This document shows positions 1-64,000 of a stretch of DNA of 64,000 nucleotides, piece by piece (within the stretch, counting starts at the first letter, position 1; each line of letters begins with the position of its first letter). A program made the position numbers and the translations under genes. The stretch is from an uncultured Mesoterricola sp. (GTDB lineage Bacteria > Acidobacteriota > Holophagae > Holophagales > Holophagaceae). A model generated the notes under the pieces. It saw only the letters and a list, made by a program, of their open reading frames with translations, made no database searches and was not told the origin of the DNA. The stretch lies in NCBI GenBank assembly GCA_964627225.1, contig CAZVHQ010000007.1:47165-111164 (forward strand), read 5' to 3'.

Positions 1-837
1 GGCGTGGTGAATCCGACCGGCACCCCCACCAAGATCTTCCTGAACCCGGGGGCCGTCAGCCCACCCGCCGCGACCACCACGATCTCCAACACCACCAACC
101 TGAACTCCGCCTCCGCCACCGGCACGACCTTCACCGCGCCCATCGCCGTCTACGACAGCCAGGGGGCCTCGCACAACATCGAGATCACCTACACCAAGAC
201 CGCCGTTGCCGGCCAATGGTCCACCGCGGTCTCCACCGATGACAGTGGGGTCACGGTCACCGGCTATCCGGCCGACATCCAGTTCGACAGCAACGGCAAC
301 CTCACCACCCCGGCCTCCGGCGTCAACCCCACCCTGACCATCTCCAACTGGTCCAACGGCGCCACCAGCCCTGCCATGACCGTGGATATCTGGAGCGGCA
401 CCCCCGCGACCTCCAGCCTGACCTCCTACGCCCAGACCTCCGGCACCGCCAGCACCACCCAGAACGGCTACGCGGCCGGTTCGGTCAGCGGCATGTCGGT
501 CGATACCAACGGCAATATCATCGGCACGTTCACCAACGGTCAGACCGAGCCGCTGGCCCAGGTGGCCGTCAGCACGTTCAGCAACGACAATGGACTGGTG
601 ATGGCCGGGAACAACATCTGGAACACCACCCTGTCCAGTGGTTCCGCCAACGTGGGCGCGGCCAACACCGGCGGCCGGGCCTCGGTGCTGGGCTCCAACC
701 TGGAGACGTCCAACGTGGACGTCGCCACCGAATTCACCAAACTGATCATCAACCAGAACGGCTACCAGGCCAACAGCAGGGTCATCACCACCGCCAACAC
801 CCTGCTCCAGACCGTCATCAGCCTCATCCAGACCTAG
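1..837 (+). CDS. flgE: flagellar hook protein FlgE (5'-truncated by window edge)
   Basis: VYDSQG..H motif, NGYAAG, and C-terminal LETSNVDVATEFTKLIINQNGYQANSRVITT flagellar hook/rod motif. Confidence 0.93.
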   Translation, partial: GVVNPTGTPTKIFLNPGAVSPPAATTTISNTTNLNSASATGTTFTAPIAVYDSQGASHNIEITYTKTAVAGQWSTAVSTDDSGVTVTGYPADIQFDSNGNLTTPASGVNPTLTISNWSNGATSPAMTVDIWSGTPATSSLTSYAQTSGTASTTQNGYAAGSVSGMSVDTNGNIIGTFTNGQTEPLAQVAVSTFSNDNGLVMAGNNIWNTTLSSGSANVGAANTGGRASVLGSNLETSNVDVATEFTKLIINQNGYQANSRVITTANTLLQTVISLIQT

Positions 838-870
838 TCCAACCGGAGTATCCTGGAATCCAGGAGACCC

Positions 871-1605
871 ATGGCCGACGAGTACGTACCTACCCCAGCG
901 GACCCAGGCCGGATGCTCATCGTGGACGACCTGGGGAGCAACCTCAAGGTGATCGAGCGCGAACTCCAGCACGCCCCCTTCCGGCTCTGGTTCGCCCAGA
1001 CCGCGGAGGGGGCGCTGGAGCTCTGCCGGGAGACCGCCTTCGAGGGCATCCTCATGGACGTGAGCCTGCCCGGCATGGATGGCATCGATGCCTGCCGGCT
1101 GATCCGCGAGTCGAAGCTTTACGCCCGGAACGCCGACACGCCGCTGATCTTCATCACCGCCGTGCGCATCGGCCAGGATTGGCTCACCCAGGGCATCGAG
1201 GCGGGCGGCATCGACTACCTGATCAAGCCCTACGCCTTTTCGGAGCTGCTGGCCAAGCTGCGGATGATGGTCCGGCTGAGCCGCCAGAGGCAGGCCGCCC
1301 TGGCCGGCGAGCGGAACCGGGCACTGATGGAGATCGCCGGCGGCATGGCCCACGAACTGGCCCAGCCCCTGGCCACCGCCCAGGTGCTCCTGGACAAGCT
1401 GATCAAGAACCCCGCCGCCCCGACCGCCGCGCAACTGGCGGACCTGCGCACCTGCCTGGCCAACACCAACAGCGTGCTGCGCCAGATCCAGAACCTGCAC
1501 AGCTACATCACCAAGCCGTACGCCTCCGGGCGGATCCTGGACCTGGACCAGAGCAGCCGGAGCCTGTTCCCGAACCCGGCGGCCGACCCGGAAACTTCGG
1601 GATAG
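871..1605 (+). CDS. response regulator receiver domain followed by HisKA-like helix, no ATPase domain
   Basis: LIVDD, ILMDVSLPGMDG, DYLIKP receiver motifs; C-terminal EIAGGMAHELAQPL H-box. Confidence 0.85.
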   Translation: MADEYVPTPADPGRMLIVDDLGSNLKVIERELQHAPFRLWFAQTAEGALELCRETAFEGILMDVSLPGMDGIDACRLIRESKLYARNADTPLIFITAVRIGQDWLTQGIEAGGIDYLIKPYAFSELLAKLRMMVRLSRQRQAALAGERNRALMEIAGGMAHELAQPLATAQVLLDKLIKNPAAPTAAQLADLRTCLANTNSVLRQIQNLHSYITKPYASGRILDLDQSSRSLFPNPAADPETSG

Positions 1606-1620
1606 ACTGAGGGTGCTGGA

Positions 1621-1959
1621 GTGGCGATGGCTCAAGGGGCCGGCACGACAAGGGGGCGCGGGGTGGTGGACTGGATGCTGGCCAATCCGTTCAGGAGCCT
1701 GGCGCTCCTGCTCCTGCTGGAGGCGCTGCTCCCGGTCCGGGCCCAGCCATCGGCCTGGCTGCTCCGGGGCGCCATCCGCGCCTACCAGGCCACCCTCAGC
1801 CCCTACCTGCCCACCCAGTGCAAATTCACCCCCACCTGCAGTCAATATGGCCTGCTGTGCGTGCGGAAGTATGGCACTCTGCGGGGAGGTCTCCTCATCA
1901 CCTGGCGCCTGATCCGATGCAGCCCTCTCACCCATGGCGGCTACGACCCGGTGCCATGA
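1621..1959 (+). CDS. yidD: membrane protein insertion efficiency factor YidD
   Basis: IRAYQ..LSP..CKFTPTCSQYG..RLIRCSPLTHGGYDPVP signature. Confidence 0.92.
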   Translation: MAMAQGAGTTRGRGVVDWMLANPFRSLALLLLLEALLPVRAQPSAWLLRGAIRAYQATLSPYLPTQCKFTPTCSQYGLLCVRKYGTLRGGLLITWRLIRCSPLTHGGYDPVP

Positions 1960-2035
1960 GCAACCTTGTGACGCCCCTCACAGCGCCGGCCTACCGGACC
2001 CCGCATCCTGGGAACAGGGTTCATCCCCAAGGACA

Positions 2036-2743
2036 ATGGATATGCAGATCGACCCCCTCATCGCCATCGAAAACCTCACCGCCGAACACCCCCAGACGCG
2101 CAGGCTGCTCTGCCGGCTGGGCGTGGATGTGCTGGCCGAGGGCAATCTCACCCTGCGCGAAGCGGCCCTGCGCCACGGTCTCCAGGTCCAGGAAGTGATC
2201 CAGGGCCTGGAGCGCCTGCTCCAGGACAAGGGGCCGGTCACCCAGGACTGGCTGAGCGCCACCAAGGCCGAGGTGGTCGCGCACATCGTCAGCCACCACC
2301 ACGTCTTCACCCGGGAGGAGCTGGCCCGGCTGGGGCCCCTGCTCGACACGGCCCTGGCGGAGGACCTGGCCGCCCACCCCGAGCTCACCCAGGTGAACAG
2401 CCATTTCCGCAACCTGGAAAAGGATCTGCTGGGCCACTTCCAGATGGAAGAGAAGAACCTGTTCCCGGCCCTGTGCGCCATCGACAAGGGCGGCCCAACC
2501 CCCATTTCCCTGAGCACCCCCAAGGAGCAGTTGCGCACCATCAACGCCGAGCACCAGGCGGTGGAGGAGCTGTTCCTGAACATCCGCATGCTCACCGAGG
2601 ACTACACCGTGCCCAGGGACGCCAGCCCCAGCCTGAGGGCACTGTACCTGGGCCTGCGCGAGCTGGAGGACGACCTCCACGTCCACCTCTACCTGGAGAA
2701 CCACCTGCTCTACCCGCGCGCCCTGCCCGGTGAATCCTGGTGA
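2036..2743 (+). CDS. ric: iron-sulfur cluster repair di-iron protein (ScdA/YtfE, hemerythrin-like)
   Basis: HIVSHHHVF, HFQMEEKNLFP, EH and HLYLENHLLYPR motifs; N-terminal ScdA_N-like domain; start chosen at ATG 2036. Confidence 0.85.
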   Translation: MDMQIDPLIAIENLTAEHPQTRRLLCRLGVDVLAEGNLTLREAALRHGLQVQEVIQGLERLLQDKGPVTQDWLSATKAEVVAHIVSHHHVFTREELARLGPLLDTALAEDLAAHPELTQVNSHFRNLEKDLLGHFQMEEKNLFPALCAIDKGGPTPISLSTPKEQLRTINAEHQAVEELFLNIRMLTEDYTVPRDASPSLRALYLGLRELEDDLHVHLYLENHLLYPRALPGESW

Positions 2744-3489
2744 TGGGCTGGAGGAGCCGCTGGTTCTGGACCCTTCCTGTCACCGCCTGGGGCCTGGTGT
2801 CCCTGCCGCTCACCGCAGTGGCCATCCTGCTGGGGGCCCCGTTCATGGGCGGCCGGCGCTCGTTCTGGACCATCGCCCCGCTCTGGGCCCGGGTGATCTT
2901 CCGGCTGTGCGCCGCGGCCCCCACCATCATCGGCTGGGACGAGCTGCCCGAGGCGATCCGCAGCGAGCGCGAGCCGGTGATCTTCATGTCCAACCACGAA
3001 AGCAACCTTGATCCCCCGGTGCTGATCAGCGCCATTCCCATCCCCGCCGTGTACCTGGCCAAGAAGGAGATCAAGTGGATGTTCCCGGTGGGCTGGGCCG
3101 CCGCCATGGCCGGCACCATCTTCATCGACCGCAGCAACCGGGAGCGGGCCATCAACAGCCTGCACACGGCCGCCAGGGAGATCCGCGGCGGCAAGAGCGT
3201 GGTGATCTTCCCCGAAGGCACCCGCACCCGCACCGGCGACCTGCTGCCGTTCAAGAAGGGCGGCTTCGTCATGGCCGAGGAGGCCGGCGTGCCCATCGTG
3301 CCCCTGGCCACCGTGGGCGGCCATTTCATGCTGCCGCCCGGCGCGGTGCACATCCGGCCCGGGCGCTACGTGGTGGCCTTCGGCGCGCCGGTGGACCCCA
3401 AGGCCTTCCCGACCCGGGAGGCCCTGATGACGGAAGTGCGCAAGCGCATCACCGAGCTGCGGGAACTGGCGCTGCTGCCGGGAGCCTGA
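2740..3489 (+). CDS. plsC: 1-acyl-sn-glycerol-3-phosphate acyltransferase
   Basis: NHESNLD, FIDR and FPEGTRT acyltransferase motifs. Confidence 0.9.
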   Translation: MMGWRSRWFWTLPVTAWGLVSLPLTAVAILLGAPFMGGRRSFWTIAPLWARVIFRLCAAAPTIIGWDELPEAIRSEREPVIFMSNHESNLDPPVLISAIPIPAVYLAKKEIKWMFPVGWAAAMAGTIFIDRSNRERAINSLHTAAREIRGGKSVVIFPEGTRTRTGDLLPFKKGGFVMAEEAGVPIVPLATVGGHFMLPPGAVHIRPGRYVVAFGAPVDPKAFPTREALMTEVRKRITELRELALLPGA

Positions 3490-3616
3490 GCCCCGAACAA
3501 GGAGCAGATCGGCAGCTACGCCTTCCAGTCCACCGGACCGAAATCGGCGAAGCTGGTCGGTTCCAATCCGTGTCCCAGGCATTGGCGGACATCCCCGGTC
3601 ATTGCCGCCGACCCAC

Positions 3617-4152
3617 ACCGGGTCCCCCGGAGCGGAGCCGACCCACTCGTACGATTCGGACTTTCCGTCCTCGCAAGCTGCGGGCGGACAAGTCCGAATC
3701 GTTTGCCGTCCTCCAAACAGCTGAACCTTTGGCTGTGGGATCCACTCTGCCCCCGGTTTCAGACCAACCTCGTCTGGGGCCTGCGATGCCTGCATGCCAT
3801 CGTCCATCTGCCGTCTCAGCTGGAGGGGCTCGGGGCGACGGGCATTTCAGTGGGCTTCGAACTGGCCCCACCGGCCAAGATCATCCACAGCCTCCCCGCC
3901 CGCGGGGTGAAGATGCTCAAGACGCCCAGGCAAGCATGCGGTGCAGAGGGCCTCAAGCAGGACATCCCGGCCGTGGGGATGGCGCCTACACCAACAAGAC
4001 CCTGCTAAAGAGGCAACATCGCCGTCATGACGCAGCCAAGGGTTCCGCCGTTTTGGAGGGCGGCAAACGATTCGGACTTGTCCGCCCGCAGCTTGCGAGG
4101 ACGGAAAGTCCGAATCGTAAGAGTGGGTCGGCGCCGCTCCGGGGGGCCCGGT
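3617..4152. repeat. non-coding element bounded by ~120-bp inverted repeats (3617-3735 / 4033-4152), each with an internal hairpin; MITE/REPIN-like
   Basis: 4033-4152 is the near-identical reverse complement of 3617-3735; each arm contains the 13-bp perfect stem ACGATTCGGACTT...AAGTCCGAATCGT. Confidence 0.9.
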
Positions 4153-4159
4153 CAGGATC

Positions 4160-5155
4160 TCAAGGCGCCTTGGGGGCCGCCTGGGGCGCCGCTGCCGGCG
4201 CGGCCTGGGCCACTTCCCGGAAGCCCACGTCCTGCTTGGCCTGTTCCATGAACTCCCTGGTCAGCTTCTCCCGGCGCTCGGGGGCCATCTGCTTGCGGAT
4301 GGTGTCCTTGACCTTGTCGAAATCACCGGCCTGCTTGGGGCTGCGCGATTCCACCTCGATCAGGTGATAGCCGAAGCTGGTCTTGACCGGGTCGCCCACC
4401 TTGCCGATTTCCTGGGTCCGCACGGCCTCTTCGAATTCCTTGGCGAAACGCCCGAACGGGATGTCCTTGTACAGACCGCCGTTGGCCTTGCTGCCGGGGT
4501 CGTCGGAAAACTCCTTGGCCAGGGCCTCCAGCTTCTTGCCGGCCTTCAGCTCCGCCTGGATCTTGGCCACCCGGGCCTTGGCCTCCTCGTCGGTGTAGCC
4601 CTTGTCGCCGGCGCCGGGCGCGCCCTTGAGGCTCACCAGGATGTGCCGGGCGGTGAACCGCTCGGGGGTGGCGAAGCGCTCGGCGTTGGCCTGGAAGTAG
4701 GCCCTGACCTCGGCCTCGGTGGGGTTCTCCGCCTTCGCCTTGAGCTTCTGGCCGTCGCTGCCGGGCCGGTCCTCGTCCAGCAGGACCCGGGCGTAGCACT
4801 GTTCCTTGAGGGCGGCGAGGGTGGCCTGGAATTCCCTGGTCTTCTGCAGGTTCTCCTTCTGGCCCTTGGCCGCGAGCACCTGGATCTCCAGGAACTGCTT
4901 CAGCGCCTGGGCGCGGCTGGCGGGGGTCTTGCGGATCATCTCGGCCCGGGGGCCGACCATCACCTTGAGCCAGCTGGTGAAGTCACCATAGGTGAGCTTG
5001 CGCGCCCCCAGGTAGGCGATCGGGTCGGTGCCCTGGGGCTCCGGGGTATCGGCCGGTTTCGGGGGCGTGGCGCGGGCCGGGGGAGCCTTGGGCGCCGGAG
5101 CCGGACTCTGGGCGAGCAGGGTCATGGAAAAAAACGGAACAAAGATTTTATGCAT
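4160..5155 (-). CDS. PpiC/parvulin-type peptidyl-prolyl isomerase (PrsA/SurA-like), secreted
   Basis: ARHILV, LAKEFSDDPGSKANGGL and PVKTSFGYHLI rotamase motifs; N-terminal signal-like segment. Confidence 0.9.
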   Translation of the reverse strand: MHKIFVPFFSMTLLAQSPAPAPKAPPARATPPKPADTPEPQGTDPIAYLGARKLTYGDFTSWLKVMVGPRAEMIRKTPASRAQALKQFLEIQVLAAKGQKENLQKTREFQATLAALKEQCYARVLLDEDRPGSDGQKLKAKAENPTEAEVRAYFQANAERFATPERFTARHILVSLKGAPGAGDKGYTDEEAKARVAKIQAELKAGKKLEALAKEFSDDPGSKANGGLYKDIPFGRFAKEFEEAVRTQEIGKVGDPVKTSFGYHLIEVESRSPKQAGDFDKVKDTIRKQMAPERREKLTREFMEQAKQDVGFREVAQAAPAAAPQAAPKAP

Positions 5156-5230
5156 AGCCATCCTATTGATCATGCGCACCATTCCACCAAGGAGGTTGCG
5201 TCGTACCCTACCTACTTTAGAGCGTTTTTT

Positions 5231-6118
5231 TCAGTTGTCACCTAGACCGAGACGATCGAACGCCGTCTGCATCGGTTCGGCGTCGGGATCCCAGGTGGCG
5301 ATGCCGGGCCATTGGTTGCGGAAGAAGGTGGATTGGCGCTTGGCGTAGGCCTGGGTCTCCTGGATGATCCGGGCCGCGGCGCCGCCGCGGGAGTCGAGCA
5401 GGATCTCGTAGCCCAGCGGGCGCAGCCGGCGCAGCTCGTCTTCAAGCCCGGCCGCGCGCAGCCGGTCCACTTCCTCGGGCCAGCCCTGGGCCAGCATCTC
5501 CCGGACCCGCGCGGCCACCCGCATCCGCTGCCGCTCCCGGGCCGGCAGCACCAGCAGCGCGCGCCAGCCCCCGGGCACGCCCTGCCGGGTGCCGTCCAGC
5601 AGCTGGGACGCCCTGCGGCCGGTGGCCAGGTGCAGGGCCAGGGCGCGCTGCACCCGGGCCCGGTCGTTGGGGTGCAGGGCGGCGGCCCGGTGCGGATCCA
5701 CGGCGGCCAGGTAGCGGTGCAGGGCTGGCGCCCCCAGCAGGTCGGACCAGCGGCGCACCCTGGCCGACAGGGCTTCGGGAACCTCCGGCAGCTCGCTGAG
5801 CTGGTCCCAGATGCCGCGCAGGTAGAGCCCGGAGCCGGTCACCAGCACCGGGCGCGGGGCGGCGAGCCAGGTCCGCGCCAGCTCGCCGAACCCGGCGGGG
5901 TTCAGCCTGGCCGTCAGGGGCAGCAGCCCGTAGCCCAGATGCGGCACCGGGGTCTCTTCGGGCCGGGGCTGGCCGGTGCCCACCGGCAGGTCCCGGTAGG
6001 CCTGGAAGGGGTCGCCGTTGACCACGGTGCCGCCGATCCGCAGCGCCACCGCCACGGCCAGGGCCGATTTGCCGGACGCGGTCGGGCCGAGGATGGCCAG
6101 CTTTTCCGGTTCAGGCAT
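5231..6118 (-). CDS. miaA: tRNA dimethylallyltransferase
   Basis: GPTASGKS P-loop, GSGLYLR, HPNDRARVQRAL, TQAYAKRQSTFFR. Confidence 0.92.
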   Translation of the reverse strand: MPEPEKLAILGPTASGKSALAVAVALRIGGTVVNGDPFQAYRDLPVGTGQPRPEETPVPHLGYGLLPLTARLNPAGFGELARTWLAAPRPVLVTGSGLYLRGIWDQLSELPEVPEALSARVRRWSDLLGAPALHRYLAAVDPHRAAALHPNDRARVQRALALHLATGRRASQLLDGTRQGVPGGWRALLVLPARERQRMRVAARVREMLAQGWPEEVDRLRAAGLEDELRRLRPLGYEILLDSRGGAAARIIQETQAYAKRQSTFFRNQWPGIATWDPDAEPMQTAFDRLGLGDN

Positions 6119-6467
6119 CCGCCGCTCCGCCCTGGGACAGGAGCACCAGCGCCCGGGCCGCGGCGTCCCGGGCCAGCCTGGCGGCCTCCAGCACGTGCGC
6201 CAGGGCGTCGCTGGGGTCCTGGCCAAGGGTGAGCAGGGCTTCGCACTGGGCCTTGAGCCGGGCCAGGTCGCCGCCGGGGTCGGGCAGGTGCCGGCCCCCC
6301 GCGGTTTCGAGGATCTTCAGGAAGCAGCGGATCGCCGAGCAGGCCGTGGTGACGGCCGCGGGCGAGCGCTGCCGGCTGGCCCGCATGGCCAGGGCCGCGG
6401 CCAGCAGCCGGAGCCCGTCCTCGAACACCGACTGGAGCGGGCCCTGGGGTCCAGCCTGCTCGTTCAT
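6111..6467 (-). CDS. hypothetical helical protein between purF and miaA
   Basis: 118-aa ORF (MNEQAGPQ...) whose start overlaps the purF stop and whose stop overlaps the miaA start. Confidence 0.65.
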   Translation of the reverse strand: MNEQAGPQGPLQSVFEDGLRLLAAALAMRASRQRSPAAVTTACSAIRCFLKILETAGGRHLPDPGGDLARLKAQCEALLTLGQDPSDALAHVLEAARLARDAAARALVLLSQGGAADA

Positions 6468-7834
6468 AGGCGGCCGGCCGGAGGCGGCACCGGGTACTCG
6501 CCGCTGAAGCAGGCGTAGCAGAAGCTCTGGCCGTCCGGGTCGTGCATGGAGGCCTGCAGGTCCTCCAGGGTGAGGTAGCCGATGCTGTCGGCGCCGATGA
6601 AGGCGCGGATCTGCTCCGCGTCCCGGCTGGCGGCCAGCAGATGGTCCCGGCTGGGGGTGTCGATGCCGTAGAAGCAGGAATGGGTGGTGGGCGGGCTGCT
6701 GATGCGCACATGCACTTCGGCGGCGCCGGCGGCGCGCACCATCTGGACGATCTTCCGGCTGGTGGTGCCGCGCACCAGGCTGTCGTCCACCAGCACCACC
6801 CGCTTGCCCTTCAGCAGTTCGCGCACCGGGTTGAGCTTCACCTTCACGCCGAAGGAGCGGATGGTCTGCCGGGGTTCGATGAACGTGCGGCCCACGTAGT
6901 GGTTGCGGATCAGGCCGAACTCGAACGGGATGCCCGACTGCTCGGCGTAGCCCAGGGCCGACGACACGCCCGAGTCCGGCACCGGCACCACCAGGTCCGC
7001 CGCCACTCCATGGCGCCTCGCCAGGAGCCGGCCCATCTCGCGCCGGGTGGCCATGACGCTCTGGCCGTAGACCAGGGAATCGGGCCGGGAGAAGTAGACA
7101 TGCTCGAACACGCACGGCCTGGGCCGGACCTGGGGATGGGGGAAATGCGAATGCATGCCGTCCCGGTCCAGGACCAGCACCTCGCCGGGCGCCACCTCGC
7201 GCACGTACTCGGCGCCCAGCAGATCGAAGGCGCAGGTCTCGCTGGAGAACACCGTGGCCTCGCCCAGCCGGCCCATGGCCAGCGGGCGGAAGCCGTGCGG
7301 GTCGCGCACCGCCAGGAACTGGGTCTCGGTCAGGAGCAGGATGGAATAGGCCCCCTGCACCTGCTCCAGGGCCTCCAGCAGCGCGTCTTCCAGGTTGCTG
7401 GCCGAGGCGCGGTTGATCAGCGCGAGGATCACCTCGGAGTCCGAAGGGCTGCTGAACACCTGGCCGCTCCGGATCAGCCGGGCACGCAGCTCCTCGGTGT
7501 TGGTGAGATTGCCGTTGTGGCACAGGGACAGCTGGCCGAAGCGCCCCTCCACCAGGAACGGATGGGCCGCGGACGCCACGTTGCCGCCGGTGGTGGAGTA
7601 GCGGGTATGGCCGATGGCCCCGTCCCCGGGCAGCTGGTCGAGGATGGCCTCGGTGAAGATGTCCGCCACGTGGCCCAGGCCCTTGTGCAGGTACAGCCTG
7701 CCCTTGGAGCGTGAGCAGATCCCGGCGGCCTCCTGGCCCCGGTGCTGCAGGGCGTACAGCCCCAGGTAGGTCTGCCTGGAGGCCTCCAGCTCGGGCCAGA
7801 CGCCGAACACCCCGCATTCATCCTTGAAAGCCAT
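6464..7834 (-). CDS. purF: amidophosphoribosyltransferase
   Basis: ECGVFG, LQHRGQE, GHTRYST, VLVDDSLVRGTT, Fe-S cysteines (CFYGID, CYAC). Confidence 0.97.
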   Translation of the reverse strand: MAFKDECGVFGVWPELEASRQTYLGLYALQHRGQEAAGICSRSKGRLYLHKGLGHVADIFTEAILDQLPGDGAIGHTRYSTTGGNVASAAHPFLVEGRFGQLSLCHNGNLTNTEELRARLIRSGQVFSSPSDSEVILALINRASASNLEDALLEALEQVQGAYSILLLTETQFLAVRDPHGFRPLAMGRLGEATVFSSETCAFDLLGAEYVREVAPGEVLVLDRDGMHSHFPHPQVRPRPCVFEHVYFSRPDSLVYGQSVMATRREMGRLLARRHGVAADLVVPVPDSGVSSALGYAEQSGIPFEFGLIRNHYVGRTFIEPRQTIRSFGVKVKLNPVRELLKGKRVVLVDDSLVRGTTSRKIVQMVRAAGAAEVHVRISSPPTTHSCFYGIDTPSRDHLLAASRDAEQIRAFIGADSIGYLTLEDLQASMHDPDGQSFCYACFSGEYPVPPPAGRL

Positions 7835-7876
7835 GCTTCCCCCAAGCACCAAGGATACCTTAAGCCGTTGTCTAGA

Positions 7877-7953
7877 AATAACCTGAACAGATCCTTGCGG
7901 CCCCGGCATAAGGGGCCGTAGTGGAATAACCTGAACTGCACAGGTTATTCCGC
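7877..7953. promoter_or_regulatory. structured purF leader: two hairpins and a duplicated AATAACCTGAAC
   Basis: GGAATAACCTG-N7-CAGGTTATTCC perfect 11-bp stem (7923-7951); GC hairpin ~7897-7919; 12-mer at 7877 and 7925. Confidence 0.45.
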
Positions 7954-7961
7954 AACGCCCC

Positions 7962-8579
7962 CTAAGGAATCTCTTCGGTCTCCAGTTCGCCGGCGGCCGC
8001 GGGGGCCGCAGTCTGCTCCCCCCAGTGCCGCAGCGTCTTCAGCAGCGCGGTGCCTTCCTCGGCCGGGACCGCGTGGCGCCCGAGCGACATCCCGGCCAGG
8101 TGGATCTCCAGGGAGCGGATATCCCCCTCGGGAAGGGTCGCGCTCAGATAGGCCAGGGCCAGCAGGCCGGGGGCCACTTCCACCAGGTAGGCGTACGCGC
8201 CCACCTCGGGCGGGGTCTGCACCTGCCATAGCCGGCACCACCGGCCGGCGAATCTCATGCCGGTTTCCAGGGGCACGGACTGGGCGGTCGGGCCGGAAAA
8301 GTAGCACAGCCCCAGGGCCCGGGCCAGGATGGCCGCGGACGGCGCCGGGCCGCTCCCGGCCAGCGGCTCGATCTGCCATCGGCCCATGCGCAGCCGCTTC
8401 ACCTTGTTCCGGGTGGTCAGGGCCGGCGTCGCCACCATCCGGAAGGCGCTTTCCACCACGGCCGGATCTTCCCGCAGGCGCACCTTGAGCCGGTAGTCCA
8501 GGCGCGCGTCGTCCGCCCCGCCCGCCGCCAGGGGCAGGGCCTGCAGGGCCAGGGTGAAAAGACTTGAAAACAACCGCAT
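7962..8579 (-). CDS. hypothetical exported protein
   Basis: ORF with signal-peptide-like N-terminus MRLFSSLFTLALQALPLAAG; GC-rich codon usage. Confidence 0.65.
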   Translation of the reverse strand: MRLFSSLFTLALQALPLAAGGADDARLDYRLKVRLREDPAVVESAFRMVATPALTTRNKVKRLRMGRWQIEPLAGSGPAPSAAILARALGLCYFSGPTAQSVPLETGMRFAGRWCRLWQVQTPPEVGAYAYLVEVAPGLLALAYLSATLPEGDIRSLEIHLAGMSLGRHAVPAEEGTALLKTLRHWGEQTAAPAAAGELETEEIP

Positions 8580-8748
8580 TCGGACACTCCAGAAACCGCA
8601 GACACACCCAGCCCGGCCCATGGACAAGGCCCAAGGCGTCCTCCCGGACTCAGAACCACGTAGCAGGCTCCAACTATAGGTTAGCTTCCGCTTCCCTCTC
8701 CTGCACTTCTTTTTGGCCGGAACCCCTGCCTGGGTCCAGAATGGGGCC

Positions 8749-9390
8749 ATGCCACTCTGCTTCGACCTCGACGGCACCCTGGGCCAATTCGGCGGCGGCT
8801 ACCTGCTGCTGCGGGAGGCGCTGGGCGAATTGTGGGGCGAGCAGCCGACCGCGGCCGACCTCGCCCTCTGCCATGGTTCCACCGACTGGGAATTCGTCGA
8901 CCAGCTGCACGCCCTGCGCTTCGGCCGGGGCATTTCCGAACCGGACTACGCGGCCTACGACCGGGCCTGCCTGGCCCGGTTCTCCGCCACCTTCCACCCC
9001 GACGGGCGCCGGCACACGGCCTTCGCCGGGATCATCACCGGCATGGCCCGGCTGGTCGACGCCGGGCACCGGGTCTGGCTCGTTTCGGGCAACACCCCGT
9101 CCGTACTTGATTTCAAGGCGCGGACGCTGGGCGTGGACGCGCGCATCCCGCGCCTGGGCAGCCTGCCCCACCTGGACCGGACCGGGCTGATCCGCAAGGC
9201 CCTGGAAAGCTGCCCCGGACCTCACCTCTACGTGGGCGACCGGCCCCATGACCGGCTGGCGGCGGAAAGCGCCGGCGTGCCGTTCCTCGGGGTGGGCGGC
9301 CTGGTGCCGGGCGACCACCCCCTGCTGGACACCGGGGCCGAAGCCGAGCACCTGGTGCGCGCGGTGGAGGCGATCCTCCTCAACGCTTAG
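8749..9390 (+). CDS. HAD-superfamily hydrolase (phosphoglycolate phosphatase-like)
   Basis: FDLDGTL motif I, VSGN, YVGDRPHD motif IV. Confidence 0.88.
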   Translation: MPLCFDLDGTLGQFGGGYLLLREALGELWGEQPTAADLALCHGSTDWEFVDQLHALRFGRGISEPDYAAYDRACLARFSATFHPDGRRHTAFAGIITGMARLVDAGHRVWLVSGNTPSVLDFKARTLGVDARIPRLGSLPHLDRTGLIRKALESCPGPHLYVGDRPHDRLAAESAGVPFLGVGGLVPGDHPLLDTGAEAEHLVRAVEAILLNA

Positions 9391-9925
9391 GCGGGAAGCG
9401 CTTGAGCATGGCGTCGACCGCGGATTTCACGGCCTCGTCGGCTTCCGCGGGGCTGTCCGAGCCCTCCAGCGCGCTATCCGCGGTGGCCTTCCACACCACG
9501 GTGTGGGTGCGGAAATCCTGGATCTCCATGACCAGCCCGCCCACCGCCTCGCGCTGGCGGTCGCCGATGGGGGCACCCACTCCCAGCCCCAAGGGCCCCA
9601 GCCCCAAGCCCACCCCCAGATGGGCCTGGTGCGACCGGCTGCCCTGGCGGACCGGATAGCTGCTCACCAGGAAATCCGGTTGCGCCGCGCCCTGCTGCTG
9701 GAAGCCCTTGGCCTCCAGCGCCGCCACCACGGCGCGCTGCACCCGGCTGTTCATGATTGGATTATCGAACTCGCCCGCCCTGCCCCGGGGCGCGGCCTGC
9801 CAGGCGAAGGTGCGGTAGCCGGCGAAGTCGGCCTTGGCGTCAAAATCGTAGCGGACGCTGGGTCCGGAGCAGGCCACCAGCGCGGCCAGCGCGCCTGTGA
9901 CCAGCAGTGACCGGTGGATGTTCAT
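9380..9925 (-). CDS. DUF4136 family lipoprotein
   Basis: lipobox LVAC; DFDAKADFAGYRTFAW; LEAKGF; VVWKA; AVDAMLKRFPP. Confidence 0.82.
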   Translation of the reverse strand: MNIHRSLLVTGALAALVACSGPSVRYDFDAKADFAGYRTFAWQAAPRGRAGEFDNPIMNSRVQRAVVAALEAKGFQQQGAAQPDFLVSSYPVRQGSRSHQAHLGVGLGLGPLGLGVGAPIGDRQREAVGGLVMEIQDFRTHTVVWKATADSALEGSDSPAEADEAVKSAVDAMLKRFPPKR

Positions 9926-9973
9926 GAGCCCTCCCTGAAAGGACCAGACCCCGGCTGGGACCGGGAGGTTGAA

Positions 9974-11719
9974 TTATCCCGCGGGAACCTCTCCGAGCGC
10001 CTTGCGCACCACCGCCAGGGCGTCCTTGATGCTGCACGGCTTGGACAGGAACCCCGCCAGCCCCTTGTCGGCCAGGACCGACGTGGCCTCCCGCTCGCCA
10101 TAGCCGCTCATGAGCACCACCGGAATGTCCGGGGCCAGCTTGTGGATCTCCTCGAACACCTCCTCGCCGCCCATGCGCGGCATGGTGAGATCCAGCAGGA
10201 CCAGGGAAATGACCGACCGGTGCCGGTGGAAGGCGCCGAGCCCCTCCACCCCGTCGCCCGCTTCGAGCACCTTGAATCCGGCGATCTCCAGGCCCTGGCG
10301 GAGAATGACGCGGATGGTGGGCTCGTCGTCCACCAGCAGGATGACCTCGGAGGACCCGGCCAAAGGGGCGCCCTCGTCCCCGGCCTCGGGCTCCGGCGCC
10401 TTGCCGGCCAGGGGGAAGTAGAGCACCGTGGTGTCGCCCTGGCCCGGGGCGGAGACGTTGTGCACCGCGCCGAGGTGCTCGCGCATGATCTGCTGCACCG
10501 CCGACAGCCCCAGGCCGTACCCCGGCCACTTGGCGGCGAACAGCGGATCGTAGAACTGCTCGGTGATCTCCAGGGGCTTGCCCGGGCCGGTATCGCGCAC
10601 TTCCAGGCAGACGTGGGGCCCCTCCAGGCCGGGTGCCGGCTCGGCCATCTGCCTGACCCGGGTGCGCAGGCGGATCTCGCCGCCGGCGATGCGGATGGCG
10701 TCCGCGGCGTTGTAGACCAGGTTCAGCAGGGCGTAGCGCACCTGGTTCAGGTCCAGGCTCACCAGGGGCAGCTCCTCTTCCAGATCCAGTTCCAGATGGC
10801 CGCCCTGGGGGATCATGCCCTCGATGGCCGGCAGGCTTTCGCGCACCACGTCGTTGAGCTGCCGCGGCGCGATCTGCAGGCGCCCGTGGCCGCTGTAGGC
10901 CACCATCTGGCGGCACAGCGCCGAGGCCCGGACCATGCTCGACTGGATATTCTCCAGGCTGCTCCTGAGCCTGGCCGCGTCCACGGCCCCGCCCAGGGCG
11001 ATCTCGGTAAAGCCCTGGATACCCATCAAGGTGTTGCTGAGATCATGCAGGGTGCCCCGGGCCAGGACCCCGAGGCTCTCCTGCTGCTGGGCCTGCAGCA
11101 GGGCGGCCTCGTAGGTGCGCTGCTCGGTCACGTCGTGGATCACCGCCAGGAATTCGGCCGGCTGCCCGTTGGGGTTGCGGACGAACACGGTCATGCGGCT
11201 CTTGAACCAGCGGTAGACGCCCCGCTGGTCGCGCACCCGGAAGGTCTGCTCATGGATCAGCTCCCGGCCGTCGGGCGGCGGAGGCGCCAGCAGCTTTTCG
11301 TACTGCCGCTGCACCACCGGCAGGTCCTCCGGGTGCACCAGCGAAGCGAAAAAGGACAGTCCGCCCTTGAGGAAGGCCTCCTGGGGGTAGCCCAGCAGGT
11401 TGGTCACCGCCGGGTTCAGGTAGATGAAGCGCTGGCCGCGCGTCTGGATGATGGCGTGGATGTCCTGGGAGAGGTCGGCCACCGCCTCGATGTAGCGCTC
11501 CCCTTCCTCCAGGGCCAGTTCCGTGTCCCGGGCCCGGACCATGAGCCGCCGGATGGCCAGCACCCCCACCACGGCCATGGCCGCCACCCCGAGGCCGGGC
11601 AACGGGCTGCGCGGCCCGGGCAGGAGCATCATGGTGCCGGCGGTGCCCAGGAACAACAGGCCGAACAGGCTGAGCAGGGTCGCGGTGGATAGCATCCGCT
11701 TCAGGGCCAGGGCGGGCAT
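9974..11719 (-). CDS. membrane PAS hybrid sensor histidine kinase / response regulator
   Basis: 2 TM segments, PAS (VHPEDL..YRWF..DVTE), H-box TLHDLSN, NLVYNA, DTGPG, GLGL, receiver LLVDDE..DLTMP. Confidence 0.9.
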   Translation of the reverse strand: MPALALKRMLSTATLLSLFGLLFLGTAGTMMLLPGPRSPLPGLGVAAMAVVGVLAIRRLMVRARDTELALEEGERYIEAVADLSQDIHAIIQTRGQRFIYLNPAVTNLLGYPQEAFLKGGLSFFASLVHPEDLPVVQRQYEKLLAPPPPDGRELIHEQTFRVRDQRGVYRWFKSRMTVFVRNPNGQPAEFLAVIHDVTEQRTYEAALLQAQQQESLGVLARGTLHDLSNTLMGIQGFTEIALGGAVDAARLRSSLENIQSSMVRASALCRQMVAYSGHGRLQIAPRQLNDVVRESLPAIEGMIPQGGHLELDLEEELPLVSLDLNQVRYALLNLVYNAADAIRIAGGEIRLRTRVRQMAEPAPGLEGPHVCLEVRDTGPGKPLEITEQFYDPLFAAKWPGYGLGLSAVQQIMREHLGAVHNVSAPGQGDTTVLYFPLAGKAPEPEAGDEGAPLAGSSEVILLVDDEPTIRVILRQGLEIAGFKVLEAGDGVEGLGAFHRHRSVISLVLLDLTMPRMGGEEVFEEIHKLAPDIPVVLMSGYGEREATSVLADKGLAGFLSKPCSIKDALAVVRKALGEVPAG

Positions 11720-11822
11720 GGTTCACCTCTGCGTCGGTAGGACATGAGGAGCGAGATCGATGGGACCATTTCACCAGCAAAACCCGCCGGCCGGAGCCTT
11801 ATTTGTGCAAGCATGATGGGCC

Positions 11823-12653
11823 ATGGAGGTTGCCATGCCGTTCCCAGCGCTCGTGTCCATCCGCGAGATCCCCCCCGGAAGCCTGCTCCTGGATGCCCGG
11901 CCGGGCCCGGAAGCCTTTGCCGGCGGCCATCTCCCGGGCGCGCTGCACGCCGACCTGAACCGCTGCCTCAGCCTCGCCTCGGCGCCGGCAGCCGATCCCG
12001 CCAGGGGCGGGCGCCACCCCTTGCCCCCGCCCGCCCAATGGGCCGCGCAGCTGGGCGCCTGGGGCATCACCCCGGAAACCTGGGTGGTGGCCTACGATGA
12101 CGCCAACGGCGGCAACGGCGCGGCCCGGCTCTGGTGGATGCTCCGGGCCTTCGGCCACCAGCGGGCCGCCGTCCTGGAGGGGGGGCTGCAGGCGGGCCTG
12201 GCCGGCGCGCCCGCCCCGGGCGCCCGTCCCGCCCCCGCCCCGCCCTACCCCGGCGACCGCTGGCTTTGGCCCACCGTGACCATGGACCAGGTGGACCGGC
12301 TGCGCCAGGACCCCGCCTGGAAAGTGCTCGACGTGCGTTCCCGCCCCCGCTACCGGGGGGAAAGCGAACCCATCGACCCGGTGGCCGGGCATATCCCCGG
12401 CGCCTTGAACCTGCCGTTCGCCGAGAACCTGGACGCCCAGGGCCGCTTCAAGGACTGCGGAACCCTGCGCCAGATCTACCAGGACTTCCTGGCCGGCACC
12501 GGCCCCGAGCATCTGGTGGTGCACTGCGGCAGCGGCGTGACCGCCTGCCATACCCTGCTCGCCCTGCACCTGGCCGGCCTGGCCGGAGCGGCGCTCTACG
12601 TCGGGTCCTGGAGCGAATGGTGCAGGAACCCCATGCCGCGGGCCTCAGTTTGA
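11823..12653 (+). CDS. sseA: tandem-rhodanese sulfurtransferase (SseA/MPST family)
   Basis: GHLPGA, GGRHPLP, AARLWWML, active-site HCGSGVTAC, YVGSWSEW. Confidence 0.9.
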   Translation: MEVAMPFPALVSIREIPPGSLLLDARPGPEAFAGGHLPGALHADLNRCLSLASAPAADPARGGRHPLPPPAQWAAQLGAWGITPETWVVAYDDANGGNGAARLWWMLRAFGHQRAAVLEGGLQAGLAGAPAPGARPAPAPPYPGDRWLWPTVTMDQVDRLRQDPAWKVLDVRSRPRYRGESEPIDPVAGHIPGALNLPFAENLDAQGRFKDCGTLRQIYQDFLAGTGPEHLVVHCGSGVTACHTLLALHLAGLAGAALYVGSWSEWCRNPMPRASV

Positions 12654-13237
12654 CCGGTGGGCGGGTTCGCGCCGACCACCGACAGGATGAAACGGAGCGT
12701 GGATTTTCCCCCGTTGACGAAGGCGTACGGCCGATCCGACGGGAAAGTGATCGAACTCCCGGCCTTGAGGTTGCGGGTGCCCTTTTCGTGTTCCAGGATC
12801 ATGGTCCCCTTCACGATATAGACCATTTCCTTGGAGTTCTTCAGGTCCGGTTCGCCGTCGTAGCGATCGCCGGGCGCGAGGGTCCACTCGAAGATATCCA
12901 GGATGCGCGGCCGGACGAAACTGCCCAGGAGGGCCACCCGGGTGCCGGGGCAGGCGCCCTGCCAGACCTGGGGCCGGTGCTCCGGGAGGCCGGAACCGGC
13001 GGCCTCCTCCAGGGAGGCGTCCATGACCAGGTCGGTGAAGGAGATCCCGAACGCGACGGCAATCTTGCCGAGGGTCGCGAGGCTCACGTTCTCCTCGCCG
13101 CTTTCGATCTTGATGATCATCCCGCGGCTCACCTGGGACCGCTCCGCCAGCTCGATCTGGCTCCACTTGCGAGCGGCACGGCCCTCCTTGACGTTTTGGG
13201 AGACAATCCGCAAGAGGTTTTCGGGTCCGAACAACAT
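12596..13237 (-). CDS. XRE-family HTH + cupin transcriptional regulator
   Basis: WSQIELAERSQVSRGMIIKIESGEENVSLATL HTH; EMVYIVKG..LKAGSSITF cupin. Confidence 0.88.
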   Translation of the reverse strand: MLFGPENLLRIVSQNVKEGRAARKWSQIELAERSQVSRGMIIKIESGEENVSLATLGKIAVAFGISFTDLVMDASLEEAAGSGLPEHRPQVWQGACPGTRVALLGSFVRPRILDIFEWTLAPGDRYDGEPDLKNSKEMVYIVKGTMILEHEKGTRNLKAGSSITFPSDRPYAFVNGGKSTLRFILSVVGANPPTGQTEARGMGFLHHSLQDPT

Positions 13238-13530
13238 TTTTCCCTCAATGTAAAATAGGTTGCACCGGTTCTGGGTGACGACTCTACAGTGTCTACCATT
13301 TCACCAACTGGGCGTTCGACGGCGTCATGGCCTTTGGCGCGTTCATGGGCTTCACGGCACTCGCCGCCACCGCGATGCCGTTCTGGGCAGCAACCCGGGT
13401 ATCCATCCTTTGGACCATCGCGGTGGAGACGGCGGCGTACCGTCCCCTGCGGGTCCGCAAAGTGCCAATGTGTATTATATTATACCTACCGGACCCGATG
13501 GCCGGTCCCGCCCGCCGCCCAGGAGTTCTC

Positions 13531-14373
13531 ATGGAAGAACCCGCGCTGATCATCTTCACCCTTCTGCTCCAGGCCGCGGCCGGAGCGGCATGGTGGCTGG
13601 CGGGGCTGATCCCCTGGCTGGCGGGCCACGGCGATCCGGCCGGAGCGCGGGCCCTGGCGGCCTGGGGCTGGCCCGGGGTCGCCGGGATGGCCGTGGCCGG
13701 GGTGCTGGCCTCCTGCGGGCATCTGGGCGTCCCGGCCAATGCCTGGCGGGCGGCTTGCCATTGGCGGACTTCCTGGTTGAGCCGGGAGATCCTGGCGGCC
13801 ACCACCTTCACCGGCCTGGCGCTGGCGGCGGCCGCGGCGGCCCGTGCGGGCCTCCCCGGGGCCTGGGCCCAGGGGCTGGCGGCGGCGTCCGGCCTGATCC
13901 TGGTCCACTGCATGGCCCGCGCCTATCGCCTGGGCCCGGTGCCGGCCTGGAACACCCCGATCACGCCCGTCGTGTTTTTTTCCACCGCGCTGCTGCTGGG
14001 CGGGGGAACCCTCGGGGTGATCCTGGCCAGCCTTCCCGGCCACCGGGCCGGCCCGCTCGAACCCGTCTGGTCCATCTGGGCCACGGCTGTGGTGCTGCTG
14101 ACGAGTTCCAACCTGATCCTCACCGGGCTCTGGCTGGCTCAGCTGCCGGAAGCCATGAAGGCCCGGATGCTGGACCGGCATCGGTTCCTCGTGGCGGGGC
14201 GCTTCGGCCTGGCCTTGGCCGGGATCGGCGCGGTGGTGCTCGCCCGTTCCGGCGGGGGCCAGCTGCCGTTGCGGCTGGGCGCCATCCTGGCCATGGCCGG
14301 TTCGGAAGGGTTTGGCCGGGCCCTGTTCTATTCGGGACGTCTGGCCCATGGCGTGTACCTGTACAAAGGCTGA
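13531..14373 (+). CDS. dmsC: DmsC-like membrane anchor subunit
   Basis: MEEPALIIFTLLLQ start, HLG.P, SWLSRE, PAWN, E..GRALFY DmsC motifs; multiple TM segments. Confidence 0.8.
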   Translation: MEEPALIIFTLLLQAAAGAAWWLAGLIPWLAGHGDPAGARALAAWGWPGVAGMAVAGVLASCGHLGVPANAWRAACHWRTSWLSREILAATTFTGLALAAAAAARAGLPGAWAQGLAAASGLILVHCMARAYRLGPVPAWNTPITPVVFFSTALLLGGGTLGVILASLPGHRAGPLEPVWSIWATAVVLLTSSNLILTGLWLAQLPEAMKARMLDRHRFLVAGRFGLALAGIGAVVLARSGGGQLPLRLGAILAMAGSEGFGRALFYSGRLAHGVYLYKG

Positions 14374-14382
14374 GGAGGGAAG

Positions 14383-16995
14383 ATGATGCACCCTGACCGG
14401 CCGGGAGGGCCGAATGCCGAGGGCCGCCTGGGAATGTGGCGGAACCTGCTGAAGGACGCTTGGCCCTTGTCGCTCCTGGCCCGGCCGGTCCGCCTGGAAC
14501 GTCCCAGCGACGGCCATTGGGTTCCCGCGGTCTGCTGGCATGACTGCGGCGGACGGTGCGTCCTCAAGGCGCTGGTGGTCGAGGGCACCGTGGTCCGGCT
14601 CAAGACCGACGACACCCACCCCGACAGCCCCGATTACCCCCAGCAGCGCGCCTGCGTGCGGGGAAGATCGCAAAGGGGACAGGTGTTCGCCCCGGACCGC
14701 CTGAAATACCCCATGCGGCGCCTGCATTGGTCCCCCGGCGGGGGGGACCGCTCCCTGCGCGGGCGGGACGAATGGGTCCGGATCTCCTGGGACGAGGCCC
14801 TGGACCTGGTCGCCAGCGAGATCAGGCGGGTCCGGGACACCTATGGCAACGCCGCCATCTTCAATCGCGGCGGCGAAATGAAGCGGACCCTGAACCTCTA
14901 TGGCGGCTGCGTGGACAGCTGGACCACCGGTTCGCACGGATCATGGATGGCGAGCGGCAAGCTGATCGGACTGTACCAGCCCGCCGGCGAGCATGGCTTT
15001 GATGCGGACGGCGCGCTGGGCGACCGCATGGACCTGAGGGAAAGCGAGCTGATCGTGATGTGGGGCGTCAACCCGGCCTGGAGCAGCCCGGGCAGCCCCA
15101 CCTACAACTTCATGCAGGCCAAGAAGGCCGGGGCGAAGTTCATCTTCATCGATCCCTTCTACAGCGCCTCGGCGGCCCTGCTGGCGGACGACTGGATCCC
15201 GGTCCGTCCGGGCACGGACCATGCGCTGATTCTCGGCATGATCCACACGTTGATCACGGAGGACGACCCCCAGCGCAATCCCCTCATCGCCTGGGATTTC
15301 CTCAACCGCTGCACGGTGGGCTTCGACGCCGGGCACATGCCGCCCGGAGTGGCGCCGGATGGGAACTTCCGCGACTACGTGCTGGGCCGGCCGGATGGCC
15401 GGAGCAAAACCCCGGAGTGGGCGGCGGACATCTGCGGCGTGCCGCCGGCGCGCATCCGCGACCTGGCGCGGGAGGTGGCCCGGGTCCGGAAGGTGGCCCT
15501 GCTCACCAGCTGGGCTCCGGCCCGGGTCAACAACTCGGATTCCTGGCCCCAGGCTTTCATGACCCTGGGCTGCATGACCGGCCATATCGGCCAGCCGGGG
15601 AACATGACCGGCACCTCGGTGCACTTCTCCTCGGGCAACGGCGGCCCCCACCTGGTGCTGGCCGGCCCCACCGGGGTCGAACCCATCCCCAACCCCATCG
15701 GCGGCGCGGACGACTATACCCAGGGACGGCCCGCAAAGGGCATGAGCGTCGCCTGCAACCAGATCTGGGATGCCATCCTCGAAGAACAGTACCTGGCGGG
15801 CAAGGACGATCTGCGCCCCCTGAACCTCAAGCTGATGTACCACGGAGGGGAAACCAATATCCTGGGCTCCCGCCAGGGGCTGCTCAAAGGCATCCAGGCC
15901 TTCCGCAAGATGGAGTTCGTGGTCACCCACGCCCAGTTCCTGACCACCACCGCCAAGTACTCGGACGTGGTGCTGCCGGTGACCACCCCATGGGAGCGCT
16001 TCGGCTGGTTGCGCACCTACCAGAACAACCGCGAGGTGCTCACCATGGGCAGCCAGGTGGTCCAGCCGCTGTTCGAGGCGAAGGATGACATGTGGATCGC
16101 CCGGGAAGTGGGTGTCCGCCTGGGCCTGGATCCCCTGAAGATCGACCCGGTGAGCCTTCCGCAGCAGATCTTCAACGCCGCCAAGGGGGCCGTGGTGGTG
16201 CGGGAAGACGGCGGGGGCTACGAACCCCTGCTCACCATCACCCCGGAGGACATCGCCGAACTGGGCGTCCAGGGCGAACCCCAGCAGGGCCGGATCGCCT
16301 TCCAGACCTTCCGCCGGCAAGGGGTCCATCAGGTGCCCCGCAAACCGGGCGACGCTTTCCGGCATGTGCCATTGCAAGCCTTCCGGGAGGACCCGGAAGC
16401 CCATCCGCTGGCCACCCGCAGCGGCAAGCTGGAGATCCATTGCCAGGCGCTGGCGGACTTCGTGGGAAGCTGCGGCTGGAACGAGCTGCGGCCGATCCCC
16501 GCCTACAACCCGGCCCGGGAGGGTTACGAGGACACCTTCGACGACTGGGAAACCAGGAAGAAGGGGCCGTTCCCCCTGCAGTTCTACTCCGTGCATTACC
16601 TTCGCCGGGCCAATTCCACCTATGACAACGTTTCGTGGCTGCGCGAAGCCTGGCCCCAGGAATTTTTCATGAATCCGCTGGATGCCCAGGCCCGGGGCAT
16701 CCAGAACGGCGACACCGTGACGGTCACCAGCCATCATGGTGCCGTCCTGCGGCGCGTGCGCGTCACCAGCCGGATGATGCCCGGGGTGACCACCATGGGG
16801 GCGGGTGCCTGGGCCGAACTGGACCCGGAGGAGGGCCTGGACCGGGCCGGCAACACCAACACCCTGAGCGGCCAGACGCCGACCGGGCAGGGGATCAGCG
16901 GGTGGAACTCCTGCACGGTCCAGGTGGCCAAGAGTGCTCTGGAACTGGCTCCCGACGCCCGCTGGGCGCCGCGGGTCGTGTTCGGGAAGGATTGA
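14383..16995 (+). CDS. dmsA: DMSO reductase family molybdopterin oxidoreductase catalytic subunit
   Basis: CWHDCGGRC..ACVRG Fe-S motif, RLKYPMRR, ISWDEAL, PGTD, SGKLEI, NPLDAQARGI. Confidence 0.88.
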   Translation: MMHPDRPGGPNAEGRLGMWRNLLKDAWPLSLLARPVRLERPSDGHWVPAVCWHDCGGRCVLKALVVEGTVVRLKTDDTHPDSPDYPQQRACVRGRSQRGQVFAPDRLKYPMRRLHWSPGGGDRSLRGRDEWVRISWDEALDLVASEIRRVRDTYGNAAIFNRGGEMKRTLNLYGGCVDSWTTGSHGSWMASGKLIGLYQPAGEHGFDADGALGDRMDLRESELIVMWGVNPAWSSPGSPTYNFMQAKKAGAKFIFIDPFYSASAALLADDWIPVRPGTDHALILGMIHTLITEDDPQRNPLIAWDFLNRCTVGFDAGHMPPGVAPDGNFRDYVLGRPDGRSKTPEWAADICGVPPARIRDLAREVARVRKVALLTSWAPARVNNSDSWPQAFMTLGCMTGHIGQPGNMTGTSVHFSSGNGGPHLVLAGPTGVEPIPNPIGGADDYTQGRPAKGMSVACNQIWDAILEEQYLAGKDDLRPLNLKLMYHGGETNILGSRQGLLKGIQAFRKMEFVVTHAQFLTTTAKYSDVVLPVTTPWERFGWLRTYQNNREVLTMGSQVVQPLFEAKDDMWIAREVGVRLGLDPLKIDPVSLPQQIFNAAKGAVVVREDGGGYEPLLTITPEDIAELGVQGEPQQGRIAFQTFRRQGVHQVPRKPGDAFRHVPLQAFREDPEAHPLATRSGKLEIHCQALADFVGSCGWNELRPIPAYNPAREGYEDTFDDWETRKKGPFPLQFYSVHYLRRANSTYDNVSWLREAWPQEFFMNPLDAQARGIQNGDTVTVTSHHGAVLRRVRVTSRMMPGVTTMGAGAWAELDPEEGLDRAGNTNTLSGQTPTGQGISGWNSCTVQVAKSALELAPDARWAPRVVFGKD

Positions 16996-17002
16996 GGCGG
17001 GC

Positions 17003-17647
17003 ATGGATTCCCAGTGGGCCTTTCATTTCGACGCCAGTGCCTGCACCGGCTGCAAGGCCTGCCAGGTGGCCTGCAAGGACAAGAACGACCTGCCGGTGGG
17101 GGTGAGTTGGCGCAGGGTCATCGAATACGCCGGGGGCGGCTGGCGGCCCGAAGGAGGCCTGTGGGTGCCGGTGGGGATATTCGCCTACCATGTTTCCCTG
17201 TCATGCATGCATTGCGCGGAACCCGCGTGCATGGCCGCCTGCCCGGCGGCGGCCATCCGCAAGCGGGAGGACGGGGTGGTCCTGGTGGACAGCACCCGGT
17301 GCCTGGGCTGTCATTACTGCGAATGGTCCTGCCCCTACGGCGCGCCCCAGTTCGGCCTGCAGGGGGACAGCATGAGCAAGTGCGATTTCTGCGTGGACCT
17401 GCTGGCGCTGGGACAGAATCCCGTGTGCGTGGACGCCTGCCCGACCCGGGCCCTGCATTGGGGCGAGCTGGGACTCATCCGGGAGACGTATGGGCAGGTC
17501 CAGGCCCTGGAGCCCCTGCCCGGCCCGGACCAGACCGGCCCCTCATTCATCGTGACGCCGCACCGCCATGCCCAGCTTCCAGGCCAGGGCACGGGCCGTG
17601 TGGCCCGGATGCCGGAACCCAGGTCCCGCGGCGGAGGCCGGCCATGA
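17003..17647 (+). CDS. dmsB: DmsB-like 4Fe-4S electron transfer subunit
   Basis: CTGCKACQVAC, CMHCAEPACMAACP, CLGCHYCEWSCP, KCDFC..CVDACP. Confidence 0.92.
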   Translation: MDSQWAFHFDASACTGCKACQVACKDKNDLPVGVSWRRVIEYAGGGWRPEGGLWVPVGIFAYHVSLSCMHCAEPACMAACPAAAIRKREDGVVLVDSTRCLGCHYCEWSCPYGAPQFGLQGDSMSKCDFCVDLLALGQNPVCVDACPTRALHWGELGLIRETYGQVQALEPLPGPDQTGPSFIVTPHRHAQLPGQGTGRVARMPEPRSRGGGRP

Positions 17648-18306
17648 CCCCGGATGAGCTCGAACCGGTCCTGGCCGGCCTCGGCCTCGCCTTTCACGGT
17701 CTGGCCTGGATGTTCTACCAGGCCCCATCCCCTGAAAGCACGGCCGTCCTCATGGGACCCGGGGCCCTGGAACACTGGGTGGTGGACGCCGCCGACCGGC
17801 ACACCCGGACCGGGCTGGAGTTGTTGCGGGTGTACCGGGAGCATTGGGGCCCGGACGCCCTGGCCTCCCTGACGGCGGATTTCAACCGGCTGTTCGTGGG
17901 GCCCGGCAGCCTGCTCGCTCCGCCTTGGGAATCCGTCCACCGGGGGGTCGACCATCTCCTGTTTGATCACCACACCCTGGCGGTGCGCGCCTGGTATGCC
18001 CGGTTCGGGCTGGAAGCCCCGAACCATGGCCACGAGCCTGACGACCACCTGGGTCTGGAACTGGCCTTCATGGGCCAGCTCTGCGATCTGGCCGCGTGCC
18101 GGAACGGCCGCAAGGAGATCCTGCAGGCCATGGGCGGGTTCCTGGACGAACACCTGTTGTGCTGGGCGCCGGCCTGCCTGGGGCAGATCCAGGCCCGCGC
18201 CAGGACGCCCTACTACCAGGGCCTGGCCCACCTGGCCCAGGGCTGCCTGCACCTTGCAGTCCGGTGCCTTTCAACCTTTGGGGACGGCCGGCCCCATGAC
18301 CCCTGA
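17644..18306 (+). CDS. dmsD: TorD/DmsD family maturation chaperone
   Basis: FNRLFVGPG..APPWESV, EPDDHLGLEL, FLDEHLLCW. Confidence 0.9.
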   Translation: MTPDELEPVLAGLGLAFHGLAWMFYQAPSPESTAVLMGPGALEHWVVDAADRHTRTGLELLRVYREHWGPDALASLTADFNRLFVGPGSLLAPPWESVHRGVDHLLFDHHTLAVRAWYARFGLEAPNHGHEPDDHLGLELAFMGQLCDLAACRNGRKEILQAMGGFLDEHLLCWAPACLGQIQARARTPYYQGLAHLAQGCLHLAVRCLSTFGDGRPHDP

Positions 18307-18584
18307 CCACCTCACGGATATCCTCGACCTTGCCTCCAGGGACCATGCCCAGCGAGGAGAGGTTCAACATCATGCCCGTCGAACTCGACATGCCGGTGTC
18401 AGCCATCATCTCCCGCCCCAGGGTGCACGTCCCCTGCGCTGCCTGCGGCGGGCAGATCATGAATGGGCGGACCGTCCCCATCGATGGGGCGCGGATCTGC
18501 AAGGCTTGCGCCCATGAAGGCTATTTCAGGTTCCTGGCTCCCGAGGCCGGCCTCACCCGCTGGACATCTCCCACATGGCGTTGA
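18296..18584 (+). pseudogene. FmdE-family protein remnant with internal deletion and frame change
   Basis: N-terminal ILDLASRDH joined out of frame to MPSEERF..IISRP..CAACG..CKAC..GYF C-terminal Zn finger. Confidence 0.65.
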
Positions 18585-19023
18585 CGATGCTCCAGCGGAC
18601 TCCGGCCCGGGCCAGATGCACGTGCAGCGCCCAGCCCGCCAGCAGCGCCAGCGCGCTGGCGGAGCGCGGCCGCACGTCCAGCACCCGCACCTCCAGGCTG
18701 CGCCGGTCCGGCGCGATCTTGCCGCCAAGCGTGCCCTGGAGCCCCAGCTCGCTCAGCACCAGGCCCTCGGCGTCGCCGCAGGGCCTGGGCCCCCCGTCCC
18801 GGACCCGCATCAGCCGGTTCACGAACTCCGGATGCAGGCAGCGCATCATGGCCTGGGCGTCGCCGGCGAACCAGGCCCAGGCGAACTCGGTGACTTCCCG
18901 CTTGATGGCGGCGCGCGGCTCTTCCACGGCCACCCCTTGCCGCCCGGACCAGCGGCAGGCCATGACCTCGCTGCCCAGCACGGCCGACCTCACGCCGGAT
19001 GATTTCTCCTGCCCTCGCGGCAT
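18553..19023 (-). CDS. NTF2/SnoaL-like (lumazine-binding 2) protein
   Basis: AWFAGDAQAMMRCLHPE; VRVLDV..SASA; VHLAR..WSIVNAMWE. Confidence 0.7.
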   Translation of the reverse strand: MPRGQEKSSGVRSAVLGSEVMACRWSGRQGVAVEEPRAAIKREVTEFAWAWFAGDAQAMMRCLHPEFVNRLMRVRDGGPRPCGDAEGLVLSELGLQGTLGGKIAPDRRSLEVRVLDVRPRSASALALLAGWALHVHLARAGVRWSIVNAMWEMSSG

Positions 19024-19136
19024 GTCCCCCTCCCAGGTATGGTTTGACCCCCGAAAAGTGCGCCGGGCAGTACTTCGGTTCGCCCCGGCCGAACTTTTTT
19101 TTGCGTATCGCCGGCAGTTATGGGTTCGTTGCATGC

Positions 19137-19164
19137 AAATTCTTGACCGAATCAATCAGGAACA
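19137..19164 (+). promoter_or_regulatory. putative IscR type-1-like autoregulatory operator
   Basis: AAATTCTTGACCGAATCAATCAGGAACA, an imperfect palindrome directly upstream of the Rrf2 gene, overlapping a TTGACC -35-like hexamer. Confidence 0.5.
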
Positions 19165-19189
19165 TTATATTTAATGGTGTTTCGACAGG

Positions 19190-19708
19190 ATGGACCCCTT
19201 GAAGATTTCCGCTCGCGGCAGGTACTCCATGCAGGCGCTGTTCGATCTGGCCCATTTCAGCCATGGCCAGCCCGTGCCGCTCCATCTCATCGCCCAGAGG
19301 CAGGAGCTCAGCCTGCCCTTCCTTGAGCAGATCTTCAACCGGCTCAAGAAATCGGGGATCGTCGCCAGCGTGCGCGGGCCCAAGGGCGGCTACATCATCA
19401 CCCGTCCCTGCAACCAGGTCACCGTGGGCGACGTGCTGCGGCTCACCGACAGCGGCTTCTACGCCGCCGCCAAGGAAGACCCGGCGATGGCCAAATCGGT
19501 CCTGCGGGCCGACGTCAAGATGAACGAGCTGCTGTGGAAGCAGCTCGCCAGCCAGATCACCCATTTCATGGACACCATCACCCTGGCCGACCTCTGCGTG
19601 GAAAGCCACAGCAACACCTGCCCGAGCTGCACCTGTCCGGAATACACCCTGGACGTCCAGGCCCAGCTCGATTCGGGCCAGCGCAAGCGCTGCGCGGCGC
19701 TGGATTGA
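19190..19708 (+). CDS. Rrf2 family transcriptional regulator (IscR-like)
   Basis: ARGRYS, IAQRQELSLPFLEQIF, VASVRGPKGGY, ITLADL. Confidence 0.92.
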   Translation: MDPLKISARGRYSMQALFDLAHFSHGQPVPLHLIAQRQELSLPFLEQIFNRLKKSGIVASVRGPKGGYIITRPCNQVTVGDVLRLTDSGFYAAAKEDPAMAKSVLRADVKMNELLWKQLASQITHFMDTITLADLCVESHSNTCPSCTCPEYTLDVQAQLDSGQRKRCAALD

Positions 19709-19712
19709 GCGC

Positions 19713-20528
19713 TTGAGCAATCCCTGCGCCCTGCCCAGCATCGCCCTGCCGCCCACCCCGGAGGAACGGCTCACCCTGCCCAAACTGGAGGAGCGCCTGC
19801 GCAGGCGGGTGGGTGTCTGCATCCACGAATTCGGCCTGGTCGAGGACGGCGACCGGATCCTGGTCGGCCTCAGCGGCGGCAAGGACTCCTGGGCCCTGCT
19901 GGACCTGCTGGAATCCCTGCGGCGCCGGGCCCCCATCAAGTTCGAGCTGTACGGCGTGACCATCGACCCCGGCTTCAGCCGGTTCAATCCGGACCGCATC
20001 GCCGAGGTGTGCGAGGCCAAGGGCATCCCCCACACGATCCTGCCGGCGCCCATCGACCTGATGGTGCGCAAGCGGCCCGAAGTCACCCCCTGCGCCATGT
20101 GCTCCCGGTTCCGCCGCGGCGTGCTCTACTCCCACGCCCGGGAGCATGGCTACAACAAGATCGCCCTGGGCCATCACCTGGACGACCTGATCGAGACCCT
20201 GCTGCTCAACCAGTTCTTCGGCGGCCGCTTGGCCACCATGCCGCTCAAGCTCATCGCCGACACCGGCGACAACATCGTGATCCGCCCCCTGGGCACCTGC
20301 GAGGAGGAGGATCTGCGCCGGTTCGCCTGGCTGAAGGGCTACCCGATCATCCCTTGCGGCTGTCCCCTCTGCGGCGCCTCGGTGCTGGAATCGCGCCGGG
20401 CCCAGGTGAAGGCCCTGGTGGCCCAGCTGCGGGAGACCATCCCCGATCTCAAGTTCTCCATGCTCAAGGCCATGAAGAACGTCAAGACCTCCCACCTGCT
20501 GGACGCGAGACTGCCGCCGATCACTTGA
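19713..20528 (+). CDS. ttcA: tRNA 2-thiocytidine(32) synthetase
   Basis: SGGKDS PP-loop, CAMCSRFRRG, LGHHLDD, IRPL, CGCPLC. Confidence 0.92.
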   Translation: MSNPCALPSIALPPTPEERLTLPKLEERLRRRVGVCIHEFGLVEDGDRILVGLSGGKDSWALLDLLESLRRRAPIKFELYGVTIDPGFSRFNPDRIAEVCEAKGIPHTILPAPIDLMVRKRPEVTPCAMCSRFRRGVLYSHAREHGYNKIALGHHLDDLIETLLLNQFFGGRLATMPLKLIADTGDNIVIRPLGTCEEEDLRRFAWLKGYPIIPCGCPLCGASVLESRRAQVKALVAQLRETIPDLKFSMLKAMKNVKTSHLLDARLPPIT

Positions 20529-20668
20529 AATGAAGTGGTGACCAAATCCCTGGCATGCGCATCTAACTGGCAGCGATCCAAGGAATTGTCGAGGAGACGA
20601 GCGGTCCGTCCCAGGGCCTGGCCAGCGGTTTCCCCGGCGCTGCCGGAAATCCATGTTCAGGAGGTATC

Positions 20669-22336
20669 ATGCCCATCCCAAGATGGTTCTGCCCACTGAC
20701 CGCGCTCGCCCTGGCGTGCGCTTTGCACCTGGAGGCGGCCGTCGCAGCCCCGGACACCGCGCCCGCCTACCACGGCGGCGCCCTGGTGGTCACCAACCCG
20801 GGCCTCGCCCAGGGCCACCTCGCCCCCGGCCAGATCCTGCCCATCCGGCTTTCCCGGCTGACCCGCCCGGCGGATGGCCCGCCGCCGCTCCAGGGCACCG
20901 AGACGCCCGGCAGCGTCCGCTATGGCCAGCTGGAATTCCTCCAGGTTTCCCCGGCCAGCGTCACCTTCAGCGTCGCCTTCCGGGACGGCGGCCCGGCCCG
21001 CACCATCACCCTGCGCCGGGGGGAGAGCGTGGACCTGGCCGGCGACGGCGTGCCCACGCTGGCGCTCCAGGCGCCGGTGAAGGCGCTGCAGGCAGGCGGG
21101 GACGCCATCGACTACGCCCTGCTGGCCTTTGCCTGCGATGCCGGCCACACGGCGATGTTCGCCCTGGCGCCCGAAGCCTTCGAGGGCGGCCGCTACCCCT
21201 ACGGCATCTCCGGCCTGACCCCCGCCGGGCAGTTCATCTTCCAGACCGATTGCCTTGGCGCCCGGCCCACCCGCGGCCCGGGCAAGGCCACCCTGGTGTT
21301 CCCGGAACAGGCCGGCCCGGCATTCCAGGTGCGGCCCGATCCGGGCGATGTGCTGGTGGAGGCCCAGTCCGGCCGGTTCGGCGCCATCCAGCAGGTGGAC
21401 CGGACCGTGTCCGGCCTGGAGATCCGCTACGCCCCGGCGGCGACACCGTTCCTGTTCCGGGACGTGTTCGGCGCCGCCTGCGTCCAGGTCTCCGGCAACC
21501 TGGCCGAGCTGGCCCGGCGCTACCGGTGCGGCCCGGCCGCCCTGTGGGACACCAGCCTGACCCTGGTGGACATCGCGCGCGCCGAACCGCTCCTGGACGA
21601 CCCGCGCGGCCAGCTTGCTCTACAGTTGGCCGCCCGGCTGAGCGTCGACCTGTCCCTTTCGGTCAACGCCAACTACCACGGGATATCAGCCGGCATGGCC
21701 GCCTACCTGGACGAAACCCTGCGCCTGGCCGTGGACGGCCACCTCCAATTGCCGTTCAGCAAGCAATTCGGCCCGCTCTCCCTGGCCCGGAACGAGGTGG
21801 GGTTCGCGATCTACGGCGTGCCCCTGGCGGTCTCCCTGGACCTGACCGGCGGGCTGGATGTGGACAGCCAGGATACCGGCACCCTGCTGGAAGGGATCAG
21901 CGCCACCGGGCGCTGGGGCTGGAGTTCGAACGTCGCCGCCACCTGGGGCTGGCGGGGGATCAAGGTGAACGCCCCCGCCCCGGTGCCCACCAACACCCTG
22001 GTGATCCAGGGGCTGCCGGAAAACGCCTCCAGCATGACCGGGCAGGGCTCGGTCCGCCCATGGCTGACCCTCATTCCCAAGCTCAAGTTCGCCTCCTGCC
22101 TCTTCGCCGAATGTCCCAGCGCCCTGGCCGCCACCGCGCTGGTGCGCACCAGCGCCGGCCCCGGCGCGCCGGCCGCACATGCCCAGCTGGATGTCGATTA
22201 CCAGCTCAAAGCCGGCATCGGCTTCGAACTGCCGCTCTTCGGCCATGTCTGGGACAAGACCTGGCCGCTCTACACCTGGTCGGACACGGTATGGGCGCAG
22301 GATTGGCTCAAACCATCCGCAGCCACAGCCCCTTGA
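20669..22336 (+). CDS. hypothetical secreted beta-rich protein
   Basis: GGAGG RBS, signal-peptide-like N-terminus, 555-aa ORF with host-like codon usage; family not recognised. Confidence 0.7.
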   Translation: MPIPRWFCPLTALALACALHLEAAVAAPDTAPAYHGGALVVTNPGLAQGHLAPGQILPIRLSRLTRPADGPPPLQGTETPGSVRYGQLEFLQVSPASVTFSVAFRDGGPARTITLRRGESVDLAGDGVPTLALQAPVKALQAGGDAIDYALLAFACDAGHTAMFALAPEAFEGGRYPYGISGLTPAGQFIFQTDCLGARPTRGPGKATLVFPEQAGPAFQVRPDPGDVLVEAQSGRFGAIQQVDRTVSGLEIRYAPAATPFLFRDVFGAACVQVSGNLAELARRYRCGPAALWDTSLTLVDIARAEPLLDDPRGQLALQLAARLSVDLSLSVNANYHGISAGMAAYLDETLRLAVDGHLQLPFSKQFGPLSLARNEVGFAIYGVPLAVSLDLTGGLDVDSQDTGTLLEGISATGRWGWSSNVAATWGWRGIKVNAPAPVPTNTLVIQGLPENASSMTGQGSVRPWLTLIPKLKFASCLFAECPSALAATALVRTSAGPGAPAAHAQLDVDYQLKAGIGFELPLFGHVWDKTWPLYTWSDTVWAQDWLKPSAATAP

Positions 22337-23498
22337 GGTAGCTGCCTTCGGGGTGGTTGAGGGCGTAGGGATGGTCCATGGGCTGGCCCAGGTGGGCCAG
22401 CACCTGAGCTTCGCGGCCGGCTTCCAGCAGCGCGGTCCATACCGCCTCCTGGAAGCGGGGCCGCTCCAGGTGCTGGGAGCAGGAAAAGCAGCCCAGCACG
22501 CCGCCTTCGGCCGTGGCCCGGGCGCCCAGGCGGAACAGGTCCTTGTAGGCCTTGAACGCCTTGTCCACGTCCTTGCGCTGCTTGGCGAAGGCCGGCGGAT
22601 CCACCACCACCCGGTCATAGGCTTCCGGTTCCAGCTGGCGCATGAGCTCGAAGGCGTCGCCCTGCAGCCGCTGGTGGCGCGCCGGATCGAGCCCGTTCAT
22701 GGCCCAGTCCCGCTCGGCCTGGTCCAGGGCCGCCCCGGAGATGTCCAGGGTGGCCACGGAGGCGGCCCCGCCCAGCCCGGCGTGGATGGAGAAGCCGCCG
22801 GTGTAGCCGAAGGCGTTGAGCACCCGGCAGCCGTTGGCGATCCGGCCCAGGGTGAGCCTATGCTCGCGCTGGTCCAGGAAGAAGCCGGTCTTCTGCCCCT
22901 TGAGCAGGTCCACGGACAAGAGCGCCGCCCCTTCGCGGATCACCACGGGACCGGCCAGGGAGCCCTTGAGCAGCCTATTCACCGGGTCCAGGCCCTCGTC
23001 CTTGCGGCCGCCCTGGCTGCGTTCCACGAACACGGTGATCCCCTCCGCCTGGGCCAGCTCCAGCAGCGGCGGCCACCAGCAGTCGCGCAGGGCCTCCAGC
23101 CCGGCCGTGCCCACCTGGAGCACCAGCGCCGGGCCGTAGCGGTCCACCACCAGCCCCGGGAGCAGGTCGCCCTCGCCGAACACCCAGCGGCAGCCCGCCT
23201 CCGGGCCATCCAGCCCGAGCATGCGCCGCCCCGCCAGGGCGCGTTCCAGCCGGCCCCGGAAGAAGGCCAGGTCCAGCGGCTGCTCCTCCCGGCGGAAGAG
23301 GCGCACCGCCAGCGGGTTGCTGGCCGAGGCGGTGCCTACCCCGAGCACCTGGCCGGCGGCGTCGGCCAGCCGGACCACCGGGGCCGAAGGCGCTTCGGCC
23401 AGGGCTCCGGAGTACACCCAGGGGTGCCCCTTGGAGAGCAGGGCTTCCTTGCCCGGTTTCAGGCGCACGATCGGGTAGGGCCATTCGGAAGTTTGCAT
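22308..23498 (-). CDS. rlmI: class I SAM-dependent rRNA methyltransferase (RlmI family)
   Basis: GHPWVYS PUA domain, EGDLLPGLVVDRY, GQKTGFFLDQR, DPPAFAK, EGSYLK. Confidence 0.88.
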   Translation of the reverse strand: MQTSEWPYPIVRLKPGKEALLSKGHPWVYSGALAEAPSAPVVRLADAAGQVLGVGTASASNPLAVRLFRREEQPLDLAFFRGRLERALAGRRMLGLDGPEAGCRWVFGEGDLLPGLVVDRYGPALVLQVGTAGLEALRDCWWPPLLELAQAEGITVFVERSQGGRKDEGLDPVNRLLKGSLAGPVVIREGAALLSVDLLKGQKTGFFLDQREHRLTLGRIANGCRVLNAFGYTGGFSIHAGLGGAASVATLDISGAALDQAERDWAMNGLDPARHQRLQGDAFELMRQLEPEAYDRVVVDPPAFAKQRKDVDKAFKAYKDLFRLGARATAEGGVLGCFSCSQHLERPRFQEAVWTALLEAGREAQVLAHLGQPMDHPYALNHPEGSYLKGLWLRMV

Positions 23499-23518
23499 CC
23501 ATCCAGGATAGCGGCGGT

Positions 23519-24553
23519 TCACCGCCTGAGGATCGTCTTCAACGCCGCCGCCAGCGCCGCCACGGCTTCGGGGGCGGTGCCCGGCAGCAGGGAGACCCGC
23601 AGCGCCGACCGGGCTTCCGCCTCGGTGTAGCCCAGGGTCGTGATGGCGTGGCTGGGCCGGGTGGACCCGCTGTGGCAGGCCGAGCCGGTGGAGACGGCGA
23701 AGCCGGCCAGGTCCAGGGCGATCTGCACGCTTTCGCCCACGTGGCCGCGCAGCAGCAGCGAACTGGTGTTGGGCAGCCGCGGCTGGTCCCGGCCGGGCAC
23801 CGCGTAGTCCGGGGACCAGGACAGCACTTCCGCCTCCAGGGCGTCGCGCAGCGGGGCCAGCCCGGCGTTCCCGGCCAGGCGCGCGGGCAGCTCGGCCACC
23901 GCTTCAGCCAGGCCCAGGATGGCCGGCAGATCCTCGGTGCCGCCGCGCCGGCGGCGCTCCTGGGGCCCCTCCATGACCGCCGTCCAGGGCAGCCCGGGCC
24001 GCATCCAGAGCACGGCGACGCCGCGCGGGCCGCCGATCTTGTGCCCGGAAAACACCGCCGCGTCGCAATCCGAAAGCGTCACCGGCACCTTGCCCCAGGC
24101 CTGGGCGGCGTCCTTGATCCGCACCGCCTTCAGGCCGGGCATCGGGTACAGGATGCCGGTCTCGTTGCTGGCGGCCATCTGCACCACGGTGGCGCAGCCG
24201 GCGGAATCCTGAGGCATCCAGCGCACGGCCCAATCAGCCAGCGGGTTCAGGCAGGCGCTGTGCTCGCCGGGGAACACCAGGGCCGGCCGGTCGCCGAGCG
24301 CCGGCCGCAGGCCGCGCAGCAGCAGGTGCAGGGCCTCGGTGGCGCTGGCGCAGAAGACCAGCTCGGCCGGGGGCACGCCCAGGCTCCCGGCCACGCTCCG
24401 GCGGGCCTCTTCCAGCAGGTGCCGGGCGCGCTGGCCCTCCCGGTGGGTGCTGGTGGGATTGCCCCAGGCGTCCGCCATGGCGCGGGCCACCGTCTCCACC
24501 ACCCGGGGCAGCGGCGGCGTGGTGGCGTTGGCATCGAAGTAGTGTCGTTCCAT
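23519..24553 (-). CDS. cysteine desulfurase (IscS/NifS-like, compact)
   Basis: YFDANATT, GNPTSTH, NETG, DAAQ, SGHK, GSACHS. Confidence 0.88.
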   Translation of the reverse strand: MERHYFDANATTPPLPRVVETVARAMADAWGNPTSTHREGQRARHLLEEARRSVAGSLGVPPAELVFCASATEALHLLLRGLRPALGDRPALVFPGEHSACLNPLADWAVRWMPQDSAGCATVVQMAASNETGILYPMPGLKAVRIKDAAQAWGKVPVTLSDCDAAVFSGHKIGGPRGVAVLWMRPGLPWTAVMEGPQERRRRGGTEDLPAILGLAEAVAELPARLAGNAGLAPLRDALEAEVLSWSPDYAVPGRDQPRLPNTSSLLLRGHVGESVQIALDLAGFAVSTGSACHSGSTRPSHAITTLGYTEAEARSALRVSLLPGTAPEAVAALAAALKTILRR

Positions 24554-24593
24554 CCGACCATTCTTGCCGCAAAACGGCCGTAGAATCGAAGGC

Positions 24594-25586
24594 ATGTCAA
24601 CCCCCCTTCACCCGCAGAACGTCATCGCCCTGGTCTGGGATTTCGACAAGACCCTGATTCCCGGCTACATGCAGGATCCCATTTTCGCCTTCTACAATGT
24701 CGACGACAGCGCCTTCTGGCGGGAAGTGAACGCCCTGCCCGCGCATTTCGCGCGCCAGGGCGTGACGGTCCACCCCGACACCGCCTACCTGAACCACCTG
24801 CTCACCTATGTCCAGCACGGGCGCATGCCGGGGCTGACCAACGCCCGGCTGCGCGAGCTGGGCGCCAAGATCCGCTTCCATCCCGGCCTGCCCGGCTTCT
24901 TCGGCGCCCTGCGCGAGCACCTGGAGCAGGATCCGGACGTGCAGCGCTTCGAGATCCGCCTGGAGCACTACATCGTTTCCACCGGCCTGAAGCCGATGAT
25001 CGACGGCTCCGCCATCCACCCCTACGTCAAGGGCGTTTGGGCCTCGGAGTTCCTGGAATCGCCGCCGGGGCCCGGCTTCGACGTGGACCCCACCCTGGAC
25101 CTGGACGCCCCCAGGGACCTGGGCGAGCCGCTGTTCCCGGTCACCGGCGTCGCCCAGATCGCCGTGGCCTACGACAACACCAGCAAGACCCGGGCCCTGT
25201 TCGAGATCAACAAGGGCAGCAACATCAACCCCAGCATCCAGGTCAACGCCACCATGCGCCCGGAGGACCGGCGGGTGCCGTTCGAGCACATGATCTACAT
25301 CGCCGACGGCCCCTCGGACGTGCCCGCCTTTTCCGTCATGCGCCAGAACCACGGCATCGGCTACGCCGTCTACGACCCGGCCAACCCGGCCAGCCTCAAG
25401 CAGGTGGACCGCCTGCGCCGAGATGGCCGGATCGACCACTTCGGCCCCGCCGACTACCGCCCCGGCAGCCCGACCAGCGACTGGCTGACCCTGCAGGTGG
25501 ACCGGATCGCCGCGGAGATGGCCGCCAAACGCAAGTCCGCCCTGAAGGCGCAGGTGGGCGAGGCGCCGCAGCATCTGCCGCACTAG
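24594..25586 (+). CDS. HAD-like hydrolase
   Basis: WDFDKTL, IVSTG, KTRALFEINKG, MIYIADGPSDVP. Confidence 0.85.
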   Translation: MSTPLHPQNVIALVWDFDKTLIPGYMQDPIFAFYNVDDSAFWREVNALPAHFARQGVTVHPDTAYLNHLLTYVQHGRMPGLTNARLRELGAKIRFHPGLPGFFGALREHLEQDPDVQRFEIRLEHYIVSTGLKPMIDGSAIHPYVKGVWASEFLESPPGPGFDVDPTLDLDAPRDLGEPLFPVTGVAQIAVAYDNTSKTRALFEINKGSNINPSIQVNATMRPEDRRVPFEHMIYIADGPSDVPAFSVMRQNHGIGYAVYDPANPASLKQVDRLRRDGRIDHFGPADYRPGSPTSDWLTLQVDRIAAEMAAKRKSALKAQVGEAPQHLPH

Positions 25587-26839
25587 AAGTTGAATGATCC
25601 CAGCGTCGCAGGGTGCTGCTTCACCGCGTACCATTCCCGGGTGAACGGCATCCGCAGGGGAGCAAGGGGCGGCCGGAGCCGGGAGGCGACCCAGTGCACC
25701 ACCTGGTTGGGGATGCGGTCCCGGTGGCGCAGGTAGCAGCAGGTCTCGACCGGCTCGGCGCCCAGGGTGCTCTTGATCTCCATGGCCGTGCGCCCGTAGT
25801 TGACCTGGCTGCAGCGGTGCTCCAGGGCCAGCCGCAGGAAATCGCCCAGCATTCTGGGGTAGATCGAAAGACCCTGGTTGAGCCCATAGTCCAGGCCCAC
25901 CTGATGGGCTTCGAGGACCCCGCCGCGCACGAAGGCGCTGAGAAAACCCACCAGCACGCCCTGGTGGAAATAACCGCGGAGAATGAAATCGGGGCCCAGG
26001 GTCCGGCGCAGGTTCAGGAACATCGGGAAGGTCAAGCTGCCGAGCTGGTACTCGCTCCTTTCGTAGACCGCCCGGTAGAGCGTCATCACCCGCTCCCGCT
26101 GGGCGAGCAGCGCCTCGGCATCGAGGTCCTGCACGATCAGCGCCTGGGACTTGGCATAGGCGCGCTTCGCCTTCACGCGGTATTTCGAAGTCAGGCACGC
26201 GAGATAGGTCTCGAAGCAATCCCAGGATGGATCCAGCGGCAGCACCATGGCCGGTTCAAGCTTCAGCTTCGCGAAGCCCTGCCGGCCAAGGGCGGTTCCG
26301 AAGGCGCTCGCCTGGGCCGGCAGGTCCTTGACCAGCAGCCCGTCGATGGGCCTGATCCGCTCCAGGTCGGCTTTTACCGCGGTGAGGGCCCGGAGCAGGC
26401 CAGCCATGGCCCGCTCCGGCGCCACGCCTGGCGCGAAATGGAAACCATGCTCGCCCGAGGTCGCCGGATTGCCGCACAGCAGCACCTGGAAGGACAGGGA
26501 ACCTTCGCCCAGCCCCAGCCAGCGCATCATGAAGGGGACCCACCTGCGCTCCCGGAAGCGTTCGCCCAGGGACCGGCCCTTGAAGCGGGTGAGCTGGAAA
26601 CACGCCACGCCCACCATCCGCCCGTCCTCATGGAAGGAGGCGAAGCGGAAGGCTTCGCCAGGCCCCGCGCCCGCCGCCATCGCCCGCAGGTAGGGACGCT
26701 GCAGGAACGGACCGGCCTGGGTGGCCAGGCCATCCCAGGCTTCGCCGCCCAGCCCATCCACCGATTCCGCCAGGCGCACGTCGAGCGCCGGCGCGGCCCA
26801 GCAGCAGTGGTGCGTGGCACAGGATGACGAGGAAGACAT
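25583..26839 (-). CDS. FemAB-like double-GNAT-fold acyltransferase
   Basis: WDCFETYLACLTSKYR, VGLDY, NYGRTAMEIKSTLGA. Confidence 0.7.
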   Translation of the reverse strand: MSSSSSCATHHCCWAAPALDVRLAESVDGLGGEAWDGLATQAGPFLQRPYLRAMAAGAGPGEAFRFASFHEDGRMVGVACFQLTRFKGRSLGERFRERRWVPFMMRWLGLGEGSLSFQVLLCGNPATSGEHGFHFAPGVAPERAMAGLLRALTAVKADLERIRPIDGLLVKDLPAQASAFGTALGRQGFAKLKLEPAMVLPLDPSWDCFETYLACLTSKYRVKAKRAYAKSQALIVQDLDAEALLAQRERVMTLYRAVYERSEYQLGSLTFPMFLNLRRTLGPDFILRGYFHQGVLVGFLSAFVRGGVLEAHQVGLDYGLNQGLSIYPRMLGDFLRLALEHRCSQVNYGRTAMEIKSTLGAEPVETCCYLRHRDRIPNQVVHWVASRLRPPLAPLRMPFTREWYAVKQHPATLGSFNF

Positions 26840-26849
26840 GGATGGGCTC

Positions 26850-27158
26850 CTAGAACCGGGGCAGGAAATCCCTGATCCGCTGCAGGGTTTCGGCATTGAC
26901 CCGCGCCACCAGGTTCTTGCCCTGCTTCTCGGTCGTGATGAGCCCGGCCATGGTCAGTTCCCGCAGGTGATGCGACAGCGTCGGCGCACCGATCCTGAAG
27001 CGGTCCTTGATTTCGCTGATCATGCAACAGCCCTGGGCGGGGAACCGCGCCTCCTGCTGCCGGGCGATCTCCAGGAAAAGCTCCAGCCGGTGTTCGTGGC
27101 TGAGCGCTTTCAGGATGAAGGCCATTCCTCGGGCATCCTGCAATTCCCCCATGCTCAT
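26850..27158 (-). CDS. ArsR/SmtB family regulator
   Basis: KALSHEHRL..TLSHHLREL..AGLI..KQGK. Confidence 0.88.
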   Translation of the reverse strand: MSMGELQDARGMAFILKALSHEHRLELFLEIARQQEARFPAQGCCMISEIKDRFRIGAPTLSHHLRELTMAGLITTEKQGKNLVARVNAETLQRIRDFLPRF

Positions 27159-27322
27159 GCCGCCGCCCTCGCCTTCTGGAATCCGAGTGTTACCGAACGA
27201 TTCGATAATTATCAAATTATTGATCGGTCGCGGGCGGCTGTCAAGCAACGGCAAGCGGCGATCAACCCCGCCCACGATGGGAAAGTAAGGGGAAAGATGG
27301 ATATTGGTAAGGAGGTGACGCC

Positions 27323-27540
27323 ATGCCCAAGCTCATCCGGGATGCCCTCGGCCTCCACGAAGGTGACCAGGTCCGGTTTGAACTGGATCCGGTCAACGGA
27401 AAAACGGTGATGGAACCCATCCGGTTCAGGCCGGAAGACCTTGCCTCCTTCGCGATCCCGGGAGCCCGGCGGATGAGCTTCGCGGAAATGGAAGCCGCCA
27501 AGCGGGCAGGCGCACTTCAAAGCTTGCTGAGTGGCTTGAC
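27323..27540 (+). pseudogene. AbrB/MazE-type antitoxin remnant
   Basis: PKLIRDALGLHEGDQVRF motif, but lacking the N-terminal SKGQITI strand; reading frame runs on into the brnA antisense strand. Confidence 0.55.
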
Positions 27541-27542
27541 CC

Positions 27543-27821
27543 TCAACTCACCTTGTGCCTGTGCACCAGGTCCAACAATTCCCTGTCCATCCGAGTCTGC
27601 CAGCCTTCCCCTGTCGCCCGAAAATAGTCCACCACTTCGGGAGATAGCCTGAGGCTGACACGCACTTTGGTAGGAGCCTTCTGGGGTCCACGCACGCCAA
27701 GTTTTTTCATCAAGGGATCAGGCAAGCCAGCCTCATGGATGGGCTTGAATTGCTTCATGTCCTCCAAGGTGAGTTCTCTGACTTCGCCTTGTTCATCAAT
27801 CAGTGGCTTGGGCTTGCTCAT
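27543..27821 (-). CDS. brnA: BrnA antitoxin
   Basis: RGPQKAPTKVRVSLRLSPEVVDYFRATGEGWQTRM. Confidence 0.92.
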   Translation of the reverse strand: MSKPKPLIDEQGEVRELTLEDMKQFKPIHEAGLPDPLMKKLGVRGPQKAPTKVRVSLRLSPEVVDYFRATGEGWQTRMDRELLDLVHRHKVS

Positions 27822-28074
27822 AAACACTCCTTTCCCTGGCGTTCGCCTTGCGGAAGCTGATCACTCGAATGCCTGCCAAGGTTTCGGTGAATACAAGGAC
27901 ATGCAGTCGCCCATCCAAGAGTCCGAGTGCTATCCATCGCTGCTCACCGTAATCGCGCCGGCCGTCGAGGCGGATCTGGGAGAAGTTCCAATCCAGATCA
28001 CGAGCCCGGTCGAAAGACAGCTTTCTATCCCTGATGGTCCTCGCATTTTTTGCGGAGTCATACTCGACGTCCAT
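27796..28074 (-). CDS. brnT: BrnT ribonuclease toxin
   Basis: EYDSAKN..SF..DYGEQRW..RVISFRKANARE. Confidence 0.92.
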   Translation of the reverse strand: MDVEYDSAKNARTIRDRKLSFDRARDLDWNFSQIRLDGRRDYGEQRWIALGLLDGRLHVLVFTETLAGIRVISFRKANARERSVYEQAQATD

Positions 28075-28234
28075 CACCTAATTGTCGGCACAAAAAGGCA
28101 AGCGTCAAGACCAACCTGGGGTGAGGAGGTGCAGCCTTTTTCGGGAACCGCTCAACAGCAGAATCAGGGCTTGGCGGTAGGATGAAAATCCGGAGGAGCC
28201 GCACGCCCCGCCCGATCGATCCCGAAGGAGACCA

Positions 28235-29605
28235 ATGGATCCAGCCCTCCAGCGCATCACCCAGGCCCTGGGGCCCGACGCCCAGCTGGCCGTGGTCGGC
28301 GGCACGGTGCGGGACCGGCTGCTGGGCCGGGCGGGGGGGGACTGGGACCTGGCCACGGCGCTGCTGCCCGAGGAGGTGATGCTCCGGGCGCAGGCGGCCG
28401 GGCTGCGGGCCATTCCCACCGGGCTGCAGCACGGCACCGTCACCCTGATGGAAGCGGGCGTCGCCTTCGAGATCACCACCTTCCGCGGGGACGGCGACTA
28501 CCTGGACGGCCGCCGTCCGGCCTCGGTCACCCTGGGCGTGACGCTGGAGCAGGACCTGGCCCGCCGGGACTTCACCATCAACGCCATGGCGCTGCCCGCG
28601 GAAGCCCTCGAACTTCCGGACTGGCAGGCCCTCCTGGTGGATCCCCACGGCGGCCGGCGCGACCTGGAGGCCAGGCTGATCCGGGCCGTGGGCGATCCGC
28701 TGCAGCGCTTTGCCGAGGACGGCCTGCGCTGCCTCCGGGCCTGCCGGTTCCAGGCCCAGCTGGGCTTCAGCATCGAGCCCGGCACCCTCGCGGCCATTCC
28801 CCGGCGCCTGGAGGTGGCCGGCAAGGTGGCCGTGGAGCGGGCCTTCGTCGAACTCACCAAGCTGCTCTGCGGGCCCGAACCGGAGCGCGGGCTGGCGGCC
28901 CTGGCCGAGACCGGGCTGCTGGACCTCTGGCTGCCCGAGCTCCGGCCGATGATCGGCTGCGCCCAGAACCGCTACCACCGCTACCCGGTCTGGGAACACG
29001 TGCTGGCGGTGACCCGGTGCGCGCCGCCCGAGCCGGACCTGCGCTGGGCCGCGCTGCTGCACGATTCCGGCAAGCCCGCGGCCCGCTCCGAGGATCCCGG
29101 GGGCGAAATCCACTTCTACGGGCACGAGGCCATCTCGGTCGGCCTGGCCCAGGCCATCCTGACCCGCCTGCGCGCCAGCCACGCGCTGATCCGCCAGGTG
29201 GCCGCCCTGGTGCGGCACCACGGCACCCACCCGGGCCCCGCCTGGGGCGACGCCGCCTGCCGCCGCTTCCTGAAGCAGCTCATGGAGGATGGCCTGCCGC
29301 TGGAGCGCTGGGCCCAGTTCAACCTGGCCGACCAGTCCGGCAAGGGTTTCGGCGCGGAGCCGTTCCGGGCCGGGCACGCAGCCATGGTGGCCCGGCTCGG
29401 GGCCCTGGCCGCCCAGCGCCCGCCCCTGGCCATCCAGGCCCTGGCCCTGGACGGCCGGGCGCTCATGGAACTGGCCGGCCGCCCCGGCGGGCCCTGGCTG
29501 GGCCAGCTCCAGCATTTCCTCATGGAGGCGGTGCTGGACAACCCGGAACGCAACCAGCCCGGGCCCCTGCGCGAACTTGCCGCGGGCTGGCTGGCGGAAG
29601 GTTGA
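28235..29605 (+). CDS. cca: CCA tRNA nucleotidyltransferase with HD domain
   Basis: VGGTVRD..DWDLAT, EITTFR, DLARRDFTINAMA, RFAEDGLR, LLHDSGK. Confidence 0.9.
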   Translation: MDPALQRITQALGPDAQLAVVGGTVRDRLLGRAGGDWDLATALLPEEVMLRAQAAGLRAIPTGLQHGTVTLMEAGVAFEITTFRGDGDYLDGRRPASVTLGVTLEQDLARRDFTINAMALPAEALELPDWQALLVDPHGGRRDLEARLIRAVGDPLQRFAEDGLRCLRACRFQAQLGFSIEPGTLAAIPRRLEVAGKVAVERAFVELTKLLCGPEPERGLAALAETGLLDLWLPELRPMIGCAQNRYHRYPVWEHVLAVTRCAPPEPDLRWAALLHDSGKPAARSEDPGGEIHFYGHEAISVGLAQAILTRLRASHALIRQVAALVRHHGTHPGPAWGDAACRRFLKQLMEDGLPLERWAQFNLADQSGKGFGAEPFRAGHAAMVARLGALAAQRPPLAIQALALDGRALMELAGRPGGPWLGQLQHFLMEAVLDNPERNQPGPLRELAAGWLAEG

Positions 29606-29671
29606 AAATACCTCCATCCGGGTGGCACCTTCCAGCTTGAGGGCGCATTCCCTGCTGCAGGAGGTGCCATC

Positions 29672-30130
29672 TTGAAACTCATGCAGCGTGAACCCCACAC
29701 CATGTCCCCCGGCATGCCGCCCATCGAACCGTTCGCCATGATGCGCAACCTGATGCGCTGGGATCCGTTCCGGGACATGGACTTCAGCCTCGACTCCCAG
29801 TCGAACTTCACGCCGTCGTTCGATATCCGGGAAACGCCCGGGGCGTACATCTTCGAGGCCGACCTGCCGGGCATCGGCCAGCAGGATCTGGATATCAATC
29901 TGGCCGGCAACCGGCTCACGGTCACCGGGAAACGGGAGGGCTCCGGCAAGGGCGAGGGCGAGAACTTCTACACCATGGAACGCTCCTTCGGCTGCTTCTG
30001 CCGCGCCTTCAACCTGCCCGAGGGCGTTGACTCGACGGGGATCAAGGCGGACCTGAAGGAGGGGGTGCTCACCCTCGTGCTGCCCAAGACCCCGGAGGTT
30101 CAGCCCAAGAAGATCAGCTTAAGTCATTAA
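29672..30130 (+). CDS. Hsp20/alpha-crystallin small heat shock protein
   Basis: [33 protein letters not shown]. Confidence 0.93.
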
Positions 30131-30605
30131 GCAGGACCACGGCCTGGGCGGCCAGGCCTTCCCCGCGGCCGGTGAAGCCCAGCCGTTCGGTGGTGGTGGC
30201 CTTCACGTTCAGGTCCATGGGGTCGATGCCCAGGACCGGGGCGATGCGCTGGCGCATGGCCTCGCGGTGGGGGCCGAGCTTGGGGCGCTCGCCGATGAGG
30301 CAGACGTCGGCGTTCACCACCCGGAAGCCCCGGGCGTGCACCTTGGCCAGCACGGCTTCCAGCAGCGCCACCGAATCGGCCCCCCGGTAGGCCGGATCGG
30401 TGTCGGGAAAGTGCTGGCCGATGTCGCCCAGCCCGGCCGCGCCCAGCAGGGCGTCCATGAGCGCGTGCAGCATCACATCCGCGTCGCTGTGGCCGAGCAG
30501 GCCGCGCTCGTGGGGCACGGCGACGCCCATGAGCATCAGCGGCTTGCCGTCGGGCTCCGGGACGAACCGGTGCACGTCGAACCCCGAACCGACCCGCATG
30601 GTCAT
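30114..30605 (-). CDS. ispF: 2-C-methyl-D-erythritol 2,4-cyclodiphosphate synthase
   Basis: [43 protein letters not shown]. Confidence 0.96.
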
Positions 30606-32116
30606 GGCCGCACCGGGAACGAGCCGGTGGCGCCCTGGTCGCCGTCCCGGGGCGGCCCGGGCAGGCGCAGGGTGACGGTGGTGCCCTGCCCTTCGGTGCT
30701 GACCAGTTCGATGTCGCCGCCATGCTCGGCCATGATGCGCTTGACCGTGGCCATCCCCAGGCCGGTGCCCCGCGCTTTGCCGTAGCTGAAGAACGGCTCG
30801 AAGATGCGCTTCTGCACCTTCCTGGGAATGCCCTTGCCGTTGTCGCTCACCTGGATCTCCACCCCGCCGTCGTCGGCGGGGCGCCAGCTCAGCACGACCC
30901 TGCCGCCGTCCCGCCCGGCCAGGGCGTCCAGGGCATTGCCCAGCAGGTTCTCGATCACCCGGTTGAACCGGTGCCGGTCCAGGCTGGCCTGGCAGGGCGG
31001 ACCCTGGCACTCCAGGACCACCTCAGCCTCCTGGGCGCGGGGCTGCAGCGGCTCCACCTGGGCCGCCAGGAACGGCGCCAGGTCGACCATCTCCCGCTTG
31101 GGCTCGCGGATCTTGGAATACTCGAGGATGTCCATGCTCAGCTGGCCCAGGCGCTCGGTGGCGCCCAGGATCTGGGCCAGGTGGTGCTGGGTGTTGGAAT
31201 CGCTGGTGGTGAGCCCCAGCAACTGGGCGTGGCCGGCGATGACGAACAGGCCGTTCTTGAAATCATGGACGATGGAACTGGCCACCTGGCCCACGGCGCC
31301 CAGCACCTGGTTGCGCAGGTTGGCTTCGGCCAGCCGGGTGCGCTCGATGGCGATGGCGCACAGGGAGACGATGGCCTCGAAGGTGAGCCGGTCCACCGGC
31401 TCGGTGCGGGCCCGGCGGCTGTCCAGGTAGAGCACGCCGATGCGTTCGCCCTGGACCAGCATGGGCAGGCAGAGGATGGTCTTGATCTTCAGGTCGGCCG
31501 CCGACGGGTGGCGCTGGAGATCCTCGTCGGACGCCGCGCTGTGGATCCACACGGGCTCGCCCTGTTCGAACACCTGCTTCACGCTGGACATGGAAAGCTG
31601 GATGTCCTCGGCCAGATGGTCGGAGCCCAGGTTGCGCTGGACCTTCACCACCAGGTCGCCCTGCTCGGGCAGCATGATGAAGCCGCGGTCCGTGCCGGAG
31701 AGCCCCAGGAGGCGGTCGATGGTCTGCTCCAGCAGGTCGTCCAGTTCCACCTCGCCGGTGAGCAGGGCGGCGGTCTGGATGATGGCCTGCAGGTTGGCCT
31801 CGGGTGCGGACGCGGCGACCTCCGGGCGCAGGGTCAGGTAGTAGGCGCCGTCCGCCAGGCGGATGGTGCTGCCCGGCTCCCAGCGCATGCGGGTGAGCGG
31901 CTGGTCCTCGTGGAAGGTGCCGTGCGAGGAGCCCAGGTCCTCCACCCACCAGCCTTCCTCGGTGTGCTGGATGCGCAGATGGGTCCGGCTGACCATGCCG
32001 TCCGGCAGCACCACATCGCACTGCGCCTGGCGGCCCAGGACCATGGAGCGCAGGGCCGGCACAGACCGCTCGAACCCGTGGCGATCCCGGATGGAAATGG
32101 AAGCCCTGTCTGGCAC
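30602..32116 (-). CDS. FHA-GAF-histidine kinase
   Basis: [22 protein letters not shown] (ILCLPM..GVLYLDS); VHDFKN, NLLGNA, DNGKG, GTGLG; GTG start with GGAG RBS assumed. Confidence 0.88.
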
Positions 32117-32225
32117 GGCGTCTCCGAGGGGGAGGCCGCGCATTCTACGGCCCAGGGCCAGTATAAGGGAAGGCCGGAGCCAGATATAGTGGACATGGGC
32201 AGGGTCGCCGTGAGGAAATGAGCCC

Positions 32226-33245
32226 ATGGAACAGCAACGGAACCCCGATCTCGACCCGGCGGCACGGGATGAGACCTTTGAATACTCCCTGCGGCCCCAA
32301 AGCCTGCCGGAGTACATCGGCCAGGAGAAGGTCAAGGCCAGGCTGGAGATCGCCCTGCGCGCGGCCCTGGGCCGCAAGGAAGTGCTGGACCACGTGCTGC
32401 TGTTCGGCCCGCCGGGCCTGGGCAAGACCACCCTGGCCCACGTCCTGGCCAACGAGATGGGGGCCCCCTGCAAGGTGATCCAGGCCCCGGCCCTGGAAAA
32501 GAAGGGCGATCTGGCCGCCATCCTCACCAACCTGGACGAAGGCGAGTTCCTGTTCATCGACGAGATCCACCGGATGCCCGCCGCCATCGAGGAGATGCTC
32601 TATTCGGCCATGGAGGACCGCAAGCTGGACATCCTCATCGGCCAGGGCCCTTCGGCCCAGACCCTCAAGGTCGACCTGCGGCCGTTCACCCTGGTGGGCG
32701 CCACCACCCGCGCCGGGCTGATCTCCAAGCCCCTGCACGACCGCTTCGGCATCACCCACCGGCTGGAGTACTACACCCGCCAGGAGCTGGCCATCATCGC
32801 CAGCCGTTCGGCCCGGGTGCTGGGGGTGGAACTGGCCCTAGAAGGCGCCGAGGCCATCGCCCGGCGCTCCCGGGGCACCCCGCGCATCGTCAACCGGCTG
32901 CTGCGGCGCTGCCGGGACTACGCCGAAGTGAAGGGCCAGGGGGTCATCACCTCGCCCATCGCCGACGCCTGCCTGTCCCTGCACGAGGTGGACGACCTGG
33001 GCCTGGAGGGCCTGGACCGGGCCTACCTGGAGGCCCTGTGCGTCAAGTTCCGGGGCGGCCCGGTGGGGGTGCGCACCCTGGCCGCGGCCCTGGGCGAAAG
33101 CGACGGCGGCGCCCTGGAGGACCTGGTGGAGCCGTACCTGATGCAGATCGGCTTCCTGGACCGCACCCAGCAGGGCCGCAAGGCCACCGACGCCGCCTAC
33201 GCCTACCTGGGCCTGAACACCACGCCGGGCACGCTGTTCAGTTAG
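32226..33245 (+). CDS. ruvB: Holliday junction branch migration helicase RuvB
   Basis: LRPQSL.EYIGQ, GPPGLGKTT, FIDEIHR, GATTR, SRGTPR, EPYL. Confidence 0.97.
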   Translation: MEQQRNPDLDPAARDETFEYSLRPQSLPEYIGQEKVKARLEIALRAALGRKEVLDHVLLFGPPGLGKTTLAHVLANEMGAPCKVIQAPALEKKGDLAAILTNLDEGEFLFIDEIHRMPAAIEEMLYSAMEDRKLDILIGQGPSAQTLKVDLRPFTLVGATTRAGLISKPLHDRFGITHRLEYYTRQELAIIASRSARVLGVELALEGAEAIARRSRGTPRIVNRLLRRCRDYAEVKGQGVITSPIADACLSLHEVDDLGLEGLDRAYLEALCVKFRGGPVGVRTLAAALGESDGGALEDLVEPYLMQIGFLDRTQQGRKATDAAYAYLGLNTTPGTLFS

Positions 33246-34737
33246 CTCGCACCACCCGCACGGTGCGGTCCAGCAGCCGGAACAGGAAGCGCGCCTTGTC
33301 CTGCAGGCTCTCCAGTTCCGGCCGCAGATCGCCGGCCCCGGTGAGCACCAGGCTCAGATCCTCGCCCTCCGGCACCAGGCGCACGGCGCGCACGGCCTGC
33401 CGGCGGGTGCGGTCCAGGGCGTCGGCCACCCGGATGATGGCGGCTAGCTTTTCCACCACGTGCCGGGTCCAGGGTTTGAGCAGGGCGAAGGTGCCGTGGC
33501 TGTCCGCGGAGGGCGGCTTGCCCCGGTGGAAGCGGACGATCTGGGCGATGGTCTCGATCTCCGCCGGCCAGAACCCGGCCAGGTTGGCGTTCTGGATCAG
33601 GTAGGCGCCATGCTTGTGGTGGTCCTTTTCGGACAGGGAGAGGCCCACGTCGTGCATCTGGGCGGCATAGCCCAGCAGCTCCCGCTCCGGGTCGCCCAGT
33701 TCGAAGAACGGCATGAGGTCGTGGAACAGCTGGTCGGCCAGCTGAGCCACGTGCCGGCTGTGGCCGGGATCGGGATCCAGCTTGGCGCAGAGGGCCGCCA
33801 CCGACGCCTTGCGCCGGTCGGCCAGGACCGGAAGGGCCATGCCGCCCCGGGCCAGGGCCTTCCAGACCATGCCTTCGCGCAGCCCCACCGGCAGGCAGCG
33901 CACCTGTCCGGCCCCCAGCCATTCCACCAGGCCCATGGCCCAGCTGGCGCCCACGTGCAGCACCTCGGCCCGCTTGGGATCGACCCCCAGCAGCGCCACC
34001 CGGTCCTGGGGCGAGGCCTTCCACAGCCGGCGCTTGAAGCGCAGCAGCTCGGCCAGGTCGAAGCTGGACTGGCCGCTGGCGCCCTTGGCGAGGTCCAGCA
34101 GGGTGCCGGAGGTGCCCAGCACCAGCCGGGCGGCGGGCAGATCCGGGGGCAGCGCCTTGCCGGCCTTCTTGAGCACCTTGCGGATGAACTTGCGCAGCCG
34201 AACCAGTTCTTCGGGCAGGGGCGGATTGGAGGTGGGCACGGCGTCGGCCAGGCGCTGCAGGCCCCAGGGCAGCGACAGGGTCGCCACCGGCCGGCCCGCC
34301 ACCAGCCAGGTGAGCTCGGTGCTGCCGCCGCCAATGTCCATGAGCACCGCCGGCTCGTCCGGGAACGGGATCGCCCGGCTCACCGCCAGGTAGATCAGGC
34401 TGGCCTCCTCTTCGCCGGAGATGACCTTGATGGCGATGCCGAGCTTGGCCGCCTCTTCGATGAACCTCGGGGCATTGGCCGCTTCGCGCAGCGCCGCGGT
34501 GCCGCAGGCCATCACCGTCTCGCACTGCAGCCCGCGGATCACCTCGGCCATCAGGGCCAGCGCCTCCAGCCCGGCCTGGAACGCCTCGGCGCCGATCTCC
34601 CCGGTGCGCAGCACGCCGCGGGCCAGGCGCACCATGTGCTTTTCCCGGGCCAGCACCTGCTGGTTGCCCATGCTGTCGGTCTCCACCACCATCAGATGGA
34701 TGGAGTTCGATCCCACATCGATGGCGGCGATTCTCAT
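33238..34737 (-). CDS. ppx: Ppx/GppA exopolyphosphatase with HD domain
   Basis: IDVGSNS, TAALREA, DIGGGSTE, GLREG, HDVG..HHKHG. Confidence 0.93.
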   Translation of the reverse strand: MRIAAIDVGSNSIHLMVVETDSMGNQQVLAREKHMVRLARGVLRTGEIGAEAFQAGLEALALMAEVIRGLQCETVMACGTAALREAANAPRFIEEAAKLGIAIKVISGEEEASLIYLAVSRAIPFPDEPAVLMDIGGGSTELTWLVAGRPVATLSLPWGLQRLADAVPTSNPPLPEELVRLRKFIRKVLKKAGKALPPDLPAARLVLGTSGTLLDLAKGASGQSSFDLAELLRFKRRLWKASPQDRVALLGVDPKRAEVLHVGASWAMGLVEWLGAGQVRCLPVGLREGMVWKALARGGMALPVLADRRKASVAALCAKLDPDPGHSRHVAQLADQLFHDLMPFFELGDPERELLGYAAQMHDVGLSLSEKDHHKHGAYLIQNANLAGFWPAEIETIAQIVRFHRGKPPSADSHGTFALLKPWTRHVVEKLAAIIRVADALDRTRRQAVRAVRLVPEGEDLSLVLTGAGDLRPELESLQDKARFLFRLLDRTVRVVRAN

Positions 34738-34743
34738 GTTCGG

Positions 34744-35604
34744 CTACCTGGGAATGGTCCCGGTGCGATCCCAGCGGGTGCGGGAGAAGAAGTGGCGCGC
34801 GCCGTCGGCGAAATTGCCCAGCACGTCGCCGGGCCCCTCGGGAACCCGGGCGTTGGTGTCGTCGTTGCCGCCTTCGCGATAGCTCCACCAGACGATGAAC
34901 GGGCGCCCGCGCAGGTGGTCGATGGGCAGGAAGCCCCAGTAGCGGCTGTCGGCGGAATTGTCGCGGTTGTCGCCCATGGCGAACACCCGCCCGGGGGGCA
35001 CGGTGAACGGGCCCATGTTGTCCCGGAACCCGCCGTCCAGCATGTCCCGACCCTGCATGTCCATGGTCAGGGCATCCGGATCGGCGAACGGCCAGGTCAG
35101 GGCCAGCCCGGTCGGGCGCTCTTCAAACTCGAGCCGGCCGGCGTTGCGGGTGGTCGGCCAGGGCCCCGGCAGCGGCCCGTCCTCCCGGTTCAGGATGTGG
35201 TGCTCCCAGGGACCGGTGCACAGCCGACCGTTGAGGTAGAGCCGCTTGTCGCGCATCTCGACGGTGTCGCCGGGCAGCGCCACCAGGCGCTTCACGTAGT
35301 CGGTGTTGCGGTCCAGCGGGTAGCGGAAGACGATGACGTCGCCCCGCTGCGGCTGGCGCATGGGGAACAGCTTTGCCTCCCAGGACCACTGGGGCACCGC
35401 GAACACGAACTTGTTCACCAGCAGGTGGTCGCCGATCATCAGCGTGTTGCGCATGGACGCCGACGGGATGGTGAACTGCTGGCCGACGAAGGTCTTGAAG
35501 AACATGATGATCAGGATGGCGAAACAGACCACCTCCAGGTTGTCCCGGAGAAAGCCCTTGGCCACGCCTCCGGGCAGGGCCTGCTCGCTGGTCTCGTCGC
35601 TCAT
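34744..35604 (-). CDS. lepB: signal peptidase I
   Basis: IPSASM..TL.IGD, RGDVIVF, YVKR, GDNRDNSADSRYWG. Confidence 0.95.
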   Translation of the reverse strand: MSDETSEQALPGGVAKGFLRDNLEVVCFAILIIMFFKTFVGQQFTIPSASMRNTLMIGDHLLVNKFVFAVPQWSWEAKLFPMRQPQRGDVIVFRYPLDRNTDYVKRLVALPGDTVEMRDKRLYLNGRLCTGPWEHHILNREDGPLPGPWPTTRNAGRLEFEERPTGLALTWPFADPDALTMDMQGRDMLDGGFRDNMGPFTVPPGRVFAMGDNRDNSADSRYWGFLPIDHLRGRPFIVWWSYREGGNDDTNARVPEGPGDVLGNFADGARHFFSRTRWDRTGTIPR

Positions 35605-36227
35605 GATGTGCTCCCTGATGGGCTGCCGGCCGCTTTGCCGGGGACGTCGGTAAATCCGCGGGTGACCAGGAGGTTGGTGATGACCCAGCGGCCCTGGCTC
35701 CAGGTCAGGGTCTCCGCCTCGCCCACATCGGGCAGGTAGAGGGTGCGGGTCCGGTTGCCCGATCCGTTCAAGGCGATGGATTCCACCCAGACGCCCACCG
35801 CCCCTCCGGGCTCGGCCAGGCGCACCCCGGGCAGCTGGACGCTGGCCCGGCCCACCACCCAGTTGAAGCTGCCGCGGGATTCCCAGCGGCTGACCCGGTC
35901 GGGGAAGCCTTCGGGCAACAGCAGGATGCCGCCGGGCTGCAGGGTGACCCCGCCGTCCTTCTGCAGCACCTGGGTGTCCCACTGGCCGGTCAGGGAGGTG
36001 AAGGTCTTGGTCACGGCGAGGCCCGGCCCGTCCGGCCGGGATTCCTTCACCCGCACCTGCTGGCGCTTCTGCAGGCGCAGCGCGGCGTCCAGGGTGGGGT
36101 CCTCGAAGCCCAGGGTCAGGCCTTCTTCCCAGGCGGCGTAGATCGGGTGCGGGGCGGGCATGAACACCCGGTCGCAACCCGTGGAGAGCGCCAGCGCGAG
36201 CAGGGCTCCCAGGGGCGCCAGCTTCAT
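35601..36227 (-). CDS. hypothetical lipoprotein
   Basis: lipobox STGC; overlaps the tex stop and the lepB start. Confidence 0.7.
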   Translation of the reverse strand: MKLAPLGALLALALSTGCDRVFMPAPHPIYAAWEEGLTLGFEDPTLDAALRLQKRQQVRVKESRPDGPGLAVTKTFTSLTGQWDTQVLQKDGGVTLQPGGILLLPEGFPDRVSRWESRGSFNWVVGRASVQLPGVRLAEPGGAVGVWVESIALNGSGNRTRTLYLPDVGEAETLTWSQGRWVITNLLVTRGFTDVPGKAAGSPSGSTS

Positions 36228-38719
36228 CGCAGGCCTTTGTTGTACTTGGCCATCAGGTCGGAAAGGCTGGCCCCGCCGCGCGGTTCGCTGGTGCGCTCGG
36301 GCTTGCGTTCGGGCGCTTCGGCGCGCCGCTCGGGCCGCCGGTCCGGTGCCCCGCCGGGCTTGCGACCGTCCGGATGGGGCCGGTCCGGCCGGCGCGGATT
36401 CGCCGGCGCTTCGCCAGGCATCGCCGGGGGCCGTCCGGCCTGGGGCTGGGGCCGTCCGGCCTGGGCCTGGGGCCGGTCGGGGCGCGGCCTGGGGCGGTCG
36501 CCCCGGGGCCGGCGGTCCGGGCGGGGGGTCTGGGACGCCTCGGGCCGGGTGCCGCCCCCGCCGGGCAGCAGGGCCTTGATGGAAAGGCCGATGCGCTTGG
36601 ACTTCAAGTCCACCGCCAGCACCTTGACCCGCACCGACTGGCCGACGTTGAGGGCGTCCGCGGGGTTCTTGACGTACTGGTGGGAGATCTCGGAGAGGTG
36701 GACCAGCCCGTCCTGGTGCACCCCGACATCGACGAAGGCGCCGAAGTCGGTGACGTTGGTGACGATGCCCTGGAGTTCCATGCCGATCTCCAGGTCGGCG
36801 GGCTTGTGCACGCCCTCCCGGAAGATCACCGCCTCGAAGCGCTGGCGGGGATCCCGGCCGGGCTTCTTCAGCTCGGCGATGATGTCCTTGACGGTCTCCA
36901 GGCCGGAGTGCTCATCGATGAACAGGGCCGGATCCAGGGCGTCCAGGACGGCGTCGTTGCCCACCAGCTCCGGCACGGTCTTGCCGGCCATCTGGCAGAT
37001 GCGCTGGACCACCGGATAGCTTTCCGGGTGCACGGCGCTGGCGTCCAGGGGGTTCTCCCCCTCCCGGATGCGCAGGAAGCCCGCGGCCTGCTGGAAGGCC
37101 TTCTCGCCGAACCGGGGCACTTCCATGAGCTGCTCCCGGTGCTTGAAGGCGCCGTTGGCGAAACGGTGCTGGACGATGTGCTTGGCCAGGCTTTCGCCGA
37201 TCCCGGCCACGTAGGCCAGCAGGCGGTAGCTGGCCGAGTTGAGGTCGACCCCGACCCGGTTCACGCAGGATTCCACCACCTCGTCCAGGCCCTTCTTCAG
37301 GGCGGTCTGGTTGACGTCATGCTGGTACTGGCCGACCCCGATCGACTTGGGCTCGACCTTCACCAGCTCGGCCAGCGGATCCTGAAAGCGCCGGGCGATG
37401 GAGATCGCGCCGCGCACGGTGACGTCCTGCTCGGGGAATTCCTCCCGGGCCACGTCGGAGGCGGAGTAGACCGAGGCGCCGGCCTCGCTCACGGCGACGC
37501 ACAGCACGTCCTCCCGGCCGGACTCCTTGAGCCAGCCGCGGATGAAGGCCTCGGCCTCGCGGCCGCCGGTGCCGTTGCCGATGGCGATGGCCTCGATGGG
37601 GAAGCGGCTTGCCAGCCCCTCCAGCAGGGCCCGGCTGCCGTCCAGGTCGCGCTTGGGTTCGAGCGGATAGATGGTGGCGGTCTCCATGAACTGGCCGAGC
37701 CGGTTGATGATCGCCAGCTTGCAGCCGGTGCGGATGCCGGGATCGACGCCCAGGGTGCAGCGCTGCCCGGCCGGAGGGGCCAGCAGCAGGTGGTCCAGGT
37801 TGGTCTGGAACACCTTGATCGCTTCCAGGTCGGCCTTCTTCTTGGCCTCGATGCGCACGTCGGTCTCGATGGAGGGCGACAGCAGGCGGTCGAAGGTGTC
37901 GCCGCAGACGTCGTGCAGCATGGCCCGGTAGGCGGAGGCGGGGTTGACGGCCACCTTGGAGACCAGCTCGGTGACCAGCCTTTCCCGGTCCACCTCCAGC
38001 TTCGCGACGAGAATCTCCTCCTTCTCGCCCCGGCGCACGGCCAGGATCCGGTGGCCCGGCATCTTCTTCAGGGGCTCCTGGAACTGCCAGTAGGGTTTGA
38101 AGCGCAGGGCCTCGGGGGCGTCCTTGCGCTCCTCGCGCAGGCTGGCGTGCAGGATGCCGGTGTCGTGGAACACCTGGCGCATCCAGGCGCGCACGTCGGC
38201 GTCCTCCGCCAGCCGCTCGGCCAGGATGTGCCCGGCGCCCTCCACGCAATGCGAGGGCGTATCGATGCCCTCCTGGTCCTGCTTGACGTACGGCGCGGCC
38301 AGCATGAGCGGATCGGCGCCCGCGGCGTCGGCCAGCAGCTCCTCCAGCAGGGGCTCCAGGCCGCGCTCCCGGGCGTCGGTGGCCTTGGTGCGCTTCTTGG
38401 GCTTGTAGGGCAGGTAGAGGTCCTCGAGCTCGGTCTTGGCCCAGGCGGCCTCGATCTTGGCCCGCAGTTCCGGGGTGAGCTTGCCCTGCTTCTGGACCGA
38501 CTTGAGCACCGCCTCGCGCCGTTCGAGCAGCTCCTTGTAGTAGCCGAGCCGATCCTCCACCGCCCTGATGGCGACTTCGTCCAGGGACCCGGTGGCCTCT
38601 TTCCGGTAGCGGGCGATGAAGGGAACCGTGTTCCCCTCGTTCAACAGCGCCGCCACCGAGGCGACGCCCGCCCTGGGCAAGGCGAGTTCCTGACAGATGC
38701 GATCGACCAACAACTCCAC
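36224..38719 (-). CDS. tex: Tex family RNA-binding transcriptional accessory protein
   Basis: GNTVPFIARYRKE, DPGIRTGCK, SEAGASVYS, IGVGQYQHD, S1 domain; R/P-rich tail. Confidence 0.95.
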   Translation of the reverse strand: MELLVDRICQELALPRAGVASVAALLNEGNTVPFIARYRKEATGSLDEVAIRAVEDRLGYYKELLERREAVLKSVQKQGKLTPELRAKIEAAWAKTELEDLYLPYKPKKRTKATDARERGLEPLLEELLADAAGADPLMLAAPYVKQDQEGIDTPSHCVEGAGHILAERLAEDADVRAWMRQVFHDTGILHASLREERKDAPEALRFKPYWQFQEPLKKMPGHRILAVRRGEKEEILVAKLEVDRERLVTELVSKVAVNPASAYRAMLHDVCGDTFDRLLSPSIETDVRIEAKKKADLEAIKVFQTNLDHLLLAPPAGQRCTLGVDPGIRTGCKLAIINRLGQFMETATIYPLEPKRDLDGSRALLEGLASRFPIEAIAIGNGTGGREAEAFIRGWLKESGREDVLCVAVSEAGASVYSASDVAREEFPEQDVTVRGAISIARRFQDPLAELVKVEPKSIGVGQYQHDVNQTALKKGLDEVVESCVNRVGVDLNSASYRLLAYVAGIGESLAKHIVQHRFANGAFKHREQLMEVPRFGEKAFQQAAGFLRIREGENPLDASAVHPESYPVVQRICQMAGKTVPELVGNDAVLDALDPALFIDEHSGLETVKDIIAELKKPGRDPRQRFEAVIFREGVHKPADLEIGMELQGIVTNVTDFGAFVDVGVHQDGLVHLSEISHQYVKNPADALNVGQSVRVKVLAVDLKSKRIGLSIKALLPGGGGTRPEASQTPRPDRRPRGDRPRPRPDRPQAQAGRPQPQAGRPPAMPGEAPANPRRPDRPHPDGRKPGGAPDRRPERRAEAPERKPERTSEPRGGASLSDLMAKYNKGLR

Positions 38720-38778
38720 GGCACTATCCTTTCCACACCGCTGGGGTGAAAAAGAGATCATACCCTATAGTACGGATT

Positions 38779-39708
38779 TCAGGGCTTGCGGGCCCGGGGA
38801 TGAGCGGATTCGTATGTCCGGGCCAATTGTTCCAGGTCCAGATGAGTATAACGCTGGGTGGTGCTGAGGCTGGCGTGGCCCAGCAGTTCCTGGATCGCCC
38901 GCAGGTCCATGCCGCGGCTCAGCAGGTGGGTGGCGAAGCTGTGGCGCAGGGCGTGCGGGCTGATCCGGTTGCGCAGGGCCGCCCGGTCCAGGGCGCCGGC
39001 CAGGAAGGTGCGCACGCTGGTGGGGGTGAGCCGGCCGCCGCGCTGGTTCAGGAACAGCGCCGGAGTGGGCGGCAACTGCTTCTCCGCGATGAAGGCGCGC
39101 CGGTGCGCGAGATAGCCCTTGAGCACCTCCGCGGCCCTTTCGTGGAACGGCACCAGCCGCTCCTTCCGGCCCTTGCCCAGCACCCGCAGCGTGCGCTGTT
39201 CCATGAGCAGATCCTGGAGGTCCAGCCCGGTCAGCTCGGAGACCCGCAACCCGGCCGCGTAGAGCAGCTCCAGCATGCAGTCCAGGCGCGCGGTGAGGAA
39301 GTCGGTGGCCGGCAGGTCCAGCAGCGCCGCACTTTCGCCCTCGGTCAGGAAGGCCGGCAGGCGCTGGGGCAGCTTGGGATTGCGCAGGCCCGAGGCCGGG
39401 TTGACGTTGATCCGCTGGGTCTCGAACAGCCACCGGTAGAAGCCGCGCACGGTGGAAAGGATCCGGGCCTGGCTGGCCGGGTCCAGGCCCCGCTCCCCCA
39501 GTTCCAGGGCGAACCGGCGCAGGGTCCTGGGCGGCACCTCCCAGGCGCCCCAGGACTGGCCCGCGGCATGGGCCAGGAGCTTGGCCAGATCGCCGTCCTG
39601 GGCCCGGAGGGTATGCGGCGACACGCCCCGCGCCCGCTGCTCCAGGCGGAACGCCGCAACTGCTTCCGCCAGGCTTTGGGGGTTGCCGGAATTATCCATG
39701 GACGACAT
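38779..39708 (-). CDS. xerC: tyrosine recombinase XerC-like
   Basis: GLRVSEL, GKGRKER, HALRHSFATH, LLGHASLSTTQRY; housekeeping context. Confidence 0.88.
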   Translation of the reverse strand: MSSMDNSGNPQSLAEAVAAFRLEQRARGVSPHTLRAQDGDLAKLLAHAAGQSWGAWEVPPRTLRRFALELGERGLDPASQARILSTVRGFYRWLFETQRINVNPASGLRNPKLPQRLPAFLTEGESAALLDLPATDFLTARLDCMLELLYAAGLRVSELTGLDLQDLLMEQRTLRVLGKGRKERLVPFHERAAEVLKGYLAHRRAFIAEKQLPPTPALFLNQRGGRLTPTSVRTFLAGALDRAALRNRISPHALRHSFATHLLSRGMDLRAIQELLGHASLSTTQRYTHLDLEQLARTYESAHPRARKP

Positions 39709-39727
39709 ACTTCCTTTCCCTGCTACG

Positions 39728-41581
39728 ATGCCACCGACGCGCGATCATTGGAGCCATTTCTTGGTCGAAACCATCCCGGATCTTTTTTATGAAGGCATCG
39801 CACGCGACCTGCCCGTGGCCTTGGCCAAACGGGCGGGAGGCGGCTTCAGCCCGATCTCCCACCGCGAACTCCAGGCCATGGTGGAGCGCCTGGTGCTGGC
39901 CCTTGAGCGGCACGGCCTGGAGCGCGGCGACCGCCTGGCCATCCTGTCGGAGAACCGCCCGGAATGGGCCGTGGCCGACTATGCCTGCGCGCTTTCGGGC
40001 CTGGTGTCGGTGCCCATCTACGCCACCTTGAACCCGCCCCAGACCGGCTTCATCCTCAAGCACTCCCGGGCCCGGTGGGTGGTGTGCTCCAACCCGGACC
40101 AGCTGGCCAAGGTGCTGGGCCTGTGGCCGGAGCTGCCGTACCTCGACGCGGCGGTGCTCGTGGAAGGTCCCCTGCCCGAGGACCAGGACCGCCCGGTGTT
40201 CACCTGGGAGGCCCTGCTGGCGGAAGGATCGCTGCGCGAGGCGCAGCGCCCGGAAGTGCGGGAGCGGGCCCGGCTGGCGGCGCCGGCGGACCTGCTGACC
40301 ATCATCTATACTTCCGGCACCACCGGGGACCCCAAGGGCGCCATGCTCAGCCACGGCAACATCGTCTCCAACGTGATGGCCGGCCTGAAGGTGCTCCAGC
40401 CCATCCCGGGGGAGCGGCTGCTGAGCATCCTGCCCCTCTCGCACATCTTCGAACGCACCTGCGGCCACTACACCATGTTCTACGCCGGGGTCGGCATCTA
40501 TTACGCCGAAAGCCTGCAGACCATCCCCCGGGACCTCCAGGAGGTCCGGCCGGAGGTGCTGCTGGCGGTGCCCCGGATCTACGAGAAGAGCTACGCCCGG
40601 GTCCGCGAGCAGGTGGCCGCCGGCGGCTACCTGAGCCGGGTGGTGTTCCACCTGGCCATGCGGGTGGGCCGGCGGATCGTGCCGTACCGCTACCAGGCGC
40701 GGCAACCCGGCTGGTGCCTCCGGCTGGCCATGAAGGTGTTCGACCTGCTGGTGTTCAGCAAGGCCCGCGCCCGTTTCGGCGGCCGGGTCCGGCTGGCGGC
40801 CTGCGGCGGCGCCCCGATCCACCCCACCATCCTGGAATTCTTCTGGGCGGCCGGCATCCCCATCTTCGAGGGCTACGGGCTCACCGAGACCAGCCCGATC
40901 CTCACCCTCTGCGCCCAGGGCGAGATGCGTCCGGGCTACGTGGGCCGCCCGATCATGGACCAGTGGAACGGCGCGCCGTTCCTGGCCCTCGCCGACGACG
41001 GCGAGATCCTGTGCCGGGGTCCCAACGTGATGCTGGGCTACTGGGAGAACCCCAGGGCCACCCGGGAGGCCATCGACGGGCAGGGCTATTTCCACACCGG
41101 CGACATCGGCGAAATGGACGTCCAGGGCCGGCTGAAGATCACCGACCGCAAGAAGGAGATCCTGGTGACCTCCGGCGGCAAGAACGTCGCCCCCCAGCCC
41201 CTGGAGAACGCCCTGCGGGGCGACAAGTACATCGAGCAGGCCGTGGTGATCGGCGACCGCCGGCACTTCATCGCCGCCCTGCTGGTGCCGAACTTCTCCG
41301 AACTGCGCCGCTGGGCCCAGCACAGGAAGCTCAGCTTCATCACCGACGCCGAACTGGTGGCGTTGCCCGAGGCCGTGGACAAGCTGATGCGCCAGGTCCA
41401 GCGGGTCAATGCGCACTTCTCCAACTATGAGAGCATCAAGAAGATCATCGTCCTGGACCGGGAGCTCACCGCCGACAGCGGGCTGTTGACGCCTTCCCTC
41501 AAGATCCGCCGCCGGGCCGTGGACGAAGCGTTCGCCGCGCGCATCAACAAGCTCTACGACGGGCCGGTCTCAGGCAGCTGA
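39728..41581 (+). CDS. long-chain fatty acid-CoA ligase (AMP-dependent synthetase)
   Basis: YTSGTTGDPKG, GYGLTET, FHTGDIG, DRKKE..GGKNVAP; start uncertain. Confidence 0.9.
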   Translation: MPPTRDHWSHFLVETIPDLFYEGIARDLPVALAKRAGGGFSPISHRELQAMVERLVLALERHGLERGDRLAILSENRPEWAVADYACALSGLVSVPIYATLNPPQTGFILKHSRARWVVCSNPDQLAKVLGLWPELPYLDAAVLVEGPLPEDQDRPVFTWEALLAEGSLREAQRPEVRERARLAAPADLLTIIYTSGTTGDPKGAMLSHGNIVSNVMAGLKVLQPIPGERLLSILPLSHIFERTCGHYTMFYAGVGIYYAESLQTIPRDLQEVRPEVLLAVPRIYEKSYARVREQVAAGGYLSRVVFHLAMRVGRRIVPYRYQARQPGWCLRLAMKVFDLLVFSKARARFGGRVRLAACGGAPIHPTILEFFWAAGIPIFEGYGLTETSPILTLCAQGEMRPGYVGRPIMDQWNGAPFLALADDGEILCRGPNVMLGYWENPRATREAIDGQGYFHTGDIGEMDVQGRLKITDRKKEILVTSGGKNVAPQPLENALRGDKYIEQAVVIGDRRHFIAALLVPNFSELRRWAQHRKLSFITDAELVALPEAVDKLMRQVQRVNAHFSNYESIKKIIVLDRELTADSGLLTPSLKIRRRAVDEAFAARINKLYDGPVSGS

Positions 41582-41781
41582 AATGCCCCAGGGCGGGTCG
41601 CCCGGGCCGGACCAGGTCCGCCTTCCGGGCCTGGCGCGATCTAAGATAATTTATTTTTAATATAAATAAAAACATTTTTCAAGGCCACAAGGCCCATGAA
41701 ATAAAAAGCGTTATTCAAATCTAACAAGGTTAATATGGAAAAAGTCAACCAAGATTTTCATAGCCCTGGCGCCCTTCATCG

Positions 41782-44289
41782 ATGGCAGCAGAAACCCCTC
41801 TCCACCAACCGGACTGGCTCGATATCCATCAACCGAGCGTGGGCCGCTATATCCTCGGACCGATCCTGGGCCTGGGCGGCGCCGGCGAGGTGCGCGAAGC
41901 CTGGGACGTGGTGCTCTGCCGGACCGTGGCCCTGAAGGTGCTCCGGAAGATGGAGCCGGTGGGCCTGATCCGGTTCATGCACGAGGCCCAGATCCAGAGC
42001 CGGATCGTCCATCCCAACATCTGCCGGATCTACGACGTGGACAACTCCGGCGGGGTGCCCAAGATCGCCATGCAGCTGGTGCGCGGCCCCACCCTGGCCC
42101 AGATCGCCCCCCAGCTGACCGTCCGGGAGATCGTGATCATCCTGGCCCAGGTGGCCGAAGCCATCCATGCCGCCCACCGCCTGAAGCTGGTGCACCGCGA
42201 CCTCAAGCCTTCCAACATCCTCCTGGAGCGCGGCCCCAGCGACATCTGGACCCCCTTCGTCTGCGATTTCGGCCTGGCCATGGCGCTTGATGAACCCTCC
42301 ATCACCCTCGGCCCAGGCCTGATCGGCACCCCGGCGTTCATGGCGCCCGAGCAGATCCTGGGCGACCGGCGCCTGGTGGGGCCGGCCACTGACGTCTTCG
42401 CCCTGGGCGCGACCCTCCATTACGCCCTGTTCGGCGACGCCCCGCCACCCGGCGCCCTCAAGCTCAAGCGGCCGGACTCGGCCGCGGCCCCCCTGCCCGC
42501 GGATCTGGAGACCATCCTGCGCAAGGCCCTGGAGCAGGAGCCCAGCCAGCGCTACGGTTCGGCCATGGCCCTGGCCGAGGACCTGTGGCTGTTCGCCGCC
42601 GGTTCGCCCATCCATGCCCGCCGCGTGGGCACCCTGGAGCAGGCCTGGCGCCAGTTGCGGCGCTACCACATGTTCGCCCTGGTCCTGGTGCTGGCCGGCG
42701 GCGGCGTCCTCGCCGGACGGCTGGTGGAGATGAACCGGCTGACCCGGGCCCACACCGCCCAGGCGCAGGCGACGGCCTTCTTCATGCTCGAGGCGGCCGA
42801 TCTGGAAAAGGAGATGCGCCTGGAACGGATGATGCCGGTCCACGACCTGCGGCCCGTATTGGCCCGGATTCAGCTCCGGATGGCCGGCATCCGGGCGCGC
42901 ATGCGCACCCTGCAACCCAAGGCCCAGGGGCCGGGGCATTATGCCCTGGGCCGGGCCCATATCATGATGGAGGACTACCCCGCGGCCCGTCAGGAGCTGG
43001 AACAAGCCTGGGCCCAAGGTTTCCACACAGCCGACTGCGCCTGGCTGCTGGCCCGTAGCCTGGTGGCGGCCGACTATGTGGCCAACAACAACGCCATCTT
43101 CTATACCGGGCTGCCGGCGCCGGAAGGCGCCGCGTTGAGCCAGCGCGCCCAGGCGCTGTTCCAGCTCGGCAAGGGCGCCGAGGGCAGCACGCCCGAGTAC
43201 GGCGATGCCATGATCGCCTTCCTCCGCAAGGACTACCGCAGGGCGGCAGCCAGCGCCCACGCCGCGTTCATCGCCCGGCCCTGGATGTACGAAGCCGCCG
43301 TCGTGGAATCCATGTCCCTGGGCGGCTTGGGCCGGATGCAGTTCGATTCGGGCGACCTCCGGGGCGCGGAGGCGAGTTACCGGGCCGCCATGGCCGCCGC
43401 CCAGCAGTTCATCACCATCGGCCATTCCGACCCGCTCTCCTACCACGCCTACTTCCTCGCCGCCCAAAGCCTCTCGGCATCCCAGGCATTCCGCGGCAAA
43501 CTGCCGCTGGACGCCATCGACGACCAGATCGCCCGCTGCGAGCGGGCCCTCACCCTGGACCCCCGGCTGCCGGAGCTGCAGGACGACTGGCTGCTGCTTT
43601 GCCTCCTGAAGGCCAGCCAGCTCCGAAACCTGGGCCGGGACACCGGCCCGCAGCTGGACGCCGCCCTGGCGTTCCTGGGCACCTGGGGCCGGGAACCGCT
43701 GCCGGTGCAATTCCGCGCGGACCGGATGCTGCTGCATCTGCGCCTGGCGGAGCGGAGCATGCGCCGGAACGAGGATCCGCGGACCGACCTGGATGAGGCG
43801 ATGCACGACCTGGGCCACACCTGTTCCTTCCGCTACCGGGATTTCCTGGGAGACGTGCTGAACTTCAAGGCCCGGTTCGAGGTGAAGCAGGGCTTCGACC
43901 CCAGGCCGACCCTGGCGGATGCCCTGGACCGGATGCAGCCGCTGCTCGAGCGGGGCGCCAGCTGGACCCTGTGCGAGACCGCCGCCGAGTCCTGGCAGAT
44001 CCTGGCGGCCTGGGAAGCCGGCCACGGATTGGACCCCCGGAACAGCCTCCAGCATTGCCAGGCCATGGTCGATCTGGGCCTGCACATCCATGGCCGCTCC
44101 CATTCGGGCCATGCCCTGAAAGGACTGACCGAGGTGCTCGAGGCGCAGCTCCACCCCAGGGAGGGCCCGGCCCTTCTGGCCCAGGCCCAGAACGAACTGC
44201 ATCTGGCCCAGACCCTGGGGCCGGGGGGGCGGCTGGCCACCCTGTTGCAGCAATCCCTGGACAGCCAAAGGGCCGTTGCGAAAAATTAA
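41782..44289 (+). CDS. membrane Ser/Thr protein kinase (Hanks type) with TPR-like C-terminal region, paralog 1
   Basis: GLGGAGEV, VALK, HRDLKPSN, DFG, GTPAFMAPE; TM FALVLVLAGGGVLAG. Confidence 0.92.
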   Translation: MAAETPLHQPDWLDIHQPSVGRYILGPILGLGGAGEVREAWDVVLCRTVALKVLRKMEPVGLIRFMHEAQIQSRIVHPNICRIYDVDNSGGVPKIAMQLVRGPTLAQIAPQLTVREIVIILAQVAEAIHAAHRLKLVHRDLKPSNILLERGPSDIWTPFVCDFGLAMALDEPSITLGPGLIGTPAFMAPEQILGDRRLVGPATDVFALGATLHYALFGDAPPPGALKLKRPDSAAAPLPADLETILRKALEQEPSQRYGSAMALAEDLWLFAAGSPIHARRVGTLEQAWRQLRRYHMFALVLVLAGGGVLAGRLVEMNRLTRAHTAQAQATAFFMLEAADLEKEMRLERMMPVHDLRPVLARIQLRMAGIRARMRTLQPKAQGPGHYALGRAHIMMEDYPAARQELEQAWAQGFHTADCAWLLARSLVAADYVANNNAIFYTGLPAPEGAALSQRAQALFQLGKGAEGSTPEYGDAMIAFLRKDYRRAAASAHAAFIARPWMYEAAVVESMSLGGLGRMQFDSGDLRGAEASYRAAMAAAQQFITIGHSDPLSYHAYFLAAQSLSASQAFRGKLPLDAIDDQIARCERALTLDPRLPELQDDWLLLCLLKASQLRNLGRDTGPQLDAALAFLGTWGREPLPVQFRADRMLLHLRLAERSMRRNEDPRTDLDEAMHDLGHTCSFRYRDFLGDVLNFKARFEVKQGFDPRPTLADALDRMQPLLERGASWTLCETAAESWQILAAWEAGHGLDPRNSLQHCQAMVDLGLHIHGRSHSGHALKGLTEVLEAQLHPREGPALLAQAQNELHLAQTLGPGGRLATLLQQSLDSQRAVAKN

Positions 44290-44325
44290 AACATACTATA
44301 ATTGTTATATATTTAATTCGGTCCC

Positions 44326-46638
44326 ATGTCCACCAACGAGCATCACCTGCAACCCGAGTGGCTAGACGCCCACAGTCCGAGGCAGGGGCGCTACGTGCTG
44401 GGGCCGCCCCTGGGCCGGGGCGGCACCGGCGAAGTCCAGGAAGCCTGGGATGTGGTGCTGTGCCGTACCGTCGCCTTGAAGGTGCTGAAAAAGATGGACC
44501 CGGGCAGCCTGCTCCGGTTCATGCACGAAGCCCGGCTGCACAGCCGGCTGGTACATCCCAACATCTGCCAGATCTACGACGTGGACAGCACCGAGTGCTC
44601 GCCCAGGATCGCCATGCAGCTGGTGCGCGGGCCGACCCTGGCCGAGGCCGCCGGCAGTTTGACGGTGGAGGAGATCGTGCAGATCCTGGCCCAGGTTGCC
44701 GACGCCGTCCACGCCGCCCACCGCCTGAAGCTGATCCACCGGGACCTCAAGCCGTCCAACATCCTCCTGGAGCGGAACCCCGAAGGCATCTGGTTCCCCT
44801 ATGTCTGCGATTTCGGCCTGGCCATGGAGCTGGACCAGCCCGCCTTGACCGCCCCCCTGCGGGTGAACGGGACCCCCGCCTACATGGCGCCCGAACAACA
44901 GTGCGGCGAGCGCGGCCGGATCGGCCCGGCCACCGACGTGTTCGCCCTGGGCGGCACCCTGCACTTCGCCCTCCATGGCCAGCCGCCCCAAGGCCCGGCC
45001 ATCCAGGGCGGCCCAACCCCGGGAGCGCCCCGGACCGTGCCCAGGGAGCTGGAACATATCGCCCGCAAGTGCATGGAGCCCGACCCCGGGCTGCGCTACC
45101 CATCGTCCGCCGCCCTGGCCGAAGAGCTCTGCCGGTTCCGCAACGGCGAGCCCATCCAGGCCGGCCCGGGAGGCCTGCTGGAGCGCCGCTGGCGCCGCTG
45201 GCGCGGGGCCTGCAAGCGCGCCGGCGCCGTTGCCCTGGCCTGCGCCATGGCCGGCGGCGCGTTCGCGCTGGCCGAGCGCCGCCAGGCCGCCGCGGCCCGG
45301 CGGCGCTCGGGCTGGGAGCGCGGCTTCGTGCTGGAGGCCGCGGCCATGGAGCGCGACCTGAGCCTGGAAAAGATGCTGCCCGTGCACGACCTGAGGCCCG
45401 CCTACGCCCAGCTCCGCTCCAGGCTGCAGGCGCTCCAGGAGCGGCTGGCGGCGCTGGGTCCGGAAGCCCAGGGAGCCGGACACTATGCGCTGGCCCAGGG
45501 CCGGTTCCTGCTGGGCGATTGGCCGGGGGCGCGGCTGGAGCTGGAACGGGCCGGGGCCTCGGGGTTCCGCGGGCCGGAACTGGCCGGCCTGCTCGCCCAG
45601 ACCCTGGCGGCCGGCCAGGACCGGAAGGAAAAGGCCGCCCAGTTCCAGGGCACGGCGGTCGCCGCCCCGGCCGGCCAGGTGGCGGACCTGGTCCGACAGA
45701 ACCCCGCTTCGGGCGACTATGGCGAAGCCATGGTGGCCTACTTGAGCAAGGACTACGCCCGGGCCTTCGAACTGGCCCGGGCGGCGGGCCGGGCCCAGCC
45801 CTGGCAGAGCGCCGCGGACGCCCTGGCCGCCCAGAGCCTCACCGCCCTCGGCCGGCAGGGCATCGACCGGGACGATTTCCTGCTGGCCGAAGCGCGCTTC
45901 GGCACCGCCATGGAAGTGGCCCGGGACCGCCTCCAGCGCGACCCGAGCGACGAATCCATGCACCATGCCTACCTGCTGGCCGCCTGCGGCCTGGCCTCGC
46001 TCCGGCTGGAACGGGGCCGGCTGGCCGCCGCCTTCCTGGCGCGCCTCCGGCAGGACAGCGAAACGGCCTTGCGCCTGAACCCAGGCAACCCGGAGCTCCA
46101 GGACGACCGTCTGGCGGTCGGCATCCTGCAAGCCCGGCGTCTGGCGCAACGGGGGGCCGACCCCGGCCCGGAGTTGGACGCCGCCCTCCGGTTCATGGCC
46201 GCCTGGACCCGCGAGCCGCTCGACGCCGAGCTGCGCGCGGACCGGATGCTGATCCACTGGCTGCGGGCGGAACGGGCCTTCAGCCAGGGCCGGGATCCGG
46301 AACCGGCCCTGGCCCAGGCCCTGCTGGACCCGGGCCATACCCCCTTCCTGGGCCGGGACTACCTGGGCGCCGTGCTGAACTTCAAGGCCCAGGTGGAAGC
46401 CGCCCGGGGCCGGGATCCCAGGCCGACCCTGGATCAGGCCATGGCCGGGCTGGAACCCCTGCTGGGCCAGGGCGCCCCCGGTTTCCTCTGCGCGACCGCC
46501 GCGCAGTCCTGGCTCATCCGGGGCCGCTGGGAAGCCGCCCACGGCCTGGACGCCAGCCCGAGCCTGCGGCGCGCCCGGGAACTCGCCGAACGCGGCCGGG
46601 GCCGGCGGCCGAGAAATCTGGTTGCATTCCTTGAATAA
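44326..46638 (+). CDS. membrane Ser/Thr protein kinase with TPR-like C-terminal region, paralog 2
   Basis: GRGGTGEV, VALK, HRDLKPSN, DFG, GTPAYMAPE; colinear with paralog 1. Confidence 0.92.
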   Translation: MSTNEHHLQPEWLDAHSPRQGRYVLGPPLGRGGTGEVQEAWDVVLCRTVALKVLKKMDPGSLLRFMHEARLHSRLVHPNICQIYDVDSTECSPRIAMQLVRGPTLAEAAGSLTVEEIVQILAQVADAVHAAHRLKLIHRDLKPSNILLERNPEGIWFPYVCDFGLAMELDQPALTAPLRVNGTPAYMAPEQQCGERGRIGPATDVFALGGTLHFALHGQPPQGPAIQGGPTPGAPRTVPRELEHIARKCMEPDPGLRYPSSAALAEELCRFRNGEPIQAGPGGLLERRWRRWRGACKRAGAVALACAMAGGAFALAERRQAAAARRRSGWERGFVLEAAAMERDLSLEKMLPVHDLRPAYAQLRSRLQALQERLAALGPEAQGAGHYALAQGRFLLGDWPGARLELERAGASGFRGPELAGLLAQTLAAGQDRKEKAAQFQGTAVAAPAGQVADLVRQNPASGDYGEAMVAYLSKDYARAFELARAAGRAQPWQSAADALAAQSLTALGRQGIDRDDFLLAEARFGTAMEVARDRLQRDPSDESMHHAYLLAACGLASLRLERGRLAAAFLARLRQDSETALRLNPGNPELQDDRLAVGILQARRLAQRGADPGPELDAALRFMAAWTREPLDAELRADRMLIHWLRAERAFSQGRDPEPALAQALLDPGHTPFLGRDYLGAVLNFKAQVEAARGRDPRPTLDQAMAGLEPLLGQGAPGFLCATAAQSWLIRGRWEAAHGLDASPSLRRARELAERGRGRRPRNLVAFLE

Positions 46639-46728
46639 TGGCGGATGGCGCCTAAGTGCCTTTCCCGCTAGTCCCATCATCGCTCCTGTGCGACAATTCC
46701 ATTGCATCAGAGCGAGACAAGGGACCCC

Positions 46729-47295
46729 ATGACTGGAAATTCCGACAAAGCCCCCAAGAAGGTAAAAGAAAAAAAACAAACCCCACAGGAACGTCTCGAA
46801 GCCATGCGCTACAACCATATGATGTATGGCCCAACCGAAGGGGAATTGAAGCTAAATCCGAAAAAAGTGGATTTTGGCGCCTCATTCCTAAAGCACGCCA
46901 AATTCCAAAGCCTGATGACCTCCTTTAAAAACGGAACCGCCTTTAAATTTGACATCACTGCCAATGGCAAGATTTCCACCATCGATACCGATGGCTCGCA
47001 CATCTCCTTCGACGGCAAGGTGCTCTTCTACGCCCGCGCCTTGAACAAGTACGAGGACAACCTGCTGCTCGAACGCGGCACGGCGGTTCAACTCCAATCC
47101 AACGACGCGGTGGTCCACCTGGTGTTCGCCGTGTTGCGCAGCCTGCCGGAGCTTGGCGAGCCGCAATTTTCCTATCTGCACCACAAGTTCTACCACGGCA
47201 ACGGCAGCCTGGAAACCAGCTCGACCGAGCAAGGATCCAATCTATTGATTGGGCCTTATAAACATAATAAAACCCACGAAAAAATCAAGTACTGA
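46729..47295 (+). CDS. hypothetical protein, lower GC
   Basis: 188-aa ORF with AAGGGA RBS-like sequence; family not recognised. Confidence 0.6.
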   Translation: MTGNSDKAPKKVKEKKQTPQERLEAMRYNHMMYGPTEGELKLNPKKVDFGASFLKHAKFQSLMTSFKNGTAFKFDITANGKISTIDTDGSHISFDGKVLFYARALNKYEDNLLLERGTAVQLQSNDAVVHLVFAVLRSLPELGEPQFSYLHHKFYHGNGSLETSSTEQGSNLLIGPYKHNKTHEKIKY

Positions 47296-47361
47296 CCGGC
47301 GCGGAGCGTCCAGCGCATCTTTTCCCACTGCACGGGTGGCAGAGCGGCGAAACTAGCCCCC

Positions 47362-47550
47362 GTGAAAAATCATCTCTTGCGCATCCTCGGGGCTGGTTTC
47401 GGCCTGGCGGTGATCCTCGGCGCGACCGTCGGAGGGGAGATCCTGCGGCTGCCCGGAGCCGTGGCGGCGCTGCTGCCCAGGTTTGGGGATGGCCACGGCG
47501 ATCGGCAGCTCCAGGCATTGACCCATTTAGCACGCGCTTGCCTTCCATGA
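47362..47550 (+). pseudogene. APC-family amino acid permease 5' fragment
   Basis: LLRILGAGFGLAVILGATVGGEILRLPGAVAALL matches APC TM1, then truncates. Confidence 0.65.
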
Positions 47551-47759
47551 CCAGCCTGGCGGCTTCGGCGGCCAGCCCGGCCATGCGGATGGCGCCCAGC
47601 CAGGTCTGTTCCGCGGACGAAACGCCATGAAGCGGTTTTTTTCCAGGAATATTCCTTGAAATACACCCGATCATCGGGCCTACAATACCCTTCCGATCGA
47701 CCAAGCAGCAGACTCGCTGCTTGGCGCAACCAGCCACCAAACCACCAATGGAGGGACCC

Positions 47760-49286
47760 ATGGGCAAAGTCTTCGAAGCTCCCGGCAAGCCTGGCAGTAT
47801 CGTCACCGTCAAAAGCCGCTACGGCAACTTCATCGGAGGCGACTGGGTCGCTCCAGTGAAGGGTCACTACATGGCCAACGTCAGCCCGGTCAACGGCAAG
47901 CCCTTCTGCGAGGTGGCCAAGTCGACCGCCGAGGACGTGGAACTCGCCCTCGACGCCGCCCACGCGGCCAAGGACGCCTGGGGCGAGACCTCGCTCGCCG
48001 GACGGGCTGCGGTCCTCAACCGCATCGCCGACACCATCGAAGCCAACCTGGAAATGCTGGCCGTGGCCGAAACCTGGGAGAACGGCAAGCCGGTGCGGGA
48101 AACGTTGGCCGCCGACATCCCCTTGGCCGTCGACCATTTCCGCTACTTCGCCGGCGCAACCCGCTCGCTGGAGGGCACCTCCACCGAGATCGACAAGGAC
48201 ACCATCGCCTACCACTTCCACGAGCCGCTCGGCGTGGTGGGACAGATCATCCCGTTCAACTTCCCTCTGCTCATGGCCGCCTGGAAAATCGCTCCGGCCC
48301 TGGCCGCGGGCAACTGCACCGTGCTCAAGCCGGCCACCCCGACGCCCTGGTCGATCCTCAAGCTGGCCGAGCTCCTCGTCGGCGTGGTGCCGCCCGGCGT
48401 CATCAACGTCATCACCGGTCCGGGCGCCGAGATCGGCAAAGCGCTGGCGACCAGCCCGCGCATCGGCAAGATCGGCTTCACCGGCGAGACCACCACTGGC
48501 CGGCTGATCATGCAGTACGCCGCCCAGAACCTCATCCCGTCCACCACGGAACTCGGCGGCAAGTCGCCCAACATCTTCTTCGCCGACGTGATGGACAAGG
48601 ACGACGCCTTCCTCGACAAGGCGATCGAGGGCCTGGTGCTGTACGCCTTCAACAAGGGCGAGGTGTGCACCTGCCCGTCGCGCGCGCTCATCCAGGAATC
48701 GATTTACGACAAATTCATGGGCCGTTGCCTTGACCGGATCCGCAAGATCACCCAGGGCAACCCGCTCGACACCGCCACCATGCTCGGGCCGCAGGTTTCG
48801 GTCCAGCAGCTCGAAAAGATCATGTCGTATGTCGATATCGGAGCCCAGGAGGGGGCCGAGTGCCTCATCGGCGGCAAGCGGAACATCCTGAAAGGGGAGC
48901 TCGCCGAGGGCTACTACTTCGAGCCGACGGTGCTCAAGGGCCACAATAAGATGCGCGTCTTCCAGGAGGAGATCTTCGGCCCCGTGCTGGCGGTGACCAC
49001 CTTCAAGGACGAGGCCGAGGCACTGGCCATCGCCAATGACACCCTTTACGGCCTCGGCGCCGGGGTGTGGACACGCAATGGCAATCTCGCGTACCGGATG
49101 GGCCGGGCGATCAAGGCCGGTCGGGTGTGGACCAACTGCTACCACCTCTACCCGGCGGGCGCGGCCTTTGGCGGCTACAAGATCTCCGGCGTCGGGCGCG
49201 AGAACCATCAGATGATGCTCGAGCACTACACCCAGGTGAAGAACCTGCTCGTCAGCTACAGTCCCGAACCGCTCGGGTTCTTCTGA
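47760..49286 (+). CDS. NAD-dependent aldehyde dehydrogenase (AldB/ExaC type)
   Basis: [41 protein letters not shown]. Confidence 0.95.
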
Positions 49287-49299
49287 TTGGAGTTGGAGT

Positions 49300-49650
49300 A
49301 TGGACGCGCCCTTCACGGAACCCGCGGTAACCGCCACCCCGGCAGCGCTTGAGGCGATCGCCAATCTGGTGGCCGAGAGAGGCGCGGTCATGTTCTACCA
49401 GTCGGGGGGCTGCTGCGATGGCAGCCTCCCGATTTGCTTCGACGACGGGGAGTTCATCCTCGGCGACCATGACGTCCTGCTGGGTGAGGTTGGCGGCTGC
49501 CGGTTCTACATCGACCCCCGTCAATACGAGGTATGGAAGCACACTCAGCTCATCCTCGACCTCGGCGAGGGAGAGCCCGAAGGGTTTTCCCTCGCGGCCA
49601 GCGAAGGCAAGCACTTCATCACCCGATCGCGGGTGTGTACCAGGCCGTGA
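49300..49650 (+). CDS. DUF779 family protein
   Basis: MFYQSGGCCDGSLPIC..WKHTQLILD..GFSL..FITRSR; usual partner of AldB-type dehydrogenases. Confidence 0.9.
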   Translation: MDAPFTEPAVTATPAALEAIANLVAERGAVMFYQSGGCCDGSLPICFDDGEFILGDHDVLLGEVGGCRFYIDPRQYEVWKHTQLILDLGEGEPEGFSLAASEGKHFITRSRVCTRP

Positions 49651-49992
49651 CCGCCGCATTCTTGAGCGTGCCTTCCACCTGAACGGGGCCATGGGGGGTG
49701 TGGGCGAGCAGGCAGGCAGCTATGCCGTGCTGCTGAAGCCCGATCAGATCGGGAGCGAAATCCGGCGCCCCCGCCCGGGGCGAGCGTGTGGCCGAATACA
49801 GCCAGATACTGCGATGTGCTTCATGATGGCGTTGGGGGAAACCCCCTTCCGAAGCCATGAAAGGAGAACCGCCATGCTTCGAGAGGCGCTTGGATCTCCT
49901 CGAAAAGCCCCAGCGCCTGATCGCCACCTTGCGCGCCTGAGCCGAAGGAGTGGGATAGTGGATCTTCATATTCGGGATGGGGAAGGTCGGCC

Positions 49993-50367
49993 ATGAACAG
50001 AGTCTTTTGGGTATTCCTCGGCGGAGGCATCGGGTCCGCGACACGCTACGGCACGACCTTGCTGGCAGGGAAGCTGTTCGGCACCGGGTTCCCCTGGGGC
50101 ACCTTGATCGTCAATCTCAGCGGGTGCTTTCTCATCGGCATCATCCTGGCGCTGGCGGAAAAAACCAATCTCGTGCAGCCCTCCACGCGCCTGTTCTTCG
50201 TGACCGGGTTCCTGGGGGGATTGACCACCTTCTCCAGCTACGCCATGGAAAGCATCCTGGCGTTCCGGAGCAGCACGTATCTGGCTCTGGCCAACATCGC
50301 GGTGAACAACCTGGTCGGCTTGGCCCTGGTTGTCTGCGGCCTCACCTTGACCGAACGGATCCTTTGA
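49993..50367 (+). CDS. crcB: fluoride efflux channel CrcB/Fluc
   Basis: GGGIGSATRY, FPWGTLIVN, TGFLGGLTTFSS. Confidence 0.95.
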   Translation: MNRVFWVFLGGGIGSATRYGTTLLAGKLFGTGFPWGTLIVNLSGCFLIGIILALAEKTNLVQPSTRLFFVTGFLGGLTTFSSYAMESILAFRSSTYLALANIAVNNLVGLALVVCGLTLTERIL

Positions 50368-50382
50368 AACCAGGGGTTGAAC

Positions 50383-51672
50383 ATGCCATTGACCTACACG
50401 CTCGCACGTATCTTCACCAGCGAAGAGTCCCGGTATAACGGAAGGCCCCTGTACCAGGAGATTGTGGATCTCGTCAGCCGGCAAAAGATCTCCGCCCGCT
50501 GCCATGTCACCAAAGGCATCGCCGGGTGCTATGAAAATGGTGAAATAGCGACCTTCGGCGTGGAGATTTTCTCCTTCAATATGCCGCTGGAAATCATCGT
50601 GATCATGCCGCAGCAGGAAAGCGCACGCCTGCTTCCCCTGATTGAAGACATGGTGGACGAAGGCCTCATGACGGTCGAGGAGAAGGATGTGCATTGGCAC
50701 AAGTGCCGGAGGCAGATGATTCCCCGGCAGGTCCGGGTCAGGGACGTGATGACGGCGAATCCCCAGACCCTGCCTCTGGACGCGCCGGCCGCCGAGGCCC
50801 TGCGGATCCTGGTTTCGGCGCAATTCCATGGGATACCGGTCGTGGACAGCCATGACCGGCCGGTCGGCATGGTCACCCATGGCGACCTGCTCCGGCAGAC
50901 GGCCCTGCCGATCAAGGCGGGCTTGTTCCGCAAGTTCGACCCTTCCCACCTGGAAGCCATGGAAAAGGTGCTTGCTGGCACACGGCTGGCGGACCTCATG
51001 AGCCAACCGGTGGTGGTGATCAAGGAAGACCGGCTGCTGTCGAAGGCAGTGGACCTCATGCTGGAGAAGGATCTCAAGCGCCTGCCGGCCGTCGCCGAGG
51101 ATGGCAGCATCACCGGGATCCTTTCCAGGCTCGACATCTTCAAGACCATCATGGATCGCAACCCCGACTGGGGGACCTTCGACCGCGGCGGCGTCAAGCT
51201 GGGTGACCTCACGTTCGTGAAGGATGCCATGCGCACCGACACCCCGACCCTCCCGCCATCGGCGCCGGTCTGGGACGCCATCAAGCTGATCGATTCGACC
51301 AGCATCAACCGGGTGGCCATCGTGGATCCGGCGGGGAAGCTTCTGGGCCTGGTATCGGACAAGGTCCTCATGGCCGCCTTTTCGGCCCACAAAGGCGGGC
51401 TCCTGGACCTGATCGTGGAAAAGCTCTCGTTCATGGACCTGGCCCGCAGGAACAAGAGCTTCCTGAAAGCCCTGCGGGCCCGCACGGTCGGCGAGATCAT
51501 GCTGACATCCATCTTCTCCGTGAAGGAGGACGGGCTGATCGACGACGCTCTGCAAATGATGGTCGAGAAGAAGCTCAAGCGCATTCCCGTCCTGGATGAG
51601 CAGGGGCATTTCAAGGGGATGCTGACCCGGGATTCGCTCCTGCGCGCGATGCAGCCCCCGCCCGGGATGTGA
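50383..51672 (+). CDS. DUF190 (PII-like) domain fused to two CBS pairs
   Basis: RIFTSE..GRPLYQEIV..GIAG..MPLEI..MVDEGLMT DUF190; four CBS repeats. Confidence 0.85.
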   Translation: MPLTYTLARIFTSEESRYNGRPLYQEIVDLVSRQKISARCHVTKGIAGCYENGEIATFGVEIFSFNMPLEIIVIMPQQESARLLPLIEDMVDEGLMTVEEKDVHWHKCRRQMIPRQVRVRDVMTANPQTLPLDAPAAEALRILVSAQFHGIPVVDSHDRPVGMVTHGDLLRQTALPIKAGLFRKFDPSHLEAMEKVLAGTRLADLMSQPVVVIKEDRLLSKAVDLMLEKDLKRLPAVAEDGSITGILSRLDIFKTIMDRNPDWGTFDRGGVKLGDLTFVKDAMRTDTPTLPPSAPVWDAIKLIDSTSINRVAIVDPAGKLLGLVSDKVLMAAFSAHKGGLLDLIVEKLSFMDLARRNKSFLKALRARTVGEIMLTSIFSVKEDGLIDDALQMMVEKKLKRIPVLDEQGHFKGMLTRDSLLRAMQPPPGM

Positions 51673-51764
51673 ACCGGGCTGCCGTTGCGGTCATTGCTTG
51701 GGAAATCATGGCTGATGGACAAAGGCCAGGGTTGCGTCAATTTGCGCCCAGCCGTGGCCTGCCC

Positions 51765-52432
51765 TCACAGGAACAGCGAACCTTCGATCACTTTCACGGC
51801 CTTGCCGGCGATCATCACGCGGTCCCCCCTCAGCTTGCAGAACAGCTCGCCGCCCCGCTTCGAGAGCTGGCGCGCATGGAGGTCCCGCTTGCCCAGGCGC
51901 TCTGCCCAGTAGGGCACTAGGACACAGTGGCTGCTGCCCGTGACCGGGTCTTCGGGAACGCCCATTTTCGGCGCGAAGCAGCGGGACACGAAATCGCAGT
52001 TGGAGCCCGGAGCGGTCACGACGATGAGCGCGGGCTCGAGCCGGGAGATGGCATCCAGGTCGGGCTTCAAGTTCCGCACGGAGGCTTCGTCTTCCAGCAA
52101 GGCAAAGAGGTCGCGGGTCACGGCCAGCGGTCCGGTCTTGCCGACGAAATCCACCCGGTCGCGCTCAGGATGGAGTTCGTTGAGCAGCACGAAGGCGCTG
52201 GCCAGGGTCGCGTGCCCGCAGAGGTCGATCTCGCCCCCGGGCATGAACCAGCGGATGCGGTAGCCCTTCCCTTCGGCACGAAGAAAGCGGTCTCCGACAG
52301 GTTGTTCTCCGCGGCAATGGCCTGCATGGTCGGTTCGGGCAGCCACTGCTCCAGCGGCATCACGGCCGCCGGATTGCCGCTGAAGGGATGTTCGGCGAAG
52401 GCGTCGATTTGATAGATGGGGTATTGGCTCAT
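51765..52432 (-). pseudogene. PhzF-family protein, frameshifted and internally deleted
   Basis: QIDAF..GNPAAV..NLSETAF in one frame; RWF..EIDLCGHAT..EDPVTGS in another; shift near 52274. Confidence 0.85.
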
Positions 52433-52466
52433 GCCTGGCTCCGTCCCTTCACTTCCAGGATCATTT

Positions 52467-53867
52467 CTATTGCCGTCGCGCCCGCAGGGTTTCGAGGATG
52501 GCATCAGCCGAGCGGTCGATGTCCTGTTCGGTCGTGGACCAGTTGCTGATGGAGATCCGCATGGCAGCCATGCCGTGCCAGACGGTCCCGCCCAGCCAGC
52601 AGGTGCCTTCCTGCTGCACGCCGGCGATCACCGCCCGGGTCAGGGCATCGGCATCCCAGTGCGGGTCTTCGAACCTGACCAGCACCTGGTTCAGCACCAC
52701 TTCGTTGAGGATCCGCACCGTCGGTTCGGCCCCGAGCCTTTCGGCCATGCGCTTGGCCTGGCTGCAATTGCGTTCCACCAAGGCGCGCAGGCCATCGCGT
52801 CCCAGGCTGCGCAGGACGGCATACACCGGAACCGCCCTGGCGCGCCGGGATTCCTCCGGCACGAACTCGTGGGGATCGCGCTCCTGGGTGTCCGAAACGA
52901 TGTAGGCGGCGGCCAGGGACATGGCCGCCCGGTGCGCTTCGGGATGCGCGCAGAAGACGATGCCGCAATCATACGGGACGTTGAGCCATTTGTGCCCGTC
53001 GGTGGCGATGGAGTCCGCGCCTTCCAGGCCGGCGGCAAGCCTTCCAAGGGATGGGCTGGTGCGGGCCCAGAGTCCGAAGGCACCATCCACATGCAGCCAT
53101 GCGCCGCGGGCGCGGCAAAGCCGCGCGATCTCCTCGATGGGGTCGAACGCGCCGGTGTTCACGTTTCCGGCCTGCGCGCAGACGATGCAGGGTCCGCTGC
53201 TTTCGCCGAGCATCCGGGCCAGTTCCGGGGCGAGCATGCGGCCCTGGGCGTCGGTGGGGACGCGCCGCGCCCGCCCGGCGCCCAGCCCCAGCAGACGCAG
53301 AGCCATGGAGATGGTGTAGTGGGATTCTTCGCTCACCAGGACGTCGATGGCGGGCGCCCCGGTCAGACCGGCGGCCTCGACGTCCCAGCCCTCCTTGATG
53401 AGCACATCGTGGCGGGCCGCCGCCAGGGCCGTGAAACTCGCCATCTGGCAGCCGGTGACGAAACCCACCCCGCGATGGTCGGGGAGCCCCAGGAGATCGC
53501 GCATCCACCCCGCCGTGATCTCCTCCACGACCGAGATCATGGGCGCCATGGCATAAACGGCGCTGTTCTGGTCCCAGGCCGAGACCAGCCAATCCGCGGC
53601 GGTGGCGACGGGGAGGCTGCCCCCGATCACGAAGCCGAAGTAGCGTGGTCCCTGGGAGGCGAGGGTGCCTCGCTCCGCCGCGGCCGCCAGCGTGTTGATC
53701 ACCGCCGCGCTCTCGGTCCCCGCCGCGCCGAGAGCGCCCCCCAGCGCGCTCCGCAGTTCCTCGCTGGTGGCGCTGGCAGCCACGGGGCGGTCGGCCACTG
53801 TGCCAAGGTAGGCCTGTCCATGCTGGGCGGCAAGGGCAAGCAGGGCATTCCGGTCGTCATGGTTCAT
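52467..53867 (-). CDS. group II PLP-dependent (aromatic) amino acid decarboxylase
   Basis: RYFGFVIGG, DWLVSAWDQN, GNVNTGAFD, HVDGAFG, DGHKWLNVPYDCG. Confidence 0.88.
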   Translation of the reverse strand: MNHDDRNALLALAAQHGQAYLGTVADRPVAASATSEELRSALGGALGAAGTESAAVINTLAAAAERGTLASQGPRYFGFVIGGSLPVATAADWLVSAWDQNSAVYAMAPMISVVEEITAGWMRDLLGLPDHRGVGFVTGCQMASFTALAAARHDVLIKEGWDVEAAGLTGAPAIDVLVSEESHYTISMALRLLGLGAGRARRVPTDAQGRMLAPELARMLGESSGPCIVCAQAGNVNTGAFDPIEEIARLCRARGAWLHVDGAFGLWARTSPSLGRLAAGLEGADSIATDGHKWLNVPYDCGIVFCAHPEAHRAAMSLAAAYIVSDTQERDPHEFVPEESRRARAVPVYAVLRSLGRDGLRALVERNCSQAKRMAERLGAEPTVRILNEVVLNQVLVRFEDPHWDADALTRAVIAGVQQEGTCWLGGTVWHGMAAMRISISNWSTTEQDIDRSADAILETLRARRQ

Positions 53868-53987
53868 CACGTTCTCCGCAGCAGGGGCAGGCAGCCGCAT
53901 GGCTTCTCTGGTCAAGAGCAAGGAGACCACCGGCCGGAATCGAGAAACAGATACAAAAAATAATATTTAAGCTATAACAGATTCACC

Positions 53988-55415
53988 ATGCCCAGCCTCT
54001 ACCAGGACATCGCGCACCAGCTGGCCCGGACCATCCAGGACGGACTGATCAAGCCCGGAGAGTCGCTCCCTTCCCTGCGGCAGTTCTGCCAGAGCCAGGG
54101 GGTGAGCCTCATGACCGCCCTGGCGGCCTATCGCCATCTGGAGGACATCGGGCTGGTGAAGGCAGTGCCCCGCTCCGGTTATCGGGTGCTGGCCACCCAG
54201 GTCGCGCCGCTGATCCACCCGGCGATTCTCCGCTCCAGGCTGAACTCGTCCAGCACCCACCGGACCGACATCATTTCCCAGTTGTTCCTGGCCTCAGCGG
54301 ATCCTGCCATCATCCCGCTCGGCTTTGGCTGCCCGTCCGCGTCCTTGTTCCCCCTGTCCGGACTGCGCAAAGTCACCCGGGAGCTGCTGAACACCCGCAA
54401 GGAACTATGGGTGACCTACTCCACGCCTCCCGGCTGCGCGGCGTTGCGGCGCCAGATCGCCCGGCGGCTCCAGGCGCGGGGGATGGACGTTGGCGAGGAG
54501 GAGGTACTGCTCACGGCCGGCGGCATGGAGGCCCTGTCGCTCTGCCTGCGTCTGCTGGCGGACCCTGGAGATCTCGTGGCCGTGGAGTGCCCGACTTTCT
54601 TCGGGGTCGTCGACGCCGCCCGGAACGCCAGGGCCAGGATCGTCGAACTGCCTGGAGACCCGGTCGCGGGGCTCGATCCCGGACGTCTGGCCGCCGTGTG
54701 CACAAAACAGCCGGTGCGCGCGGCTGTGCTGCTTCCCAATTTCGCCAACCCCACCGGCAGCCTCATGCCCGAGGACAGGAGACGCGAGTGGATGAAGGTG
54801 CTCCAGGCGACCGGGGTCGCCCTGGTGGAAGACGACATCTATGGCGACCTGGCCTGGGATGGCCACAAGCCGGAACTGCTGTGCGCCACACCGCGGGAGG
54901 ACGGCCTGCCGAACCTCCTGGTGGGATCCTTGTCCAAGACGCTCCTGCCGGGCGGCCGCGTGGGTTACGTGGTGGCCAGGAGCCCATGGATCGAGCGGCT
55001 GGCCGACCTGAAGAGCAGCTCCACGCTGGCCAATTCCACCCTCTCCGAACATGTGGCCGCTGAATGCCTTGCTTCGGGGATGTTTGAACGCCACCTTCGG
55101 CATCTGGTTCCGGGCATCAGGACCGGGGTGAGCAGGCTGCGCGGCTGCGTCGCCCGCCAATTCCCCGCCGGGACTCGGGTTTCCGACCCCAAGGGCGGTT
55201 TCTTCCTCTGGGTCGAATTGCCCAGGGGGACGGATTCCCTGGCGCTGTTCCGGGCGGCCTTGAAGGAAGGGGTGAGCCTGGCTCCGGGCTGCATCTTTTC
55301 ATTGGGCGGAGGCCTCGACCGGTTTCTGCGCCTCAACGGTGCGGCTTCCGGGGATCTTGACCAGGCGATGGGGGTTCTCGGGCGGTTGGCGGGGGAATTG
55401 CACAACCAGCAATAA
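53988..55415 (+). CDS. MocR/GntR family PLP-dependent regulator
   Basis: LYQDIA..GESLPSLR GntR HTH; NPTG, EDDIY, SLSKTLLPGGRVG. Confidence 0.93.
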   Translation: MPSLYQDIAHQLARTIQDGLIKPGESLPSLRQFCQSQGVSLMTALAAYRHLEDIGLVKAVPRSGYRVLATQVAPLIHPAILRSRLNSSSTHRTDIISQLFLASADPAIIPLGFGCPSASLFPLSGLRKVTRELLNTRKELWVTYSTPPGCAALRRQIARRLQARGMDVGEEEVLLTAGGMEALSLCLRLLADPGDLVAVECPTFFGVVDAARNARARIVELPGDPVAGLDPGRLAAVCTKQPVRAAVLLPNFANPTGSLMPEDRRREWMKVLQATGVALVEDDIYGDLAWDGHKPELLCATPREDGLPNLLVGSLSKTLLPGGRVGYVVARSPWIERLADLKSSSTLANSTLSEHVAAECLASGMFERHLRHLVPGIRTGVSRLRGCVARQFPAGTRVSDPKGGFFLWVELPRGTDSLALFRAALKEGVSLAPGCIFSLGGGLDRFLRLNGAASGDLDQAMGVLGRLAGELHNQQ

Positions 55416-55505
55416 TCTACTAATTACGGATGGGCAGTTCGCGGCCCGACCTCACCAATCCGGCCATTCCGCCAGCCCCCGTTCCTGCAGAAACCCCATG
55501 TAGGT

Positions 55506-55621
55506 TGCTGAATGGTCATTCCTGCTTTTCTCGACGAGGCATGACTGGACAGGGCCTTCCGTAAATGAAGCCCTCCACCAGGAAGTGCGGGATGCGCTGG
55601 GCTCCGGGAAAGTATGACCCA
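55506..55621. repeat. diverged direct-repeat copy of the leader and first codons of the AlbA gene (62044-62159)
   Basis: 51/56 match at 55506-55561 vs 62044-62099 and 23/24 at 55598-55621 vs 62136-62159, same 6538-bp offset. Confidence 0.9.
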
Positions 55622-55780
55622 ACGGCATTCGTTCTTCCCAATATCAGAAATAGCCGGAATGGATCGTTGCTCATGATCGGGGCGGTTTGACCATGGTTGG
55701 GGCAAAACGCATTGACGTGTTTGGAGGCTTGAGATAATTGTTTGGTTGTGCAATTGTGCAATTACTTGTCGAGGCGTTCC

Positions 55781-56749
55781 ATGGATCTTCGGATTGGCTA
55801 CTTCCCAGTGCTGGATGCCGCCTTAGCCCTTCGTCAAAGCTTTGAATCGCAGCGTTTCGCCCCCTTCAACCCAGTCATGCATGGGATTCACGATCGGCTT
55901 GGCAAGGCGGGCCGGGCCCAGGTGGACCAAGTGGGGCAGGCCACGGGCGGATGGTTGTCCATCCTCGGCATTCTACTTGACCAGGAATCGGCGGGCCTTA
56001 AGGGCCTGGAAGAAGGATTCCTCCAACTGCAACAAGATCCCCTGGCCGCGTTACCGCTGATCCGGAAAGGTACCTTCCCGGACATGAACGGCATGGCCAA
56101 GGTACCATCCGAGTCCACCATCCTGACGGCGGGCCACCTGATGGGCCAGACCCTGGGGGTCAACATCGTCGGTGAAGCCGCCCGGCGCTCCCGTCGGCTC
56201 CTTGAGGCGACCCAGGCTCTCGCCGAGGCTACGCGCAGCCAGGGCGTCTGGCCCTATCTCATGCGGGTCTCCGACCGCCTGCGGCGAACCGCTTCCGGCG
56301 AGATAGCCTTCCGGATCAAGCCCGAATTCCGTCTCCGCGAGGATGCGGTCGAACGCATCGTCCTGACGCCTTCCCTGGTGGCGACCCGCCGCCTCACCTA
56401 TTGGCGCAACGGCTCGACCTTGGTTTTCTTCATCTCCGAATGCGCTCCGGCGGCTCTCAACGATCCACCGGACGGCCTTCTGCTCACGGCCTTGGCCGTG
56501 GGTGACCGCACCCGCCTGCGGATGCTGCGCCGCCTGGCCCAGGGCGCGTGCAACAACCTGGGGATGGCCGAGTTCCTGGGCATGAACCCCTCCACGGTGT
56601 CCCGCCATTTCAAGGTCTTCAAGGACGCCGGTTTCGTGGAATTACGCGAAGGTGCGGATGGGCGCGCGGAATACGAGTTCACCCCCGAGGCCATGACCGC
56701 GGCCTTCGGCGCCATCTCCGACTTCATCCAGGGCAGGGAGCAGCCATGA
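55781..56749 (+). CDS. regulator with C-terminal ArsR-type wHTH
   Basis: AVGDRTRLRML..MAEFLGMNPSTVSRHFKVFKDAGFV. Confidence 0.8.
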   Translation: MDLRIGYFPVLDAALALRQSFESQRFAPFNPVMHGIHDRLGKAGRAQVDQVGQATGGWLSILGILLDQESAGLKGLEEGFLQLQQDPLAALPLIRKGTFPDMNGMAKVPSESTILTAGHLMGQTLGVNIVGEAARRSRRLLEATQALAEATRSQGVWPYLMRVSDRLRRTASGEIAFRIKPEFRLREDAVERIVLTPSLVATRRLTYWRNGSTLVFFISECAPAALNDPPDGLLLTALAVGDRTRLRMLRRLAQGACNNLGMAEFLGMNPSTVSRHFKVFKDAGFVELREGADGRAEYEFTPEAMTAAFGAISDFIQGREQP

Positions 56750-57492
56750 CGCAACTGGAAGAACTGTCGGCCAACGCCTGGCCGGGTCTGCGCTGCTCCC
56801 TGGTGGACGGCTGGATCGCGCGGTTCGCCATGGGCCATACCCATCGCGCGAACAGCGTCCTGCCTCTGGGGCCTGGAAATGGCACCCTGGCCGATCGCAT
56901 CGCCCGGTGCGAAGCTCTGTACCGGCTGGAAGGGCTGGAGCCCTGCTTTAAGATCTTCCCGGAGGCCGTGCCCGAAGATCTGGATGCCCAGTTGGCTCAG
57001 CGCGGCTATATCCGGCGCGCGAACGGCCAAGTCCTGGGGCTCGAGGCCCTGCATTCAGCGCGGTCCGCGACGAAAGGGTGGACGGTCACCAGCTTGCCCC
57101 ACCTGACCCCCGAATGGTTCCAGTTCCATGCTGACAGCAGCGGCCTGGATGCGCGCAAGGCGACCGCGGCCAAGGCCATTCTGGAAGCCATCGTGCCTGA
57201 ACGCCGCTTCCTCATGCTTGAGGGCGACGCTGGACCGGCGGCCTGTGCCCTGATCGTGCTGGAAGATGGCTGGGCGGGCATTTTCGATCTGATGGTGCGA
57301 AAGGAATGGCGCGGGCAAGGCCTGGGGCGCGCCGCCATGCAGATGGCGCTGGCCGAGGCGGCAAGGGCCGGGGCCCGGCGTTCCTACCTGCAGGTGCTGG
57401 ACGCTAACCGGGTCGCCAGGGAACTGTACGCCAGCCTAGGCTACCGGCCTCTGTACTCCTACGGGTTCCGGGTGAAGGCGCCGCATGCCTGA
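56746..57492 (+). CDS. GNAT family N-acetyltransferase
   Basis: NAWP..DGWIARF..RANSV; RGQGLGR; YLQV..N..LYASLGY. Confidence 0.88.
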   Translation: MTQLEELSANAWPGLRCSLVDGWIARFAMGHTHRANSVLPLGPGNGTLADRIARCEALYRLEGLEPCFKIFPEAVPEDLDAQLAQRGYIRRANGQVLGLEALHSARSATKGWTVTSLPHLTPEWFQFHADSSGLDARKATAAKAILEAIVPERRFLMLEGDAGPAACALIVLEDGWAGIFDLMVRKEWRGQGLGRAAMQMALAEAARAGARRSYLQVLDANRVARELYASLGYRPLYSYGFRVKAPHA

Positions 57493-58768
57493 ACCGGCCG
57501 CCCTGCATTCAAGCCCTGCCCACCCTCCGCGAGCGCCGGCCGCGCCGCTGCGCCATGCTCTGCGGGCCTTGAGGCACCGGAACTTCCTGCTGTTCTGGGT
57601 CGGCCAAGGGACCAGCGTGTTCGGCACCTGGATGCAGACCACGGCCCAAGGCTGGCTGCTCTTCCGGCTGACCCATTCGCCCATGGCATTGGGCCTGCTC
57701 AGCGCGGCGCGGTTCGGCCCCGCGTTGGTGGCCGCACCCTTCGCGGGCCTCCTTTCGGACCGTTTCCCCCGGCGCCGGGTGGCGCTGTTCACCCAGGCCG
57801 CAGGCCTCCTGCTGGCCACCCTACTGGCAGAGTTGGCGTTGACCGGCCGGGTGCGGGTCCCCCACATCCTGCTCCTCGCCACGCTTCAGGGCTTCGCGGA
57901 TGCCGTGGACGCGACCAATCGCTATGCCTTCCAGAGGGACCTGGTGCCGGCGGATGACCTGCAAAGTGCCCTCGGCCTCAATTCCGCCGCCTTCAACGTT
58001 GCGCGTATGATGGGTCCCTGGGTCGCGGGAATCCTGATCGCCCGGTTAGGTGAAGCCGTCTGTTTCGGCCTGAACGCCGCGAGCTATCTGGCGGTACTCG
58101 GATCCCTCCTGCTCATCCGGTTGCCCCCTGGCGCCTATTCCAGGCCAAGCCCAGCCAAGGCCCAGGCGCTCCTGGCCGGTCTCCGGTTCACTTTTTCGAA
58201 CCCCGCCATCCGCCGGGTCATGCTCGTGGTGGCCCTCACGTCCCTGACCGGGCTCGCGTTCAACACCCTGGTCCCGGCCCTGGCCGGGGATGTCCTGCAC
58301 ACGGGACCCCGGGGCTTCAGCTGGCTCCTGGCCGGGGGCGGCATCGGCGCGGTCCTGGGCTCCCTCGGCGCCGCCGCCTACGCCACCCCCGGGCGGACAG
58401 CCTGCATTCATGGGGTCGCGCTTTGCGCGCTCGGGTGCGCCCTGTTGACCCTGGCCGTGGCCCGTGCCATTCCGCTGGCGTTGGCCGGAATGATGCTGCT
58501 CGGAGCCATGACGTCGGTCCAGCATTCGACCAGCAATGCCTTCCTGCAAAGCGCAGCTCCGGCCGATTTGCGTGGACGGGTCGCCTCGCTTTACGTCTGG
58601 GTGATGCAGGGTCTGGCCCCCGTTGGTGGGCTGCTCCTGGGCTGGGCAGCGAGCCGGGTGGGCATTCCAATCACCCTCGCCTGGACCGGCTCGGTGGGTT
58701 TGGCGGCCGGAATCACTCTGAGTTTCAGGCTCAGCCGGCACCCCAGGCAGGTGCCGTCGCCAGGTTGA
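57485..58768 (+). CDS. MFS transporter (MFS_3/EntS-like)
   Basis: LRHRNFLLFWVGQ..GTWMQ, DRFPRRR, NSAAFNVAR, LRGRV. Confidence 0.92.
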   Translation: MPEPAALHSSPAHPPRAPAAPLRHALRALRHRNFLLFWVGQGTSVFGTWMQTTAQGWLLFRLTHSPMALGLLSAARFGPALVAAPFAGLLSDRFPRRRVALFTQAAGLLLATLLAELALTGRVRVPHILLLATLQGFADAVDATNRYAFQRDLVPADDLQSALGLNSAAFNVARMMGPWVAGILIARLGEAVCFGLNAASYLAVLGSLLLIRLPPGAYSRPSPAKAQALLAGLRFTFSNPAIRRVMLVVALTSLTGLAFNTLVPALAGDVLHTGPRGFSWLLAGGGIGAVLGSLGAAAYATPGRTACIHGVALCALGCALLTLAVARAIPLALAGMMLLGAMTSVQHSTSNAFLQSAAPADLRGRVASLYVWVMQGLAPVGGLLLGWAASRVGIPITLAWTGSVGLAAGITLSFRLSRHPRQVPSPG

Positions 58769-59019
58769 GGCGGTGAACTCAAGCGATTCCAAAAAGGCAG
58801 TCCGTCAATGGTCACAGCCAACGGGTGGTGCCAGGGCCGAGACAAGATCGCCATTTTGTTCGATCATGGATGAAATGGATGGGCCGGGCGGTCCCGCCCG
58901 TGAAAGCCCTTTCCCGGTCAATGGATCCAATCTGGCGGTGATTTTTCCGTTTAGGTTTCTTCAATTATCCGAAAAGAGTTCCCATAAATTTCGCTAAAAA
59001 TAGTAAGTTATCTTTTTTT

Positions 59020-59060
59020 AGTAACTTACGCGAGCTGCTGGACATGATCAAGTTCGAGCA
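59020..59060 (+). repeat. att-like direct repeat: duplicate of the ubiA 5' region (62522-62562)
   Basis: 38/41 identity, including perfect TGGACATGATCAAGTTCGAGCA; 3 mismatches synonymous in the ubiA frame. Confidence 0.92.
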
Positions 59061-59395
59061 ACTTTTTGGGCCAAAGCTATACCAAGAAACCAAATGGCAT
59101 TTGTTTCCAACACTTACACTCAGCTTTGAGAAGTGCGAACGGTGCTGAAGTGTTTCTTGATGTGTCCATAAGTGCCCTGAAATGTCGAAGCGTTAAGAAT
59201 GCGGTTCGCCCCATGGTTCGCCCCTGATTCGGGCCTCTTGCCGAAATTGGGACCAGGGAATGTCCGCACCGGACCGGACGTCACCGGCTCCAGGCACCCC
59301 TTGGTTCAGGCACTTCCCTGCCACGGCCACCCATGCACATGGAGTGCACTCCGGAGAGTCTGCCTCATGGCGCCAAGCCAGCAGGCAAACCGTCG

Positions 59396-60376
59396 ATGGG
59401 TCAATGGCCCTGGAATTGCGCAAGGCTATCTATCTTTGTTTGTTTATTTAAGGGTCAACATGACCCATTCCTGAGCCCAAATGGCCCATAAAGACGGGTC
59501 AATGGCGCACCATGCCCTCAGACGCCCCATTGAGGCCAGGGGCATGGTATATTCTGCCCGTGAATATTAATCAAAACACCCCCACCGATATCATATAAAA
59601 CCTAGCATTCCCAATAATCGCCATGAATATTATGGCTGGTTAAATATTTGAGTATTCATTCATGACCGTTGAACCCATTAATTTCGCCGACCCAAGACAA
59701 GCCTCTGCGTTGCATGGTCTTCAGCAAGCGGCTTACGGGGCCGAAGCCATATTGCTTGGGACCACAGACTTTCCACCTTTGCGGGAGACCTTGGACGAAT
59801 TGGTATCCGCTGCAGAGGCGACCCTCGGGGCCTGGGACGGAGAGCATCTTTGCGGAGCCATCACTTACCAGGTTTCAGGCCATTCGATCGACCTCTGCAA
59901 GCTCATCATTGACCCGTCCCATTTCCGGCTTGGGCTGGGCTTTTTCCTTGTCTGGCAGCTCCTTCACGCGTTCCCAGGGTTACCTGTTGCCGTGACGACC
60001 GGATCCAGAAACACTCCCGCCTTGCGGCTGTATACCAAGTTGGGATTCAGCCCGATGAAGACGTGGATCGCGAAAGAAGGAATTGCCCTGGTCATGCTCG
60101 TGAGAAATGCCGGCCATCTTTCGCCCATTTCATAACGCTTTGCTCAACCCTGCTCGTCTTGGCCCTATGTACTTCCGTGGTCCCAGCCCATTTTCGATTC
60201 GCCGTTCACGACGGCGAGCGTTCCGAGGGTTGAGGTGCCCAGCAGTGGCACCGGTAATGGAACAATGGCCAGGGAATTGCGCAAAGGTATCCGCATGCTT
60301 TTCGTATCTTTACGGTCAAGATGACCGATACCAGACTCAGAATGACCCCTGAAGATGGGTCAATGGCGCGCCATGC
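59396..60376. repeat. pair of 120-bp diverged direct repeats (59396-59515, 60257-60376) flanking a GNAT gene
   Basis: ungapped alignment at 861-bp offset; shared GGAATTGCGCAA, GGTCAA.ATGACC and GGGTCAATGGCGC. Confidence 0.88.
59662..60135 (+). CDS. GNAT family N-acetyltransferase, lower GC
   Basis: LQQAAYGAEA..DFPPLRET..HFRLGLG..TGSRNTPALRLYTKLGF. Confidence 0.85.
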   Translation: MTVEPINFADPRQASALHGLQQAAYGAEAILLGTTDFPPLRETLDELVSAAEATLGAWDGEHLCGAITYQVSGHSIDLCKLIIDPSHFRLGLGFFLVWQLLHAFPGLPVAVTTGSRNTPALRLYTKLGFSPMKTWIAKEGIALVMLVRNAGHLSPIS

Positions 60377-62057
60377 TCCAATCGGACCACTTAGGCCCGG
60401 GCAGGTAGCGCCCCCGGGAATCGCCGTCCCGGACCAGGGTTTCCTCTTTCACCAAGGCAGCCAAGGCTCTTTTCGCGGTGGAAGGAGACACTCCGAAGCA
60501 GTCCTGATAGTCCTGGTTCTTCACGAACCCTTGCGCCTCCATGCGAAGCCGGAAGGTTTGCCCGGGGTCCATGCGGGTACCGCCAGTCTGAGGGCCTAGG
60601 ACATCCAGGGCGACCCTGACCCGGTACAGGCCGCCGGGCCCTGGGTGGTCGGGCGCCTCCAGGAAGCCGGCGTCGACCATGGCGCGCAACTCCCGGTAGG
60701 CCTGGTCGCGGTCGACATCGTTCAGGGCCTGGTATTCTCCGCTCCCGAAGGCCCCACCTTCGTTCTTGGCCAGAATGCGCTGCTGCCGGATGTTCAAGGG
60801 AAGACGGTGAATGAAGGAGATCCACTCAGGCCGTCCACCCGCGAAGACCGGTGTGTTTCGGAGCGTCATCACGAAAACCCCGCCTTCGAGGTCCAGTTCC
60901 GGCATGGGTAGCCATGACGTCTCCATTTCATCGAAAATGCGGGGCATACCCTCGCCCTGCTCCCGCATCAGGCCCAGTTCCGCCAGAACCCGGGTGACGC
61001 GCGGATTGCGGCTGGCATGGGCCCGGCGGCGGGCACGAAGCGTTTCCAGGGTCACCGAGGGCAGAAGATCCCCCGGACTCCGGATTTCCATACGGTCGGA
61101 AAACAGCCAGACTTCAACGCCGCGCCCATGGTCCCGATATTCTCGGTGCGCCACAGCATTGACCACGGCCTCCTGCCAGGCGAAGGCCGGGTACTCGGGC
61201 ATTTCCTTGAAGAACAGGTCATGCAGGCGCTCCGAATTCCGGATCAGCAACCCGAGCCGGTGGTAGGCCACTTCGATGACCTGGCAGAGATTGCCTTCAA
61301 TCCGGGGCTTGACCTCGGAGACGTTGTTCCTCGATCCGGTGAGACGCTCACTCCCCTCGACCCGGAAGATCCGGATACCTGCATTCGGATGGTCGAGGCG
61401 CCGAGCCGATCCTGAAAACAGGAGCAGGGCTGCACGCCGGAGCAGAAGTTCGGCCCCTCGCCATTCCACCAGTCCACGCTCAAGAAGAAACCCCAGGTAG
61501 TCGGTGGGGGCAAAACCTGCGCTGCGGGCCGCAGCCTCCATCCGCTCGGGATCCAGCGCATCCAAACCGATTCCGGGAACCAGGTCGGATTCATAGCTTT
61601 CCTCTTGGCCACGGCGCTTGATGGCGTTGATCGCCTCCTCGGAGTCCTGGATGACCGTGTCTTTCACTCGCCGAGGAAAGCCGTCACCATGCACCATCAC
61701 CGCCCGGGGCGCGGTGGGCACCGAGAAGATCAGAACCTGGTGGCCTTCCAACTCCTGAACCCAGCCCGGCGCCTGGGGCGGGGTGAGCCGCCTGACGGGA
61801 ACCGAAACAAGATCCTGCAGGACGTCCGCTGGGTAACTATGACCGGTCACCGTCTTGTCATCCTCCTGACCAAGGATGAGCACGCCACCGTCCGCGTTGG
61901 CAAACGCCGCAACAGACGAGGCGACCTCGTCTCGCACTTCGGACCGGGACCGTTGTTTCTTCATTCCGGGGGGACCGTGGAAGAGGCTCTTCCGATCGAA
62001 GAATTGCCCCTCCTCTTGGCGAAGGTATGGCGTGAGGTCAAGCTGCTGAATGGTCAT
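60360..62057 (-). CDS. AlbA_2/Schlafen-domain + HATPase_c_4 (RecG-C-like) + tandem wHTH protein
   Basis: EEGQFFDRKS, AFANADGGVLILG.ED; EAVVNAVAHREY, SPG, RNPR, GEGMPRI; two C-terminal HTH-like segments. Confidence 0.88.
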   Translation of the reverse strand: MTIQQLDLTPYLRQEEGQFFDRKSLFHGPPGMKKQRSRSEVRDEVASSVAAFANADGGVLILGQEDDKTVTGHSYPADVLQDLVSVPVRRLTPPQAPGWVQELEGHQVLIFSVPTAPRAVMVHGDGFPRRVKDTVIQDSEEAINAIKRRGQEESYESDLVPGIGLDALDPERMEAAARSAGFAPTDYLGFLLERGLVEWRGAELLLRRAALLLFSGSARRLDHPNAGIRIFRVEGSERLTGSRNNVSEVKPRIEGNLCQVIEVAYHRLGLLIRNSERLHDLFFKEMPEYPAFAWQEAVVNAVAHREYRDHGRGVEVWLFSDRMEIRSPGDLLPSVTLETLRARRRAHASRNPRVTRVLAELGLMREQGEGMPRIFDEMETSWLPMPELDLEGGVFVMTLRNTPVFAGGRPEWISFIHRLPLNIRQQRILAKNEGGAFGSGEYQALNDVDRDQAYRELRAMVDAGFLEAPDHPGPGGLYRVRVALDVLGPQTGGTRMDPGQTFRLRMEAQGFVKNQDYQDCFGVSPSTAKRALAALVKEETLVRDGDSRGRYLPGPKWSDWSMARH

Positions 62058-62545
62058 TCCGGCTTTTCTCGACGAAGGATGACTGGACGGGGCTTTCCGG
62101 AAAAAATACCCTTACCCGTGAAGCGCTGGAGGTGGTGGGCTCCAGGAAAGTATGACCCAGATGAGGTCCTTGCCCACGGCAACCTAGCCGACCGGACCCG
62201 CCTGATGGTGATCCTGGCCACCCTGATCGAGAGCCACCTGCTTACCGCGAAATGCCATCCGCTGCCCCGATGAAGTAATCCCGAAAGCCGCACAGGCGTA
62301 ACACTCCAGAGTGGATCCATTCGGTTTCTGATCAGGGCCAAGACAAGACCTGGAATATATCGGATCATGTTCCGATGAGCACGGACAAGGATTACCCCCA
62401 GCAAGCCCCATGGCACCACCCCCAACCCGATGCCGAGGTCGATACGAAAGACGAGCCCGTTGTATTTTCAGCGCCAATTGTCGAAAATTCACCAGTAAAT
62501 TTAGTTAAACGACGTGTTTTCAGTAACTTACGTGAGCTATTGGAC

Positions 62546-63382
62546 ATGATCAAGTTCGAGCACACGGTGTTCGCGCTGCCCTTTGCGCTGCTGGGCGCCC
62601 TGGCCACGTCCCGGGGCCTGCCGCCACTCGAGAAGGTGCTGTGGATCCTGGTGGCCATGGTAGCGGCGCGCACCGCCGCCATGACCTTCAACCGCATCGC
62701 CGACCGGGACCTGGATGGGGCCAATCCGCGCACCCGGGACCGCGCGCTCCCCGCGGGCCGGGTGAGCCTCGGCGGGGCCATGGCGCTGCTGGGCCTGGCC
62801 ATCGTGCTGTTCGGCTTCGCGGCGGGACGGCTCGGCCCGCTGCCCTGGAAGCTGACCCCGCTGGCGCTCCTGATCATCCTCGGCTACTCCTTCTGCAAGC
62901 GCTTCACCTTCCTGAGCCACGCGGTGCTCGGCCTGGCCCTGGCCGGGGCGCCGCTGGGCGCCTGGATCGCGGTGAACGGCCGGCTGGATCCGCCGGCCTG
63001 GTGGATGGCCCTGGGCGTGCTCACCTGGACCGCCGGGTTCGACATCCTGTATTCCCTTCAGGACCTTGACTTCGACCAGGCGCGCCGGCTCCATTCGGTC
63101 CCTTCCCGCCTGGGGGTTCCGGCGGCATTGTGGGTCTCCCGGGGCCTGCACCTGGCGGCCCTGGGCGCCTGGGCGATGTTCAACCTGGGCCTGGAGGCGC
63201 ATCTGTTTCCATGGCTGGCCTGGGCCCTGGTGGCGGGCATCCTCGCCCGGGAACAATGGGTGGTCCGGGGCGGACGGCTGGAGCGCATCGACCACGCCTT
63301 CTTCACCTTGAACAGCCTGGTGGGGCTCATCTTCTTCACCGGGCACCTGGCGGAATGGATCGTGGCGCGGCTGGCGCCCTGA
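62546..63382 (+). CDS. ubiA: UbiA-family prenyltransferase (4-hydroxybenzoate polyprenyltransferase/MqnP-like)
   Basis: MIKFEHTVFALPF, AMTFNRIADRDLD..NPRT..R.LP.G, GFDILYSLQD; start may lie a few codons upstream. Confidence 0.92.
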   Translation: MIKFEHTVFALPFALLGALATSRGLPPLEKVLWILVAMVAARTAAMTFNRIADRDLDGANPRTRDRALPAGRVSLGGAMALLGLAIVLFGFAAGRLGPLPWKLTPLALLIILGYSFCKRFTFLSHAVLGLALAGAPLGAWIAVNGRLDPPAWWMALGVLTWTAGFDILYSLQDLDFDQARRLHSVPSRLGVPAALWVSRGLHLAALGAWAMFNLGLEAHLFPWLAWALVAGILAREQWVVRGGRLERIDHAFFTLNSLVGLIFFTGHLAEWIVARLAP

Positions 63383-63434
63383 TGTTGAAAACTTCCTCGA
63401 CAGCCGAAGACATCCCACGTAGGGTAGGAATTCT

Positions 63435-64000
63435 ATGGCAAGAAAGCCTCTAGCCCGACGTGGCCTGCGTCTGAGCCGCCCGGATTCCGAGCGGTTCTTC
63501 ACGGTCATGATGGTGTTCCCCCATCGCACGTTCCGCTGGTCCATCGCCCGCAGGACCGTGCTCTACGTGGCCGGCACGATCATGGCCATCTGGGCGGTGG
63601 CGATGATCGGTTCGGCCTACGGGCTTTGGGCCACCAAGAAGATCATGAGCTTCACCCAGCTCCAGCGGGATACCTATGCCCAGCAGCGGCAGCTGCGGGA
63701 GACCCTGGACAAGGCCCAGGCCCTCGACGGCCAGGTCCAGAAGCTGCGCCAGCAGATGACGGACCTGCTCAAAGTGCTGAACATGAAAAATCCCGACCCT
63801 TTGATCAAGCCCCTGCCGCCAGCTGCCAACCAGCCAGCCGCGACACCGGAGAAGCTGAGCCTGCTGAGGGACGACCTGGAGCGCACCAGCGCCGCGGCAA
63901 AGCTCCTGAAGGTGCGCATGGACCCGATCATCGACCGCTGGAACCATACGCCTTCCATCCCGCCCACCGCCGGCTACCTCAGTTCGCCGTTCGGCATCCG
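63435..64000 (+). CDS. M23 family metallopeptidase, N-terminal part (runs off window)
   Basis: own translation: TM helix, coiled coil, ending HTPSIPPTAGYLSSPFGI, typical of the start of an M23 domain. Confidence 0.75.
   Translation, partial: MARKPLARRGLRLSRPDSERFFTVMMVFPHRTFRWSIARRTVLYVAGTIMAIWAVAMIGSAYGLWATKKIMSFTQLQRDTYAQQRQLRETLDKAQALDGQVQKLRQQMTDLLKVLNMKNPDPLIKPLPPAANQPAATPEKLSLLRDDLERTSAAAKLLKVRMDPIIDRWNHTPSIPPTAGYLSSPFGI

Follow-up and report, generated by a model that had tools for sequence, protein, structure and literature searches.

What produced the repeated blocks of DNA that precede a ubiA-family prenyltransferase gene in an uncultured Mesoterricola sp.? A preliminary description of the 64,000-nt stretch analysed here (the window) had named four blocks, E, L, P and A, recurring in the same order, and had proposed consecutive insertions of related elements at the start of ubiA. 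Within the window, the L copies (L1, 55506-55621, and L2, 62044-62159; features lie on the plus strand unless stated otherwise) are 82% identical over 116 nt (E = 1.7e-24), E1 (59378-59549) and E2 (60239-60407) are 72% identical (E = 1.2e-13), and the A copies (59015-59060 and 62517-62562) are identical at 42 of 46 positions (E = 7.8e-10); the P copies were confirmed at 58832 and 62333, where they had been placed. When the 50-64 kb interval was searched in the entire genome by BLASTN, no further copy of E, L or A appeared, and only 2 of 9.5 million genome positions reach 18 bits or more with the P matrix. The blocks are therefore genuine and confined to this locus within their own genome rather than genome-wide repeats. 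The recurrence as first described holds for the two E copies, L, P and A, while its additional echo of E (E', 51715-51740) is doubtful and stays unproven on mixed evidence: its sequence is present as written and its score is attained by 1% of 300 random segments of 13 kb, but it is not among the 12 best genome matches of the E profile, listed down to an E-value of 28. No RNA families or tRNAs were found at threshold.

The gene at the right end of the locus (62375-63382) encodes an MqnP-like prenyltransferase of the ubiA family (PF01040) that scores above the cut-off of TIGR01475; MqnP models also match it, though below cut-off. At its codons D-M lies the hexamer GACATG (62543-62548), the predicted strand-exchange region and attR core, flanked by imperfect inverted 10-mers (CGAGCTATTG / ATCAAGTTCG). 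A second core at 59041-59046, 3,502 bp from the first, would be at once the attR of the left unit and the attL of the right unit. Seven attL/attR pairs have GACATG(A/T)TCAA in common, after which attL departs from the ubiA sequence, and the exact cut sites presumably fall within GACATG. The core pattern matches 102 of 133 family genomes. In 6 of 91 family genomes the core GACATGATCAA is duplicated upstream of ubiA and encloses unrelated cargo (3.5, 6.6, 7.3, 9.0, 14.6 and 23.2 kb between cores), in agreement with the proposals of successive integration at the ubiA start and of variable content in relatives. Further duplications occur in genome G021 (on split contigs) and metagenome contig L170; G116 and G142 have weak additional cores (17.5 and 18.9 bits, respectively), which were left out as near background. 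Empty-site sequence is available from G139 and G094, for G022 and for G059/G102.

As the preliminary description had stated, the units themselves contain no integrase or transposase, none of these families being found among 18 window ORFs scanned with Pfam. In G076, an intact 378-aa tyrosine integrase (PF00589) abuts ubiA and ends 37 bp before the core, and its residues R221, K246, H311, R314, H337 and Y346 are invariant across 19 homologues. The G076 island, the only intact autonomous element seen among the relatives, also encodes a VirD4-like coupling protein and ParA; no relaxase family was matched in it. Remnants of this integrase clade lie inside the island of G022 (54%) and abut ubiA in G078 (E = 5.6e-21) and G001 (E = 5e-05), and the clade is confined to the window's family among the 401 phylum genomes sampled. 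The 21.5 kb before the window's ubiA hold no remnant of the cognate clade, and the genome has no close clade member elsewhere (best 196 bits, against 342-426 bits for distant homologues); for this reason the former autonomy of the two window units can only be inferred. The repeated blocks showed no similarity to integrases that would make them remnants, and the neighbouring xerC gave weak matches only as a candidate recombinase.

The interior of attL (59047-59222) contains a direct repeat, GGTTCGCC-CCAT-GGTTCGCC (59203-59222), a predicted arm-type site of the integrase. It sits 162 bp from the core, and with the like repeats of G007, G021, G022, G076 and L170 it makes six elements that carry an arm repeat 160-162 bp inside attL. 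Its 12-bp period agrees with that of a repeat in G078, and it reads GSPHGSP, the C-terminal peptide of the integrase homologue P0014. Ten of 91 genomes also have an arm repeat ahead of attR, at a distance of about 75 bp; none is recognisable before either P-type core of the window, and G059 and G102 have none after attL. A LexA box has the form GTTC-N7-GTTC; the repeat was rejected as such a box, its motif being absent upstream of lexA and recA at up to one mismatch and its spacing in the window being 8. A phage collection gave no match, and among viral contigs there was no match to the arm, a single chance match to E and five distant integrases that are not at ubiA.

How could ubiA survive such insertions? 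The window's gene has a 56-codon N-terminal extension that is supplied by the element in frame. It is preceded by the promoter-like motif P2 (AAGACA-17 nt-GATCAT, 62340-62368), which is predicted to give rise to a leaderless ubiA transcript and scores under threshold in a generic sigma-70 scan. The motif occurs in 58 of 91 genomes, in 57 of which an in-frame ATG or GTG stands 5-10 nt past it with the frame open up to the core. A duplicate of G059 that carried the label G092 was removed before this count and that of the arm repeat ahead of attR. A right-end stretch of roughly 204 bp is common to 21 of the 91 genomes, and in three an integrase coding sequence directly precedes ubiA instead. Since P is also present at sites with no visible island, it is perhaps of host origin. 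The original characterization of all blocks as non-coding has to be revised, because P-A comprises a promoter-like motif and an open ubiA extension from the ATG at 62375, and L holds the start codon of an albA gene. In the left unit, P1 and the displaced ubiA 5' end (58839-59040) have an ATG 7 nt past the -10 box, in a reading frame other than that of the core; this copy carries a frameshift, as does the displaced start in L170. The ubiA start that was originally present, left stranded, could be represented by a weak match to P at 46611 (9.5 bits, not significant).

Both genuine E copies lie to the right of the left A copy and hence belong to the right unit. Between them is a gene for a 157-aa GNAT acetyltransferase (59662-60135) that was absent from the earlier gene list. 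E2 overlaps the stop codon of albA (60360-62057, minus strand), which encodes a 565-aa Schlafen/AlbA_2 and HATPase_c_4 protein (PF04326, PF13749), and L2 spans the albA start and its upstream flank. L2 has no frame with a coding signal, and an excess of synonymous change, as expected of the tail of a coding gene, was absent from every frame of L; among 133 genomes, L is present only in this one and G007. Fused to L2 is a fragment of a carboxymuconolactone-decarboxylase-family gene (62160-62229, 81% to the full gene in G003), a remnant of cargo.

In the left unit, L1 (55506-55652 with its flank) retains the albA start, which is joined to an internal albA remnant (codons 187-199; 55463-55503, minus strand) via deletion of codons 5-186. 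The persistence of two albA remnants indicates that the left albA was deleted rather than exchanged, contrary to the suggested cargo swap between E and L; the variable positions that we observed are E1-to-E2 and L-to-P (spacings of 3.1 kb, about 170 bp and about 45 bp), with a sharp crossover only in the former. The unit's cargo comprises an ArsR-type regulator, a GNAT and an MFS transporter (55742-58768). Its left end is not recognisable, no attL being found in 41.5-59 kb (best other core score 2.1 bits), so phzF (two frames), a PLP-dependent decarboxylase and MocR (51765-55415, no strand assigned) are only candidate members.

The two units might have arisen if E-albA-L-P-A had been duplicated locally once, long ago, and the copies had then diverged, and L, P and A are indeed alike in orientation and adjacency. 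However, the left-unit remnants are nearer to G007 than to the adjacent right copy (59 versus 49 of 65 positions for L1, 37 versus 33 of 41 for the internal remnant), the two P-core stretches of the window are 55% alike, no closer than between genomes, and relatives duplicate the same core around unrelated cargo, with an integrase. This largely refutes a local duplication, which we regard as very improbable and which would have counted against the preliminary description.

The explanation that we consider probable is that two decayed, integrase-less islands stand in tandem in the 5' end of ubiA/mqnP, having entered through a predicted tyrosine-integrase reaction at GACATG, and that each brought a replacement gene start and a predicted promoter. 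In favour of this, three distinct sequences adjoin the right unit on its left, in the window, G007 and L170. An island circle would recombine at the ubiA D-M codons, as the duplicated cores in six genomes suggest, and its right end would furnish the new 5' end that keeps ubiA intact, either as an integrase stop followed by an ATG, the form seen in G076, or as P plus an in-frame extension, a form whose sequence is seen and whose promoter activity is presumed. The next island would then enter the rebuilt site and shift the older one leftwards, whose displaced start would decay, in line with the frameshifts in the window and L170. Deletions would finally strip the integrase and parts of the cargo, as remnants of albA, the decarboxylase and the integrase in the window or its relatives suggest; both window units would once have had an integrase. 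The right unit, with both cores and the left arm repeat, could be excised given a cognate integrase.

Could the units instead be members of a satellite-island family that is still active and has always lacked an integrase of its own, with core, arm, E and P as a minimal module moved in trans? Four of the six core-bracketed elements show no integrase (window, G007, G059 and G102), the P-to-core distance is held at 199-205 bp in 21 of 58 P-bearing genomes across six genera, and read run X18 holds several variants of 62156-62392. Moreover, the albA DNA of the window is 98% identical to that of L170 (88% to G007), although the left neighbours of the window and L170 copies differ. Against this stand the clear deletion scars in albA, the decarboxylase and the partial integrase of G022, the lack of a helper integrase in a genome that is 95% complete, and the fact that the L170 contig ends inside albA. 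No circle joint, and no excision or empty-site joint, was present among the matches listed in the contigs of eight runs, which drop rare variants. We therefore think this alternative unlikely and retain decayed islands in tandem as the explanation.

A separate question is whether E is itself a recombination site. Both copies contain the 12-mer GGAATTGCGCAA (59412-59423 and 60273-60284), between imperfectly inverted flanks, beyond which lie direct repeats resembling TGACCC. In the window the E copies enclose the GNAT gene and in G007, where they stand 12,298 bp apart, a lanthipeptide cluster of 12.3 kb; nothing occupies this position in L170. The last, a metagenome contig, does not have the 861-bp E-GNAT unit, and its crossover falls inside GGAATTGCGCAA, with 40 of 40 positions matching E1 to the left and 31 of 33 matching E2 to the right; E may therefore be a second cassette site. 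L169 equals G007 rightwards from 18 bp left of the 12-mer and diverges before that point. A second site-specific site nested in the islands, at which E-bearing circles with the GNAT gene or the lanthipeptide cluster insert, is compatible with decayed islands, but we consider it rather unlikely. Since the 12-mer ranks among the two longest perfect matches that E1 and E2 share, a homology-driven deletion predicts the same crossover; the G007 repeat (240 bp at 81%) is expectable from related elements in tandem; E was found in just 2 of the 133 family genomes; L167 and L168 hardly differ from G007 and are thus not independent; and E is accompanied by no recombinase gene.

The genome does encode an integron integrase (TIGR02249, 470.7 bits, contig C170). 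The GNAT gene was rejected as an integron cassette, its end failing the attC test (fold z-score -0.86, no stable bottom-strand hairpin), and a strict scan found no attC (R''-L''-L'-R'), a weak scan that also missed a candidate site beside the genome's own integron. Nor is the E core part of a conserved host gene: of 16 matches outside this genome and G007, the 9 inspected had no consistent locus. E-skip joints were absent among the matches listed in the read-run contigs, and RNA runs contained at most 5% of the sequence words. It is harder still to credit a two-tier, integron-like cassette system of the Holophagaceae in which integrase-less minimal islands pass between strains on a borrowed ubiA-specific integrase, their right end being the ubiA promoter and start, and E swaps genes or clusters; we consider this improbable.

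With this locus, an Acidobacteriota family that is poorly tractable gains an integration hotspot in a protein-coding gene and a candidate pair of integrase and attB, and since the attB lies within codons conserved across the family (102 of 133 genomes), it could serve as a landing pad. It also suggests that mobile DNA has repeatedly overwritten both the promoter and the N-terminus of a gene in the quinone pathway. If E is truly a second site, it would represent an undescribed cassette mechanism, directly testable with the trio of L170, window and G007.

Among known systems, dusA-specific islands are described as tyrosine-integrase islands with varied cargo that enter the 5' end of a protein-coding gene, displace the earlier 5' end to their opposite boundary and supply a new one with putative -35/-10 elements (Farrugia et al. 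2015, PMC4482086). The window units likewise insert in a gene 5' end and bring a new start and promoter, the latter by motif only. They differ in that the target is ubiA/mqnP rather than dusA or dusB, that they are stacked and without an integrase, that the integrase clade was found only in the window's family among the 401 phylum genomes sampled, and that the replaced part is a length-variable extension with a promoter predicted to be leaderless. SXT/R391 ICEs restore prfC with a new 5' end. Unlike the window units, they are described as large self-transmissible elements (PMC4542580), and their target is another one. For a nested second target such as the candidate E site, IMEs that integrate into the oriT of ICEs offer a model (PMC7563491). 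No second integrase was found, however, and an oriT identity of E would be hypothetical.

A further known system is the tandem accretion of ICESt1/ICESt3-related elements, reportedly treated by Pavlovic (2004). The CIMEs (cis-mobilisable elements) are described as elements that lack an integrase, keep their att ends, span 1-13 kb and occur in tandem with the most decayed farthest from the target, in composites at 3'-end targets in streptococci that include a functional ICE or IME (PMC5704250, PMC7563491). The window units also lack integrase and transfer genes and stand in tandem at one target, with the more decayed left unit farther from the gene. In the right unit both cores and the arm of attL are present, with no arm recognisable at attR; the left unit has an attR, and since no attL was found in 41.5-59 kb we do not class it as a CIME. 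Further differences from these composites, as there described, are the 5'-end target, the lack of a functional partner in the tandem and the need for each element to carry a promoter. Bearing on descent from an ICE or IME are the IME-like G076 island at the same site and the deletion scars in the window, together with the finding that the two have no internal DNA in common. Thus, the claim that no such family had been described does not hold for the kind of system, 5'-end-replacing islands, CIMEs and tandem accretion being already described; in the literature searched, neither ubiA/mqnP as an integration target nor this integrase clade was found. The units are best read as decayed islands that resemble CIMEs and lie stacked at a 5'-end target that is new.

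The 5′ region of ubiA was compared in 91 genomes, the window's included, out of 133 family genomes searched, with up to 19.5 kb of upstream DNA in most of them and less where contigs were short. At least six of the 91 carry a second copy of the predicted GACATG core upstream of ubiA. The core-to-core span is 3,502 bp in the window, 6,555 bp in G102 (efflux pump), 7,254 bp in G059 (two-component system), 8,976 bp in G022 (Hma defence genes), 14,554 bp in G007 (lanthipeptide cluster) and 23,190 bp in G076. The core is also duplicated in G021, on split contigs, and in the metagenome contig L170. All duplicated cores share GACATG(A/T)TCAA, after which the left copies depart from the ubiA sequence, and imperfect inverted 10-mers lie on both sides of GACATG, as would be expected of a tyrosine-recombinase core. 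Uninterrupted sites are found in G139 (for G022) and G094 (for G059 and G102); together with the differing cargo, they agree with the integration at the ubiA start proposed in the preliminary description. The G007 cluster (LanB, LanC and peptidase-containing ABC transporters; L031:4862-15250) lies between two copies of the repeat block E. At L041:10543-15086 in G022, hmaA is truncated and half an integrase is fused to the end of hmaC.

An intact integrase was found at the same target in G076, a single-contig genome, where a 378-aa PF00589 protein ends at a stop codon 37 bp short of the core, with the new ubiA start directly after it. Its six catalytic residues are invariant across 19 aligned homologues. 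Other genes of the island code for a VirD4-like coupling protein, ParA and a type IIG restriction enzyme; no relaxase family was matched in it. Remnants of this integrase clade occur inside the G022 island and immediately before ubiA in G078 and G001. Remoter relatives (30-47%) are located at tRNA-like or other sites, and a 43% match in G021 is on a contig that could not be connected with ubiA. In a set of 401 phylum genomes, with four candidates per genome scored, only G022 matched at E 1e-90. The window contains no integrase remnant, and its genome has no close member of the clade. Elsewhere in that genome, contig C170 has, next to a candidate cassette site, an integron integrase scoring above cut-off.

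A GGTTCGC direct repeat, the putative arm site, recurs at two positions: in six elements it is 160-162 bp into attL, and in 10 of the 91 genomes it precedes attR by ~75 bp, falling within the last integrase codons in G076 and G078. The window's repeat has a 12-bp period, as in G078, and translates to GSPHGSP, a protein-level match to the end of the integrase homologue P0014. A LexA-box reading of the repeat failed when checked.

Blocks P and A had been described as non-coding, which is not the case: P is followed by ATG 62375, and the frame is open into ubiA, giving a 56-codon extension. P (consensus GAGACA-17 nt-GATCAT) is present in 58 of the 91 genomes, and in 57 of these an in-frame ATG or GTG follows after 5-10 nt, open through to the core. 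This geometry would suit a σ70 promoter with a leaderless message; a generic promoter scan gives P no score. The P-to-core distance is 199-205 bp in 21 of the 58, in which the last stretch is AT-rich (mean GC 0.45 vs 0.70). In the displaced ubiA starts, the first ATG has kept its frame in G059, G102 and G076 but not in the window and L170. P is missing in 16 of 17 genomes with fadD within 1.7 kb of ubiA and found in 57 of the 74 others, a pattern rather than a test as the counts come from kin genomes. G094 has a second P motif 755 bp before the core (L246), ahead of the gene upstream of ubiA. After the window's fadD, two tandem Ser/Thr kinase genes (41782-46638) are shared with G003, G009 and G011; a 197-aa ORF at 46702-47295, with 81% DNA identity to one at the same place in G003, had no match in Pfam, NCBIfam or PADLOC.

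The source genome (4.75 Mb, 95% complete; window on contig C7) allowed the repeats themselves to be assessed. By self-comparison of the window, the copies of L are 82% alike over 116 nt, those of E 72% over ~170 nt and those of A match at 42 of 46 positions, in line with the preliminary description; a whole-genome search found no further copies of L, E or A, which argues against common genome-wide repeats. The window's P sites, short as P is, score 34 and 31 bits with a matrix from 57 relatives and are the only two in the genome at ≥18 bits. The E echo at 51715 is doubtful: its score is reached by 1% of 300 random segments, and it is absent from the E-profile matches listed. A GNAT gene, overlooked earlier, sits between both E copies; both therefore belong to the right unit.

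L is the albA start plus its upstream flank. The left unit retains albA codons 1-5 fused to codons 187-199, so the gene was deleted here, and the cargo swap that had been proposed is not supported. In these remnants, 59 of 65 and 37 of 41 positions match G007, against 49 and 33 for the right unit; the window's own P-core stretches are only 55% alike. The units are thus two separate family members, as first suggested, and a single local duplication is highly unlikely. The L-to-P content is 3.1 kb in the left unit, ~170 bp with a decarboxylase fragment in the right unit and ~45 bp in G007; since the junctions have no common target, deletion fits. No attL of the left unit was found in a search of 41.5-59 kb, so phzF, the decarboxylase and MocR are only candidate members of that unit. 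In this stretch, phzF occupies two overlapping frames (51765-52432), maybe a true frameshift or an assembly matter, and runs carry a substitution at 52261.

Three distinct deletions remove part or all of the albA Schlafen/AlbA_2 domain: window 55463-55519 (codons 5-186), L031:18635 (codons 1-79) and a joint at 61648-61994 in run X19 (codons 22-137; one contig, depth 3). Such repeated loss might mean that the nuclease is costly to its host; an anti-phage effector role has been reported for Schlafens of bacteria (PMC13056530). In G068 and G078 (L142 and L143, respectively), albA homologues overlap by ATGA an RM specificity-like gene, its family judged by eye, which suggests a type I RM origin.

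A metagenome scan gave four E loci, two of them near-identical to G007. In L170, G003-type cargo is followed by the core, the arm, a single E and an albA 98% identical to the window's. This contig tracks E1 to the left of GGAATTGCGCAA (40/40) and E2 to the right (31/33), indicating that the 861-bp E-GNAT unit was gained in the window or lost in L170 by a crossover within that 12-mer. In G007, a 240-bp repeat brackets 12.3 kb; in the metagenomic locus L169, the change of partner falls 18 bp to the left of the 12-mer. From these junctions, E might be a second recombination site nested in the islands, which we consider unlikely: the L170 and L169 junctions fit homology-driven exchange between related tandem elements equally well, and no recombinase is linked to E.

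The stretch is present, whole or in part, in 20 runs from 19 studies, mostly peat or wetland metagenomes; two of the runs may be the window's own source. Among the joints listed for contigs of eight runs, which drop rare forms, there were no circle, empty-site or E-skip joints. Contigs of X3, X4, X5, X15 and X16 break at 59287-59294 and carry additional sequence there, as would fit an IS-like insertion that duplicated GCTCCAGG; it is missing from the window and X2.

Literature searches on integrases, attB, genomic islands and Holophagaceae/Geothrix showed no ubiA- or mqnP-targeting island; the TIGER target tables may list the site; ubiA is not mentioned in the text or one supplement of PMC12884075. 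SXT/R391 ICEs at prfC (PMC4542580) were taken as a comparison system. Judged by PMC4482086, the units resemble dusA-type islands in 5′ replacement but fall outside the dusA family by their target. Compared with CIMEs, as portrayed in PMC5704250 and PMC7563491, the right unit is CIME-like with predicted att ends only; for the left unit no attL was found. By analogy, the stacked units would pair the 5′ replacement of dusA-type islands with the accretion of CIMEs.

Follow-up and report, generated by a model that had tools for sequence, protein, structure and literature searches.

A probable remnant of an integrative element bounded by predicted att sites in a ubiA/mqnP-like gene of an uncultured Mesoterricola sp. 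(Holophagaceae)

We analysed a 64,000-nucleotide stretch of contig CAZVHQ010000007.1 from an uncultured Mesoterricola sp. (assembly GCA_964627225.1), hereafter the window, in which two copies of a 41-bp repeat enclose a 3.5-kb unit and the right copy lies within a UbiA-family prenyltransferase gene. The features of this locus are as follows.

46639..58838, no strand assigned: accessory block upstream of the left copy, with aldehyde dehydrogenase-like (label taken from the open reading frame), CrcB, CBS, PLP decarboxylase, GntR-aminotransferase, ArsR, GNAT and MFS genes (labels from Pfam)
58839..58877, + strand: left promoter-like module, GAGACA-17 nt-GATCAT, with ATG at 58875; predicted, displaced
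58875..59043, + strand: displaced leader of 169 nt, counted up to the MIK codon; 2 nt under the 171-nt functional type and hence out of frame
59020..59060, + strand: left predicted att copy; core 59036-59060 TGCTGGA-CA-TGATCAA-GT-TCGAGCA, inverted arms matching at 6/7
59203..59221, + strand: predicted arm-type integrase site, a doubled GGTTCGC motif 159 nt into the left end, found in G022, G076 and G021 at +157 to +159
59378..59541, no strand assigned: copy of 60239-60401 (AlbA gene 3' end and its flank), degenerate at 72% identity; remnant of a second AlbA module
59662..60135, + strand: GNAT acetyltransferase cargo gene (PF00583, E 4e-9)
60360..62057, - strand: Schlafen/AlbA_2 and RecG-C (HATPase_c_4) cargo gene (PF04326, PF13749), also in the G007 element
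62340..62377, + strand: right promoter-like module, AAGACA-17 nt-GATCAT, with ATG 62375 six nt after; predicted leaderless ubiA start
62375..62545, + strand: replacement N-terminal leader, 57 codons, AT-rich near the core, without the arm motif found at -78 in 13 relatives
62522..62562, + strand: right predicted att copy; core 62538-62562 TATTGGA-CA-TGATCAA-GT-TCGAGCA, with a predicted 7-bp strand-exchange segment at 62547-62553
62375..63382, + strand: polyprenyltransferase of the UbiA family (PF01040, E 3.5e-51), 335 aa when read from ATG 62375; probably the MqnP enzyme of the futalosine menaquinone pathway

The duplication noticed in the sequence-only reading is real, with 59020-59060 and 62522-62562 identical at 38 of 41 bases, and its three differences (CGC/CGT, CTG/CTA and CTG/TTG) are indeed all synonymous, SNLRELLDMIKFE being retained throughout. 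The final 22 bp of both copies carry no mismatch, and with the flanking T-run included the repeat reaches 46 bp at 91% identity. A scan of the 4.75-Mb assembly allowing up to nine substitutions found these two copies only, and the chance expectation for such a repeat pair within the window is about 9e-9. The arrangement is not an assembly artefact, as a single contig of run X2, possibly the source run, spans 54560-63006 with zero differences and two contigs of run X3 from a separate study (58300-59294 and 59287-63400) cover the repeat region. The inverted arms match less well in the right core (4/7) than in the left, and the right arm ends exactly at the last duplicated base; similarity is lost abruptly after GAGCA because the core lies in this inverted repeat. 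Imperfect direct repeats, one of them within the target gene ubiA, bound foreign DNA, and GC between the copies is 58% versus 67% genome-wide.

The ubiA product scored 268 bits against TIGR01475, above the cut-off of 180.8, and 224-258 bits against MqnP models, all below the model cut-offs; of two MqnC-like genes in the genome the better reached 421 bits, just under its cut-off of 428. The open reading frame extends from ATG 62375, 57 codons upstream of the methionine of MIKFEH, and the residues E, L, L and D preceding this methionine are kept in 116, 120, 111 and 117 of 121 loci (seven rows being duplicates). It is therefore very likely internal and not the start, and the repeat, earlier placed at the ubiA start, lies about 50 codons inside the likely reading frame. 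The motif GATSAT-N6-8-ATG was found in 65 of 114 distinct ubiA 5' regions, open and in frame in 63, at a shuffle rate of 0.002, and [AG]GACA-N17-GATCATG occurs three times in the genome, including once at each of the two ends of the unit. With the replacement end the frame is open again from ATG 62375 and is preceded by a promoter-like motif, and leader-length changes across aligned right ends are all multiples of three (0, -3, -3 and -60). The proposal that the insert supplies the 5' end and promoter of ubiA is thus supported at the level of a promoter-like motif and an in-frame 5' end.

We looked for the same site in the genomes of the family and found a core pattern in 112 of 133 and a second copy of the site in at least 9 of the 133, the window genome included. 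In the other eight the second copy either precedes the same ubiA/mqnP-like gene or is on a different contig, and this recurrence supports the suggestion of an att site within a protein-coding gene. All nine att pairs have ATGATCAA in common with one mismatch in one pair (9/9 identity at seven of its eight positions and 8/9 at the remaining one), and pair identity drops outside it to 7/9 at -1, 6/9 at +8 and 3/9 at +9. The crossover, proposed for the 22-bp identical block, would by these nine pairs fall within ATGATCAA. The cargo varies between pairs and includes a lanthipeptide cluster, SNF2/DUF499, an efflux pump and two-component genes. Second matches in G020 and G079 were excluded from the att pairs as they continue as full ubiA genes, and that in G142 as a chance match. 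Relatives free of the insert exist, as had been supposed: G009, of the same genus and syntenic, has a single GC-rich ubiA end, is colinear with the window at 33.2-46.6 kb and has a kinase match ending about 400 bp before the core, versus about 16 kb here, and an acyl-CoA ligase lies directly upstream of ubiA in G012 and G019. No empty site of the window's own species was seen in the run contigs examined.

In G076, a complete single-contig genome, the two copies are 23,190 bp apart and enclose an intact element of about 23 kb, which encodes a coupling protein and conjugation-type genes and whose PF00589 tyrosine integrase (E 3e-20) ends 37 nt upstream of the MIK codon. The catalytic residues R, K, H-x-x-R, H and Y were invariant across 17 aligned homologs. 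Among 14 metagenomic homologs the three at 51-58% identity all precede the core and ubiA, and none of the remaining 11 does so. The integrase lies inside the unit and adjoins the core in G076 and L156-L158, and in a quick tree, the root of which is a drawing convention, these four ubiA-adjacent integrases fell in one 26-row branch (SH-aLRT 99) holding 0 of 12 tRNA-labelled rows. A cognate integrase clade for the ubiA site, as anticipated, exists; two of its full-length members, L159 and G021 L122, are on short contigs with no core after the integrase. A 394-aa reading frame beside the G022 left end, initially thought to be an integrase, proved to be an SNF2 helicase fragment. The best hits in cultured phages were at 25-28% identity, and the single core match in the viral collection was a ubiA gene at a contig edge.

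Among 114 right ends, 13 have the doubled GGTTCGC motif at -78 +/-1; of the nine left ends, five have it at +157 to +159 and four are without an intact arm motif. Candidate arm motifs lie on both sides in G022 and G076. The left end of G007 matches that of the window at 75% over 212 bp. As the window right end has an arm motif score of only 5/14, its element origin rests on its position, its AT-richness and its colinearity with arm-bearing ends.

Neither Pfam nor tblastn found an integrase between the two window copies, the nearest match elsewhere in the genome has 30% identity and falls outside the ubiA-site clade, and no clade integrase was found in this 95%-complete genome. The Schlafen/AlbA_2 cargo gene has 87% DNA identity to L031 over 1.6 kb. 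Joining of 59060 to 62563, as expected on excision, was absent among the joints listed in contigs of 8 of 21 runs, bearing in mind that contigs drop rare variants. Judged by its sequence, the 3.5-kb unit is a remnant and not an autonomous element, and since it has no integrase, its genome no clade member and the contigs no listed joint, it is probably immobile. A junction PCR would probably be negative here, because the unit has no integrase, without refuting the att reading.

The 41-bp copies very probably mark the junctions of what remains of an integrative element after loss of its integrase gene. The tyrosine integrase of this element would, by prediction, cross over within ATGATCAA, in the 5' part of the ubiA/mqnP-like gene. 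On integration the promoter and first codons then resident would be carried off to the left end, and the replacement would arrive on the right end with GACA-N17-GATCAT, a predicted leaderless ATG at 62375 and the 57-codon leader ending in SNLRELLD. The left module would have lost its frame by 2 nt after displacement, and with loss of the integrase gene and the right arm motif the unit would probably have become fixed, its right end now being the predicted ubiA promoter and start of the cell.

Rather than an original end of host type, the left copy belongs to a second promoter-leader module of the element type, frameshifted by a 2-nt gap unique to it in an alignment with 14 right ends (the frame was checked by three-frame translation). 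The synonymous pattern thus compares two replacement ends, and the site has probably been hit at least twice, as the displaced module is itself of the element type. The accessory block, at 64.4% GC versus 69.1% in the DNA on its left, is possibly the body of the earlier element; its left edge can be set at 46.6-47.3 kb, because gene 46702-47295 is also present in G003. A different history of the same att site is a distinct possibility, on the unlikely side, in which the left module was the lineage's resident, long-domesticated ubiA 5' end, a single insertion took place and the 12-kb block is unrelated accessory DNA, or else the left unit is younger and entered an existing left junction. Consistent with it, repeat scans of the window and genome found nothing near 46.6 kb that could be a third att copy, the 46.6-58.8 kb block is not enclosed by a left att or arm pair, G083 likewise has a 171-nt module as its displaced copy, which shows that a resident allele can be of this type, and the left core has the better inverted repeat. 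However, the left module is AT-rich and finds its best matches among the right ends of elements (that of G102, at 90% over 51 bp), the left copy of G007 is likewise preceded by element-type bases, and a deleted remnant of the AlbA gene start at 55463-55621 suggests a related element in the upstream block.

It is improbable that the unit is a non-autonomous yet mobile cassette served in trans by the integrase of a visiting clade element or by a nearby host XerC-like recombinase. In its favour, the 22-bp cores have stayed identical, the left end has its arm motif intact, related units in G059, G102, G083 and G140 carry arms and no integrase, and an XerC-like gene lies at 38779-39708 (313 bits, below the TIGR02224 cut-off); against this, in addition to the missing clade integrase and the lack of a listed excision joint, the right arm motif is gone, the core is unlike dif and, with the left ATG in the wrong frame, ubiA would probably suffer from excision. 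That the ubiA 5' region was merely duplicated in part, through a tandem duplication or illegitimate recombination and without any site-specific recombinase, would suit a homology that spans a promoter and core about 200 bp apart in a region with other degenerate repeats, but is very improbable given the identical breakpoint in nine genomes with unrelated cargo, the arm motifs at fixed offsets and the integrase clade adjoining the site.

The remnant described here may be compared with elements known from other genes. SXT/R391 ICEs at prfC are large, self-transmissible elements of Gammaproteobacteria. The dusA islands, in the passages of Farrugia et al. 2015 (PMC4482086) that describe them, have imperfect direct repeats of about 21 bp and provide their target with a fresh 5' end that bears putative -10/-35 elements, the original 5' end marking the far boundary. 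The mechanism here would be as for these islands, with which the ubiA elements share 5'-end replacement, promoter-like elements and imperfect direct repeats. In contrast to what those passages report, the target is a UbiA/MqnP-like prenyltransferase rather than dusA/dusB, the host is Holophagaceae, the leader is up to 57 codons, several relatives read the arm motifs in frame or within the last integrase codons, and the elements are known from sequence alone whereas excision was demonstrated for dusA islands. The att sites of HE-PICI and fis PICI (PMC10111431) have a 7-bp strand-exchange segment in a longer identity block, a doubled motif 81 and 132 bp out and tandem arrays; the ubiA elements likewise show a 7-bp segment, a doubled motif on both sides (about 78 and 158 bp) and tandem arrays at one site. 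HE-PICIs disrupt their target and carry no replacement, whereas the ubiA elements, which are not phage satellites, restore theirs.

The nearest relatives of the ubiA clade, at about 30-48% identity, are tRNA anticodon-loop integrases of the same hosts. In both groups the integrase points at the 3' part of the target and short inverted arms flank a 7-nt segment with AA at its end; fragments of the tRNA-loop group, read by eye, start at anticodon loops (TTCCCAA, TTCGTAA, CTCCGAA, CTCCTAA and CTCATAA), whereas the ubiA clade uses the coding TGATCAA. In L126 and L169 ARAGORN called a tRNA-Arg adjacent to the integrase. The ubiA clade has the look of a switch of target away from tRNA loops, the direction being inferred. 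A bolder reading, rather unlikely as a whole, is that this lineage, after switching to the look-alike ubiA/mqnP site, rewrote the promoter and N-terminus across Holophagaceae, element ends being repeatedly turned into permanent ones, so that GACA-N17-GATCAT and the long leader in over half of the alleles would be domesticated ends and the promoter would go back to integrase codons (E-T...Q-I-M). This is favoured by a 168/171-nt leader common to 23 of 114 alleles, arms in 13 and degenerate arms in five more, G001 and G078, where only the last integrase codons remain upstream of ubiA, and I-M, encoding the hexamer, in 13 of 19 clade integrases versus 0 of 45 others. Against it, homology of the 171-nt leaders to integrase tails was not detected (mean z 0.59, with 1 of 85 above 3, versus 1.97 among leaders), the arm signal is weak, both in arm-less alleles (z about 2) and in degenerate form across the family (z 1.5-2.0), and the integrase of G076 itself has I-Q, not I-M.

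The target had been called an unusual non-tRNA site. Non-tRNA targets are common in general, according to the main text of PMC12884075, and only this ubiA target looks unreported: neither that text nor the main text of PMC13626063 mentions ubiA, and ubiA/mqnP as an integrase target and its clade were not found in the literature searched, although the TIGER/Islander database or the supplements of Mageeney 2020 may already hold the site. The inserted DNA likely supplies ubiA with a new promoter and protein start, as is known for other genes, and annotators should note that the conserved MIKFEH methionine is probably not the start codon. Holophagaceae are Acidobacteriota of peat and wetlands for which few genetic tools exist. 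The findings add an integration hotspot and an integrase clade for this family, and as the core pattern is so widespread in its genomes, an intact integrase such as that of G076 is a candidate insertion tool. The clade also offers a tractable case of an integrase lineage going from tRNA anticodon loops to a coding site of similar symmetry, and of mobile-element ends that a respiratory-quinone gene may have kept as its promoter and N-terminus, a domestication that can be tested allele by allele.

The left (59020-59060) and right (62522-62562) copies of the 41-bp repeat agreed at 38 of 41 bases; the final 22 bp were identical and the three differences synonymous, as the sequence-only reading had listed them. 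The chance expectation for such a pair within the window was ~9e-9, and no third copy was found when the 4.75-Mb assembly was scanned with up to nine substitutions allowed. Both copies lay on a single contig of one run, possibly the source of the assembly, with zero differences from the window, and the region was covered by two contigs in a run from another study. The right copy sits within a UbiA-family ORF (PF01040, E 3.5e-51) which passed the TIGR01475 cut-off and matched MqnP models below their cut-offs; MqnC-like genes with scores just under the cut-off were also present in the genome, and the gene is likely, from its sequence, to be MqnP of the futalosine pathway. Although the repeat had been placed at the start of ubiA, it lies inside the coding region, because the ORF is open from the ATG at 62375 and E-L-L-D ahead of MIKFEH was kept in 111-120 of 121 rows (7 rows being duplicates). 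The repeat is a real att site.

A degenerate core pattern was found in 112 of the 133 genomes of the host family, Holophagaceae, and second copies outside the gene were present in G007, G022, G059, G083, G102, G140, G076 and G021, with the G021 copy lying on a separate contig; this set is a lower bound, the looser searches having been confined to five genomes and the loci retrieved for comparison. G020 and G079 each gave a second match as well, but these were whole genes and were excluded from the att pairs. Over nine pairs, ATGATCAA was identical in 9/9 at seven positions and 8/9 at one, and identity outside it was 7/9 at -1, 6/9 at +8 and 3/9 at +9. The att site has dyad symmetry (TGCTCGA-CA-TGATCAA-GT-TCGAGCA), without mismatch in 66 of 120 gene-copy rows (not de-duplicated), and the end of its right arm coincides exactly with the end of similarity in the window. 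The core bears no resemblance to the dif consensus. The central TGATCAA is predicted to be the strand-exchange segment; a segment of 7 bp is typical of tyrosine integrases (PMC10111431). A doubled GGTTCGC, the predicted arm motif of the integrase, occurred at -78 +/-1 in 13 of 114 distinct right ends and at +157 to +159 in five of nine left ends, including that of the window at 59203. HE-PICIs likewise have doubled motifs at set distances (PMC10111431).

The DNA between copies spanned 3.5-23 kb and its contents differed between genomes, including a lanthipeptide cluster, SNF2/DUF499, an RND pump and two-component genes. The element of G007 (contig L031, 5262-16581) held a class I lanthipeptide cluster of LanB, LanC, a C39 peptidase-ABC transporter and HlyD, with a candidate precursor near 10898, and that of G022 (contig L047, 10943-19135) held an SNF2 helicase and DUF499 defence-like genes; a similar helicase-like ORF shares contig L154 with the clade integrase of G021. 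Upstream of ubiA, a XerC-like recombinase (38779-39708, minus strand) and an acyl-CoA ligase formed a neighbourhood conserved in several genera, and the DNA between it and ubiA varied greatly, also in genomes with no surviving second att copy. A record classed as viral (L051, 1-6853) started with a host-like region carrying a long pentapeptide-repeat gene and a ubiA whose leader is 171 nt; its ubiA-bearing region is probably host flank.

The ends that replace the start of the gene were of two kinds. In the first, the integrase adjoins the gene with a short start after its stop (G076, L156-L158), and only its last codons were left before ubiA in G078 and G001. The second has GACA-N17-GATCAT, then, after 6-8 nt, an ATG that opens a 57-codon leader; arm motifs, where present, read in frame within the leader. 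The GACA-N17-GATCAT motif is predicted to act as a promoter with leaderless initiation. GATSAT-N6-8-ATG was found in 65 of 114 distinct ubiA 5' regions (shuffle rate 0.002), in frame and open in 63; GACA stood at the -35 distance in 60. The leader measured 168/171 nt in 23 of the 114 alleles.

Both ends of the window's unit were of the second kind, and the full promoter-like motif occurred three times in the genome, twice at these ends. The right module is 171 nt and in frame with its arm motif lost (5 of 14), and the left, at 169 nt, is out of frame; aligned right ends differed in length by 0, -3, -3 and -60. The unit and its surroundings comprise:

Between the copies: GNAT gene
Between the copies: AlbA_2/RecG-C gene
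55463-55621, 59378-59541 and 60239-60401: degenerate start and end remnants of AlbA/RecG-C

GC between the copies was 58% vs 67% for the genome, and G007 shared the left end and AlbA gene with different cargo around them. No integrase was found between the copies, and the best match in the genome was 30% identical and outside the clade. Since it does not encode its own integrase, the window's unit is a remnant of an element of the dusA-island kind and not an autonomous member. A joint of 59060 to 62563 was not listed among the contigs of eight runs, which fits a fixed remnant without proving it. The recurrence of the degenerate remnants three times suggests that related modules entered or decayed repeatedly, and we infer a putative tandem array at the site because the left module is of element type and 55463-55621 holds a remnant of that AlbA gene's start. 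G009 was colinear with the window over 33.2-46.6 kb and reached ubiA ~400 bp further with a GC-rich single end, so that ~16 kb is accessory in the window's genome; an att end bounding the upstream 12-kb block was looked for and not found.

Among other features of the region, one contig of run X18 joined 59442 to 60339 through 35 other letters, without the GNAT gene. Contigs of runs X3 and X4 broke at 59287-59294 with an 8-bp overlap, the loose ends in X3 resembling inverted termini, which suggests that in other strains an IS-like element has inserted and duplicated its target. A gene at 51765-52504 (minus strand), which we take to be PhzF-like from its sequence, appeared to be split across two overlapping ORFs, probably by a frameshift. 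Tandem Ser/Thr kinase genes ~70% identical occupied 41782-46638, with two or three copies also in G009 and G011.

The G076 element, whose core copies lie 23,190 bp apart, encodes a 378-aa PF00589 protein that stops 37 nt ahead of the MIK codon (the Met of MIKFEH), with arm motifs within its last codons and an in-frame ATG one base past its stop; coupling-protein and HTH genes were also present. The catalytic residues of tyrosine integrases (R, K, H-x-x-R, H and Y) did not vary among 17 aligned homologs. Among 14 metagenomic homologs, the core and ubiA came directly after each of the three that were 51-58% identical and after none of the remaining 11. The four ubiA-adjacent integrases fell in one 26-row branch (SH-aLRT 99 in a quick tree of 93 rows) with a half-integrase from the G022 island, the G021 protein and L159; no core followed the latter two on their contigs. 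Clade-level protein was found in three of 133 family genomes.

Domestication of such element ends as the promoter and leader of ubiA would be a bolder, less likely reading, and was weighed against these data. An I-M dipeptide, spelling a -10-like hexamer, occurred in 13 of 19 clade integrases vs 0 of 45 others (AATCAT, AATTAT and GATCAT in the three I-M loci with DNA). It may reflect a single change, its distance to the core ranged from -191 to -227, and G076 has I-Q in its place. No homology between leaders and integrase tails was detectable (mean z 0.59), and the trace of the arm motif at -78 in arm-less alleles was weak (z 1.5-2.0; 5/101 scoring >=9 of 14, where other in-frame offsets averaged 0.38). 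These results count against domestication.

The mechanism proposed here is that of dusA islands, which give their target gene a new 5' end and promoter in place of its own (PMC4482086). No report of ubiA/mqnP as an integration target was found in the portion of the literature searched, which did not extend to TIGER (paper and database), where such a report would most probably stand. Many relatives outside the 26-row branch are followed by tRNA sequence that starts at or contains the anticodon loop (most identified by eye), with 7-mers ending in AA as TGATCAA does, and none of the 12 tRNA-labelled rows fell within the branch (77 rows of the tree being unlabelled). Complete tRNA-Arg genes, not 3' fragments, came after related integrases in L126 and L169, which hints that some of these may replace the 5' half of the tRNA. 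SXT at prfC is a parallel case of a protein-coding target. As many relatives outside the branch are followed by anticodon-loop sequence, the likely history is that the clade switched its target from tRNA to ubiA.
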